IMG/VR virus record: IMGVR_UViG_3300031920_000053
Coordinates: 1-46,259 of that record
Strand: one strand, 5' to 3'
DNA length: 46,259 nt
From: a virus
Shown here: positions 1 through 46,259 of the stretch, in pieces
How the letters are laid out: every line of letters starts with the position of its first letter
Position numbering within the stretch: position 1 is the first letter of the stretch
Position numbers and translations under genes: made by a program
Notes under the pieces: model-generated
Databases searched by the model: none
Told to the model about the DNA's origin: nothing
What the model saw: only the letters and a program-made list of their open reading frames with translations

Positions 1-175
1 GCAGAGTATCCAGCTTTAATCGTTGCAGAGTATCCAGCTTTAATCGTTGCAGAGTATCCAGCTTTAATCGTTGCATAGTTTCCAGCTTTAATCGTTGCAT
101 AGTTTCTAGCGTCAATCGTTGCAGAGTATCCAGCTTTAATCGTTGCAGAGTATCCAGCTTTAATCGTTGCAGAGT
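1..175. repeat. Terminal direct repeat copy A. It is identical to 46085-46259 and consists of 7.3 copies of a 24-bp tandem unit (gcagagtatccagctttaatcgtt).
   Basis: Both ends read base by base. The order of unit variants is the same at both ends: 3 consensus, gcatagtttccagctttaatcgtt, gcatagtttctagcgtcaatcgtt, 2 consensus, then gcagagt. Confidence 0.9.
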
Positions 176-350
176 CTATCCAGCTAAAGTCAATTACTAG
201 ATCATCTTCCGCACTTGAAAAAGTGTTTGTTTTAGAATCCCAACTAAATTTTGATAAAGCTAGTTTTTTGCCGTTCTGCGATATTCGCTGCTGTACTTCT
301 TTCTTTGTTAGTGCTTTCATTCTTTCAGTTCCCTTTGTTGGTTTAATCAT
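1..350 (-). CDS. 5' part of the octapeptide-repeat protein gene. It runs off the left end and continues at 46084. The joined gene is 945 nt (314 aa). An alternative start is the ATG at 320.
   Basis: My translation from ATG 350..348 is MIKPTKGTERMKALTKKEVQQRISQNGKKLALSKFSWDSKTNTFSSAEDDLVIDFSWIDS followed by ATIKAGYS repeats. There is no stop before position 1. The frame matches the ORF at 45490 across the junction. Confidence 0.8.
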   Translation of the reverse strand, partial: MIKPTKGTERMKALTKKEVQQRISQNGKKLALSKFSWDSKTNTFSSAEDDLVIDFSWIDSATIKAGYSATIKAGYSATIDARNYATIKAGNYATIKAGYSATIKAGYSATIKAGYS

Positions 351-379
351 AGTATATACGGTCAAATAACAAAATGCAA
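351..379 (-). promoter_or_regulatory. Sigma70-like promoter for the repeat-protein gene (TTGCAT-N17-TATACT).
   Basis: On the minus strand, TTGCAT lies at 379..374, a 17-nt spacer follows, and TATACT lies at 356..351. The -10 abuts ATG 350, so the mRNA is either leaderless or translation starts at ATG 320. Confidence 0.45.
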
Positions 380-474
380 GCCCTTGTTTGAAAATATTTA
401 AGTTTTTTTAAGATATTTTAGGATTGAGTTCAAAAATCGCCATCGTTAATTAGGTTTTTAATGTCGGCAGGGTT

Positions 475-508
475 AAAAAAAGACCTCCAGGTGTTTAATC
501 TGAAGGTC
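475..508 (-). terminator. Rho-independent terminator on the minus strand.
   Basis: The minus-strand RNA forms GACCUUCAG / loop / CUGGAGGUC, a 9-bp stem with one G:U pair, followed by U7. On the plus strand the same position would be a C:A mismatch. Confidence 0.7.
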
Positions 509-560
509 TAAACCAAAAGAGAATGTAAGTGTCTAAGTCAATACTGTAACATGCTTTATC

Positions 561-725
561 TTATTTGTCAAGTTTGTTCCTTAATTTAATTTGCCTTTTG
601 CTATTATGGTTTATTGGTCTGCCTCCGAGCTTCCCGTTCTCGCGGTTCTTGGCTGCCTTCGCTTCGTCTAAGTGGATAATGCGCCCGCATAGCTTGCAGC
701 GTTCTTCTTGCCTTGTTCTGTCCAT
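561..725 (-). CDS. Small basic protein, 54 aa, with a GGRP motif (possible DNA binder).
   Basis: The ORF is absent from the track (<60 aa). A GGAGG lies 6 nt upstream of the ATG. Translation is MDRTRQEERCKLCGRIIHLDEAKAAKNRENGKLGGRPINHNSKRQIKLRNKLDK. Confidence 0.55.
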   Translation of the reverse strand: MDRTRQEERCKLCGRIIHLDEAKAAKNRENGKLGGRPINHNSKRQIKLRNKLDK

Positions 726-758
726 TGTTTAACCTCCATACTTTTTAATTAATATAAT

Positions 759-935
759 TTACTTCCGGGGAATTGCAAGCTTGTTTGCTTTGCTCCATTC
801 ATAAGTGCTGTTGTCGCGAGGATGTACTAATTCGACGTGTTCGCTCCACTCTTCACGCAAGTATGTGTCATATTGCTTGTCGCCCATGATTATATCAATA
901 CATCCATAACTTTTACATTTCACTTTCTCACTCAT
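759..935 (-). CDS. Hypothetical protein, 58 aa.
   Basis: The ORF is absent from the track. An AGGAGG precedes the ATG. Translation starts MSEKVKCKSYGCIDIIMGDKQYDTYLREEW. Confidence 0.55.
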   Translation of the reverse strand: MSEKVKCKSYGCIDIIMGDKQYDTYLREEWSEHVELVHPRDNSTYEWSKANKLAIPRK

Positions 936-946
936 CCCGCCCTCCT

Positions 947-1159
947 TTAGTTGTTACTGTCCATGGCTTCATTATGCGGATTTACCGATGGATTAGAAAC
1001 GCTTCCATTGTTTTGAATATCCGCCCAACTGTTTGAACAAAAACCGTCAACATGCAAAAGAAACGGAATTTCACCATCGGGCAATTCGATATGATTGGTT
1101 TCTCTTAAGATGCGCTGCACCTTGTCTGCAATTTCTCTTTTTTGTCTTACGCTAAACAT
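947..1159 (-). CDS. Hypothetical protein, 70 aa (start moved to the internal ATG).
   Basis: This is track ORF 947-1192. The internal start MFSVRQKREI is preceded by AAAGGAGAAGG. Confidence 0.6.
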   Translation of the reverse strand: MFSVRQKREIADKVQRILRETNHIELPDGEIPFLLHVDGFCSNSWADIQNNGSVSNPSVNPHNEAMDSNN

Positions 1160-1207
1160 GTTCCTTCTCCTTTTGTTATTTTCAATGTCCACTTTTAGTC
1201 CACTTTT

Positions 1208-1297
1208 TCATTTATCCTGCTCCCTGTGAATTTCTGTTAGTATCACAGATAGCAAAATCAAACATAAACCCGTAATTATTAGTATTTCGCCTAACAT
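1208..1297 (-). CDS. 29-aa hydrophobic peptide with a single predicted TM segment.
   Basis: A TAGGAGG lies 7 nt upstream of the ATG. Translation is MLGEILIITGLCLILLSVILTEIHREQDK. Confidence 0.4.
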   Translation of the reverse strand: MLGEILIITGLCLILLSVILTEIHREQDK

Positions 1298-1308
1298 TGT
1301 ATAACCTC

Positions 1309-1569
1309 CTAGTTATAAAATACTGTTACGCTGCAATCATAGCAGTTTGACGGTAGACCGAAAGCCGGAGCCGCAAACATGTCGGGGCTGTCGCTATTCG
1401 TGTCTATGCTGTAGTTGCTTACGTTGCTAAACTCTAACAAGTAGCCATTGAGCCAGTTGTCAACTGCTTGTATGTCGTCTGCTTCTATTCCTGAGCTGTC
1501 GCCATTTAGTAAGTACGGCAAAGCGTAACCAGGAATAAAAACGCCGTTTGTTGTGTCTACTTTTGACAT
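1309..1569 (-). CDS. Hypothetical protein, 86 aa.
   Basis: This is track ORF 1309-1599. The internal start MSKVDTTNG is preceded by AAAGGAGAAC. Confidence 0.6.
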   Translation of the reverse strand: MSKVDTTNGVFIPGYALPYLLNGDSSGIEADDIQAVDNWLNGYLLEFSNVSNYSIDTNSDSPDMFAAPAFGLPSNCYDCSVTVFYN

Positions 1570-1582
1570 GGTTCTCCTTTGG

Positions 1583-1792
1583 TTAAAAAGTGTCTGCATA
1601 AGCAGAAGCGCATAACAAATCGTTACTAGTGTATAGCTCTCCCGAAGTCATACAGCCAATAGAATCATTAAAATATACTACCGCATAACGTTTGCGCCCT
1701 CTGCTTATTGTCCATTTGAAAGATAATAAAGCGCCGTTTACTTCGTGGGTTTCTTTCTGCAATTTGTTTAAAACTGTCCTTTTAGTTTTCAT
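1583..1792 (-). CDS. Hypothetical protein, 69 aa.
   Basis: Track ORF with a purine-rich SD-like stretch upstream. Confidence 0.55.
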   Translation of the reverse strand: MKTKRTVLNKLQKETHEVNGALLSFKWTISRGRKRYAVVYFNDSIGCMTSGELYTSNDLLCASAYADTF

Positions 1793-1826
1793 CTTCCCTT
1801 TCCTTGCCCTTGCTCCTTTGGTTGGT

Positions 1827-1922
1827 TTATTTCAAAGGTGAGATATACACCTTTATTGTTTTTACTTGCTTAATTACCTGAACAACTTTACGACTAAGCG
1901 ACCTGTGATATATCTTACGCAT
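1827..1922 (-). CDS. Possible 31-aa basic peptide.
   Basis: A TGGAGG lies 8 nt upstream of the ATG. The ORF is short and contains a 7-bp hairpin, so the call is weak. Confidence 0.3.
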   Translation of the reverse strand: MRKIYHRSLSRKVVQVIKQVKTIKVYISPLK

Positions 1923-2000
1923 CTTAATTACCTCCAGTTGCTTTGGCGATTGCATCGTGTAATTTATTATAATGCCCTTTTAAATACCAGGGCTGAGGGG

Positions 2001-2336
2001 TTAAAGGTTTTCGGGTTTTAATAAGTAATCAGCTCCAGGCTCCAAGTAACAAGCTGTTCCTCTTTTAATCAACTTTTGAGATTCTTTTATTTTATCAGGT
2101 GGAAATAAATAAGATGAACGCATTTTAGTATATATTCCAGTAAGCACTAAGCTTCTTTTGGTTTGTATAAAATGCAATGAAATATTACAGCGGTCGCAAA
2201 TTGATTGTGTACTATCCTTGACCGCCTGCGGTACCTTATCTTGATTGCCTAGAGAATTGACTAGTTCTATAATGTCGCATTGCTCCGCTGTGGACAATCC
2301 GTATTCACTTAACGTTTCATTCATTGGCTTACTCAT
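2001..2336 (-). CDS. First gene of the leftward operon. Hypothetical protein, 111 aa.
   Basis: Track ORF with AAGGAGG upstream. It lies directly downstream of a consensus promoter. Confidence 0.7.
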   Translation of the reverse strand: MSKPMNETLSEYGLSTAEQCDIIELVNSLGNQDKVPQAVKDSTQSICDRCNISLHFIQTKRSLVLTGIYTKMRSSYLFPPDKIKESQKLIKRGTACYLEPGADYLLKPENL

Positions 2337-2371
2337 GGCTTGCGCCTCCTTGGGTTATTGGTTTAGTATCT

Positions 2372-2400
2372 ATTATATAAGCTCTAGTGGTTATTGTCAA
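2372..2400 (-). promoter_or_regulatory. Perfect consensus sigma70/sigmaA promoter driving leftward transcription (TTGACA-N17-TATAAT).
   Basis: On the minus strand, TTGACA lies at 2400..2395, a 17-nt spacer follows, and TATAAT lies at 2377..2372, about 36 nt upstream of ATG 2336. Confidence 0.75.
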
Positions 2401-2488
2401 TAGCAAAAGTAAAGAAAATGCAAAAATAATTCAATCTTTTTTTTGCCGAGGTCATAACTATATACAGTATCAATGAGTTAGCTATTCG

Positions 2489-2693
2489 GTGAATTTATCA
2501 CTTCCGACGGAACTGTGCAAGGTGATAAAAACAAAAATAACAAACTGATAAAAATGGAAAAACCGACATCGCTGCTTAATTCGTAAGTCGTTGACAATAG
2601 CACTGTGTACGCTGAAAATAGTACAGACCAGTTCCGAATGTGATAAACTGATAAACCGACATTTTTAGGGGTGATAAATTTAATCGTTGATAG
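2489..2693. promoter_or_regulatory. Cluster of (G/C)TGATAAA iterons or operators flanking the rightward promoter.
   Basis: Direct copies start at 2522, 2545, 2640, 2648 and 2671. A degenerate copy TTGATAG lies at 2687. An inverted copy sits inside the imperfect palindrome GTGAATTTATCAC (2489-2501). AACCGACAT is repeated at 2561 and 2654. Confidence 0.6.
2591..2619 (+). promoter_or_regulatory. Candidate rightward promoter (TTGACA-N17-GAAAAT).
   Basis: It has a consensus -35 at 2591-2596, a 17-nt spacer and a weak -10 at 2614-2619. Confidence 0.4.
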
Positions 2694-2893
2694 TCAAGTA
2701 CTTAAGTGCGAAATGTCAGTTATCGCGCGAGCTATCTCTTATAGATCGAAAATAGGTGTGCTATTCTTTTACCTATTTCTTTTAACGTGTTTTTCACTTT
2801 ACCGCTGGGGCTGATTACAAACACTAAGAAACAGGGCGAAGATCAAACTATTTAGTTCCGCAAAAATAAATAAAAAGAATTATAATATAAAGT

Positions 2894-2921
2894 TTGAATA
2901 AATAACAATACATGATATATT
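2894..2921 (+). promoter_or_regulatory. Candidate promoter TTGAAT-N16-TATATT with an extended -10 TG.
   Basis: TTGAAT lies at 2894-2899, TG at 2913-2914 and TATATT at 2916-2921. Confidence 0.45.
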
Positions 2922-2952
2922 GAAAATATCGGCAAGATACAAAATAAATAAT

Positions 2953-2998
2953 AAGCTCTTTCTTGAATTCTTGCCGGTTCAAGTTTGAGCTTTTTTTT
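2953..2998 (+). terminator. Two-tier hairpin plus T8. It is a terminator or attenuator immediately upstream of the 3012 gene.
   Basis: AAGCTC (2953-58) pairs with GAGCTT (2987-92), and CTTGAA (2962-67) pairs with TTCAAG (2978-83). The T run is 2991-2998. Confidence 0.55.
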
Positions 2999-3011
2999 AT
3001 GGGGTGATATT

Positions 3012-3704
3012 ATGAAAGAGATTACTATTAACGAACAAGAAAAAGAAATTGTTGACCAAGAAGACTACGAAAGAATAAATGCCTTCAAATGGGAAATAGA
3101 TAATAAAACCGGAAAAGCTAAAAGAAAAGATAATAAAACTATCTCAATGGCTGATCAAGTTCTCGCTATAAATAAAACAACTCATTTTACTATATGTATT
3201 GACGGAAATAAATTAGATTGTAGAAAAAAAAATATATATAAAGTTAAAAGAAATACAGACAAAAAGATAAATACAGAACAAAGAAAAACAAAAATTAAAT
3301 CCGAAAAATGGTCCCTCTATCAATCCATTAATAAAAAACATGCTGATAAATTTATATTGGTTCATAACTACGGCAATATAAAACTTAGTAAAAGCATGGA
3401 CGACTTAGAAAATATTAAACGACTCCAAAAATATAGCTGCTGCCAGATTATTAAAGATACTATTGAATACACTACCCACGAATCATTTGACTGCGGAGAC
3501 TGTCAGATATATAAAAGAATAAAATACAATAGCGGAAAAAATACTAGTGATGTTTTTTATATCATAATTAATAATAACGCTTTTTGTCTATGTTATAATA
3601 ACAATAAAAAACATTTTATCGGCGGTCTTTCTAATTCTATAATAAAACAATATGATGAAAACATATTCGAATACATTAAAACATATGAGGCTATCAATGG
3701 CTAA
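3012..3704 (+). CDS. Degenerate HNH/AP2-like protein, 230 aa. It is a paralogue-like relative of the 31522 HNH endonuclease with the catalytic His replaced.
   Basis: VDQEDYERINAFKW matches VDDEDYQELIKYKW in the HNH gene. ICIDGNKLDCRKKNI matches DHINHNTLDNRKCNL. The start was moved from TTG 2985 to ATG 3012. Confidence 0.5.
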   Translation: MKEITINEQEKEIVDQEDYERINAFKWEIDNKTGKAKRKDNKTISMADQVLAINKTTHFTICIDGNKLDCRKKNIYKVKRNTDKKINTEQRKTKIKSEKWSLYQSINKKHADKFILVHNYGNIKLSKSMDDLENIKRLQKYSCCQIIKDTIEYTTHESFDCGDCQIYKRIKYNSGKNTSDVFYIIINNNAFCLCYNNNKKHFIGGLSNSIIKQYDENIFEYIKTYEAING

Positions 3705-4230
3705 AACTAAAACAAAAGCAAAATATAAATGGTGGAAGCATGAAAGAGAATTAAAAACATGGCGGCTATATCGGCTCGTTACTCGTTATTATGAATTTGA
3801 AAAACTATTAATTACTTACGGAAGGAAAAAAGAATATTATATAGAATGCAATCAAATCGATTCATCCTTTACTAGGTGTAAAGATTTCTACTATATTAGA
3901 CAATCTAAAGTGTGGGATGATATAAGCGCCGCTATTGATAATATGACACAGGATAATAAACATCACAATAACCGGCTTATATATCATTGTATCAATGCTG
4001 AAAGTGGTATCAATGACGAGTGGTCAACATGGGCGGTCATTATTAAAAATAAACCTATTAAGCTCGCATATTCGTGGACTCAAAACCGCTTCGCACAATC
4101 AAAGGATTGTGATAAAATTCTAAAGCTACATGATGGATTAAAAATATTCAATACCATTAAAGAAGCTGCAAATATTACTGAAGCAATCCCAGGAGTTACT
4201 CAACCTAAGCTTGCAATTCTGCAATTTTAG
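3697..4230 (+). CDS. Hypothetical protein, 177 aa, in the AT-rich island.
   Basis: This is track ORF 3652-4230. The ATG at 3697 has GAGG 7 nt upstream and overlaps the previous stop by 8 nt. Confidence 0.55.
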   Translation: MAKTKTKAKYKWWKHERELKTWRLYRLVTRYYEFEKLLITYGRKKEYYIECNQIDSSFTRCKDFYYIRQSKVWDDISAAIDNMTQDNKHHNNRLIYHCINAESGINDEWSTWAVIIKNKPIKLAYSWTQNRFAQSKDCDKILKLHDGLKIFNTIKEAANITEAIPGVTQPKLAILQF

Positions 4231-4266
4231 TTGTATTGTAAAACAAATTAATAAGGAGATCACAAA

Positions 4267-4812
4267 ATGAAAGATGATACTGTATTTCTGAATGCTGAAG
4301 ATACTATCGGCACTCACACAGCTCGCAGGCAGAGAACCATTAATAAGCTTTTACCGCTATTCAATCAGGGCTTTCCTGTTGTATACGCTTCAGGATTATC
4401 TAAGTGTGATATGATTATGCGCTATAACTTGTTGCTATACAGGTCGTTACACGGATACTTCGACTTCATCCATTGTAAAGATAAGGAGGAATACGAGAAG
4501 GAAGCATTCCGTACTTGTGGAATACTTCGCAGATTATCGGCTCGCATCTCTCAAGGTGGGCGTGTGCGTGCCCGAGTGAAGCCCCTCCAACCACTGGCGG
4601 ACGGCGACAATCACCCGGATAGCGCTGTTTCCGAGCAGATTACGATACCTTCTGCTATTACCTGCGATATATGCGGAAAGGATTTAGGAGTTGATGAGCG
4701 TTGCTGTTGCTTGCCTTCCCCTTCCGACACCATACGGCATGAGCTGAAGCAGGTAGAACCATCAATGAGGCAGCAGTTACTTAAGAACCTACTGGAGGAG
4801 CAGAACCAATGA
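4267..4812 (+). CDS. Hypothetical protein, 181 aa, with a Cys-rich C-terminal half.
   Basis: Track ORF with AAGGAG upstream. Confidence 0.65.
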   Translation: MKDDTVFLNAEDTIGTHTARRQRTINKLLPLFNQGFPVVYASGLSKCDMIMRYNLLLYRSLHGYFDFIHCKDKEEYEKEAFRTCGILRRLSARISQGGRVRARVKPLQPLADGDNHPDSAVSEQITIPSAITCDICGKDLGVDERCCCLPSPSDTIRHELKQVEPSMRQQLLKNLLEEQNQ

Positions 4813-5000
4813 ACGATCACCAACGTACAGCATACGAAGCAAACATCAGGTACAGAGAAGCAATGCAGCACACCGCGAACAAAGTGAGCAACAACAAGGG
4901 GTCGGATTCACAAGGGGCAAATCGGGGGCGTACCCCCAAAGTTCGTTTGCATGGCGCGGGGAAGGCATCAGCACGTACGAAATATAGTATTTTAAGGTAA
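4809..5000 (+). CDS. Small basic protein, 63 aa.
   Basis: Track ORF with an ATGA overlap with the upstream gene and GGAGGAG upstream. Confidence 0.5.
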   Translation: MNDHQRTAYEANIRYREAMQHTANKVSNNKGSDSQGANRGRTPKVRLHGAGKASARTKYSILR

Positions 5001-5038
5001 TCTAGGCAATTAAGCCTAAAATAACACAGGAGTCTCAA

Positions 5039-5401
5039 ATGAGAACAGTAGAAATTGGAAGTAAGAAATACACAGTTGTATTATGTCTGGATGATCCGGG
5101 AGCAGGTAACGCTTGTCATGAGTATGAGGTTATAGCCAATGAAGGTGTATCCTCTGGGAATAAAACTATGGCGTGGATAAGTTTCCAGAACGGGCCTATC
5201 AAAGAGAACGGAGTCAATGGCTGCCATCAGGAAGATTTGCTTGCTATTGTTTTGGATAGATTGCAATCTTTTCAAGCTGGTGATTACTCTTGTCGCGAAA
5301 ATGCGATCGCAGTCACAAAAATTGAAGAAGCTATGCTATGGCTTGGTAAAAGAACGCAAGATAGGATTAACCGTGGAGTTGAAGGTACTAGTATTAAGTA
5401 A
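5039..5401 (+). CDS. Conserved-looking phage protein of unknown function, 120 aa.
   Basis: Track ORF with AGGAG upstream. The C-terminal motif FQAGDYSCRENAIAVTKIEEAMLWLGKRTQDRINRGVEGT looks familiar from other phages, but I cannot name the family. Confidence 0.65.
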   Translation: MRTVEIGSKKYTVVLCLDDPGAGNACHEYEVIANEGVSSGNKTMAWISFQNGPIKENGVNGCHQEDLLAIVLDRLQSFQAGDYSCRENAIAVTKIEEAMLWLGKRTQDRINRGVEGTSIK

Positions 5402-5500
5402 TTTGTAAAACTCTGACCGCACGCATTAAAGTTATGATTGGCACTAGCGAAGTGCGGTTAACGGTTCGACACGCACGAAATATCTAACAAGGGTTAGAAT

Positions 5501-5874
5501 ATGATAAAGGAAAAGTTCAAGTTACCGATATTTAATACGGACTGTTATTTTTTTATGGTACCAATGATGAATTACAAGGGTGGTTTGCAGGGAATAGGAC
5601 ACTGAAGAGGAACGGCAATCCTGAATCATGTGAGGACAATTTTGGTGGAAATATAGTAAGTGGCAGTTATAATATAGTTTTTATAAATTCCAAGCATTTA
5701 AGTTTGGAAGATTGTTTTGGAACATTATCGCATGAGATAATTCACATGTCAGTTGGGATATTAAAATATTATAATGTTCCAATTAATGAGCATAATGACG
5801 AAGTCTTGGCGAGATTGGTTAAGTATTTATTTCAGAAGATGGAAAAGATAATCAGAAAAACAGGTAAAATATGA
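5501..5874 (+). CDS. HExxH metallopeptidase-like ORF split over two frames at a T7 run (5548-5554). It gives 124 aa if read with a -1 shift.
   Basis: The frame from ATG 5501 stops at 5603-5605 after 34 aa. The -1 frame is open from 5536 to 5874 without an upstream ATG and encodes ...GTLSHEIIHMSVG... The region has no ORF in the supplied track. Confidence 0.5.
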
Positions 5875-6296
5875 ACGAATTATCGAAGACGGATAAATTA
5901 CCTATACTGCGCAGGGGAGATTTGAGTGGCAAGGAGAGGACTGCTGTGGCTCGTTGGATATGGAGTGGAGGGGACGAGGGCAAGTTCAAGGATTTGGAGG
6001 GAATGAAGCGGACGCTGTGGCCATTGCTGAATACGGACAAGGTTAGGCGTTACATCAAGCAGTTAAGCGACAAGGGGGCTTGTTTGCCGTTGGTTGCTGA
6101 CAAGGAGGAGATCGAGCAGGTTTTGACGGGGAAAATCAGGAAATATAGTGATTTGGATAGCATGAAGCATTTGAGTGCGATGAAGGGTTATATACCGAAG
6201 GAATCGGGTGCAGGTGGTACAATCGTGCAGATATTGCTTACAGGTCAGATCGGAGTACCTGTTGTTAATTTACAAGACGAGGTGATAGATGTCTAA
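5871..6296 (+). CDS. Putative small terminase subunit, 141 aa.
   Basis: The call rests on position immediately upstream of, and overlapping, the large terminase, plus size. No motif was recognised. Confidence 0.45.
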   Translation: MNELSKTDKLPILRRGDLSGKERTAVARWIWSGGDEGKFKDLEGMKRTLWPLLNTDKVRRYIKQLSDKGACLPLVADKEEIEQVLTGKIRKYSDLDSMKHLSAMKGYIPKESGAGGTIVQILLTGQIGVPVVNLQDEVIDV

Positions 6297-7680
6297 GATA
6301 ATCAAGAAGCAGATGGATATAAACACAGTATTTGGTTATGAGCCTACGGAGTTTCAGACGAGTGTGCATAGGCTTAGGCGATTGTACAAATATCTTGTAT
6401 TGGTAGCTCACCGTCGATTTGGGAAGACTGAGTTGGGTATTGAGGAATTGAGTGCTGGCGCGTTGACATGTGATAAGCGGTTGCCTACGTTTGGCTATTT
6501 GGCACCGACGTTGAAGCAGGCGAAGAACATTGCGTGGGAGAAGATGCAGTATTTTTGGGAGGAGGCTCGTAAGAATGGGATAACGAATGTAACGATTTCT
6601 AAGACTAATACTCAGATAAAAGTCCAGCGTGGCGGTAATGTTGGTGTGGCGACTATTGAGTTGGCAGGCTGGGAGGAGCCAGAGAGCTTGCGAGGGCCGT
6701 ATTGGGATGGAGTAGTAGTTGACGAGGCAGCGGATCAGAAGCCTGGGGTATGGGGCAAGATAATTGCACCGCGTTTAGCGGACCGGAATGGCTGGGCGAT
6801 AATAACCGGAACGGTGAAGGGCTTGGATCAGTTCTATGATTTTTATCAGAAGGGTCTGGATTCAAAGATGGATGCGTGGGGCAGCATCATGTTTGACATT
6901 GAGAGTACTCGTGGGAAGATACCTTGGTTAAGCGAGCAGGCGTTAAAGGATTTGCGTCAGGGCGTAACTGATATTGAGTGGGATCAGGAAATGAATTGCA
7001 ACTGGAATGCTTCTAGTGAAAATATTTTGATACCATTAAAGATTTTAGATACTGCAGAGAAAAGATGCTTAAAGAATCCTGATTGGATAAACAGTGCTCG
7101 AATACTTGGTGTTGATGTTGCTGGTAGTGGCGAAGACCCGTTTTGCATTGCTCGTCGATGGGGGCCTAAATTTGAAGAAACAAAAAGTTTTAAAGATGTA
7201 GAACCAAAAGTTTTAGCAGCGAGAATAATCACAGACGTAGAGAAGTATAATATTGATGCAGTTTTCTTTGACGGCACGGGTGGATATGCTGGCGGTCCGA
7301 TAGAAGCGTTGAATAATATGGGTTGTCCGTGTACAGTCTATGAGATAAACTTTAAAAGTCATGCTACAGATGAAGTTCACTTTGAAAATATCAGGACTGA
7401 AATGTGGTTTAAGATGGCTAAGTGTCTGGAGCTTCATGGCGGAATTGAAAACGACATAGAATTAATTCGCGAACTTTCTTGTGTTTCTTACAAATATAAA
7501 AATACACGAATGATCCTTGAGCCAAAGGATGATATACGGAAGAAACTAGGCCGCAGTCCGGACAAGGCAGATGCTTATGCTTTGACATTTGCTTATGATG
7601 TTTTGCCTTTGCGCTTGAAAAGATATGGGAACAATGCTATTAGTAATGACAACGTTGTCAGGGACGACTTTGAACTTTAA
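6289..7680 (+). CDS. terL: Large terminase subunit, 463 aa.
   Basis: It has a Walker A-like HRRFGKTE, a Walker B-like GVVVDEAAD and a C-terminal nuclease-sized domain. It lies directly upstream of the portal gene. Confidence 0.85.
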   Translation: MSKIIKKQMDINTVFGYEPTEFQTSVHRLRRLYKYLVLVAHRRFGKTELGIEELSAGALTCDKRLPTFGYLAPTLKQAKNIAWEKMQYFWEEARKNGITNVTISKTNTQIKVQRGGNVGVATIELAGWEEPESLRGPYWDGVVVDEAADQKPGVWGKIIAPRLADRNGWAIITGTVKGLDQFYDFYQKGLDSKMDAWGSIMFDIESTRGKIPWLSEQALKDLRQGVTDIEWDQEMNCNWNASSENILIPLKILDTAEKRCLKNPDWINSARILGVDVAGSGEDPFCIARRWGPKFEETKSFKDVEPKVLAARIITDVEKYNIDAVFFDGTGGYAGGPIEALNNMGCPCTVYEINFKSHATDEVHFENIRTEMWFKMAKCLELHGGIENDIELIRELSCVSYKYKNTRMILEPKDDIRKKLGRSPDKADAYALTFAYDVLPLRLKRYGNNAISNDNVVRDDFEL

Positions 7681-7694
7681 CAGGGAAAGATACT

Positions 7695-7913
7695 ATGGGT
7701 TCACTAACAGATGCAAACACACCAAAAGCGGGGGCTTTACCTGCGACACCTGAAATAAAGAAGGTTACAGACGCAGATGCTCGAAAGGCTAGAGATGCGA
7801 CAAGGAAGGCTGCAATCAGTAAATTTGGTTTAACTGGGACCGATGTAACTAAAGGTTCTTTAGCGTCAGATGGTACTACAATACAAAAGAAATCTAAACT
7901 CGGCGGTGGATAA
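7695..7913 (+). CDS. Small Lys/Ala/Thr-rich protein, 72 aa.
   Basis: Track ORF located between the terminase and portal genes. Confidence 0.5.
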   Translation: MGSLTDANTPKAGALPATPEIKKVTDADARKARDATRKAAISKFGLTGTDVTKGSLASDGTTIQKKSKLGGG

Positions 7914-9610
7914 TGTCAGTAGACCCAAAATCTTTAAGAGGACAGCTTGATAGTTGGCTTACTCAATTAAAAAATGACAGAAAAACTTTTGAGTCGTTTT
8001 GGGGAGAAGTTAAAACATACTTGCTTCCTGAACGCGGTCTTTATATTAAGAGTACAACAAAAAGTGAATCTGAAGATGGCGGAAGAAAAGATCAGAAAAG
8101 AATAAACGGAGAGCCGACAAAAGCCTTAAGGGTTGCGGCCAATGGATTCCAAAGCGGATTAACAAGCAAGGCTCGTCCTTGGATTAACATAAAGAGTCCT
8201 ATCCCTGCAATAAACGACTTGCCTCATGTCAGGGCGTGGACAGAACACGTTACAGAAGAACTTACAAGTGCCTATGCTTCCGGAAACGTTTACAGTTCTT
8301 TGATTGGAGTATACACCGAGCTTCTTGGATTTGAGACTGCGGCCCAGGTTCATTTTGCTACTGGCGATCCAAAGAATCCTATATTCGCAAAGAACTATAC
8401 ATGCGGACAGTATTGGGTTTCCGTTGACGAAAATTCTCAAGTTGATGCTTTTTTCGTTACTGATTTTTTTACAGTCAAGCAAATGGTTGATTGGTTTGGA
8501 AAAGATAAAGTAAGTAATAATACTCGCAGGGCTTTTGATGAAGAGAAGTTTGAACAAAAAGTACAGGTAATTGAAGTATATATAAAAGATCCGTCAAGGC
8601 TTAAGTTGAAAGTTCCAAACGGAATGCCTATCGCGGTTGTTCGTTATGAGGCAAAGAGCATGGACGACAATGATAAGGTTTTAGAGATAAAAGGTTTTGA
8701 GTCTTGGCCTGTGCAGGTTGTTAGATGGGACGTTATAGGGAATGCTTCTTATGGTGTTGGTGTAACAAGAGACACCTTGGCCGACATTAAAGCACTACAA
8801 CGCATGGAAAAAGATTCACTTCAGGGAATATCAAAGGTTATTAAACCTCCATTGCAAGGTCCTCCTGAGTTACAGAGGCGTGGTATAAATGCTTCTCCTG
8901 GCGGTTTCACTGCTGTAAATAATCAAAACAGCACAAGACCAGCGATAAGTCCACTATATGTGATTCAGCCAGATATACAGTCTATTGAATTCAAGATGGG
9001 CGTTGTTATCCGGCGGATTCAGAATAATTACTTTAATAATTTATTTAAGGCAATACAGGCGCAAGATGTAAACCGAAAGCAAATGACCGCGACCGAGGTA
9101 AATACAAGAAACGACGAGGCGTTTTTGGAACTAGGGCCTGTTCTTGAAAGGATAGATATAGAACTATTAACGCCCATGGTTACTCGCGATATACAGATAC
9201 TTTTTAATGTTGGCCGTATAGAGCCTCCGCCAGAAGAAATAATTGATAGCGGACTTAGTGTTGAGTATACAAGCATATTATCTCAAAGGCAGAAAGCGGT
9301 TGCAACTTCTAGGATAAGAGCTTATCTTGGAGCAGTTGGAGAAGCATCCGCTATATGGCCTCAAGCGAGGAATACTGTAGAAATTTATGAGGCTATGGAG
9401 GAAACATTTAAAGCTTTACAGCCACCTTCTGGAATACTGGCGACTAGAGAAGTCTTTGATGAACGCAATAATGCAGAAGCCGCAGCTATACAAGCAAGAG
9501 AGCAAGCAGAGATAGGAGCAGAGGTTGCTAAGGGGGCAGAACTTCTTGGTAAGACTGATGGAGACAATGCAAGGGCTAATCTTGCTGCCATAACTGGAGG
9601 AATTTCATAA
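7913..9610 (+). CDS. Portal protein, 565 aa.
   Basis: The call rests on size and position (after terL, before scaffold and capsid) and an acidic helical C-terminus. Confidence 0.75.
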   Translation: MSVDPKSLRGQLDSWLTQLKNDRKTFESFWGEVKTYLLPERGLYIKSTTKSESEDGGRKDQKRINGEPTKALRVAANGFQSGLTSKARPWINIKSPIPAINDLPHVRAWTEHVTEELTSAYASGNVYSSLIGVYTELLGFETAAQVHFATGDPKNPIFAKNYTCGQYWVSVDENSQVDAFFVTDFFTVKQMVDWFGKDKVSNNTRRAFDEEKFEQKVQVIEVYIKDPSRLKLKVPNGMPIAVVRYEAKSMDDNDKVLEIKGFESWPVQVVRWDVIGNASYGVGVTRDTLADIKALQRMEKDSLQGISKVIKPPLQGPPELQRRGINASPGGFTAVNNQNSTRPAISPLYVIQPDIQSIEFKMGVVIRRIQNNYFNNLFKAIQAQDVNRKQMTATEVNTRNDEAFLELGPVLERIDIELLTPMVTRDIQILFNVGRIEPPPEEIIDSGLSVEYTSILSQRQKAVATSRIRAYLGAVGEASAIWPQARNTVEIYEAMEETFKALQPPSGILATREVFDERNNAEAAAIQAREQAEIGAEVAKGAELLGKTDGDNARANLAAITGGIS

Positions 9611-9915
9611 TGGCGGAACAAAAGATAACTTGGAGTGGTAAACATTTAGAGCAGGAGATCAATTTTTTTTTAGGAGCAAAAATTGGACGAGTATGTTTTA
9701 TGCGAATGATGTATGAGACATTTCAGATATTTACTCCTAACTATGAAAATAATGCATCAGTCTATGGCAAGAACGCAAGACAGGCGGCAGGACTTGAACT
9801 TTATAATTTAGCAAAAGAAATAGATATTAAAAAAGTTAACCTTGCTGAAAAAGAATATCGCGAGATGATTGAACTTTCAGCGAAAAAAGAAAAGGAGGAC
9901 AGTAAAGATGAGTGA
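9610..9915 (+). CDS. Hypothetical protein, 101 aa.
   Basis: Track ORF whose start overlaps the portal stop (ATAATG). Confidence 0.55.
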   Translation: MAEQKITWSGKHLEQEINFFLGAKIGRVCFMRMMYETFQIFTPNYENNASVYGKNARQAAGLELYNLAKEIDIKKVNLAEKEYREMIELSAKKEKEDSKDE

Positions 9916-10603
9916 TCAAAATCCTAATGTAGAAACTGCACCGAGTAACATCGAACCGCAGCAACCAGTAGGTGAACCAAAACAAGGGCCGAAAAATGAA
10001 CCGACCTCAATACTCGCTCCTGAACCAACAAGTGAACCTGAACCACAGCCTGCTGGTGAGCCAGCAAACCCTGTTAGTCCAGAACCAAATGTTGATCCAG
10101 AGCCAAAAGTAGAACCGGAACCCGAGCCAGTTAAGCCCGTAGAATATGCGGAATTTAATCTGCCGGAAGGTTTCGTGAAAGACCCGGCTATGCAGGATGC
10201 TGTTATTCCGTTATTTCAAAAGCATAAACTTTCTCAAGAGAATGCTCAAGAGATGATTGATGTGTTTAATGAAGTTCAAAAAGTCAAAACAGCCGAGGCT
10301 CAGACGACTTTTGAAACTCAAGTTGAAACATGGACTAACGAAAAGAAAGCTGATCCAGATTTTGAAAAGAAAATGGTCTTAGCGCAGAAAGGTATAGCTC
10401 GGTTAATAAAAGAAGTTCCAAGTGCTGAAAAGATTTTTGGAGATAAGCTATGGGGCAACATGCCCGAATTCTATGAAATAGCTCAATTCTTCGGAAGGCA
10501 CATGGAATCGGAAGCAACCGCCCTTGGTGGCACAACAGGTGTCAATGGAGAGCCAAAAACAATTGCTCAGGCATTCTATGGCGACTCAATGAAACAAAAA
10601 TAA
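9908..10603 (+). CDS. Scaffolding protein, 231 aa, with a Pro/Glu-rich N-terminal region.
   Basis: The ATG at 9908 is preceded by AAAGGAGGA. The protein is acidic and helical, has (E/V)P repeats and sits directly upstream of the capsid gene. Confidence 0.65.
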   Translation: MSDQNPNVETAPSNIEPQQPVGEPKQGPKNEPTSILAPEPTSEPEPQPAGEPANPVSPEPNVDPEPKVEPEPEPVKPVEYAEFNLPEGFVKDPAMQDAVIPLFQKHKLSQENAQEMIDVFNEVQKVKTAEAQTTFETQVETWTNEKKADPDFEKKMVLAQKGIARLIKEVPSAEKIFGDKLWGNMPEFYEIAQFFGRHMESEATALGGTTGVNGEPKTIAQAFYGDSMKQK

Positions 10604-10617
10604 CAAGGAGTTAAATT

Positions 10618-11652
10618 ATGTCTCAATTATCAATGAGTGCAACTTTACTTGATATTTCGCGTCGTATTAACGATGATGGTAAAGTCGCGAAAATAATCGA
10701 AGTATTGAATGAAACGAATCAAATGTTGGACGATATGATGTGGATGGAGTGTAACATGGGTACTGTACACAAAACTACAACTCGTAACGGACTTCCTCCG
10801 TCTTACTGGCGCAAGTACAATAAAGGTACTCCGCAAAGTAAATCAACCACAACCCAAATCACTGATCCAACTGCAATGATGCAGAATCAATCTAACGTTG
10901 ATGCTGAACTTGTTCAGATCAATGCTGGCGGCGATAATGGTGCAACGTATCGCGCAAGCGAAGACGTGGCTCACATGGAATCCATGAATCAGACAATTCA
11001 GACAACCTTGTTATATGGTTCTTCTGAAGACACAGATCAGTTTGTTGGCTTCTCTGAACGCTACAATTCTTATCAAGACTTGTCAGGAACACTTGACGAT
11101 CAGAAGACTAGTTATAATGTTCTTGATGCTGGCGGACGCGGTGCAGACAATACGTCTTTATGGCTTATTGGATGGGGCGATCAGTCAGCTCATGGTCTTT
11201 ATCCTCAGCATACAAAAGCTGGATTTGAAATGACAGATAAAGGTTTGCGTATGGTTCAAGATGATGATAATAATGAGTTTGAAGCTTGGTCTACATTGTA
11301 TAAATGGAAACCCGGCTTAACTGTTCGCGACTGGCGTCATACTATTCGTATTGCGAATATTGATGTTAGCGCACTTCGTGCCGGAACTGGAGCTGATTTG
11401 ATTACTCTTATGACTTTGGCGGAAGAACAACTTCCAGAAAACAAGTCTGGTGTCAGATATGCGTTCTACGGAAATAAGCTTATTACAACTTATCTTCGTC
11501 TGCAAATGCAGGATAAGACTCGCGTTAATGCGGCTCTTGGATTTATTGAGTTGCAGGGCAAGAAAGTTCGTGCATTTGGAGATATTCCCATTCGTCGTGT
11601 AGACAAATTGTTGCTTACCGAAGCAGCTGTTCCTCAAGACGCAACAGTATAA
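10618..11652 (+). CDS. Major capsid protein, 344 aa.
   Basis: The call rests on position after the scaffold gene, size, and a strong SD (AAGGAG). Confidence 0.75.
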   Translation: MSQLSMSATLLDISRRINDDGKVAKIIEVLNETNQMLDDMMWMECNMGTVHKTTTRNGLPPSYWRKYNKGTPQSKSTTTQITDPTAMMQNQSNVDAELVQINAGGDNGATYRASEDVAHMESMNQTIQTTLLYGSSEDTDQFVGFSERYNSYQDLSGTLDDQKTSYNVLDAGGRGADNTSLWLIGWGDQSAHGLYPQHTKAGFEMTDKGLRMVQDDDNNEFEAWSTLYKWKPGLTVRDWRHTIRIANIDVSALRAGTGADLITLMTLAEEQLPENKSGVRYAFYGNKLITTYLRLQMQDKTRVNAALGFIELQGKKVRAFGDIPIRRVDKLLLTEAAVPQDATV

Positions 11653-11684
11653 ATAAATTAAAATCCTTAACGGAGGAAAACAAA

Positions 11685-13142
11685 ATGTTAATTGATTATT
11701 TAAATGAATTCACGGACAATCTGGCGGTTACTGTAAGCAGCACTGGAACAAAGGTTATTGATTCACAAACTGCTGGTAATGCCAAACTCGAAGAACTGTA
11801 CTTTCATACAGTACGTTCAACTGATTTCACATCTGCCGATGCGACAACATTAACTATTGATACAATATTAACCGCAGGCGATACATTCACTCTTGGTGCA
11901 ACAGTTTATACGGCAACTGCCGATGGTACTGCTGACGCTGCTGGTGAAGTTGATGTCGGCGCAAATGTAGTTGAAGGTGTTGCAAATGTTATTGCAGCTA
12001 TCGACGGTACTGACAATTTCAACAGTGCAAACGCATCTGTTGCTACTGGTACTTCTACAGCGGCAACTAAAGCTGTTGGTACTCTTAGTGTTGGTGGAGT
12101 TGTTATTCATGGTGAAACTGTTTCTGTTGGTAATGGAACTCTTGATGATGTTTATGAGTTCTTGACTACAGCATCACAGACAGTTACTACTGCTGGCAAT
12201 ATCGCAGTTGATATTACAGGTGGCGCAACTGCTTCTGCTGGTACTCTTACAATAGACACTCTTGTAACTGCTGGTGATACTTTGACGATTGGCACAAAAG
12301 TATATACTTATGTTGCTCTTGGAACCGCTGACGCTGATGGCGAAATTGATATTGGTGCGGCTGCTGCAAATTCACAGGTAAATACAGTTGCGGCTATCAA
12401 TGGTACTGATACTCACAATACAGCGCATACACTTGTAACTGCTGGTACATTTGGTGCAAATGACAGTATTATTACTGCATTAATTGCTGGAACTTCTGGT
12501 GATGCCATTGTTACAACTGCGGTAATGACTACTGGTACAAATGTACTTGATGCTGGAACTCTCGGAACGACTGTTGCTGGTGTTGACTGTATAGCTGCAA
12601 CTGCTATTACTGCTATAGTAGCTGCTGAACTTGCAAGCGGGACTGCCGCAGTTGTATTTGCTGACGCAGCAACGGTTGCTGTTACGGTAACTGCTGATGC
12701 AGCAGGAATTGCAGGAAATCTGTATGCAACAACTGAAACAATGGCAAATGGTGCATTCGCAACTGGTACAATTATCGGTGGTGATGTAGTAATTACATTA
12801 ATTCCAAAGATTGGCGGAAACGGTGCGGCTTCAACAGAAACATTCACTGCAACCAATAATGTATTCAGTGCTGTAACTCTGACTTCTACAACTTTGACTA
12901 TTACTCTGCAAACATCAGCAACCATTGCTGGCACAGCTCCTACAACTACGTTGAATGGAACTGTTACAACTCTGGTAGCTTCAGCAGCTATTCCGCTTGC
13001 TGAATTGAATGCAGGTCAAGAAATCTTCAAGGTTCGTATTCCTGAAGGAGCGTTACAGTATATTGGTATTGCCACTACTGTTGCAAGCGGTCCTTTTACG
13101 GCTGGTAATATAGATTCATTTCTTAACGCAGACGTAAACTAA
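11685..13142 (+). CDS. Ala/Thr/Gly-rich capsid-associated protein (decoration or head-fibre candidate), 485 aa, with internal ~68-aa repeats.
   Basis: The gene follows the capsid gene. The repeats are TLTIDTILTAGDTFTLGATVYT...AAIDGTD and TLTIDTLVTAGDTLTIGTKVYT...AAINGTD. Confidence 0.55.
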   Translation: MLIDYLNEFTDNLAVTVSSTGTKVIDSQTAGNAKLEELYFHTVRSTDFTSADATTLTIDTILTAGDTFTLGATVYTATADGTADAAGEVDVGANVVEGVANVIAAIDGTDNFNSANASVATGTSTAATKAVGTLSVGGVVIHGETVSVGNGTLDDVYEFLTTASQTVTTAGNIAVDITGGATASAGTLTIDTLVTAGDTLTIGTKVYTYVALGTADADGEIDIGAAAANSQVNTVAAINGTDTHNTAHTLVTAGTFGANDSIITALIAGTSGDAIVTTAVMTTGTNVLDAGTLGTTVAGVDCIAATAITAIVAAELASGTAAVVFADAATVAVTVTADAAGIAGNLYATTETMANGAFATGTIIGGDVVITLIPKIGGNGAASTETFTATNNVFSAVTLTSTTLTITLQTSATIAGTAPTTTLNGTVTTLVASAAIPLAELNAGQEIFKVRIPEGALQYIGIATTVASGPFTAGNIDSFLNADVN

Positions 13143-13152
13143 GGAGGTTACT

Positions 13153-13500
13153 ATGCAATGCCTAGCAACTAAAGTTGGTTATCTTGGAAAGATTAGACTT
13201 ATTGGTGATATAGTGGAGTGGGACAGTAATGAACCATTACCTACATGGCTGAAAGAGATTAATCCTAAGGAATTAACTCAGCAAGATACCGGACTGATTG
13301 AAGATGATACTCTCGGTGGAGCAATTCACGTTCCTGTTGTAAAATCTGATACTAAAGTCGAGGCTGAAAAAGTTAAGCAAATCGAGAAAATTAACGAGCT
13401 TGATTCACTTCGGGCTGAAGCTAAGTTGCTCGGCTATGCTTATTGGCGAAATGCAGGAAAGAAAAAACTACAAGATTATATCGCCAAGAATAAAAAGTAA
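13153..13500 (+). CDS. Hypothetical protein, 115 aa.
   Basis: Track ORF with AAGGAGG upstream. It is the last gene before a terminator. Confidence 0.6.
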   Translation: MQCLATKVGYLGKIRLIGDIVEWDSNEPLPTWLKEINPKELTQQDTGLIEDDTLGGAIHVPVVKSDTKVEAEKVKQIEKINELDSLRAEAKLLGYAYWRNAGKKKLQDYIAKNKK

Positions 13501-13506
13501 CATACA

Positions 13507-13538
13507 GGGGGCTGGCGTAAAAGTCAGTCCTCTTTTTT
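13507..13538 (+). terminator. Rho-independent terminator after the head module.
   Basis: GGGGGCUGGC / loop guaaaa / GUCAGUCCUC forms a 10-bp stem with 3 G:U pairs, followed by U6. Confidence 0.7.
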
Positions 13539-13555
13539 AACAGCGGAGAGCGCAA

Positions 13556-14131
13556 ATGGATGATATTCAAATAATTAATATAGCTTTATCAAATCTTGGA
13601 GCCGGGAATATAGCAAACATTGACGAGGGTTCTGAAGAATCAAAAGCGGCAAAAGTATTTTATAATCCTACCCGCCGTTCAGTACTTGAGAAATACAACT
13701 GGTCGTTTGCGACAAAGACTGCAAGGCTTGCTTTGTTATCGGAACAGCCTGTGGATTGGACATTTGCTTATGAATTACCAACTGACAATATAAGAGTTAT
13801 TAATATTGTAAAAGAAACAGAAGCTTATTCTGCTACTGGAAATATTCAACCATTTGAAATAAGAGGTACTCAGCTTTTATGCGATCTTGAAGAAGTCAAT
13901 ATAGTTTATGTATATGACAACGAAGCAACAAATACCTTTTCTGATATGTTCATTGATGCGTTTTCACATTTGCTTGCAAGCAGAATGGCTATTAGAATAA
14001 CCAAAGATAGAGATTTGCAAGTAACAGAATTTGAAATTTACAATACGATTGTAAGTAGTGCTGGAGCGTCCACTCTTGGACAAGACAAAACCCCTAAAGA
14101 CGACAATCCTTATGTTACAGCGAGGGACTAA
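13556..14131 (+). CDS. T7 gp11-like tail tubular protein A / adaptor, 191 aa.
   Basis: Size (T7 gp11 is 196 aa) and synteny directly before a ~800-aa gene support the call. The N-terminal pattern INIALSNLGAG..I..........Y.......L....WSFA matches what I recall from podovirus adaptor proteins. Confidence 0.55.
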   Translation: MDDIQIINIALSNLGAGNIANIDEGSEESKAAKVFYNPTRRSVLEKYNWSFATKTARLALLSEQPVDWTFAYELPTDNIRVINIVKETEAYSATGNIQPFEIRGTQLLCDLEEVNIVYVYDNEATNTFSDMFIDAFSHLLASRMAIRITKDRDLQVTEFEIYNTIVSSAGASTLGQDKTPKDDNPYVTARD

Positions 14132-16528
14132 ATGCCTGACATCAGAAAAGCGCAAAACAATTTTACTTCAGGAGTTCTTTCTGAAAGCGTTTACGGGCGT
14201 GTAGATATAGAAAAATACGCTGCCGGATGCAAGCAGATTATAAATTGTGTCGTTAAAGTTCATGGCGGAGTAAGTAATCGCCCTGGAACAAACCATGTTG
14301 ACGAAGTATCCGAACCTGGAAGGCTTATTGATTTTACATATAATGTTGAGCAGGCTTACGCTTTGCTGTTTATGGATTTCAAAATGAGAATATACAAAGA
14401 CGGGGGGATTGTTGTTTATCCAGTCGGACATCCAAACGCTGGAGATACTGTTGTTATTGTTACTCCTTATGCTTATGCCGACTTAGCGGAGCTTACTTAT
14501 GCTCAAAGTGCTGATGTTGTTTTCTTTGCTAACTCGTCTTATCCTGCGTATAAGCTTACTAGAACAGATCATCACTTATGGACATTTGCTCTTGTGGAAT
14601 TTGATCCAGTACAGGTTGCTCCAGCGGCGGCTCCAGGACTTGTTGAAACTGGATTTACCGCAGTAACAGACAGAACTATTGAATACAAAATATCAGCAGT
14701 AAGCGAATCAAGTGAGGAATCATATCCGTCTGAGTTGGGAACTACTGATATTGATGCTATCTGGCCTGATGGTGCATTTATTACAATCACATGGGCTGAA
14801 GCAACTAATGCTGTTCGGTATAATGTTTACAAGAATTCACGCGGTTACTGGGGGTGGATTGGAACCGTAGATGCGTTGTTCACAAATTTACTAACAGTTG
14901 ATACACAGGTAACTCTTGCAGATACAATGACAATAGGCGACAAGCTTTTTACGTTTGTTGCAGATGGAACAGAGGTGTTGGACGGGGATATTTCAATAGG
15001 CACAAATCTTCCGACAGGGCAAGCCAATATAGTTGCGGCAATAAATGGGTCTGACGGAATAAATACTGCAAGTGAATTTGTAACTGCTTCAGCGTTTGCA
15101 ACTAATATTTCTACGTTTTCTCCATTGGATGCAACTATATCTATTCCAATAACGATTGCAAGTTCTTTTACAACTGGAACAAACATTTTTACAATAGCAG
15201 AAGTCAGTTTTGTTGACGACTTTATTGAAGAAGATTCTAAGGACGGCCCGAAAGAAGCCCGTAATCCATTTAGTAGTGCTGACAATTACCCGGGGGCAGT
15301 TGGTATCTATCAGCAGAGAATGCTTTATGGTAAGACAAATAACAATCCACAGACTGTATGGACGAGCCAGACAGGACTGTTAAATAACTTTTCTGTATCA
15401 CAACCACTAAAGGCTACAGATGCAATAGAGGGCGTTGCAAACACGCTTCAAATGAATGAGATAAGGCATTTCTTTCCACTTGAGGACGTTTTGGTTCTTA
15501 CAAACGGAGCAGAGATAGTAATGAGCGCAGGAAGAAATTCTGACGCGATAACTCCTATTGGCGATTTAAACTTCAGGCCGCAGAGTTATTGGGGAATTTC
15601 ATTTGTTCCTCCATTGATTGCTGGTGATAATATTCTTATAGTCCAGAACTCAGGTAATGTTGTTCGCGACTTGTTTTATATTTTAGCGGAAGGGAAGTAT
15701 GTCGGAACAGAACTTTCTGTTCTATCTCCTGACTTGCTTTTGAGTCCTATTGTTGATTGGACATATCAGAATGAACCATACCATACTGTTTACGCTTGCA
15801 GAGAAGACGGAAAAATGCTTATGCTTGCATACATGAGAGAGCAGAATGTCTATGCGTGGAGTTTAGCTGAAACGACGGAAGGTAATTATATTTCAACCAC
15901 TTCTGTCAGAAACGATACAAAAGATGATGTTTATTTTCTTGTTAAACGAGATGCCGTTTATCATGTGGAATATCAAAACATAACAACACAGGGAAGCGCA
16001 AGGGAAGATTCTTTCTTTGTAGATGATGGACTTACTTATGATGGGGTTGCAACCGATACGGTTACAGCGTTGTGGCTTGCAAATAGAGATGTTGCTGTAC
16101 TTGCAGATGGTTCAGCGGTAACTGCAACGGCAAGTGCCTTGGGGGTCGTTACTCTTGACCGAACTTATTCAAAGATACATGTCGGGCTGCCTTATACTTC
16201 TTTGGTAGAAACCCTTGATCCTGAAATAAGCGACGACAAAGGATTCACTGGCGGAAAAACAAAGAGCGTTTCAAGACTATATTTTAATGTTGTTGACACA
16301 GTAAATATTGACGCTGGATATATTGAGAATGGAACTGAAAACTTTAGTATAACTAAATTTCCTCAAGCGGTAATTGGTGGAGACGCGCCTCCGCTCGTAA
16401 CAGGATATTTTCCGGCAACCATACCTTCAAATTATAGAACTCAAGCAGGAATAGCTTTTAGACAAACACTGCCGTTGCCGATGAATGTATTATCTGTAAC
16501 AAGCGAAATCTCGGTAGGTTCAAAATGA
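14132..16528 (+). CDS. T7 gp12-like tail tubular protein B / nozzle, 798 aa, carrying an inserted ~68-aa module shared with the 11685 gene.
   Basis: Size (T7 gp12 is 794 aa) and synteny support the call. The N-terminal FTSGVLSESVYGRVDIEKY....G..NRPGT pattern is typical of podovirus nozzle proteins as I recall them. Confidence 0.6.
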   Translation: MPDIRKAQNNFTSGVLSESVYGRVDIEKYAAGCKQIINCVVKVHGGVSNRPGTNHVDEVSEPGRLIDFTYNVEQAYALLFMDFKMRIYKDGGIVVYPVGHPNAGDTVVIVTPYAYADLAELTYAQSADVVFFANSSYPAYKLTRTDHHLWTFALVEFDPVQVAPAAAPGLVETGFTAVTDRTIEYKISAVSESSEESYPSELGTTDIDAIWPDGAFITITWAEATNAVRYNVYKNSRGYWGWIGTVDALFTNLLTVDTQVTLADTMTIGDKLFTFVADGTEVLDGDISIGTNLPTGQANIVAAINGSDGINTASEFVTASAFATNISTFSPLDATISIPITIASSFTTGTNIFTIAEVSFVDDFIEEDSKDGPKEARNPFSSADNYPGAVGIYQQRMLYGKTNNNPQTVWTSQTGLLNNFSVSQPLKATDAIEGVANTLQMNEIRHFFPLEDVLVLTNGAEIVMSAGRNSDAITPIGDLNFRPQSYWGISFVPPLIAGDNILIVQNSGNVVRDLFYILAEGKYVGTELSVLSPDLLLSPIVDWTYQNEPYHTVYACREDGKMLMLAYMREQNVYAWSLAETTEGNYISTTSVRNDTKDDVYFLVKRDAVYHVEYQNITTQGSAREDSFFVDDGLTYDGVATDTVTALWLANRDVAVLADGSAVTATASALGVVTLDRTYSKIHVGLPYTSLVETLDPEISDDKGFTGGKTKSVSRLYFNVVDTVNIDAGYIENGTENFSITKFPQAVIGGDAPPLVTGYFPATIPSNYRTQAGIAFRQTLPLPMNVLSVTSEISVGSK

Positions 16529-16992
16529 CAAAACACATACAATTAAGAGATGCAATACAATCTGATGTGGATTATCTTTCTGAACACATTAGCGAAGAAG
16601 ACAATCTTGAAATACTCGCTACTGGTTGGAAGAATGCTAAAGAAGCTTTTTCTAGAGCGTTCAACAATAGTCTTGCTAAAAACTTTACGGCAGAAGTAGA
16701 TGGCATTCCGGCAGCGATGTTTGGTGTACACAAAGAGTCTATACTTTCAGATACTGCGACTGTATGGTTTCTTGGAACATGTGATGTAAGCAAATATCCT
16801 ATAGAAATGGTTAAGGTATCAAAGAGAGGTCTTTCTGCTTTTTTACTTGAAAACAGGACTCTTGTGAACTATGTTGATGCAAGATATAAGAAGACCTTCA
16901 GGTGGTTAAAGTGTCTCGGTTTTGAATTTGACAAGACAAAGTATTTTTCTAAGTGTGGTGATAAATTTATAAAAGTAATTAAAAGGAGATAG
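16525..16992 (+). CDS. T7 gp13-like internal virion protein A (GNAT-like fold family), 155 aa.
   Basis: The call rests on synteny after the nozzle gene. The motifs AAMFGV...WFLGT...LVNYVDARYKKTFRWLKCLGFEF resemble the Gp13/DUF2833 pattern I recall. Confidence 0.5.
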   Translation: MTKHIQLRDAIQSDVDYLSEHISEEDNLEILATGWKNAKEAFSRAFNNSLAKNFTAEVDGIPAAMFGVHKESILSDTATVWFLGTCDVSKYPIEMVKVSKRGLSAFLLENRTLVNYVDARYKKTFRWLKCLGFEFDKTKYFSKCGDKFIKVIKRR

Positions 16993-16994
16993 TT

Positions 16995-17525
16995 ATGGGT
17001 TCTATAGTTGGTTTAACTGGTGCATTACAGCAATCTCAAGCACAGGAAGGACAGGCTGAATTTGAAGCAGATATTGCTCAACAGAATATTAATTTAGCCG
17101 AACAGCAGGTTGGCAGTATTGGTGAAGCTGGTTCGTTTCAGTTGCATCAGCAAAGGCTACAGCAACAAGCGTTGTTGTCAAGGGCGCAGGTTCAGGCGGC
17201 AGGCGCAGGAGTTTCGCTTGGGTCTGGTTCTATCTTGGACTTTGAAGTTAGTGCAGAAGAAGTTTTTGCGGAAGACCGAAGGCAGTTACAATTCGATATA
17301 TCAAATCGCCAATATGAGGCTCGTATAGGCGCATGGAATGCGAGATTACAAAAGGAAAGCGCTATTGCAAGAAAAGAAAATATAGTAAGTCAGCGAGCGT
17401 TTATTGCTACTGGTGGTGCATTTGATATAGCTACACTAGGAGTTAAGTCAACATTAAGCGGATTTCAAGCAGTTAATAATTCTTCTGGAACTTTGCCAAA
17501 CTTTTCATCTGGATTAGGGAGATAA
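16995..17525 (+). CDS. gp14-like internal virion (ejection) protein, 176 aa.
   Basis: The call rests on synteny and size only. The protein is Gln/Ala-rich and helical. Confidence 0.45.
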   Translation: MGSIVGLTGALQQSQAQEGQAEFEADIAQQNINLAEQQVGSIGEAGSFQLHQQRLQQQALLSRAQVQAAGAGVSLGSGSILDFEVSAEEVFAEDRRQLQFDISNRQYEARIGAWNARLQKESAIARKENIVSQRAFIATGGAFDIATLGVKSTLSGFQAVNNSSGTLPNFSSGLGR

Positions 17526-17527
17526 TT

Positions 17528-19531
17528 ATGGCTAAAGAAATACTTCCAACTACAGTAGCAAGACCAGCACAAGCACAAGTGCAAGTAAATGTGCCGAAGT
17601 CTTCTTTCGTGCCGTCAGAGGCAATAGAAGCAGGGCGTTCTATCAGTAGATTTATAGGAACAGTCGGCAATATTGTTGGCGATGAGGTTGCACGGAGGGC
17701 TAAAATTAAAGCAGAAGAAGAAACTATTAAAGTTACAGAAGCGTTTAATGTATACGCCTTAAAAACAAAAGAAAGAGCAATCGCCCAAAAGGCGAATTAC
17801 AAAATAGATGATGAAATTCCAATAGACCAAGCGTGGAATACTTACTCAGAAAGTGTCTCGTCAGAAGTAACAAAAGGGTTTAATGAGAATCAGATGAGAG
17901 CATTTAATGAAGCAAAGGCAAAACATGGCTTTATAACGCATGATAACTTTCTAAACTTTAGGGCGCAAAATGCACAGAGAATAAAACAACAAAATCTTGC
18001 AGTACGGGCGAAGTTTGTAAACCAAGACGCTATAGACAAAAATAACAATATGTCAATGAAAATAGCTATTGACACAAATACGTCCGTAGCAGGAACAAAG
18101 ATGACAACTGCTTCTTTAGTTGAGTATGGGAAATCTGCAGGATACAAACTTCCAGACGACTATACACCCGAACAACTACCAGCATTAATTAAGGTTGCCG
18201 AAAAAGAAAGGAAAGAAGCACTTAATGCAGGGGTTAGCAATAAGGTTTTAGCACAAAAAGAGGGCGTTGTAAAAGCTTTGAAATTAGCGCAAACATACGC
18301 AACTGTTAAACAAAAAACTATTGATACAGCAAAGGTAGGCATTTTTAATAATTTCATCAAGGCGGGAGACTTGGCTTCCGCAGATGCTGTTGTTTCAAAT
18401 TCTGATCCCAATATTCCTGTTGAAGGATTTAAAGTTAGCGATGGAGTTTTAGTCCAAATGGATACTATATTGACTAATCGAAAAGAAATAGCAAAAGTGT
18501 CTGTTGCTGTAAATGATACAATGAATCGGGCTATGGGTGGTTTTGATTTTAGAAAAAATAACGCTTCAGAACTTGATGCTAAAATAATTAAAATAAAACG
18601 AAATGAACTTTCAAAGATAAAGAATACAAAACTACATTCCAAGTATAATACTGTTTTAGATAAGCAGTTAATTGAAACAAAAAAAATAATTATATCTGCT
18701 CAATCAGCAGATTATACTGCTAAAGTTGCTCAGATGCAGAAAATGACTGGTTCGGAAAGAGCTAATTTTTTAGAAAAATTATCTATTGATTATAGTCCAT
18801 TTCAAATGTCTAAATTCACAAAAGCAGAACAGGGAATATCTGGAATAGGATCAACTACTACCGAAGCAAGCTTCGATCAAAATGGTATTGAACATGATGT
18901 TATTCAAGCAGCTAGAGATAGAGGGATATCTCAGAATGGGAAATGGCGTGAAGTAAAATCTTTTGATGATGTCAAAGATTTATTTATTGAAAAAGGTGGA
19001 GTTGCAAGTCAAAATGCTGTTCGTAGACTTAAAAAGAATTATGATGAAAAAGATTTAGTTATTGCTAATTCTGTATTAGTAAATGTTCTTGCTTCTTATG
19101 GAATAAAAGGAACAAGTCAAAAACAATTTATTGATAGAGGTGGAGCGAAGGCTGTTGCAGATATGCTTCCTGCTGGAAAATTAGCTACTCCCGAACAAGT
19201 ACAGGTTGCTGTTGGTAAATGGTTAGCTCAGAAAGTTACAACCGAATCATGGTGGTTTAATCTGGATACTGATCCCGAGTCTAGGAGTGTAAATCTTGGC
19301 AGAGAACAACTATTTACTAATGTTCAAGCCAAACAGGCGTACAATGCTTCTTATCAGGAACGTTCTAAGTCTGGGGAGCTTCCTGTGTGGATGGCAGAGA
19401 ATCCGTCCCCGGCGAAAGTACAAAGATTTATGCAGGAAGAATTTAATTATATTCCCGGAACAGATAGTTTTACAGGATATTATAGATTAGCAAATATTAA
19501 TCCATTCAAATACATAAAGGGTTTTAAATAA
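17528..19531 (+). CDS. gp15-like internal virion (ejection) protein, 667 aa.
   Basis: The call rests on synteny and size only (T7 gp15 is 747 aa). Confidence 0.45.
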   Translation: MAKEILPTTVARPAQAQVQVNVPKSSFVPSEAIEAGRSISRFIGTVGNIVGDEVARRAKIKAEEETIKVTEAFNVYALKTKERAIAQKANYKIDDEIPIDQAWNTYSESVSSEVTKGFNENQMRAFNEAKAKHGFITHDNFLNFRAQNAQRIKQQNLAVRAKFVNQDAIDKNNNMSMKIAIDTNTSVAGTKMTTASLVEYGKSAGYKLPDDYTPEQLPALIKVAEKERKEALNAGVSNKVLAQKEGVVKALKLAQTYATVKQKTIDTAKVGIFNNFIKAGDLASADAVVSNSDPNIPVEGFKVSDGVLVQMDTILTNRKEIAKVSVAVNDTMNRAMGGFDFRKNNASELDAKIIKIKRNELSKIKNTKLHSKYNTVLDKQLIETKKIIISAQSADYTAKVAQMQKMTGSERANFLEKLSIDYSPFQMSKFTKAEQGISGIGSTTTEASFDQNGIEHDVIQAARDRGISQNGKWREVKSFDDVKDLFIEKGGVASQNAVRRLKKNYDEKDLVIANSVLVNVLASYGIKGTSQKQFIDRGGAKAVADMLPAGKLATPEQVQVAVGKWLAQKVTTESWWFNLDTDPESRSVNLGREQLFTNVQAKQAYNASYQERSKSGELPVWMAENPSPAKVQRFMQEEFNYIPGTDSFTGYYRLANINPFKYIKGFK

Positions 19532-22500
19532 TGGCAGATTCCCTCCCTACAATAACAGAAAATCCAAATGAAATAAAGCTTAACTCAATGAGGCAAATCG
19601 GGCATTCCATGTCAAAGGATAGTGGGGGCTCTATGATTGATTTGTCTGAAAAAAGTAATATTCCAGTACAAACACTATGGAATATGGACAATAGAGATAT
19701 TGCTTTAATAAAAGAACCTTCGTCTATTGAATGGAAAAAACCAGTAAAGGATTTAATATCTTCAAGTCCATTTGTTTCCGCAGCCGGATATGATAAACCA
19801 CATCAAATCACTACTGCAAACAATATTGCAGATATGTTTTATTCTCCATCAGAAACAGAACAGCGCATAAAAGATTCATTTTTTTATAAAGAATTAAACA
19901 CAGATGAAGTATTACAAATATATGGAAAAGAATTACAGCCAGAAAATCCGGCCAAAAGAAAAGAATTAATTGATGCCGGATATAAATATTATGGCAATTA
20001 TTATGTTGATCCACATGGAAGAAGGGTTTTTAAGCCATTGCTTGATGAATGGACAAGAGCAAAAAGTGCGCGAGATGTATCTTTAACTGCATTAACTGAT
20101 GAAAAATATATTGAATCACAAGAATATTTAGGCAAAGATGCAGAAAATAAATTTCTTGAATATAGAAAAGAAAATAAAAAACCAAAACCACTTCAACCAT
20201 TAGCTCCCATAGAGCTTGAAAGATTTGAAATTTTAAAACAGAAAATGGTTGATGCAAAAAAGATTTTTCAATTTATTTCATACGCAGATTCAGAAGGTGG
20301 TGGCCGAGGATATTTTGATGATAAAGATATGATGGAAAAAAGTCTTGATGATTTTACTAAAAAAACTGGTATTGATATGTCTGATATTCCATTAGATGCT
20401 TTTCAGAAATATGGCGTTACTGATTTTGAAATTTCAATAACCAATATGATGAATAATCTTATTCCGGGATTTGAAGCGTCAGAAAAGTTTTTTCCTGATG
20501 AACCCAGCAATGTTGTTAATCCATATACATTCGATGCTCAATCTCAATTTATAAGAAATGCTATTAGTTCTGAAATTGGAACAACATTCATGCGTGATGT
20601 TCAAACAGCAGGAGAAAAATCTTTGCCATTTGTTGTTTGGATGATGCTTAGTGGCGGAGCAGCGGCAATTGGGAAAAGATCGCTTTTGGGTTTTTTTAAA
20701 AATCCAGCAAAAATGAACAAAGCTGTTAGATTCTTAGTTGGAGCAACAGGAACAACCATAGGTGGAACTGCATTTTTTACACCCTTAGTTGTAAAGGATA
20801 TTCAAAACGCAAAAACATATAAAACTTTTGATGAAAATGGAAATATTATACTTGCTGACACAGAACTTTCTAATACTGAACTTGTGTTTAAGCATTATCT
20901 TTTAAATGCAACTGAATATGCTACAGAGTTGTCCGGTGGACTTCTTACTAAAATACCGGGAATAGGAAAATTATTTGGCAGAATTGGATCAAGAGCAGCT
21001 ATATCAAAAGGAATACTTGGAAAATTAATTAGAATTGGCAGAAGGGCTTCTGGAGCTGCTCAAATACAATCAATGCCTGCTGAAATAAGTGAAGAATATC
21101 TTGCACAATTTAGTAATTATACTCAAACAAAAATTGGAGAAATGACTGGACTTGATTTTCTTAAAAGCATAAATGTTCAAAACCCATTATTAACAGGTAG
21201 AAATGTTGGAGTAACTGCGGTATTAACTGCTGCAATGCAAGCTCCTCATATTCCTGCAAGAATATATGATACAATTCAAATTGGAAAATTCTTAAAAAAG
21301 AAAGCAACAATTAGAAATATTAGTGAAGAACTTGAAAATAATGAAGAATTTGCGGGTAATAGTCAGGTAGTTTCAAAGCAATATGTTGATAATATTAGTG
21401 GTGGTATGTCTATAATTGTTAATGCCCGTGATTTACAGTTTATGTTTAATGAAACAGACACTCCAGGGGTAACAGTAAAAGAAGCTCTTGGTCTTACAGA
21501 TATTGAATCTGATCTCTTAAATGAACAAGCTGAAAATAATGGTTCGATTAATATTGATGCCTCCAAGCTTTTGGTTGATAGTAAAAATAAAGAAGTAGTT
21601 GAAAAGGTATTGGATATTAGTCGGGACGTTATAGGCGGATATACTGAAACTGAAATAAAAAAAATGCAGAAAGAATCTAAATTTGTTGAAGATAAAAATA
21701 TTGAAAAAGAATTGACTGAAAGTGAAACAGCTTATCTTAACAAGCTGGATAGCTATACTGCATCATTAAAGGCTGGTGAGGATGGACTAAAGGCACAACA
21801 GGCGAAGTATGGCACGGCGCTTGTTGATTCAATGGCGCGTGTCTTTGCGGAACGAGCAGGCATTCAACCTATTGATATAATTAATAATCTTGAAATAAAT
21901 AATATTAGCTTTGAAGATTTTCAGAAAAAGTATATGAGCAGTATCCCTATAAAAGATGGAACAAAAAAATTAGGCGCAATTATTTCTGAAAAAAACTTTG
22001 AGATGATTGCTTTGTTTGAAGATTCTAAGCTTCCAACATTAGCGCATGAAACATTCCACTTCTTCAGAGATACAATGACACGGTTAAGAAATGATGGAGT
22101 TATTACCAATGAACAACTATTGGCAGACATTAAGGCTCTTGAGGAATTTGAAGATGGCGATATCGAAATTGGCGCAAAGGCATTTGAATTGTACTTAAAG
22201 GAAGGCAAAGTGCCAGTAGGAGCAAATAAGCGTATTGCCGGACTTTTTGCGGCGTTTAAGAAGTATCTATTGGCTTTCTACTCCTTCTTCGGTTCCAAAG
22301 CTTATTTTGCTGATATAAACATTAATCAGAATCTTCGTGAAGTATTTGACAGAATGCTTGTCAGCGATAAATATTCAATTGATTTAATGACTGATACAAA
22401 ATTGAACCAGCTTTTATCTGAACATAACTTACATGGCCTCCGAGTTTCTGACAAAAAAACATTTATCAAAAATTTACAGAAGCAGAAAAATGAATATTTT

Positions 22501-25500
22501 GAAAGCATTGACAATCAATTGGCAAAAGAATTACCAAAAGTAAAAACTGAATCAGGCAGAGAAGCAAATAAGATTATGGATTCAATGTCAGTTTATAATG
22601 TTTGGAAAACAATAAAGAAAAATGGCAGATTAAAATATTTAGATGTTCAATCAATGGGTATTCAGCAATCATTAATTGAGAATTTATTAAAAAAGAATGC
22701 GATAACAAGACCTCCGCGACAAAAGAAGTTTGCATTGCCTAAAGGAAAAGAAAGGGCTACTGCGTTTAATGAATGGTTATTTGTTAATAATGATATTGCT
22801 TGGGCTATGCTTGAAATGAAATTTGCATATCCAGATGGAGTAAGACCGGATCAATCTCTTGGAGTGCCAAAAAGTGAATATGGTTATTATATGTCAAATA
22901 AAGGCGCGCATAGTGATAGGATTTCAAGTGAAGTTTCTTCTGTGTTGAATAGAACTATATCTCCTCTTGAATTGACTGATGCGTTAAGGGATCAGAAATT
23001 AACAGTTCAGAAAAAAGCTTTTAATAAAACGCTTCTTGAAGAACAGCAGATGTATGAAAATCTTGCTAATGAAATTAATCGCGAAGAAGATGAAGGTCTT
23101 GAATCTGAAGCTGTAAGTATTATTGCAGGCGAACATGGATATAAGTCTGCGCGTGAAATGCTTTATGATCTTGAATCAAATCCGGTTCCGACAGTATATA
23201 AGGGTCAACTGATTAATTCAATGGTTAAAGAGTTTACTGATAACTTTATGCAATCAAGTTTTGTTGTTGATTCAACAAATGCCCTGAAGCGCATTGATGA
23301 AATGTCAACCTTGCTTTTGACTAAGGCAAAAGATTCTAAGCAGGGCGGAAAAAGATACAGACAAAGTTTGACAATATTGAAAAGTGAAATAAATTTAGAA
23401 ATTGATAATATGCCAGTATCAAAAATACTTGATTTAAAAAGACCGCTTGATTCTATAGAAAATAATAGTGCAAAGGCATTAAAACTTATCCAAGAAAAAA
23501 AATGGATTCAGTCTTTTGATTTAATCCAGCAAGTTAGACATGATATCGAACTGTTAAGGCAGAAACATAAACGAGCAGAACAGATAAATAAAAAAGTTGA
23601 ATCAATTAAAAAAACCGCTGCATATAATTCTCCGAATAATACCAAGAGTAGAATGTTTGGTGAAGCGTTACATTTTTATAAAAAGATTGCTTATGCTTAT
23701 AAATTATCTAATAAAATTGTAACCGCTGAAGATACTCAAAGCATGGATAGCTTCTTTGAAAGATTCAATAGCGACTACGCGCAGAATCAATTGCCAGGCG
23801 CGATGCTCGGAAGGGTGAGTTATAAAAATTTAACTTCAAAACAATTTAGTCAAGTAACAGATATTCTTGACTTCTTTAAGATAGTCGGAACTGAAGGCGT
23901 TGCTCTTGTTGAAGCACAAAAACAAAAAGAAGCAAAATCAGTTAGAGAAGGAATATTTAAAAAATTAAAGAATAGAAAAACTCAAGTCAGAACAAAATCG
24001 TTTGATGTTAAAGCAATAGGAGATACTGCTTCTGCATTATGGAATGATACCAATTATACCGCTAAGAATTTATTGACAATATGTCGATCATTAGATGGGA
24101 ATACTTATGCTTTAGGTAAGGGCACAAGAGGTGTTTTTGAAAATAATATATTTATTCCATTAAGTGATATGTCTAATTTTGAATTAGATCTATTAGATCA
24201 AGCAACAGTAACCGCTAAGGCTGGAATGAAATATTTGAATAAAATGGAAAGCATATTCACTCATAAATATATTCAGTCTTTGGATTTACCTAAAGTCCCT
24301 AAAATCTTGGTAGACATTGGAATAAGAGAATGGAATTTTCAGGCAATTTTAGCGGTTGCTTTAAATACTGGAACGCTTGATAATTACCAAAAACTTCAAG
24401 ATGGATTTGCTATAAAGAATCAGGCTGGTGAGATTGTTGGTTCTGAACTTGATTCAGTTGCCATAGATAAAATATTAACAGCATTGAATACGAATGAAGC
24501 ATGGGATGCAATTGAGGGATTATGGGATTCTTTTAGATATATCCTGCCTCATAAGAAAGCTGCTTATAAAGAATCAACATATACTGATTTGGAACTTATT
24601 CCTGAACGAACTTTTGAGGTTGATATTGTTGGCGAAGATGGAAATAAAACAAAAAGAATAATCAAGGGCGGTTACTATCCTGTCAAATATGATAATAGGA
24701 TTAATGGAGAATATGGTGAATTTATTCAAGAAACAAGAGGACCTAATACAGACGGCTTAATTCATAGTCCAAGAAGCAGTTCAACAAAAGAACGTGCGGA
24801 TCATACTGGCCGTCCAATAAAACTTGACGTAAATGTATTTCTCAGTGCATTGTCTGAAGATGTTCATAATATAGCATTTAGATCACTAAATCAAAAATTA
24901 AATAAAATTTATAATCCTGAAGTAAGAGGTGAAGTAAAACGAGTTCTTGGTGCTGGTTCAAATGCGTTTAATGCTTTGATTACAAATGTAACTAATCCTT
25001 CAGTTTTGGATAGCGGAAAATTTGAGAAGTTTTGGAATACTGCTGTAACAGTCAAGGCACTTTATGGGAATCTTAACACTATTGGAATGCAGTTTGCAAG
25101 TGCAACTCAAGGAATAACAGAGGTTGGCAGAGCAAATTATCTTAGGGCTGAGATAAACTTTTGGAGTAGCCCAAAAGATTCAATAAATTTTATAGTTTCT
25201 CTTTCTGCTTTTATGCGCGATAGATTTGCTGCTCCTGATGCTGATATAAGACAAAGAGCTGATAAGATATTGCGCGGTAAATCTAAAAAAATATATAATG
25301 AAGCAAGGGCTTTTGGATTCTTGGGAATTAGAATCGCTGACTTTGCAGTTGCCGCGCCGGTGTGGATGGCTCAATATAGCAAAAGTATGGCAGAACATGG
25401 AAGTCAAAAACAAGCAATATCTGAAGCGGATAGACTTATTTCAGGAACTCAAGGTAGTGCAAGAGGAATTGATAAAATATATGCTCAGCTACATCCTCAG

Positions 25501-26151
25501 TTGAAATATATTGTAAAATTTATTTCTGCTACAAGTGCAATACAAAATAGGTCTTGGGATACTTTGCAGGCAACAAGAGCTGGAACTATTTCTGGTTCTG
25601 ATTATGCTAAGTTTATAGTTGCTGAAGCATTAGCTCCTGCTGTTATGTCTGGAATAATAAGAGCTTTTGGAAGTGGCGATGTAATTGGATTAATTTTAGC
25701 TGCATTCTCTGGTGATGATGATGAATTTAAAAAGAAATTAAAATCTACGCTAAAATCTGCTGGAGTTGAGGTTTTGACTTTTGGAACTCAAGGAATCCCC
25801 GTTATTCGCGGTGCTGCTGATATGGGAATAAGGGCAGCTTTTGGAGAAAGAGTTTTTAGTCCAGTTGGGGCACCTATTGTTCAAGTTGCGGAAATGCCAT
25901 TTAATGCAATAAAAAAGGCTGTAAAATATAGTGCAAAGCAACTTTCAGAAGAAGAATCAAAAAGGAATAGTTTTTTATCTTCAGGTGATAATGATAATAA
26001 ACTTTTAACCGGAGCTGTTAGCGATGCTCTTGAGATTGGAGGAATAACTCTTGGTATTCCTTTAGTTACTGTAATAAAAAGATATAAAAGATTTTTGCAA
26101 AAAGCAGGAATAATTGAAGATAAAAAAAAGAAAAAGAATAGCTTTTTATAA
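19531..26151 (+). CDS. Giant gp16-like internal virion / ejection protein, 2206 aa, with an HExxH motif and several hydrophobic segments.
   Basis: The call rests on synteny. HETFH is encoded at 22045-22059. Hydrophobic stretches include FVVWMMLSGGAAAIG and VGATGTTIGGTAFFTPLVV. The tail is poly-Lys. Confidence 0.55.
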   Translation: MADSLPTITENPNEIKLNSMRQIGHSMSKDSGGSMIDLSEKSNIPVQTLWNMDNRDIALIKEPSSIEWKKPVKDLISSSPFVSAAGYDKPHQITTANNIADMFYSPSETEQRIKDSFFYKELNTDEVLQIYGKELQPENPAKRKELIDAGYKYYGNYYVDPHGRRVFKPLLDEWTRAKSARDVSLTALTDEKYIESQEYLGKDAENKFLEYRKENKKPKPLQPLAPIELERFEILKQKMVDAKKIFQFISYADSEGGGRGYFDDKDMMEKSLDDFTKKTGIDMSDIPLDAFQKYGVTDFEISITNMMNNLIPGFEASEKFFPDEPSNVVNPYTFDAQSQFIRNAISSEIGTTFMRDVQTAGEKSLPFVVWMMLSGGAAAIGKRSLLGFFKNPAKMNKAVRFLVGATGTTIGGTAFFTPLVVKDIQNAKTYKTFDENGNIILADTELSNTELVFKHYLLNATEYATELSGGLLTKIPGIGKLFGRIGSRAAISKGILGKLIRIGRRASGAAQIQSMPAEISEEYLAQFSNYTQTKIGEMTGLDFLKSINVQNPLLTGRNVGVTAVLTAAMQAPHIPARIYDTIQIGKFLKKKATIRNISEELENNEEFAGNSQVVSKQYVDNISGGMSIIVNARDLQFMFNETDTPGVTVKEALGLTDIESDLLNEQAENNGSINIDASKLLVDSKNKEVVEKVLDISRDVIGGYTETEIKKMQKESKFVEDKNIEKELTESETAYLNKLDSYTASLKAGEDGLKAQQAKYGTALVDSMARVFAERAGIQPIDIINNLEINNISFEDFQKKYMSSIPIKDGTKKLGAIISEKNFEMIALFEDSKLPTLAHETFHFFRDTMTRLRNDGVITNEQLLADIKALEEFEDGDIEIGAKAFELYLKEGKVPVGANKRIAGLFAAFKKYLLAFYSFFGSKAYFADININQNLREVFDRMLVSDKYSIDLMTDTKLNQLLSEHNLHGLRVSDKKTFIKNLQKQKNEYFESIDNQLAKELPKVKTESGREANKIMDSMSVYNVWKTIKKNGRLKYLDVQSMGIQQSLIENLLKKNAITRPPRQKKFALPKGKERATAFNEWLFVNNDIAWAMLEMKFAYPDGVRPDQSLGVPKSEYGYYMSNKGAHSDRISSEVSSVLNRTISPLELTDALRDQKLTVQKKAFNKTLLEEQQMYENLANEINREEDEGLESEAVSIIAGEHGYKSAREMLYDLESNPVPTVYKGQLINSMVKEFTDNFMQSSFVVDSTNALKRIDEMSTLLLTKAKDSKQGGKRYRQSLTILKSEINLEIDNMPVSKILDLKRPLDSIENNSAKALKLIQEKKWIQSFDLIQQVRHDIELLRQKHKRAEQINKKVESIKKTAAYNSPNNTKSRMFGEALHFYKKIAYAYKLSNKIVTAEDTQSMDSFFERFNSDYAQNQLPGAMLGRVSYKNLTSKQFSQVTDILDFFKIVGTEGVALVEAQKQKEAKSVREGIFKKLKNRKTQVRTKSFDVKAIGDTASALWNDTNYTAKNLLTICRSLDGNTYALGKGTRGVFENNIFIPLSDMSNFELDLLDQATVTAKAGMKYLNKMESIFTHKYIQSLDLPKVPKILVDIGIREWNFQAILAVALNTGTLDNYQKLQDGFAIKNQAGEIVGSELDSVAIDKILTALNTNEAWDAIEGLWDSFRYILPHKKAAYKESTYTDLELIPERTFEVDIVGEDGNKTKRIIKGGYYPVKYDNRINGEYGEFIQETRGPNTDGLIHSPRSSSTKERADHTGRPIKLDVNVFLSALSEDVHNIAFRSLNQKLNKIYNPEVRGEVKRVLGAGSNAFNALITNVTNPSVLDSGKFEKFWNTAVTVKALYGNLNTIGMQFASATQGITEVGRANYLRAEINFWSSPKDSINFIVSLSAFMRDRFAAPDADIRQRADKILRGKSKKIYNEARAFGFLGIRIADFAVAAPVWMAQYSKSMAEHGSQKQAISEADRLISGTQGSARGIDKIYAQLHPQLKYIVKFISATSAIQNRSWDTLQATRAGTISGSDYAKFIVAEALAPAVMSGIIRAFGSGDVIGLILAAFSGDDDEFKKKLKSTLKSAGVEVLTFGTQGIPVIRGAADMGIRAAFGERVFSPVGAPIVQVAEMPFNAIKKAVKYSAKQLSEEESKRNSFLSSGDNDNKLLTGAVSDALEIGGITLGIPLVTVIKRYKRFLQKAGIIEDKKKKKNSFL

Positions 26152-26193
26152 AAAACATGCTATTAGTATAACTAAATAAAGCGAGGTAACAAA

Positions 26194-27567
26194 ATGACAG
26201 TTCCGGCAACAGATGCAAAAGGTGGCCCTTATACTGGCGATGGTATACAGACAGACTATCCTTTTGACTTTCCAATATTCTTAAGCACAGACTTGACGGT
26301 TACTATTGACGATGATTTATCAGTGTCGGTTGTTGATGTTGCGGATTATTCCGTTACCTTTGATGGAACCTTTGCTGTACCGGGCGGAACCGTAGTACTT
26401 AATTCTGCCCTTGGGGACGGGTTTGAGCTTACAATTACTCGTAATCCAAGTTTTTCTCAAAATTCAGCCTTTGAGGTTGGCGAAATATTATATCCGCCTA
26501 CACTTGAACGCACTTACGACTTACTGACTTTCCAGACTCAATATTTAAACCAAGCATATCTTGACTTAGTTATTGCTGTAAACGCAATGTTTGTTACTGA
26601 GGGAGCCGGAAATGTAGTTGGAGGAACAGTTCCTACCACTGTTAATAATATTGCTGTTTATTCAGACACTAGCGGTTTGCTGATAAAAGATAGTGGCATT
26701 GCCGTTAGTGGTATCGCTACAAACGCTTCTGATATAGCTGCCAATGTGATTACGATAGCAGCAAACGCTGCGGCTATCGTGGCTAATGCTACGGCGATAA
26801 CGGCTATTACGAGAGAACCTAACGGCATGATACTTTCCAATGACACTGATGCGGATAATGACATAAACGTTGCCGCTGGCTATATTTATGACAGTTTGAA
26901 TACCACTCCGATATTATTAGCTTCTGAAATAACCAAAAAGATTGACGTAGATTGGGTTGCTGGCGACGATGCTGGCGGGTTCCCGTCCGCATTAACTCTT
27001 GCTATAGATACATGGTATTACGTCTTTGTGATATATAATCCCACGACAGATACTACCGATGCTGGATTCGATACTTCTTTGACTGCTATAAATTTACTTG
27101 CAGATGCAACTGGATATACTAAATACCGTTATTTAGGTTCGGTTCTAACTGATGGTAGTTCTGATATAATTCCAGGGCAGTGGACAAATTTAGGCGGCGG
27201 ATCGATGAGGTTTGATTGGGATGTTCCGATTTCTGATTTTTCCGGGGATTTAGGAGTAACAACAGCAGTTACCCAAACAGTATCGTCGCCCTTAGGGTTA
27301 AATGTTATTTATAACGCATCTGCAAAAGTTCGATGGGCTATAGCTGCGGCTGGAATGAATCATTTTATATTTACAAATCTAAACTCCCCCGATACTGCCC
27401 CTACTCAAGATATTTCTAATGTTACAGCCTATGGAGGTGATTCTGAAGATTATGTCGCTATCATGGTGCATACCAAAACAAATTTATCATCCCAGATAAG
27501 AGTACGAAGAAGTAGTACCAACAGCACCTTATACCTAACCGCTCTTGGGTACACATATAAAATATAA
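26194..27567 (+). CDS. Tail fibre / receptor-binding protein 1, 457 aa.
   Basis: The N-terminus GGPYTGDGIQTDYPFDFPIF..DLTVTIDD is typical of a podovirus fibre anchor. A heptad-like run ASDIAANVITIAANAAAIVANATAITAI follows. Confidence 0.65.
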   Translation: MTVPATDAKGGPYTGDGIQTDYPFDFPIFLSTDLTVTIDDDLSVSVVDVADYSVTFDGTFAVPGGTVVLNSALGDGFELTITRNPSFSQNSAFEVGEILYPPTLERTYDLLTFQTQYLNQAYLDLVIAVNAMFVTEGAGNVVGGTVPTTVNNIAVYSDTSGLLIKDSGIAVSGIATNASDIAANVITIAANAAAIVANATAITAITREPNGMILSNDTDADNDINVAAGYIYDSLNTTPILLASEITKKIDVDWVAGDDAGGFPSALTLAIDTWYYVFVIYNPTTDTTDAGFDTSLTAINLLADATGYTKYRYLGSVLTDGSSDIIPGQWTNLGGGSMRFDWDVPISDFSGDLGVTTAVTQTVSSPLGLNVIYNASAKVRWAIAAAGMNHFIFTNLNSPDTAPTQDISNVTAYGGDSEDYVAIMVHTKTNLSSQIRVRRSSTNSTLYLTALGYTYKI

Positions 27568-27579
27568 AGGAGATTTAAA

Positions 27580-27903
27580 ATGCCATACATTACAATAGAT
27601 AAAAATGGAAAACAGATAACTAGCTATTCAGGTTATCCTGGTAAAAATGTTTCAGGTGCGTTAAAGGTTGATATAGCATCTCCAACTGAATATCATGTTT
27701 TAAAAATTGATTACGAAGATTTTTATATGGATGAGCAGTGGGAGATAAGTGAAGAACTAAAAGAAGTTGCGGATAGAGAAACTTTACTTAAGGAAGAATA
27801 CAATAGAGAACACAATAATCTTATTTGGAACGAAGTTAAGAAGAATAAGAAAAAGAAACTTTCAGCTAAAGATTTAATAGAAGTAAACAAAAAAATAAAA
27901 TAA
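27580..27903 (+). CDS. Hypothetical protein, 107 aa.
   Basis: Track ORF with AAGGAG upstream. Confidence 0.6.
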   Translation: MPYITIDKNGKQITSYSGYPGKNVSGALKVDIASPTEYHVLKIDYEDFYMDEQWEISEELKEVADRETLLKEEYNREHNNLIWNEVKKNKKKKLSAKDLIEVNKKIK

Positions 27904-27913
27904 GGAGAACATT

Positions 27914-28207
27914 ATGACTAAATCGCGAATTACAAAAAATGGATTACCAACAGAAATAACAGCGTCTAACGTTCCTGACAAGGTTGATGAGATAACGTTT
28001 GACGAAGAATATTACTACTGTTGGGAAACACCTGGAACTTTTGTTGGTAAAATCTTTACGGAAGATACAACCGCAAGGGTTTTAATTATGCACGTAGTAA
28101 AGTCTGAAACACAATTTACATGGACTGTTGCTAAAGCTAAATGGACTGATCGAACAACTGCTGCATACGCTCCGCTGTCTCAGCGAGAAGTTGTGCTAGC
28201 GCAATAG
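27914..28207 (+). CDS. Hypothetical protein, 97 aa.
   Basis: Track ORF with AAGGAG upstream. Confidence 0.6.
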   Translation: MTKSRITKNGLPTEITASNVPDKVDEITFDEEYYYCWETPGTFVGKIFTEDTTARVLIMHVVKSETQFTWTVAKAKWTDRTTAAYAPLSQREVVLAQ

Positions 28208-28216
28208 GAGGATGTC

Positions 28217-30010
28217 ATGGGACTTAATCTATTCACAGGTGAACTGCTATTTTTGGGTATCGGATATACTGCTGAGGATTCCGCGAATAAAGTAACCTCT
28301 ATTTCGGGGGCATCAACTGATGTTCAATACCCATCAGCAAAGCTTCTATATAACCAATTAGCTTTAAAAGCTCCGTTGGCAAGTCCTGTATTCACTGGGT
28401 CAATATCAACGCCAATAATTAAGCCCGCTGCTGATTCGACTACAGCCGTAAAAATAACTAAAGCAGACGGCACGACTGTGATGGTCAATGTAAATACAAC
28501 AGACGAAGTTGTAGACATCGGAAGCGATACATTAGGGGCAGATTTAAATGTTCATGCAACATTAGGGGCGGAAACCGTTCCCGCCTTAGTTGACGGTGAG
28601 TGGACTATGGGGGCTGGATGGGTTGACCCTATAGTTGGAGGAGTACTAGAGAAAGATTCTGACGGTACTGGTGTTACAACTGCTACAAATCAATCAGTTA
28701 TTGTGATTGGAACTATGTATAAAATAACTTACACACTATCTGCAATAACGGGAGGTAATCTTGCAATTACTAACGGTGGAACACCAGGAGTGTTACGTCC
28801 ATCGTCCGCAGGGACATATACACAATACTTAACAGCAACCTCAACTGCTAAATTAAGCTTTACGCCAGTTGGCACGGGGACAAGGTTTATTATAACTGCC
28901 GTTTCCTGTGTTGAGTTTACAGAAAGTGAACTATATATTGCTGGTAATATAAATGCAAAATCATTAACATTACCAGTATTGGCTATTGGTTCAGATGCCA
29001 CTTACGGCATGGCCCCATTAACTTGTACAACCACTGTCGGGACTGTTAGCATATACGGCAACTATATTGAGGGCTCTGGTTCAATGTCGCTTAGGGCTGC
29101 TGGCACTTGTTCCCTTATAAGTACCACTGGAACAGTGAACATGAGTCAGGGTGGTAAAATGACAGGGGGGCAATGGTATTTTGGTGCTTATCTTAATCCT
29201 ACAGCACACATGGAAGTCAAGGTTGGAACAGCAGTGGCAAGTACAGCGCCGTTTAAATTCACTCTTACGGGTGCTGTATTAAATACAACACCTGAAGTCG
29301 GAGCACTTGAAGTGGATTCGTTGGGTAATGTTTACATTACCAACTCGTCAGGGGTAAGAAAACAAATTAGAGTAGAGGGTGATTCCCTTGCTGAAATGTA
29401 TATAGATGATAATTCCACTGCGTCTGTTTTAGAAACAGCTAATACTCCAATAGCTCTACGCAATTATATTACGGGTTCTTTAAGTAATTGGACGTTTGAT
29501 GCCGGATCAACCGGAGCAATTACTGCATACGCGGACGGTACTGGCAAGGTTAATGTAAGCTCTGCCGGGCATGGCCGCTTATCGGGTGATATTATCTCCA
29601 TAAGGGGTACAACAAATTATAATGGTATATGGGAAATAACATATATTGACGCCAACACCTTTTCTATACTAGATACATGGGTCGCTGATGATGGTGCATC
29701 TGATTGGGATCAAGGTTCGCATTTAATAGCTGGTTCAGGAACCGCTGGAATTTATAAATTGTCATGGAATTTAAGTGTGTCTGAGGCAGGTGGTGCTGGT
29801 TCTAACGTGTTATATGAAATATATAATAATTCAACACCGCACCCACAGTGTATTGTTAAACGAAAATATGCAAATAATGACGTGTGCAGCACGGCTGGTA
29901 GTTGTATTATTACTATAGCTGATGGTGATGTAATATTCCTAACCGCGAATAGTTCAGGCACAAATAACATTACATGTCAATATGGTAATTTAAACTTAAC
30001 AAGAATATAA
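28217..30010 (+). CDS. Tail fibre / receptor-binding protein 2, 597 aa.
   Basis: The motif YPSAKLLYNQLALKAPLASPVFTGS is common in phage tail fibres. The remainder is rich in Gly, Thr and Ser. Confidence 0.65.
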   Translation: MGLNLFTGELLFLGIGYTAEDSANKVTSISGASTDVQYPSAKLLYNQLALKAPLASPVFTGSISTPIIKPAADSTTAVKITKADGTTVMVNVNTTDEVVDIGSDTLGADLNVHATLGAETVPALVDGEWTMGAGWVDPIVGGVLEKDSDGTGVTTATNQSVIVIGTMYKITYTLSAITGGNLAITNGGTPGVLRPSSAGTYTQYLTATSTAKLSFTPVGTGTRFIITAVSCVEFTESELYIAGNINAKSLTLPVLAIGSDATYGMAPLTCTTTVGTVSIYGNYIEGSGSMSLRAAGTCSLISTTGTVNMSQGGKMTGGQWYFGAYLNPTAHMEVKVGTAVASTAPFKFTLTGAVLNTTPEVGALEVDSLGNVYITNSSGVRKQIRVEGDSLAEMYIDDNSTASVLETANTPIALRNYITGSLSNWTFDAGSTGAITAYADGTGKVNVSSAGHGRLSGDIISIRGTTNYNGIWEITYIDANTFSILDTWVADDGASDWDQGSHLIAGSGTAGIYKLSWNLSVSEAGGAGSNVLYEIYNNSTPHPQCIVKRKYANNDVCSTAGSCIITIADGDVIFLTANSSGTNNITCQYGNLNLTRI

Positions 30011-30021
30011 GGAGCAATAAA

Positions 30022-30339
30022 ATGTTAAAAGAATACATCGAAAAATCAATCGAAACCGGGTATGGCACGTTGGCAACTTGTTGGGTGGTGACTGGTATTT
30101 GGCTTGATATTAAAGCTGGTGTTGCAGACATCAAGCTTGAGGGCTACAGGGATTTTGAAGCCAAAGAAGCTGGAAAACAAGTAATGGGAAAAATGAATAT
30201 CCCCATCCCTGACTTAAACGTAATGAGTTGTTATGACGCGGTAAAGGAGGATATTGTCGGGGCTGTTTTTGCATCAGAAGAATTTGAAGGAGCGATCCTC
30301 CAGGCTCAAGAGGTTGAAGAAGAAATAATACTGGAGTAA
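30022..30339 (+). CDS. Hypothetical protein, 105 aa.
   Basis: Track ORF with AAGGAG upstream. Confidence 0.6.
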   Translation: MLKEYIEKSIETGYGTLATCWVVTGIWLDIKAGVADIKLEGYRDFEAKEAGKQVMGKMNIPIPDLNVMSCYDAVKEDIVGAVFASEEFEGAILQAQEVEEEIILE

Positions 30340-30346
30340 ATATGTT

Positions 30347-30763
30347 ATGAAACTAAAGCTAACAGTAGAAGATGTAATACCAATGCTTGACAGGATCAAG
30401 AAGTCGGGTCAAATCGTTCCTGCATGGTTTTGGTTATTAACTCCAACGGAAATAGCTCATTGCTACAATGGGGTTGGATCTAATCTTACATGGAAGCCAA
30501 TAAGAAAAGCCTTGAGTTTCATATTCCGTTGGGCTAAAAGGTCAGTTGTTATTCACGATTGTATATGGACGTATATTGAAAGGTTTGAATTAACCGAAGA
30601 AGATTTTTATGAGTCTAACGAGGCTTTAAAAACAAATGCTCGAATAGAGCTTGCGGAGATCACGTCAAAGTGGAATCCTCTCTATTGGTATCGTTATCGT
30701 AATGCTTGGCTTGCTCAACAAGCCTGTGATTTGCTTGGTAAACAGGCTTGGAATACAAATTAA
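30347..30763 (+). CDS. Hypothetical protein, 138 aa, with YNGVG...HD motifs (DUF1353-like or PLA2-like, uncertain).
   Basis: It contains CYNGVGSNLTWKP, then 18 residues later VVIHDCIW, then ...AWLAQQACDLLGKQAW. It sits directly before a TM protein and a lipoprotein. Confidence 0.35.
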   Translation: MKLKLTVEDVIPMLDRIKKSGQIVPAWFWLLTPTEIAHCYNGVGSNLTWKPIRKALSFIFRWAKRSVVIHDCIWTYIERFELTEEDFYESNEALKTNARIELAEITSKWNPLYWYRYRNAWLAQQACDLLGKQAWNTN

Positions 30764-30773
30764 GGAGAGGGTC

Positions 30774-31085
30774 GTGGATAAAGTAGAGGCAACTAGAATA
30801 ATAGTAGAGGGTATGACCGTAGATCAAATGGCTGTAACGGCTTTTGCGACACTTGCTCTTTTTGTTTTTATTATTAGCATAGTAATAAGTATAACAGTAT
30901 TTTTAAACAAGCAGCAGATGTTGAGAATAAACTCATTGCTTGAGCCATTGAAAGATATTCCAGTAATACTTGCTACGCTTCAGGCTAAAGTTAAAAGCGG
31001 CATTGAACTTGAGAAGATGATTGACGATAAGATAAAATACCATTCCGTAAACTGCCCATTGCTAAACAAAAAAAAAGGAGATTGA
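30774..31085 (+). CDS. Single-pass membrane protein, 103 aa (i-spanin or holin candidate), with a GTG start.
   Basis: GTG 30774 lies 6 nt after AGGAG. The TM segment is AVTAFATLALFVFIISIVISITVFL. The track ORF start at 30651 would overlap the previous gene by 113 nt. Confidence 0.45.
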   Translation: MDKVEATRIIVEGMTVDQMAVTAFATLALFVFIISIVISITVFLNKQQMLRINSLLEPLKDIPVILATLQAKVKSGIELEKMIDDKIKYHSVNCPLLNKKKGD

Positions 31086-31086
31086 G

Positions 31087-31332
31087 ATGAGGTATTTAAT
31101 TTCACTGGTTGCCATGCTTATGCTGTGTGGTTGCGCCGGGTATAAGATAAACGAAGACGGTTCTGTTGACTCATACGGCTTTCTAAGGACTTTGACGGTT
31201 CACAAAAAGTTTAAGGGCGATAATTTGGTTGAGATCACTATCTCTACTGACAGCCGTTTTAAAGACATTGCAATAGGTCTTAACGAGATAGTTGACTCTG
31301 CTGCGAACACCGGAGCAAAGCTTATTCCTTAG
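31087..31332 (+). CDS. Lipoprotein, 81 aa (o-spanin candidate).
   Basis: The signal peptide has a lipobox, MRYLISLVAMLMLCGC|AG. The gene follows the TM protein after 1 nt. It lacks the proline richness typical of o-spanins. Confidence 0.45.
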   Translation: MRYLISLVAMLMLCGCAGYKINEDGSVDSYGFLRTLTVHKKFKGDNLVEITISTDSRFKDIAIGLNEIVDSAANTGAKLIP

Positions 31333-31520
31333 CTTACCGTTATCTCTTCTGATTTATATCCACATCCATATACCGAAACACCGCATCTCAATCTTATTCC
31401 TTTTGATACTGTACCCCTTGTGAGGAATAGCATCCCTCCGCACTTAGGACATTTGTTACCAGCTTCTCCTATTGCTTCTACTTTTTTTCTTAACTTTTTG
31501 TATGTTTTAATATCCATCAT
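31329..31520 (-). CDS. Zinc-ribbon protein, 63 aa. It is the last gene of the minus-strand arm.
   Basis: It contains CPKCGG...CGVSVYGCG and has AAAGGAG upstream. Its stop overlaps the stop of the plus-strand lipoprotein gene. Confidence 0.6.
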   Translation of the reverse strand: MMDIKTYKKLRKKVEAIGEAGNKCPKCGGMLFLTRGTVSKGIRLRCGVSVYGCGYKSEEITVS

Positions 31521-31521
31521 C

Positions 31522-32019
31522 TTACTCCTTTATGTTATACCATTGGTTATATGCAAATTCACCAAAATATTTATTTTCAGCTTGCTTCCGGGCGTTTATA
31601 GCATCTTCTTTGTTTTCATAATATCCAAGATGCATACCTTTTTTATTGACAACTATCTGGGAATGCCACCTTTGCGACCTTTTATCCCAACAGACACCAG
31701 TTACTCCGCTGGTATTATTTGAAAGCCTTCTGTGATTCATCATATTTTGACTTTTTGTGCAAACTCTCAAATTGCATTTTCTATTATCAAGTGTATTATG
31801 ATTGATGTGGTCTGTATTCATGCCCTTTGGTGTGTTCATTATTTGGTGGTGCATTCTTATAGTTTTTTTCTTTCCGCTCGAACGGTCATTGCGGCTAACA
31901 TAAAAACTTTTCGCGATCTTACTGTAGTGTGCACACCATTTGTATTTTATTAGTTCTTGGTAATCTTCATCATCAACGATAGCAAACTGACCTTGTGTTA
32001 GTGATATTCTTTTAGACAT
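31522..32019 (-). mobile_element. Free-standing HNH endonuclease with an AP2-like DNA-binding domain, 165 aa (homing endonuclease type).
   Basis: It contains DHINHNTLDNRKCNLRVCT..QN, followed by SGVTGVCWDKRSQRWHSQIVVNKKGMHLGYYENKEDAINARKQAE. The start was moved to ATG 32019, which has a GGAGAAAG SD. Confidence 0.8.
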
Positions 32020-32028
32020 AACTTTCTC

Positions 32029-32107
32029 CAAAATAAAAAGCCCATTGAAATTGGTTGCACATAAAAATAGAGCCATTAGGCAAATTCTTATCCAAATCAA
32101 AGGGCTT
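32029..32107 (-). terminator. Long imperfect hairpin followed by a T-rich tract. It is a possible terminator or the boundary of the HNH insertion.
   Basis: On the minus strand, AAGCCCTTTGATTTGG...CCAATTTCAATGGGCTT is followed by TTTTATTTT. The loop is large, so this is weak as an intrinsic terminator. Confidence 0.3.
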
Positions 32108-32201
32108 GTGTTTCATTTTTAGATACTCTAAATTTATGTGCTATTAATAACATATAGCATGTTTAGCTAAAAGTCAAACAGTTTTAATAATTTTCTGGTT
32201 T

Positions 32202-32621
32202 TTAAAGACTTAAAATATTATTCCAATAACTATCCCTCTCCAGTTTAACATAAATCCCTGGAACGTCTCCGTGCCATTTGCTTATATTTAGGTTGTATAT
32301 ATGGGAATCATTTTGGAAGTATCCGCATTTCTGCATAGCATCTTGCGGGAGCTTATTCAAATTATCGGCGTCCGGGACAGTAACCTTCGCTATTGCCAAC
32401 AGACTGTGCTTCTCTGCAATCTTGCGACTCTTATCCGTGTGCGGATAGGTTACGGCAATCTCCAGCCTTAGAACGCCCCGCATTGGCTTGTTTGGAGCAT
32501 TGACTTCCATGACTGCTCTCCAGAACGCCTCGGCTTGTTTAAGCTTTGCCTGCTTGTAGCCGTGCCTGCGTTGCTGGCTTGTGATTTTTGGTGGTGTACA
32601 CTCAACGAAGAATTCTATCAT
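32202..32621 (-). CDS. rusA: RusA-family Holliday junction resolvase, 139 aa.
   Basis: It contains VPDADNLNKLPQDAMQ...FQNDSHIY, the typical D.DN..K...D and DD..I pattern, and has the expected size. Confidence 0.8.
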   Translation of the reverse strand: MIEFFVECTPPKITSQQRRHGYKQAKLKQAEAFWRAVMEVNAPNKPMRGVLRLEIAVTYPHTDKSRKIAEKHSLLAIAKVTVPDADNLNKLPQDAMQKCGYFQNDSHIYNLNISKWHGDVPGIYVKLERDSYWNNILSL

Positions 32622-32818
32622 TTTGCCTCCCTTGCTTTATTAATAGCCTTATCTTTGTCTTTATGTAATTTTTTTATATAGACAAAAAACGCAAGGTAAG
32701 ATATTTTACTCATGCAATAATCTAATATTTTTTTAGTGTGCGTTAATTCTATTTTCAAAAGCCTTATTTTTTGCTCCAGCTTTTTAACTTGGCTTGCGTG
32801 TTCTTGATTAAAAGCCAT
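32618..32818 (-). CDS. Hypothetical protein, 66 aa.
   Basis: Track ORF with AAAGGAGAAG upstream. Confidence 0.55.
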   Translation of the reverse strand: MAFNQEHASQVKKLEQKIRLLKIELTHTKKILDYCMSKISYLAFFVYIKKLHKDKDKAINKAREAK

Positions 32819-32821
32819 ATC

Positions 32822-33037
32822 TCACTTCTCCTTTGCTTTGTCAAGCTCTACTGTTCTATATTTAATATACGGATAAGTTTTTTGAAAATGCTTTTCGTCT
32901 TCGCACAGTGTACATTTGTGTGGATATTTAGCCGGATAAGTCATTAAGGCTATTCCCGTTGGTCTATAAAATCCTTTTTCGCAATTATCACACATATAAT
33001 CAATTTGCACTGGCTTCATGTCTGTTTCTTTTTCCAT
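32822..33037 (-). CDS. Zinc-ribbon protein, 71 aa.
   Basis: It contains CDNC...CTLC. The start was moved to the ATG that overlaps the upstream stop (TGATG). Confidence 0.55.
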   Translation of the reverse strand: MEKETDMKPVQIDYMCDNCEKGFYRPTGIALMTYPAKYPHKCTLCEDEKHFQKTYPYIKYRTVELDKAKEK

Positions 33038-33249
33038 CACAACCCCCGTTCTTGTTTGACTTCGTTTAGCCATTGTTTATATCGTGTTGATTCTTCACGG
33101 GTGCCATGTTTTTTTACTGTAATTAAATCTAAATCCGTGTCGCCGTGTTCTATATTTAATACTATGCTTTCACCAAAGTAAACATCTGTAAACTCTAAGA
33201 CTTCACTATCTAGCATCCTCAAAAACTCTTTAAACCTTTGCTTGTTCAT
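33037..33249 (-). CDS. Hypothetical protein, 70 aa.
   Basis: Track ORF with AAAGGAGAAG upstream. Confidence 0.55.
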   Translation of the reverse strand: MNKQRFKEFLRMLDSEVLEFTDVYFGESIVLNIEHGDTDLDLITVKKHGTREESTRYKQWLNEVKQERGL

Positions 33250-33497
33250 TTCTCACTTCTCCTTTTGTGTTTGGGACAGATGCCGTTTTGAGCCACCCAG
33301 TTTGCCAATTCTAGTTTTATTACATAATTCATAAGTTTAAAGTTTTCTTTTTTCCATGGTATCTGCGAAATATCATCTATATATTTTTTATATCTTTCGG
33401 GAATGTTTTTCATACAAATTATCGCATCGTGAGTAAATTTAGCATACTCACAATTCCCGCAGCACGTCCCGAACTCCTGTACCTTGTAGCCTTTCAT
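33246..33497 (-). CDS. Cys-rich protein, 83 aa.
   Basis: It contains CCGNC...C...C. Its start overlaps the upstream stop (ATGA). Confidence 0.55.
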   Translation of the reverse strand: MKGYKVQEFGTCCGNCEYAKFTHDAIICMKNIPERYKKYIDDISQIPWKKENFKLMNYVIKLELANWVAQNGICPKHKRRSEK

Positions 33498-33691
33498 TGG
33501 TTATCCTTTTGGTTCATAAACATTGAACATTCTCTTATTACCCTTGTTGAATCGCACAATACAGCAATAAGTGCATTATCTGGCATTATTTTTTCTTGCT
33601 CTATTTTAATGTATAAAAGCAAACGTCTTTCAAGCTCTTTGTTTGAGCCTTGATATTCACCAACGACTCTTGGTAATGTCATATTATCCAT
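33494..33691 (-). CDS. Hypothetical protein, 65 aa.
   Basis: Track ORF with AGGAGG upstream. Confidence 0.55.
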   Translation of the reverse strand: MDNMTLPRVVGEYQGSNKELERRLLLYIKIEQEKIMPDNALIAVLCDSTRVIRECSMFMNQKDNQ

Positions 33692-33733
33692 TCTATACCT
33701 CCTACTGTTTTTCGTTTATCCATCCCTTAGCGT

Positions 33734-34108
33734 TCATGTACCGATTGCAGTCGGATTACATTTTGAAAGCTTCTTAACCCAGGTTTTTCCAGTTTCTTTA
33801 TATTTACAAAGTGATTTATCCAAACACCCGAATATACCAGTCTTTAAAACACACTCACTACACGGGTTATTTTCAAGAGCGTTAATAGGTATATGCTCTT
33901 CTAATTCTATTACTAATTTGCACTCACTCTTAACCGCCTCCTCGTCGAGGTCGCCTGAGTTGATTTTGTTGATCTCGTTAGCCATTAAGCGTAAAACCCT
34001 ATTCGCTTTTCTTGCATCAAAAGGTGTTTTATTCATTAATGGCTGTTCTTGCTTATATATCATTCCTTGTAATTCACTCATTAACGCTATCAGTTTATCT
34101 TTATTCAT
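33734..34108 (-). CDS. Hypothetical Cys-containing protein, 124 aa.
   Basis: Track ORF containing CSEC...C...C. Confidence 0.55.
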   Translation of the reverse strand: MNKDKLIALMSELQGMIYKQEQPLMNKTPFDARKANRVLRLMANEINKINSGDLDEEAVKSECKLVIELEEHIPINALENNPCSECVLKTGIFGCLDKSLCKYKETGKTWVKKLSKCNPTAIGT

Positions 34109-34299
34109 TTGCTAGTCCTCGTTTTGGGAGAAAATAGTTTTTCTATATCAACCAACGAATCATCTTTTTTGTCTAACAAGTTTTCAATATTATCTTGAAG
34201 TTCTTTTTGTATTACTTCGACAGGAATATTATTAGGATTATTTACTAATCCAAATATTCCTTTGGTTTTATAAAAATCTCTTTTTTCATTTTTATCCAT
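34105..34299 (-). CDS. Hypothetical protein, 64 aa.
   Basis: The start was moved to the second ATG, which is 6 nt after AAGGAG and forms a TGATG overlap with the upstream stop. Confidence 0.5.
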   Translation of the reverse strand: MDKNEKRDFYKTKGIFGLVNNPNNIPVEVIQKELQDNIENLLDKKDDSLVDIEKLFSPKTRTSK

Positions 34300-34559
34300 C
34301 ACCATCTCCTTGTTTGTTGTCGGTTAGATTTTCTGGCTTCGTGCCACTCCATAAAAACTTTATCTTGTTTTTTGTTTTGACTGCCAAACATACATTGCTT
34401 ACAATCATCGTCCGTGCACGAACCTATCTCTATCTGATCGCAGTAAAAGGTAGATATTCCATCGGCATCATCATCGTCTATCCCCACGTCGTCTAAAAGA
34501 CTTTGCAGTGGTATGTAGTCACCAATATCTGGTATATTATAACCTTTATATTTATTCAC
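34299..34559 (-). CDS. Acidic Cys-containing protein, 86 aa, with a GTG start.
   Basis: An AGGAGG lies 6 nt upstream of the GTG. The protein contains C...C..C. Confidence 0.5.
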   Translation of the reverse strand: MNKYKGYNIPDIGDYIPLQSLLDDVGIDDDDADGISTFYCDQIEIGSCTDDDCKQCMFGSQNKKQDKVFMEWHEARKSNRQQTRRW

Positions 34560-34830
34560 TTCCGACCTCCTTGTTAAGCTCTGCGATTATTCGCTCTGCG
34601 GTTAAATCTTTGCCACATATGGGGCAGAAGTTTATTTTTATATCAGTATAATTACAATGCCCGCATATCCTTATAATGATTTTATTTTTATAAGACATAA
34701 TAAATGCTTTTATTTTTCTATAATCATTTCCAGTATATGTGCTCTCGTAAATATCAAAATAATCTGTTCTTGATTCGGTTTTCGTACAGTATTTGCACGG
34801 TTTCTCAACTATCTTATTAAGCTTAGTCAT
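34552..34830 (-). CDS. Zinc-ribbon protein, 92 aa.
   Basis: It contains CKYC...CGHC...CPICG. The start was moved to the ATG with AGGAG 8 nt upstream. Confidence 0.55.
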   Translation of the reverse strand: MTKLNKIVEKPCKYCTKTESRTDYFDIYESTYTGNDYRKIKAFIMSYKNKIIIRICGHCNYTDIKINFCPICGKDLTAERIIAELNKEVGSE

Positions 34831-35011
34831 TGTCTGGCTCCTGTTTTCTTGCATTATCGCAAGTCATTGTTTTCCCAACTGCCAAATTTATTCCATTTAC
34901 TTCGCCACATCTAGGTCTTTTAGCCCACCATTCATACACGACGTGTATACACTCAGGGCATCTTACTTCGTTTCCTTTAGCTGTCCTGTAATTTGTACAT
35001 AATTCACTCAT
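34823..35011 (-). CDS. Cys-containing protein, 62 aa.
   Basis: It contains CPEC...C and has GGGAGG upstream. Confidence 0.5.
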   Translation of the reverse strand: MSELCTNYRTAKGNEVRCPECIHVVYEWWAKRPRCGEVNGINLAVGKTMTCDNARKQEPDND

Positions 35012-35202
35012 ACCCCTGCCTCCCGTAGTGCGTTAAATAGTTCTTTTGGTGAATTGTAAACTGTTGGTTTCCACGCTAACGGCTCACATTTTCTTTTATA
35101 TTTACATTTTTTACAGCTTGATATTTTAGATAACGGGACAAATGTTTTCTTACACCACCTCCGCATATCCCTAGCCAGCTTCATTCGCTCTTTGTCGTTC
35201 AT
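35008..35202 (-). CDS. Basic Cys-containing protein, 64 aa.
   Basis: It contains CKKCKYKRKC. Its start overlaps the YopX stop. Confidence 0.5.
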   Translation of the reverse strand: MNDKERMKLARDMRRWCKKTFVPLSKISSCKKCKYKRKCEPLAWKPTVYNSPKELFNALREAGV

Positions 35203-35627
35203 GGTTTAACCTCGTCGTGTATTGTGCCGATGATTTCTATTCTTTCTAATTGGTGTACTGAGTTATTGCCAAAATCAGGCAACCCGTACCAGCAACAAGC
35301 TTCGTTATCAAATTCAACAATTAAATTTTTAAAATCGTTGTAATTCCATACATCGCAACCATCTTTACCGTCGTTTTTAGAGTTAAGCTTATCCCCCTCA
35401 AATATAAGCTTACCGTTCTTATCCTTTAGCCCCGTGCACCGACCGACCGTTTCGGGGATAACTTCGTAATCCATAAAATAACTTAAAAATGTATTTGGAT
35501 TAAATGTGGATACCATTATATATGAATTGTATTGGCTAGTATTGACATTTAATTTTTCACCAAAACATCCAACAACCCATTCGCCATTATCAACTCGTTT
35601 CGCTCTAGATAAAAATCTGTCATTCAT
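35199..35627 (-). CDS. YopX-family protein, 142 aa.
   Basis: It contains TGLKDKNGKLIFEGD...ERIEIIGTIHD, the YopX pattern as I recall it. Confidence 0.65.
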   Translation of the reverse strand: MNDRFLSRAKRVDNGEWVVGCFGEKLNVNTSQYNSYIMVSTFNPNTFLSYFMDYEVIPETVGRCTGLKDKNGKLIFEGDKLNSKNDGKDGCDVWNYNDFKNLIVEFDNEACCWYGLPDFGNNSVHQLERIEIIGTIHDEVKP

Positions 35628-35630
35628 GGT

Positions 35631-37862
35631 TTAGCCCTCCTGTTTAATTACTAAAGATTTCTTAACGTCAAAACAACCTGCATTTTTTAGTCTTGTTCGC
35701 ACGGCTGTATTGCCTATATTTAATTCTTTCATCATGTCAGCAACGGTTACGTTGTTACCCATACCGCGTTCACTAATCATTTCCCATGCGACTATACATT
35801 CATCATTTTTGTTTTGTCTAATATTATCAGCTATAGCGACTTTCTTTTCGCGAGAGGGTTCTTCGCCGTCAGCAAGGCAATCTTTTAAGAATTCAGTATC
35901 GTCTATCTGATGTATTGGATATTTAAAATAGCAATTCTTTGGTGGAAAGTTTGGAAATTCTCTAAGCGTTCCCTCGATTCTCCATCCGCTTGCTTGCTCT
36001 GCTTTCTTTGTTGCTTCTTGAATAATGTTTTCTAGTTTCTCATGCTTGTAATTGACTTGTATATGTTCAAGTAGCTTCTTCGATACAGTCGTATAGTCAG
36101 GCATGATTGAATCTCGCCAATTTTTACTTTTGATGTCCATATCTAAGCATACTGCTTCACATATCCATTGGTTAATCATTTGCTCGCGCTGTGTTTCGCT
36201 TATTAATAATTCGATAAAGTCAAGTGAAGCGTCAGGATCGCGCAGAAGAACTCCAGAACCACTTGACCTATCCATAGAGTTTTTAGATCCTTGACTTCCT
36301 TTTGAGTGATGATGGCAATATATAATTGAAGTATTAAGTTCAGTACATATTTTATCAAAGTGATTCAAAAATTTGCTCATTTGTTCAGCAGAGTTCTCGT
36401 CGCCTGTAATAACTTTGTATATTGGATCAATTATTATTGCTGAATAATTTCCTTTTGCAGCACGACGAATTAAACGTGGTGTCATTTTATCAAGAGTCTT
36501 TGACTTTCCTCGAAGATTCCATATAGTAATTTTATTTTTTCTTGTTCTTTCTATTTTTAATTCTTCATATACGTCTTTATATCTATTGATGAATGATGCT
36601 CCATCTAATTCTAAATTGACATATAATACATCCCCTTGTTCGCATTGCCAACCCATCCATTCTTTGCCTTCTCTTATTGCTATTGCAAGTTGAATTAAAG
36701 CAAGTGATTTTCCTGCTTTAGACGGGCCTGCGACCATCATCTTATGTCCGTGTCTTAATATGCCATGTACTTGTTCGTCTGCTAGTGGTGGAGGATCTTT
36801 TAATAAATCATCAAGATCTTCAAATTCTGGCATATCATCATTCTGTTCCGCTATCCAGTCTTTCCAGCTACTCCACGACTCTTTTCCAATGCTGGTATCA
36901 ATGAGTCGCTGTTTGTTTCCATTACGTTCTACACCTGGTAAGCGTGATAATCTGGAAGGGTTACGGTTCTGCCTGTCAATAGATAGCCCATTTTCTTTAC
37001 AGACTTGATAAAGGAAGTCAACACGTTGCTGATATTCTTTGTAGTTATCTGCATGAATTTTAACAATGGCATGAAGTGATTTATTTCCGCTGGTAACTAA
37101 GGCGATAATCGGAAGCTCCAGCTCTTTGTAGATAGCGTATTGCTTGTCAATGCTGAGGTCGTCTGATTCAACTAAGGCGTAGCGTAAGTCGGTTACGTTC
37201 TTATCATATACACCTTGGCCATCTAGCGGATTGAATCTTATCCATGCGCCTACTTCTTTAGTATAGTCCCCGATAGCATCTTCAATCTCTTTGCCTTTGT
37301 TTAAGTCCTTGAGATACTGCTTGACTTGAAAGGCGTATGCTCCCCTGTCTGGAAGTTGTTTTCTGTTTCCTTCATTGTCTGGATCAGAAGCAAAAGTCTT
37401 TGTAACTATTCCGACATAATCATCCGGCTCGAATAGAGTTTTCAAATAAGTCTTAAGGTCGTCCATGCCGTTCCAATCTTTCGGAGCTTCGGGAACTCTG
37501 TCTTCATGCAGCCACTCTTTACGGATAATTTTATTTTCACTTCCTATTCCATCATTAGAGATAGTATCATCCCATTTAAGTTCGCGGTGTTCGGTCTCTA
37601 TTGCTGGAGGAGTACCGCCATGCTTCTTGCAGATTTCGACTACTGAACCGACTCCAACTCCATCACGACCAAAGCTTTTCCACTTTTTTCCGCAATCATT
37701 GGCGCGGTAACGGCTATCAGATTTACTCCACGAATCCCATGCATCAACTGTTCCGCCATGATTCTTGACAGCCATGCCGACATTAAGCCAATCTTCATAC
37801 GAGAGAGATGCAGGGCTGATTTCGTTTAAGCAGGAAATTATATAGTCCAAATCGTTATTCAT
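35631..37862 (-). CDS. Primase-helicase, 743 aa. It has a PriCT-like N-terminus, an AEP prim-pol domain, a RecA-like (AAA_25/RepA-type) ATPase and a C-terminal HTH.
   Basis: The AEP motifs are LVESDD and SGNKSLHAIV. Walker A is GPSKAGKS. The C-terminus is VADMMKELNIGNTAVRTRLKNAG. Confidence 0.8.
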   Translation of the reverse strand: MNNDLDYIISCLNEISPASLSYEDWLNVGMAVKNHGGTVDAWDSWSKSDSRYRANDCGKKWKSFGRDGVGVGSVVEICKKHGGTPPAIETEHRELKWDDTISNDGIGSENKIIRKEWLHEDRVPEAPKDWNGMDDLKTYLKTLFEPDDYVGIVTKTFASDPDNEGNRKQLPDRGAYAFQVKQYLKDLNKGKEIEDAIGDYTKEVGAWIRFNPLDGQGVYDKNVTDLRYALVESDDLSIDKQYAIYKELELPIIALVTSGNKSLHAIVKIHADNYKEYQQRVDFLYQVCKENGLSIDRQNRNPSRLSRLPGVERNGNKQRLIDTSIGKESWSSWKDWIAEQNDDMPEFEDLDDLLKDPPPLADEQVHGILRHGHKMMVAGPSKAGKSLALIQLAIAIREGKEWMGWQCEQGDVLYVNLELDGASFINRYKDVYEELKIERTRKNKITIWNLRGKSKTLDKMTPRLIRRAAKGNYSAIIIDPIYKVITGDENSAEQMSKFLNHFDKICTELNTSIIYCHHHSKGSQGSKNSMDRSSGSGVLLRDPDASLDFIELLISETQREQMINQWICEAVCLDMDIKSKNWRDSIMPDYTTVSKKLLEHIQVNYKHEKLENIIQEATKKAEQASGWRIEGTLREFPNFPPKNCYFKYPIHQIDDTEFLKDCLADGEEPSREKKVAIADNIRQNKNDECIVAWEMISERGMGNNVTVADMMKELNIGNTAVRTRLKNAGCFDVKKSLVIKQEG

Positions 37863-38007
37863 TTTTGCTCCTGTCTGGTTTACTTACCTTGTAGGTTTTG
37901 CGCTCGGCAAATTCCGCCTTCTTTCCTTTGTTCCAGTCCGCAACCGGGCGAAAATAGCCGACTATCCTTGAATACACCTCTGTAACTTGTCCGCATTTAG
38001 GCATCAT
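37855..38007 (-). CDS. Stand-alone NrdD C-terminal (glycyl-radical loop) mini-protein, 50 aa.
   Basis: MMPKCGQVTEVYSRIVGYFRPVADWNKGKKAEFAERKTY matches the class III RNR C-terminus (CPxCG...R[IV]xGY...N.GK..E...R). A GGAG lies 6 nt upstream of the ATG ATG at 38007. The gene overlaps both neighbours. The track ORF extends to 38079. Confidence 0.7.
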   Translation of the reverse strand: MMPKCGQVTEVYSRIVGYFRPVADWNKGKKAEFAERKTYKVSKPDRSKNE

Positions 38008-38554
38008 TTTGACTCCATAAAGCTTTTCCTCTTGTATTTCTTGGAATATAGCTGGAGTGCATCTTTCTTGCCATATCATCTAATGCCGATTCCCATATCT
38101 TTCCACCAACTGAATTTGGATAATAAGGACAATGCTCATTAGTTATTTCTTGTTTTGCGTTATCGACTTCTTCATTGGTTACTTCTTCTTGCGTGTTGAT
38201 ATATTCATTCCAGTGATTCCATATAAGCTGATAGCAACGTTCGGTCGTTTTTGTTTCATCTTCTGATATTTCTTTTACTTCTGTTTCAGCAAAAGCTAAC
38301 ACATACCAAGGTGGTACAACTTTATTGCAATCGTCTTTTGTTATTGCGCTTTGGAAGATAAATTTTGCTTTTGTTATGTCGTTTTCTGGATCAAAAAATT
38401 CATCTTCAATTAAGATTATTTCGTATATCCCTGTGTTCCTAAAGAGAAATGCCTTACCGCAGAATGTACCCATAAACAACGTTAGCTTTTCTGCGTCCAT
38501 TCCATGCGTTAATTTCTTCCAATCCCTCCTTGCTTGCTGTAGTGTTGTTTTCAT
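37997..38554 (-). CDS. Hypothetical protein, 185 aa.
   Basis: Track ORF with AAGGTGA upstream. Confidence 0.6.
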   Translation of the reverse strand: MKTTLQQARRDWKKLTHGMDAEKLTLFMGTFCGKAFLFRNTGIYEIILIEDEFFDPENDITKAKFIFQSAITKDDCNKVVPPWYVLAFAETEVKEISEDETKTTERCYQLIWNHWNEYINTQEEVTNEEVDNAKQEITNEHCPYYPNSVGGKIWESALDDMARKMHSSYIPRNTRGKALWSQNDA

Positions 38555-38563
38555 AATATCACC

Positions 38564-38773
38564 TTACCTCGCTAGTTGTTTTATTCCGTCTACCCATTCA
38601 TGCTTTTCGTTCATTACGCCATACCGGAAGTTTTCCTGTTTCTGGTATTGTATTCCAGCATCAACGCCTTTGCTGTAAGCTTTGTCGTACTTAATTCTAC
38701 CCTCTCTAATTGTAAGCATTATTGCGATTATGGCTACGACAATAACAATCTTTAATTTTGTTTCTGTTTTCAT
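38564..38773 (-). CDS. Small N-terminally membrane-anchored protein, 69 aa.
   Basis: The TM segment is LKIVIVVAIIAIMLTI. Confidence 0.55.
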   Translation of the reverse strand: MKTETKLKIVIVVAIIAIMLTIREGRIKYDKAYSKGVDAGIQYQKQENFRYGVMNEKHEWVDGIKQLAR

Positions 38774-39045
38774 GCTTGCATCCTCGCTACTGATTTTTTG
38801 AATTTACGACGGAGCGTATCTCCGCAGTTAAACATGCCGTTTGTCTTGTTAAGCTCTTCGGCTATGTGATTCGCAGCCAGAGGTCTTCCGTTGATACATT
38901 CACGAACAGCTCGACGGTGCATACGACGGCTGGTTCCGTGTGCCGTATGCTTGTACTTCTTGAACTTCGGCACGGCTGTGCGTTCGAGCGGAGTTTCTTC
39001 TTTGCTGCCGAATAGCCAGTTCCAGAATCTTTTAAAGATTTTCAT
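38770..39045 (-). CDS. Basic hypothetical protein, 91 aa.
   Basis: Track ORF with AAAGGAGAAAAG upstream. Confidence 0.55.
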   Translation of the reverse strand: MKIFKRFWNWLFGSKEETPLERTAVPKFKKYKHTAHGTSRRMHRRAVRECINGRPLAANHIAEELNKTNGMFNCGDTLRRKFKKSVARMQA

Positions 39046-39233
39046 TACTTTTCTCCTTTATTTTTACTTTGTGCTTCATTCCATCCATCTTTATATTCGC
39101 CATATGCATAGCTTCCTTCATGTAGTTCACTTAAATCCCCATCGTGTGGGTTAAATGAATCACTATAAAGACCCTCGTCATATCCCATTTTCCAATAGTC
39201 TGATTTACTATTATATTCACGAACTGTTGTCAT
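39045..39233 (-). CDS. Small acidic protein, 62 aa.
   Basis: Track ORF with AAAGGAGAA upstream. Confidence 0.55.
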   Translation of the reverse strand: MTTVREYNSKSDYWKMGYDEGLYSDSFNPHDGDLSELHEGSYAYGEYKDGWNEAQSKNKGEK

Positions 39234-39234
39234 T

Positions 39235-39585
39235 TCATTCTCCTTTGGTTGATATTGCTTTTGATATTTTAGCTAATTGTTCTTCGGATAATTTTAGTTG
39301 ACACATGCCCGATTCTCTAAAACTATGCAGATACCAGCTTTCAAAGATGTTTTCTTTCATTGGTTCTGCGTTCTTTCCGGCTTCGTATAGCTCTTTTATT
39401 TTTTCCTTTGTAGTTTTGCGAATTGAAACGAATACTTGTGCTCTGATCTTTCCTAATATAACTTGGCAATCAATTCCGTCAAATTCTATTTCGTAATTTC
39501 TATTGCCTAACATAATAAATGAGTTGACTATCTTAAACTCTCCGCTAATTATTCTTTCGGCAATGATGTTGTCTATTGTTTTCAA
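39235..39585 (-). CDS. Hypothetical protein, 116 aa, with a TTG start as given in the track.
   Basis: An AAGGAGAGG lies 4 nt upstream of the TTG. The start is uncertain. Confidence 0.5.
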   Translation of the reverse strand: MKTIDNIIAERIISGEFKIVNSFIMLGNRNYEIEFDGIDCQVILGKIRAQVFVSIRKTTKEKIKELYEAGKNAEPMKENIFESWYLHSFRESGMCQLKLSEEQLAKISKAISTKGE

Positions 39586-39803
39586 GTTGCCTCTCCTTGT
39601 TTATGGTATTTTTTCCATTTTACTTTTGGCAATGGAGTTCTAATATGTGCTTTGTTATCTTCTGGATTACATTCTTTAAACTGAATGTCATTTAAAATAT
39701 CATTAGGCTCATTAATTTTTTCAATAATATATTTAATTTTTTCTTGATCGACTTTATGAAAAATGCAATATATCCAGCTATAAATATTTCTAAATAATCT
39801 CAT
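39582..39803 (-). CDS. Hypothetical protein, 73 aa.
   Basis: The start was moved to the ATG at 39803, preceded by AAAGGAGAAG, which lies 10 nt after the helicase stop. Confidence 0.5.
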   Translation of the reverse strand: MRLFRNIYSWIYCIFHKVDQEKIKYIIEKINEPNDILNDIQFKECNPEDNKAHIRTPLPKVKWKKYHKQGEAT

Positions 39804-39813
39804 AACTTCTCCT

Positions 39814-41400
39814 TTACTTTGGTTTATAAGTTTCTGCATCTACTCCGTTTGGAACATTCCATTTATTCATGGCTATCCGAGCAATCATATTCTTGCCTTG
39901 ATCGAATGTCCATTGTCCTACGTTTTGGAATCCTTTTTGCTCAAGCTTCCTGATTTGTAGTGGTGTACTCAATCCGCTTTCTCTCCTTTTTTTAATAGTT
40001 CCAATTATAGTTGAAGCGTGTCCTTGACATGTTACTGATAACGGATTGATTCCATTATTCTCTATGTAAGAGAGTTGCGCGTCGCTTGCTGGTATCTGCT
40101 CTCGTAAATTCATTGCATCTGGTTCGTAGTCCTTAGCTTTATCTTCTATGCTGTGCTCGTATTGGAGAACGTCAACAAGCTTGTTCTTCTTATCCTTCTG
40201 CGCCTCAAGCTCTTTGCGTAATGATTCCTCACGTTCCTCGATAGCATTATTTTCAATAGGTGCAAGGTCTGATAGTAAATCAATGTCAACGCTGGTATTC
40301 TCAGCAAGTATCTCAGAGACACGTCCGACTATATCATCGTTCTCACATATTAGATGTGCCGGACGGCAAAGGTCGTGTTTATTTGTATGCCACAAGAAGT
40401 CCAATATCAACAAGTGGTCTTTGCCTGGATGTATACGAGTTCCGCGCCCAATCATTTGCGTGTACAACATTCTAATCTTAGTCGGTCTAAGCACAATTAT
40501 GCAATCTATTGACGGGCAATTATAACCTTCAGTATACAGCATAGAATTGCATAATACTTTATATTTATCATTCTCAAAATCTTTTCTTTTCTGATGGCGG
40601 TCAGGACTTTCGCCGTTTATTTCTACCGCTGGCAATCCTTTCTTGTTTAGTATCTCACAAAACTTTTGGCTAGTAGCTATTAGAGGAAGGAATACCATTG
40701 TCTTACGGTCCGAACAATGAGTAACCATTTCGTTAGCTATTTCTTCAAGATATGGGTCAAGGGCAGAACCCAATGCGGCGGCTTGATAATCTCCGGCTTG
40801 AGTCTTGACACCTGAAAGTTCTATTTTTAGTGGTAATGTTCTTGCCTTAATTGGAACAAGAAATCCGTCTTTAATTGCTTGGAGTAGGCTGTATTGATAA
40901 GCGATAGTATCGAATACTTCGCCGAGATTTCGTTTATCACCTCTATCTGCCGTCGCTGTAACTCCTAAAATTTTTGCATCTGGAAAGTAATTTAATATTC
41001 TGCGGTATGACTGAGCCAGAATTCTATGAGATTCATCGATTATGATATGTGTAAAATAATCTGGTGTGAATTTGTCCAGCCTTTTTTCTGACTGCAAAGA
41101 CTGAACAGATCCAGTAACTACATTAAACCAACTACCAATACAGCAGCTATCAGCTTTTTCCAGAGCGCACTTGAGTCCAGTAACGGCTTCAATTTCATCT
41201 GATGCCTGCTGGAGAAGTTCTTCTCTATGTGCAAGGACAAGGACTCTTGCGCTTTCACCGACAACCGTTTCGATTATCTTGGCGAATAAAAACGTCTTGC
41301 CTGTGCCTGTGGGAAGCACAGCAAGTGTTGCCTGTGTTCCCAACGCCCACGTTTCAAGGACTGCCTTAATAGCTTCTGTCTGGTAGTATCTTGGTTTCAT
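39814..41400 (-). CDS. SF2 (DEAD/DExH) helicase, 528 aa.
   Basis: It starts MKPRYYQTEAI, has Walker A PTGTGKT and motif II IIDESHR. The start is the ATG at 41400, with AGGA upstream. The 597-aa track ORF is an N-terminal over-extension. Confidence 0.8.
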   Translation of the reverse strand: MKPRYYQTEAIKAVLETWALGTQATLAVLPTGTGKTFLFAKIIETVVGESARVLVLAHREELLQQASDEIEAVTGLKCALEKADSCCIGSWFNVVTGSVQSLQSEKRLDKFTPDYFTHIIIDESHRILAQSYRRILNYFPDAKILGVTATADRGDKRNLGEVFDTIAYQYSLLQAIKDGFLVPIKARTLPLKIELSGVKTQAGDYQAAALGSALDPYLEEIANEMVTHCSDRKTMVFLPLIATSQKFCEILNKKGLPAVEINGESPDRHQKRKDFENDKYKVLCNSMLYTEGYNCPSIDCIIVLRPTKIRMLYTQMIGRGTRIHPGKDHLLILDFLWHTNKHDLCRPAHLICENDDIVGRVSEILAENTSVDIDLLSDLAPIENNAIEEREESLRKELEAQKDKKNKLVDVLQYEHSIEDKAKDYEPDAMNLREQIPASDAQLSYIENNGINPLSVTCQGHASTIIGTIKKRRESGLSTPLQIRKLEQKGFQNVGQWTFDQGKNMIARIAMNKWNVPNGVDAETYKPK

Positions 41401-41401
41401 T

Positions 41402-41566
41402 TTAGTCCTGTTTTTGGAATTCGTTATTAAATGACACGAATACAGATGAAGTAGAATCATTTTCATAAAAAGCATAAATCCATCCACCAGCAACCCTTGT
41501 AATAAAAACATTGCTTGATGTGTTTGCTTCTTCATGCAGTTCCATATTGTAAATATTTTTTTCCAT
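41402..41566 (-). CDS. Small protein, 54 aa, with a VAGGWIY motif.
   Basis: A GGAGAAG lies 5 nt upstream of the ATG. Translation is MEKNIYNMELHEEANTSSNVFITRVAGGWIYAFYENDSTSSVFVSFNNEFQKQD. The stop sits just before the helicase ATG. Confidence 0.55.
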   Translation of the reverse strand: MEKNIYNMELHEEANTSSNVFITRVAGGWIYAFYENDSTSSVFVSFNNEFQKQD

Positions 41567-41575
41567 TTTACTTCT

Positions 41576-41603
41576 CCAAAACTGCAGGGGAGACTAGCTC
41601 CCC
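41576..41603 (-). terminator. Hairpin after the DUF669 gene (weak terminator or attenuator).
   Basis: On the minus strand, GGGGAG / ctagt / CTCCCC is followed by TGCAGTTTT. The T run is only 4 nt and is offset from the stem. Confidence 0.3.
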
Positions 41604-41609
41604 ACATTG

Positions 41610-42089
41610 TTATTGTTTAGCCCAACCAGCTTTTGCTGGAGCTTCTTCTTCTTTTGGCGGAAATGTAGTATCGACGGGATCGAGGAATTCAACCTGATTT
41701 GATTCCATTTCTGTGCCATCGTCCTTTTTCCATTTGCGGGTAGTAACCTTGCATTGTCCAGTTGATGCCGGAACGTCATTCCATTTCATTACTAGCGGTT
41801 CGCCGTGTTTCTTTTGACCGATTGCTCGGAAGAATTTACACAGTAACCATTCCATCTTACTGTGAAGCTTCAGGTTTTCGGTTACTTCTCCGGCTGGCTC
41901 TCCGTCTTTAATCAGGCGCAAAGTTACAGTCGCTTGTGGACATGGATCGATTTTTCCTCCGCCGTTGTATTTGCCACGTTCAACTTTGAGAACTTCAAAG
42001 TCATATTCTCCGGTAGGGATAAGAACAAACGCGTCTTCTTTTTCGATTTTGTCATCCCACTCTAATACTTTACCTTTGTCTTCACTCAT
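41610..42089 (-). CDS. DUF669-family protein, 159 aa (SSB-like partner of Sak4-type recombinases).
   Basis: It contains AFVLIPTGEYDFEVLKVERGK...ATVTLRL and sits directly downstream of the AAA_24 ATPase. Confidence 0.65.
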   Translation of the reverse strand: MSEDKGKVLEWDDKIEKEDAFVLIPTGEYDFEVLKVERGKYNGGGKIDPCPQATVTLRLIKDGEPAGEVTENLKLHSKMEWLLCKFFRAIGQKKHGEPLVMKWNDVPASTGQCKVTTRKWKKDDGTEMESNQVEFLDPVDTTFPPKEEEAPAKAGWAKQ

Positions 42090-42092
42090 TTT

Positions 42093-43301
42093 TTACTCTC
42101 CTTTGATTGACTGGACTACATCAGCCCAATTTGTTGTTAATATTTTGATAAGGCTTTCAGGGTACTCAGAATAAGGACCCGAACCCATCTCGTTTGATTC
42201 GACTTCCGCTTGTAGCTGTTCTGGAGTAATTCCAGCTTCTTCAAACAACTCGTCAAGCGGCGAAGCGTTTGGTTCAACTGCTTCACCTTCTTCGATTCTG
42301 CCTTCTTCTTTCATTACTTCATCCATTTCAAGAACGTTTACGTCCCAACTACCTACAAGCTGTGTCAGGGTTGCTTTATTGAATAACTTGTATGACGTTC
42401 CGGCCGGACATACGCCCTTGCTTACTATGAATGCTTCTACGGCTGCCGGAGTTATTCCAGCCATTTCCATTAGCGTCTCAAGCTCTTGGAGTTTGCCCGT
42501 TGGCTTTGTTTCTTTTTTTACTTTTTCGGTAACTTCAGCTTTTTTCATTGCTTCTTTTGCTGGAGTAGCTTGCTTCTTGGCTGCTCCTTTCATCTGCCCG
42601 AATATGTGAGCTATAGATTTTATTTCCATTGGCAACTCGTCTTTCAGTCCGAAGCGATTCTTTGCATCCCATGACGCATGATGAGTAGTATACAAAGTGC
42701 GCTTCTGTCCGTGAGCTTTTGCTTTTTTCATCTCGTCTGTTTCAACAAGAGTTTTGTAGTTCGCAAGAAGCAAAGCATCAGGCCATTCTTTTAAAATAGC
42801 ATTTCCTTTTTTTGACAGCTTCATTGTGTAGCGGTCATAGCTTCCCTGCTCTTGCGGTTGTTCAAATTTCTTCAATTCTGAATGAGCCAAAAGAACAACA
42901 TCCATTGGTAATTCATTCAGCTTATCAAGAAACTTAGCCCATGTTTCTTCAACCATAGTATAGCCTTTGCCATAGCCAAAGTCTTCAATGCTATTGATTT
43001 TATCTCCAGCAGAATCAATTATATGGCGAAGTATAAGCTTTTCCATCCAGTCGGCAGTATCAATAACAAGAGTTTTATATCCAACTTGATCTGCTTTTAG
43101 GTTTGCGATTAATTGCAATATTTCCGAATGTGTCTTAGGGCTGACGCGATCAACTTTAAGTTGATTAGTGCCGCCCTCAACATCTACAAATAAGGGTTTT
43201 GGAAGTTTACTGGCAAGAGTTGATTTGCCAATTCCCTCAACGCCATATATTACAGCCTTGGTGTATGAAGGCTGTATTCCTGTTGTTATTTTGAGGCCCA
43301 T
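42093..43301 (-). CDS. AAA_24 (Sak4-like, RecA-related) ATPase with an extended C-terminal region, 402 aa.
   Basis: It contains KAVIYGVEGIGKSTLASKLPKPLFVDVEGGT and LVIDT. Confidence 0.75.
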   Translation of the reverse strand: MGLKITTGIQPSYTKAVIYGVEGIGKSTLASKLPKPLFVDVEGGTNQLKVDRVSPKTHSEILQLIANLKADQVGYKTLVIDTADWMEKLILRHIIDSAGDKINSIEDFGYGKGYTMVEETWAKFLDKLNELPMDVVLLAHSELKKFEQPQEQGSYDRYTMKLSKKGNAILKEWPDALLLANYKTLVETDEMKKAKAHGQKRTLYTTHHASWDAKNRFGLKDELPMEIKSIAHIFGQMKGAAKKQATPAKEAMKKAEVTEKVKKETKPTGKLQELETLMEMAGITPAAVEAFIVSKGVCPAGTSYKLFNKATLTQLVGSWDVNVLEMDEVMKEEGRIEEGEAVEPNASPLDELFEEAGITPEQLQAEVESNEMGSGPYSEYPESLIKILTTNWADVVQSIKGE

Positions 43302-44605
43302 TTTGCCTTCTCCTTTTTTGGTTGTTCTTTTATTGTTGTAGTATCAGATTTTATTCTGCCATCTTCAATGATAATAGAGCAGTCTTCCGTACCGACGCGA
43401 GTTCCGATTGCCTGAAGGTCCTCATTCTCCAGCCATTTTTTTAGTTGAATTAAACTTTCGTGATCGAATGACTCAAGGCCGTCAAGCAGAATAAATCCAC
43501 ATTCAGGATTGAGCGACTTGACTATTGAAGTGCCAACGCGAATTTGTTCCATGCCGGACATGCAGTCCCAAGCTTTGCCGTTGTAAGTAATTCTATACTT
43601 GCCTGCTTCGTCCTTATCGACTGATAGCCCCGGAAGTGGCAGGTTTGCTTTCTCAAGCAATGCAGTGCGCTCTGCGCGTATCTCGTTGACGGCTGATTGT
43701 TTCTTATCGGCAATGCTCTTAAGCTCTCTGGCTTCGTCTAAAGCGTGTTCCTTATCGTGATTAGCGCGGACTTCAGCATTGGTATCGTCAATAGTGCTTA
43801 GTTGCTGTTGGAGTTCTTCTGTTGATTCGTCTTCGATATTCTCGGCAGATTTCTCTGCAATTTCAGAATTAACAACAGCTTTTTTCAATATCTCCATTTC
43901 TTTATCTAATGCTTCTTGTAGTTCGCCAACTTTTTTGCTAGCACGCATTTTTTCCGTTAAACATAAGTCGCGATTATTCCGCAACTCCTGATTCTTTTCG
44001 TTCTTAAGTATAATCGCTTGAGATTTCTTCAGAAGCTCCGCCGCATTGATCTGCTCTTTAGGTGCATCTGGATAGTGAATAAGCTCGTTAGCATATTTAT
44101 CCTTGCTTTCATAATCGCGGTTCGCGTCGTATCGAGAATCAGTTGCTTTGTTTTCGCGGAGTTCTATGTCCTGAAGCTCCGATTCAATTCCTAAAGTATT
44201 CAGCAAGGTTTTACACTTATCGGCGTCATTCATTTTGAGAAATTTCGGCAGATTAATTGCGAGTTCCTCAATGAAGCTGTCAAGCAATGCCTGTCCAGAC
44301 TTAGCTCCAGATGGATCAGTTACTTTGAGTTCTGCATTCTTGCCTTTGCGTTCAACAGTTAGCCCATTAGATAAAGTCGCTTTCATGTAAGCATTTGCGT
44401 GAGTACCTTCTTTCTGTAGATTGGTCGGACGGTATTTTTTCCCACCAAAGATATATGCGATTATATCAAGGATAGTAGACTTCCCTTGTTGATTTGCTCC
44501 GCCAATAAGAGTTAATCCTTTTGGGGTTACCTCCATCTTAACAAGAGAAACACGTTTGCAGTTCTCAAGTTCGAGTGATACTAATTTTATTTTTTCTTTA
44601 CTCAT
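43286..44605 (-). CDS. SMC/Rad50/RecF-like (AAA_23-type) ATPase with a coiled-coil insert, 439 aa.
   Basis: Walker A is GGANQQGKST. A central coiled coil follows. The signature-like motif is SGMEQ, and Walker B is FILLDGLE. Confidence 0.7.
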   Translation of the reverse strand: MSKEKIKLVSLELENCKRVSLVKMEVTPKGLTLIGGANQQGKSTILDIIAYIFGGKKYRPTNLQKEGTHANAYMKATLSNGLTVERKGKNAELKVTDPSGAKSGQALLDSFIEELAINLPKFLKMNDADKCKTLLNTLGIESELQDIELRENKATDSRYDANRDYESKDKYANELIHYPDAPKEQINAAELLKKSQAIILKNEKNQELRNNRDLCLTEKMRASKKVGELQEALDKEMEILKKAVVNSEIAEKSAENIEDESTEELQQQLSTIDDTNAEVRANHDKEHALDEARELKSIADKKQSAVNEIRAERTALLEKANLPLPGLSVDKDEAGKYRITYNGKAWDCMSGMEQIRVGTSIVKSLNPECGFILLDGLESFDHESLIQLKKWLENEDLQAIGTRVGTEDCSIIIEDGRIKSDTTTIKEQPKKEKAKWASK

Positions 44606-44849
44606 TGTTTACCTCCACAAGTTCTTTGATATAAATTGTTAGGTCTTTGACTGTCGCTTCTATAGAAACATCGTCGTCGTCTATTTCAGTGTTGAACCTG
44701 TCTTCAAGCAATATATTGAGCGGCACTACATCTAAGCTGTCTGCTCCGAGGCTTTCCAGCGTTGAGTCCTCTTTGATGTCCTCAAGCTTAATATTCAGAG
44801 TTTCAACAATAGCATTGTTTACGATAATTGTTGCGTCAAGTTGTTTCAT
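44598..44849 (-). CDS. Acyl/peptidyl carrier protein-like (PP-binding) protein, 83 aa.
   Basis: LESLGADSLDVVPLNILLEDRFNTEI matches the ACP helix II motif (D/G)xDSLDxVE with the Ser attachment site. The protein is acidic and has the typical ~80-aa size. Confidence 0.65.
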   Translation of the reverse strand: MKQLDATIIVNNAIVETLNIKLEDIKEDSTLESLGADSLDVVPLNILLEDRFNTEIDDDDVSIEATVKDLTIYIKELVEVNNE

Positions 44850-45109
44850 TCGGCTTTCTCCTTGTGCTGCAGTAAATATTTTACAACTCCGTCAAGGTCG
44901 TAGCCTTTAATGACTCTGTATTCCCTGCCGTCCTTAAAATAGCTGTTCTTTAGCAAGTTTTCCTCTGTTGATGGCATCTTGCTTGTGGATTCCCATGCTC
45001 CACAGCCGGGATCAAACTTCTCCCCGTCCCTGTTTACGATTGGAGCTGATACTCCTGGGTTAAACCTAAATACCTTCTTGCAGTCGCCTAGTTTCTTTTT
45101 GTTTGCCAT
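44846..45109 (-). CDS. Hypothetical protein, 87 aa.
   Basis: The start was moved to the ATG at 45109 (MANKKKLGDC), preceded by AAGGGAAAG. The stop overlaps the ACP-like start (ATGA). Confidence 0.55.
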   Translation of the reverse strand: MANKKKLGDCKKVFRFNPGVSAPIVNRDGEKFDPGCGAWESTSKMPSTEENLLKNSYFKDGREYRVIKGYDLDGVVKYLLQHKEKAE

Positions 45110-45138
45110 GATACTTTCCCTTTGGTTGTGGGTTAAAT

Positions 45139-45219
45139 TGGCGCAGACGGCAGGATTCGATACCTGCAAATATAGTAGTCTGTAGTTGCTGGCAGGCAAC
45201 CCTATATTATTACATCCGC
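45139..45219 (-). other. tRNA-like element with a 7-bp acceptor-type stem, a T-arm-like hairpin, a discriminator and CCA. It does not fold into a full cloverleaf.
   Basis: On the minus strand, GCGGATG...GCAGG-TATCGAAT-CCTGC-CGTCTGC-G-CCA. All 7 acceptor positions pair (2 G:U). The T loop has one extra base relative to TTCGAAT. There is no D arm, and the central hairpin loop is 6 nt. Confidence 0.3.
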
Positions 45220-45228
45220 ATATAAATT

Positions 45229-45384
45229 TTACTTCCCTGCTTTGATGCCTGCAAGCATTAGATCAGAAGCGATCTTGCCTTTGGGGATCTTGGTTTTCGC
45301 GTTGACGCTATCGACGTGCTTGCGGATTCGCGGTTCCGCCTCCGTTGTGATAGCGTATGTTAGTGCTGCTTTCTTCTTAGTCAT
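45229..45384 (-). CDS. Small ribbon-helix-helix-like DNA-binding protein, 51 aa.
   Basis: The start was moved to the ATG at 45384, preceded by CAGGAGG. MTKKKAALTYAITTEAEPRIRKHVDSVNAKTKIPKGKIASDLMLAGI fits a beta-alpha-alpha layout. Confidence 0.45.
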   Translation of the reverse strand: MTKKKAALTYAITTEAEPRIRKHVDSVNAKTKIPKGKIASDLMLAGIKAGK

Positions 45385-45489
45385 GTTGACCTCCTGTTGG
45401 GGTTGTATTATTAGTGGTAGAATATTAATTGCTTTACAATTGGGGCATGCTATTCCAGGTTCATCGACCATTGGTATTCTTTTGTTGGT

Positions 45490-46259
45490 TTATTTGATCT
45501 TAAAAAACTCTTTGAAATTATTATTTCCATATTGCCCTTGAGTTATATCTGCAACCTCTTTGATTGAATATGTTTTTTTAACGTTGTTTTGTGATTCTAC
45601 AAAATATTTAGTTCCGCCTTCACAGGCTGGACCAATAGCTCGGTACATGCGGATAATATCTTTTAGTGGTCTCATTTCGTCAATATCCAATCCTTCAAAC
45701 TCAGTAGTATCAATCTCGCCAATCTTGTAGAGCAGTGACTCTCTGGCTTCTTTAATTGTGTCGCCATGAGAAGCAATATCCCCATCAAGAACAATATAGC
45801 TTTTGTGTTTTTGACCGTGATTAATTACCTTTAAAACATTACTTTTTCGGGACACAACTTTAGATAAGATGTTATCAACAATAATATGTTCACCAAGTGA
45901 TTCATCGCCATTCAGATAATATTTGTCTGAGTCTTTTTCTTTTGACAAGTAGCCTTTTATGCCACATGGACAAAGTTTAATTTTCTTGCTTCCGTCGCAC
46001 TCGATAACTTGATATTCGTCTCTACGAATTATTACGGATTTTTCACCAGCTTTAATCGTTGCAGAGTATCCAGCGTCAATCGCTGCAGAGTATCCAGCTT
46101 TAATCGTTGCAGAGTATCCAGCTTTAATCGTTGCAGAGTATCCAGCTTTAATCGTTGCATAGTTTCCAGCTTTAATCGTTGCATAGTTTCTAGCGTCAAT
46201 CGTTGCAGAGTATCCAGCTTTAATCGTTGCAGAGTATCCAGCTTTAATCGTTGCAGAGT
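45490..46259 (-). CDS. 3' part of the octapeptide-repeat protein gene (continues from 350..1 across the junction).
   Basis: I translated 46086 down to 45949 and found no stop: ..SAAIDAGYSATIKAGEKSVIIRRDEYQVIECDGSKKIKLCPCGIKGYL, which then joins track ORF 45490-45948 in frame. Confidence 0.8.
   Translation of the reverse strand, partial: SATIKAGYSATIKAGYSATIDARNYATIKAGNYATIKAGYSATIKAGYSATIKAGYSAAIDAGYSATIKAGEKSVIIRRDEYQVIECDGSKKIKLCPCGIKGYLSKEKDSDKYYLNGDESLGEHIIVDNILSKVVSRKSNVLKVINHGQKHKSYIVLDGDIASHGDTIKEARESLLYKIGEIDTTEFEGLDIDEMRPLKDIIRMYRAIGPACEGGTKYFVESQNNVKKTYSIKEVADITQGQYGNNNFKEFFKIK
46039..46259. repeat. Right-end part of the 24-bp tandem repeat array. The last 175 nt (46085-46259) are terminal direct repeat copy B.
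   Basis: Two extra diverged units (..accagctttaatcgtt and gcagagtatccagcgtcaatcgct) precede the block that duplicates 1-175. Confidence 0.9.

Follow-up and report, generated by a model that had tools for sequence, protein, structure and literature searches.

Spare parts for glycyl radical enzymes are known for pyruvate formate-lyase (PFL), in which YfiD/GrcA of E. coli and Y06I of phage T4 act as autonomous glycyl radical cofactors. The first-pass annotation of the DNA studied here had invoked this precedent, and reviews of 2021 and June 2026 bear it out; the same reviews know of no spare part for glycyl radical enzymes other than PFL and leave the matter as a question. Ribonucleotide reductases (RNRs) whose catalytic chain is divided between two genes have been described in class II (NrdJa/NrdJb of Pseudomonas aeruginosa) and class I (NrdA-a/NrdA-b of Aeromonas phage Aeh1), and their products assemble into active enzyme. 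For the class III enzyme NrdD, an unexplained three-piece break of a near-identical intact gene is on record for Aeromonas phage phiAS4 nrdD, and full-length nrdD genes are carried by phage T4 and Clostridium phage phiCTP1. In the literature searched, we found no class III enzyme from which the radical tail is split off and no description of a stand-alone NrdD tail gene, in agreement with the first-pass annotation, which was aware of no characterisation of such a gene.

We analyzed a 46,259-nt stretch of viral DNA (IMG/VR record IMGVR_UViG_3300031920_000053, hereafter the window) that encodes a small protein, MMPKCGQVTEVYSRIVGYFRPVADWNKGKKAEFAERKTYKVSKPDRSKNE, related to the C-terminal end of NrdD (Table 1). 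The minus-strand ORF (38079..37855) comprises 74 aa when counted from its first ATG. The shorter product of 50 aa, or of 49 aa, is the likely one, because homologues begin M-x-K-C and the gene call of the source (P0001) has 50 aa; the 74-aa start was set aside on the former ground and because its extension falls within the upstream 185-aa ORF, in another frame. The start of the mini-gene overlaps the TAA of this ORF (37999..37997) by 11 nt, and its end overlaps the primase-helicase ATG at 37862 by 8 nt. Both overlaps, and a GGAG Shine-Dalgarno sequence of its own, had been reported at first pass and were found again by direct reading of the sequence. A programmed frameshift into, or fusion with, the 185-aa ORF was considered and rejected, as that ORF has no similarity to NrdD. 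An independent assembly (Logan SRR1971621) contained the mini-gene and its flanks without any difference, and the same gene order surrounds a mini-gene in distant relatives (loci L044 and L045), the flanking proteins of which are just 44–47% identical. Elsewhere, such mini-genes are annotated as complete 'anaerobic ribonucleoside-triphosphate reductase', and at one locus (L174) the mini-gene was skipped by the gene caller.

Table 1. Features of the mini-gene locus and of other parts of the window.
Feature	Position	Strand	Remarks
Spanin-like pair	30651..31332	+	TM protein 30651..31085; 81-aa lipoprotein MRYLISLVAMLMLCGC... 31087..31332; sequence features only
Primase-helicase (PriCT_2 + AAA_25)	35631..37862	-	Downstream of mini-gene
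Mini-gene, stand-alone NrdD glycyl-radical tail	37855..38007	-	50 aa, or 49 aa with ATG at 38004
Post-glycine segment F19..Y39	37891..37953	-	Invariant R20, P21, W25, N26, G28, K29, E32, F33, R36
Radical loop S13-R-I-V-G17-Y18	37954..37971	-	Gly17 codon GGC at 37957..37959
Cys5 codon	37993..37995	-	Aligns with last Cys of NrdD CPxCG knuckle (full-length C-termini and split systems)
Upstream 185-aa ORF	37997..38554	-	No family match
Shine-Dalgarno GGAG	38013..38016	-	5 nt before ATG 38007, 8 nt before ATG 38004; read from sequence
Remainder of replication/recombination module	39814..43301	-	SF2 helicase, 159-aa protein, Sak4-like annealing protein

The window protein matched the Pfam family NRDD (PF13597) with 44.8 bits (E 9e-12), above the domain cut-off of 26.2 bits, and its residues 3–39 aligned with profile positions 525–562 of 562. 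Against NCBIfam TIGR02487 it scored 40.6 bits at positions 544–580 of 581, far below the whole-protein equivalog cut-off of 326.35 bits. In these profile searches, proposed as a check in the first-pass annotation, the matches covered only the last ~38 profile positions. When full-length NrdDs were compared to the window by tblastn, the match lay solely at 37882..38013 (E 1e-13), nothing else was better than E 0.18, and no trace of a decayed nrdD was seen. Judged from these alignments, the similarity to the NrdD C-terminus is far above chance and confined to that end. NRDD was the sole Pfam hit at E <= 1, and Gly_radical, the C-terminal domain of PFL, was not matched. Searches of the window by BLASTP, HMMs (built from 10 NrdD and 12 NrdG sequences) and tblastn found neither an NrdD barrel nor NrdG. 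The first-pass reading of a gene for the glycyl-radical C-terminus alone, in a phage lacking both the NrdD core and its activase, therefore stands.

At the residue level, the window protein contains the C-terminal motif S-R-[IV]-x-G-Y followed by RP..WN.GK..E...R. The ten-stranded alpha/beta barrel of NrdD with its finger-loop catalytic cysteine is absent, and the four-ligand zinc site that precedes the radical loop is represented by its last ligand, Cys5, alone. Where the third ligand (the leading Cys in the CPxCG knuckle) would be, the protein has the Met before P-K-C-G; this substitution had been noted at first pass and is evident in the alignment with full-length C-termini (..CPxCGxxTEVYSRIVGY..). 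S13, R14, G17 and Y18 were invariant in the family alignment, and the radical glycine was kept in 60/60 unique phage mini-proteins, as were all residues conserved in active enzymes. An AF2 model of the isolated peptide placed G17 in a beta-hairpin turn, together with a short helix, at low confidence (pLDDT 62.5). Foldseek comparison of this model with the PDB gave no meaningful match, and among PDB sequences a profile search picked up Thermotoga maritima NrdD alone (E 0.006).

Among the 80 best matches on viral contigs, 69 were mini-genes with the same N-terminus and 11 were full-length nrdD, with or without nrdG; the best 150 cluster representatives (50% identity) were all short. The mini-genes are under purifying selection, with a mean pS of 0.86, a mean pN of 0.21 and a median dN/dS of 0.19 for 269 unsaturated pairs. 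This mini family is large and previously undescribed, and non-synonymous change in it is strongly constrained. The first-pass annotation, which had asked for a phage survey and a selection test, took the gene to be real and expressed-looking rather than debris, and the size of the family, the selection on it and the lack of a decayed barrel uphold that view. The neighbourhood of the mini-genes is one of replication and recombination, including Sak4/AAA_24, DUF669/SSB, helicases, RusA, exonucleases and Gam, and no other partner was conserved adjacent to them when neighbourhoods were compared. A PADLOC scan of the mini-gene and its neighbours revealed no link to defence systems. Most family members, the window protein included, are free-standing. 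In several clusters the mini domain is fused in frame to a hydrophobic segment, a lipobox Cys (lipoprotein signal peptide) and unrelated mature domains (P0009, P0032, P0034, P0042, P0047, P0053, P0059, P0131, L013, L040 and L144). Pfam searches of the neighbours of the L144 fusion did not reveal the type of element.

A near-identity DNA search with the locus against 50,697 GenBank phage records gave no match, and tblastn of the mini-protein against the same records gave seven hits. The best of them, MT835493.1, was rejected as a mini-gene since it is a full-length NrdD, and the other six are annotated as full-length; no mini-gene was thus detected in these 50,697 records. PHROGs held no family for the mini-protein, and an exact look-up of the window protein returned no record.

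Bacterial and archaeal genomes contained loci in which a gene for a large NrdD subunit (662–706 aa where complete) is followed by a small gene (41–70 aa) and nrdG. Such loci were found on eight contigs from several samples (L002–L005), at L006/L007 and L008, at L170 and L175–L178, and at L091, L092, L112, L114, L131, L132 and L158, the L091–L158 group representing Lentisphaeria/Victivallales, Margulisiibacteriota, Desulfuromonadaceae and one archaeon. Either the spacer contains a Shine-Dalgarno sequence or there is an overlap between the small gene and its neighbour. The large subunit of most loci ends directly after the third zinc ligand (..CP[LHY]..), and its small partner begins M-x-K-C; the break differs in detail in L002, L092 and L170. 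An assembly or frameshift artefact was rejected as the cause, given that the break recurs across phyla and in independent samples, that spacers contain Shine-Dalgarno sequences and that large subunits have tail extensions. From their gene content, these loci indicate that a natural two-piece NrdD exists, with the radical tail predicted to reside on a small subunit of its own, the gene for which lies between nrdD-large and nrdG. On one Lentisphaeria chromosome (CP091727.1), the two-piece nrdD includes three small genes in tandem, and a further mini-gene lies elsewhere (L144). The prophage-type mini-genes recovered from genomes were all in Lentisphaeria/Victivallales assemblies.

The N-terminus of the phage mini-proteins coincides with the common break point of the two-piece NrdDs: the window protein begins MMPKCG.., compared to MKCG (L006), MACN (L008), MAKCG (L091, L112) and MPKCG (L175, L178). 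Like the small subunits, it starts inside the second zinc knuckle and has a complete radical loop and tail. Its gene lies not between nrdD-large and nrdG but between the 185-aa ORF and the primase-helicase, and it is therefore a phage-borne homologue rather than a member of such an operon. The nearest located relatives of the window protein (P0004 and P0003; 31/39 identical) are chromosomal small subunits of two-piece NrdD, which share with it the MPKCGQ start and PVADWNKGKK; the GC contents of their contigs are 0.40–0.44, and that of the window is 0.38. Three signature residues are shared by phage mini-proteins and split small subunits, but not by full-length C-termini: Phe after GY occurs in 86% of phage mini-proteins, 90% of split small subunits and 16% of full-length C-termini, N20 in 73%, 60% and 28%, and K23 in 65%, 70% and 22%, respectively. 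The HMM of split small subunits scored higher than that of full-length NrdDs for 52/60 phage mini-proteins, by a modest margin (mean +4.5 bits), in a test that uses ~35 residues and whose leave-one-out controls were assigned correctly for just 8/11 of the split small subunits and 52/67 of the full-length sequences. For the window protein the scores were 85.6 and 81.3 bits, respectively, a small margin of +4.3.

The described systems resemble this arrangement in part. YfiD/GrcA and Y06I are likewise small stand-alone C-terminal radical modules of a larger enzyme, phage-encoded in one case; such a module is presumably activated by the radical-SAM activase of that enzyme and acts in trans. The window protein differs from them in that it is homologous to NrdD and not to PFL, is ~45–50 aa long instead of ~127 aa, lacks their disordered N-terminal half, and probably has as its partner a large subunit that never had a tail, not an enzyme cleaved by O2. 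As in NrdJa/NrdJb and NrdA-a/NrdA-b, the catalytic chain of the two-piece NrdD is distributed over two genes; those splits, however, belong to classes II and I and do not separate off the radical element, whereas the class III chain is mostly divided after the third zinc ligand and the 41–70-aa piece would bear the radical. The full-length nrdD genes of T4 and phiCTP1 belong to the same family, their C-termini align with the mini-protein, and the goal, anoxic dNTP supply, would be the same, but the phage of the window brings ~6% of NrdD and no activase.

With moderate confidence, we interpret the mini-gene as a phage copy of a trans-acting glycyl-radical subunit that would be activated by the host NrdG and docked into the host large subunit. 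Since its closest relatives are the small subunits of two-piece NrdD, the phage probably supplies the most fragile part of the host enzyme. The peptide would be produced together with the replication proteins, the host activase NrdG, a radical SAM enzyme, would abstract the H atom of Gly17, and the radical hairpin would enter the barrel of the large NrdD subunit made by the host, the gene for which lacks the tail in such hosts. Cys5 would probably complete a zinc site whose other three ligands are provided by the end of the large subunit. The assembled enzyme would reduce NTPs, giving the phage dNTPs for DNA synthesis. The radical tail is the part that O2 destroys, by cleaving the backbone at the glycyl radical, and resupply of the tail by the phage would sustain dNTP synthesis during infection at a cost of ~150 nt. 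At a core identity of just ~80%, the small subunits of phage and host are assumed to be compatible. Cyanophage psbA, which encodes the D1 protein, is a case in which a phage-encoded, damage-prone part with fast turnover keeps a host complex working during infection; we infer an analogy of strategy only, as the protein and pathway are unrelated to the mini-protein. The spanin-like pair in the window, for which there was no family hit, suggests a diderm host, which would fit Victivallales, for example. No tRNA was found in the window.

The first-pass annotation had proposed a spare part that rescues an oxygen-cleaved host NrdD. This idea appears right in kind, but the rescue of a cleaved one-piece enzyme, in which the NrdG-activated phage peptide would replace the lost tail, is less well supported and in our view unlikely. 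The nearest located relatives are two-piece small subunits, the phage mini-proteins carry the split-type signature and begin at the natural break point, and a cleaved enzyme would presumably keep the N-terminal half of the hairpin and the fourth zinc ligand, both of which the peptide would have to displace. Rescue would nevertheless have the PFL precedent behind it, including a phage-encoded case. It would also be consistent with a peptide that covers both sides of the radical glycine, with full-length NrdD C-termini that are ~75% identical to the phage mini-proteins, and with the window primase, whose nearest matches (47%) are from Bacillota phages; in the few Clostridia-class genomes that were sampled, NrdD is in one piece. 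A role outside RNR is a shade less likely again: the tail could be delivered to another partner, or serve as an N-terminal cytoplasmic extension in membrane or lipoprotein biology. The recurrence of mini-lipoprotein fusions in several clusters speaks for it, and these fusions are left unexplained by the two-piece-subunit model; on the other hand, free-standing members prevail, neighbourhoods offer no other conserved partner, and the sequence constraints are those of NrdD.

The peptide could also be a decoy or inhibitor that titrates host NrdG or blocks the NrdD barrel and thereby turns off the class III RNR of the host, for example to take over the cell or to exclude superinfecting phages. With its glycine loop free, the peptide might compete for NrdG, conservation of the loop would also be required of a competitive mimic, and, as the phage encodes no RNR, any effect of the peptide falls on the host enzyme. 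We nonetheless consider this improbable, because a phage without RNR relies on host dNTP synthesis and carries the gene among its replication genes, because genuine small subunits from chromosomes are close to the family, and because all 60 phage mini-proteins retain the glycine, whose loss a poison subunit should tolerate or even favour. The first-pass annotation had further raised a decaying remnant of a full-length nrdD as a possible outcome. Although some phages do have the full-length gene (the 11 viral loci above), a remnant or chance ORF is already contradicted by the results and is hardly credible: the gene has its own Shine-Dalgarno sequence and overlaps both neighbours, the window lacks any barrel trace, mini-genes with the same N-terminus dominate the best viral loci under a low dN/dS, synteny is preserved at 44–47% flank identity, and a second assembly is identical.

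Overall, it is rather probable that class III RNR exists in an undescribed two-subunit form, with the radical on an exchangeable 41–70-residue subunit, and that hundreds of uncultured phages carry only that subunit, sustaining host dNTP synthesis. If true, such a system of spare parts or replaceable radicals would be the first outside PFL among glycyl radical enzymes, and the mini family, whose members can be synthesised as peptides, is a concrete candidate for the question raised in the 2021 and 2026 reviews. From a two-piece NrdD it would follow that the class III radical domain can act in trans, and enzymologists would gain a natural system for making, labelling and exchanging the radical peptide apart from the barrel. 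For annotation, mini-genes that are missed or labelled as complete reductases mislead metabolic inference either way. For phage biology, the mini-gene would represent an extreme and novel type of minimal auxiliary metabolic gene, in which ~150 nt provide only the consumable part of an enzyme in anaerobic, gut-type ecosystems.

The likeness of the mini-gene product to NrdD was confined to the C-terminus of the enzyme, as the first-pass annotation had recognized. Residues 3-39 of the protein aligned with positions 525-562 of the 562-position Pfam NRDD profile (44.8 bits, E 9e-12; cut-off 26.2 bits), and five NCBIfam NrdD equivalogs matched only over their last ~40 positions, far under their whole-protein cut-offs. 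Full-length NrdDs searched against the window with tblastn matched at 37882..38013 (E 1e-13) and nowhere else better than E 0.18. Consistent with the earlier claim that the ~600-aa barrel and the activase NrdG are absent, neither was found in the 46-kb window by BLASTP and purpose-built HMMs, and therefore no decayed nrdD surrounds the mini-gene. The window is a phage genome. Its plus strand encodes a large terminase, a major head protein, tail proteins and a 565-aa protein whose PHROG match carries a head-tail adaptor annotation, and its minus strand carries a replication and recombination module (Sak4-like protein, helicase, primase-helicase, YopX, RusA). An 85-aa ORF in this module also matched PADLOC NsnC weakly; Pfam GP7, which it resembles in part, is a major capsid protein, and the module is an odd site for a capsid-like fragment.

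The Shine-Dalgarno sequence and the overlaps with both neighbours described earlier were recovered from the sequence with the same values. The short form of the protein is the likely product, because the source's own gene call is 50 aa long and homologues in the family alignment start with M-x-K-C. The locus was base-for-base the same in an independent assembly of the phage (Logan SRR1971621), where the gene caller missed the mini-gene, leaving the stretch that separates the 185-aa ORF from the primase without a gene. Mini-genes in other records bore the name of the complete enzyme, 'anaerobic ribonucleoside-triphosphate reductase'. The missed call and the whole-enzyme naming are both annotation pitfalls.

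Features of the window and of related loci (P-numbers, related proteins; L-numbers, encoding loci or contigs).
Feature	Location	Strand	Description
Enclosing ORF	window 38079 to 37855	minus	74 aa
Mini-gene start (ATG)	window 38007	minus	50-aa product (P0001), the form quoted in the first-pass annotation
Shine-Dalgarno GGAG	window 38016..38013	minus	5 nt ahead of the 38007 ATG
Stop (TAA) of upstream 185-aa ORF	window 37999..37997	minus	inside mini-gene; 11-nt overlap
ATG of downstream primase-helicase	window 37862	minus	ahead of mini-gene stop; 8-nt overlap
85-aa ORF in replication module	window 39582-39839	minus	first ~50 positions of Pfam GP7 (36 bits)
HNH_3 + AP2 domain endonuclease gene	window 31522-32100	minus	free-standing; between lysis genes and replication module
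Spanin-like pair	window 30651-31332		TM protein, then 81-aa lipoprotein (MRYLISLVAMLMLCGC..); downstream of tail genes
2206-aa tail-region protein	window 19531-26151	plus	only PHROG of unknown function phrog_9880; no Pfam domains
Mini-gene, second assembly	L174 2856-3008		
Two-piece locus, P0023	L002-L005; operon L002 7899-11028		8 contigs, several samples
Two-piece locus, P0012	L006/L007; operon L006 7992-10835		two samples
Two-piece locus, P0011	L008; operon 7850-10964		
Two-piece locus, P0017	L170		NCBI assembly
Further two-piece loci	L091, L092, L112, L114, L131, L132, L158, L175, L178		
Break ends	L002 9890-10075		large subunit ..KEEEQAKIVFEMNELKEMLEMTK; small subunit MERSEIIVKLGELEAKLQGVKG..
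Tandem small-subunit genes	L091 7990-8546		three copies, 206-bp period, 98% matches
In-frame mini fusions	L013 5794-6585; L040 5986-6510; L144 8001-8468		

The minis form a large family under selection. Among 5.8 billion proteins, a word-indexed search picked out 23 relatives, every one 40-70 aa. Searched exhaustively with a profile, 1.84 billion cluster representatives yielded 5226 matches, the best 150 of which were all short (48-313 aa). Among the 149 of these outside the query set, 79 had at most 12 residues ahead of the E-x-Y-S-R motif, 48 had a 13-45-residue extension and 7 were contig-end fragments of full-length NrdD. Residues E10, S13, R14, G17, Y18, R20, P21, W25, N26, G28, K29, E32, F33 and R36 were invariant in the family alignment. 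Relatives were encoded by 455 stretches of IMG/VR, and the best 80 loci comprised 69 mini-ORFs and 11 full-length phage NrdDs; none of the mini loci there lay within 6 kb of an NrdD barrel or an NrdG gene. For 77 unique mini-genes, comprising phage-borne genes and chromosomal small-subunit genes, a 35-codon core showed saturation at synonymous sites (mean pS 0.86) and little non-synonymous change (pN 0.21), with a median dN/dS of 0.19 in the 269 unsaturated pairs. Both the phage mini-ORFs and the purifying selection that the first-pass annotation had proposed to look for were found. No mini was detected among 50,697 GenBank phage records, where the sole apparent match was a full-length NrdD, and the family was absent from PHROGs, NCBIfam and PADLOC.

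Phage minis neighboured replication and recombination genes (AAA_24/Sak4, DUF669/SSB, helicases, RusA, exonucleases, ParB-like proteins, Gam), and the window's order of Sak4, 159-aa protein, helicase, mini and primase was kept in two viral contigs (L044/L045) whose flanking proteins were just 44-47% identical. One stand-alone relative (P0016, 59 aa, on a 1.1-kb contig) had a complete four-Cys ribbon (CEKC..CPEC) ahead of the radical loop, so some family members are unbroken inside the knuckle. Three top-scoring representatives (P0024, P0025, P0026) duplicated the loop internally (e.g. ..SRVCGYFRPVSNWNKGRVCGYFRPVSNWNKGKK..); misassembly of repeats probably accounts for this, but the duplications could be real.

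When the encoding loci were looked up, many mini homologues proved to be chromosomal, lying between a tail-less nrdD and nrdG. A genome scan found seven such two-piece loci, all in metagenome-assembled genomes, named in the records as Lentisphaeria (CP091727.1 and UBA7640), Victivallales, Victivallaceae, Margulisiibacteriota, Desulfuromonadaceae and a Bilamarchaeaceae archaeon. Two-piece operons were present in unassigned metagenome contigs too. The small subunits were 41-70 aa long and bore the glycyl-radical loop, with nrdG next and overlapped by the small gene in several operons (L006, L170). At most loci the large subunit kept the first knuckle (C-x-x-H-G) and ended shortly past the third ligand (..ECP[LHY] and a short tail), and the small gene started M-x-K-C-G after a Shine-Dalgarno-bearing spacer of at most 111 nt or a 4-nt overlap with the large gene. 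The small subunit would therefore supply the fourth zinc ligand, and the metal may bridge the large and small chains. Exceptions were L002, with the entire CPAC knuckle on the large subunit and charged, amphipathic-looking extensions at both break ends, which might, in our impression, pair with each other; L092, whose large subunit ended ..KCNH.. and whose small subunit began MAKKEAVACG; and L170, with the small-subunit Cys four residues ahead of the Tyr (PCEVYSR). In CP091727.1 (L091), a long-read assembly, three tandem small genes lay between nrdD-large and nrdG, and nrdD-large was in three frames, probably through sequencing errors. We considered whether two-piece loci were assembly artefacts or pseudogenes and disfavoured this because of their recurrence across phyla and samples, their Shine-Dalgarno signals and their intact flanking genes.

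The phage proteins begin where the putative two-piece enzymes are commonly broken. Phe after G-Y occurred in 86% of phage minis, 90% of split small subunits and 16% of full-length C-termini, with corresponding values of 73%, 60% and 28% for N20 and 65%, 70% and 22% for K23; these signature positions set phage minis and split small subunits apart from full-length C-termini. With HMMs built without phage sequences, 52 of 60 phage minis scored higher as split small subunits than as full-length C-termini (mean difference, +4.5 bits). This classification signal comes from 35 residues, and leave-one-out controls were right for 8/11 split small subunits and 52/67 full-length sequences; the window protein scored 85.6 bits against the split-small and 81.3 against the full-length HMM. 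Its closest located relatives, P0004 and P0003 (31/39 identical), are chromosomal small subunits sharing its MPKCGQ start and PVADWNKGKK, and lie between nrdG and an nrdD-large ending ..HSECPLEVEEALKVIG on contigs with a GC of 0.40-0.44 (window, 0.38). The large subunit of the Victivallales locus L112 has a matching tail. Every prophage-type mini that was found in a genome belonged to a Lentisphaeria/Victivallales assembly, and one complete Lentisphaeria chromosome had, besides a two-piece nrdD whose small gene is present in three tandem copies, a separate mini at another site. Judged by sequence features, the TM protein and lipoprotein of the window look like an i-spanin/o-spanin pair, which suggests a diderm host; in contrast, the primase-helicase was closest to primases of Bacillota phages (about 47%). 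Replication modules are exchanged between phages.

On balance, we think it probable that the window peptide represents the phage's own copy of a two-piece NrdD small subunit, activated by host NrdG and docked in the host large subunit to sustain RNR. The first-pass annotation had proposed a spare part, and its autonomous radical module with a productive role is retained. The classical version, in which the peptide serves an O2-cleaved one-piece NrdD, is unlikely and ranks below a two-piece small-subunit copy in view of the start at the break point, the signature residues and the P0004/P0003 relatives. A function outside RNR, somewhat more doubtful, is hinted at by recurrent in-frame fusions (P0009, P0032, P0034, P0042, P0047, P0053, P0059, P0131), in which the mini end (..RK-x-[FY]-K-[VI]) is followed directly by a hydrophobic segment that includes a lipobox (e.g. 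LLLLAGC), and then by unrelated mature domains; judging from their layout, they look like a lipoprotein signal peptide bearing a 40-aa cytoplasmic extension. A decoy or inhibitor of NrdG/NrdD is more improbable still, as the radical Gly and every residue conserved in active enzymes are strictly kept and the gene lies next to replication genes in phages that lack an RNR of their own, which favours a productive role over a mimic. That the gene is a remnant of an nrdD decaying at this locus, the refutation foreseen earlier, is hardly credible given that tblastn, BLASTP and HMMs found no barrel trace in the window.

Autonomous glycyl-radical modules and split RNRs are already known in kind. Split RNRs of class I (Aeh1) and class II (NrdJa/b) and the fragmented nrdD of phiAS4 have been described; according to a June 2026 review, it is not settled whether glycyl radical enzymes other than PFL have spare-part proteins. 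New here are a class III RNR radical subunit encoded by a gene of its own and the acquisition of that gene, free-standing, by phages; no description of either, or of the two-piece class III architecture, was found in the literature searched.

A low-confidence model of the isolated peptide (pLDDT 62.5) placed G17 at the turn of a hairpin (E10-13/E18-21) and had a helix at 29-34, and a Foldseek search with it found nothing. For a phage-borne small subunit, the Gly17 radical would be generated by host NrdG, the hairpin would enter the barrel of the host large subunit, and Cys5 would complete the zinc site. O2 cuts the backbone of glycyl radical enzymes at the radical glycine. On a two-piece enzyme, O2 would destroy just the ~45-residue peptide, making it a consumable, and the three tandem small genes of one host fit a high peptide demand. 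By supplying the peptide, the phage may raise or maintain class III RNR activity during its replication.
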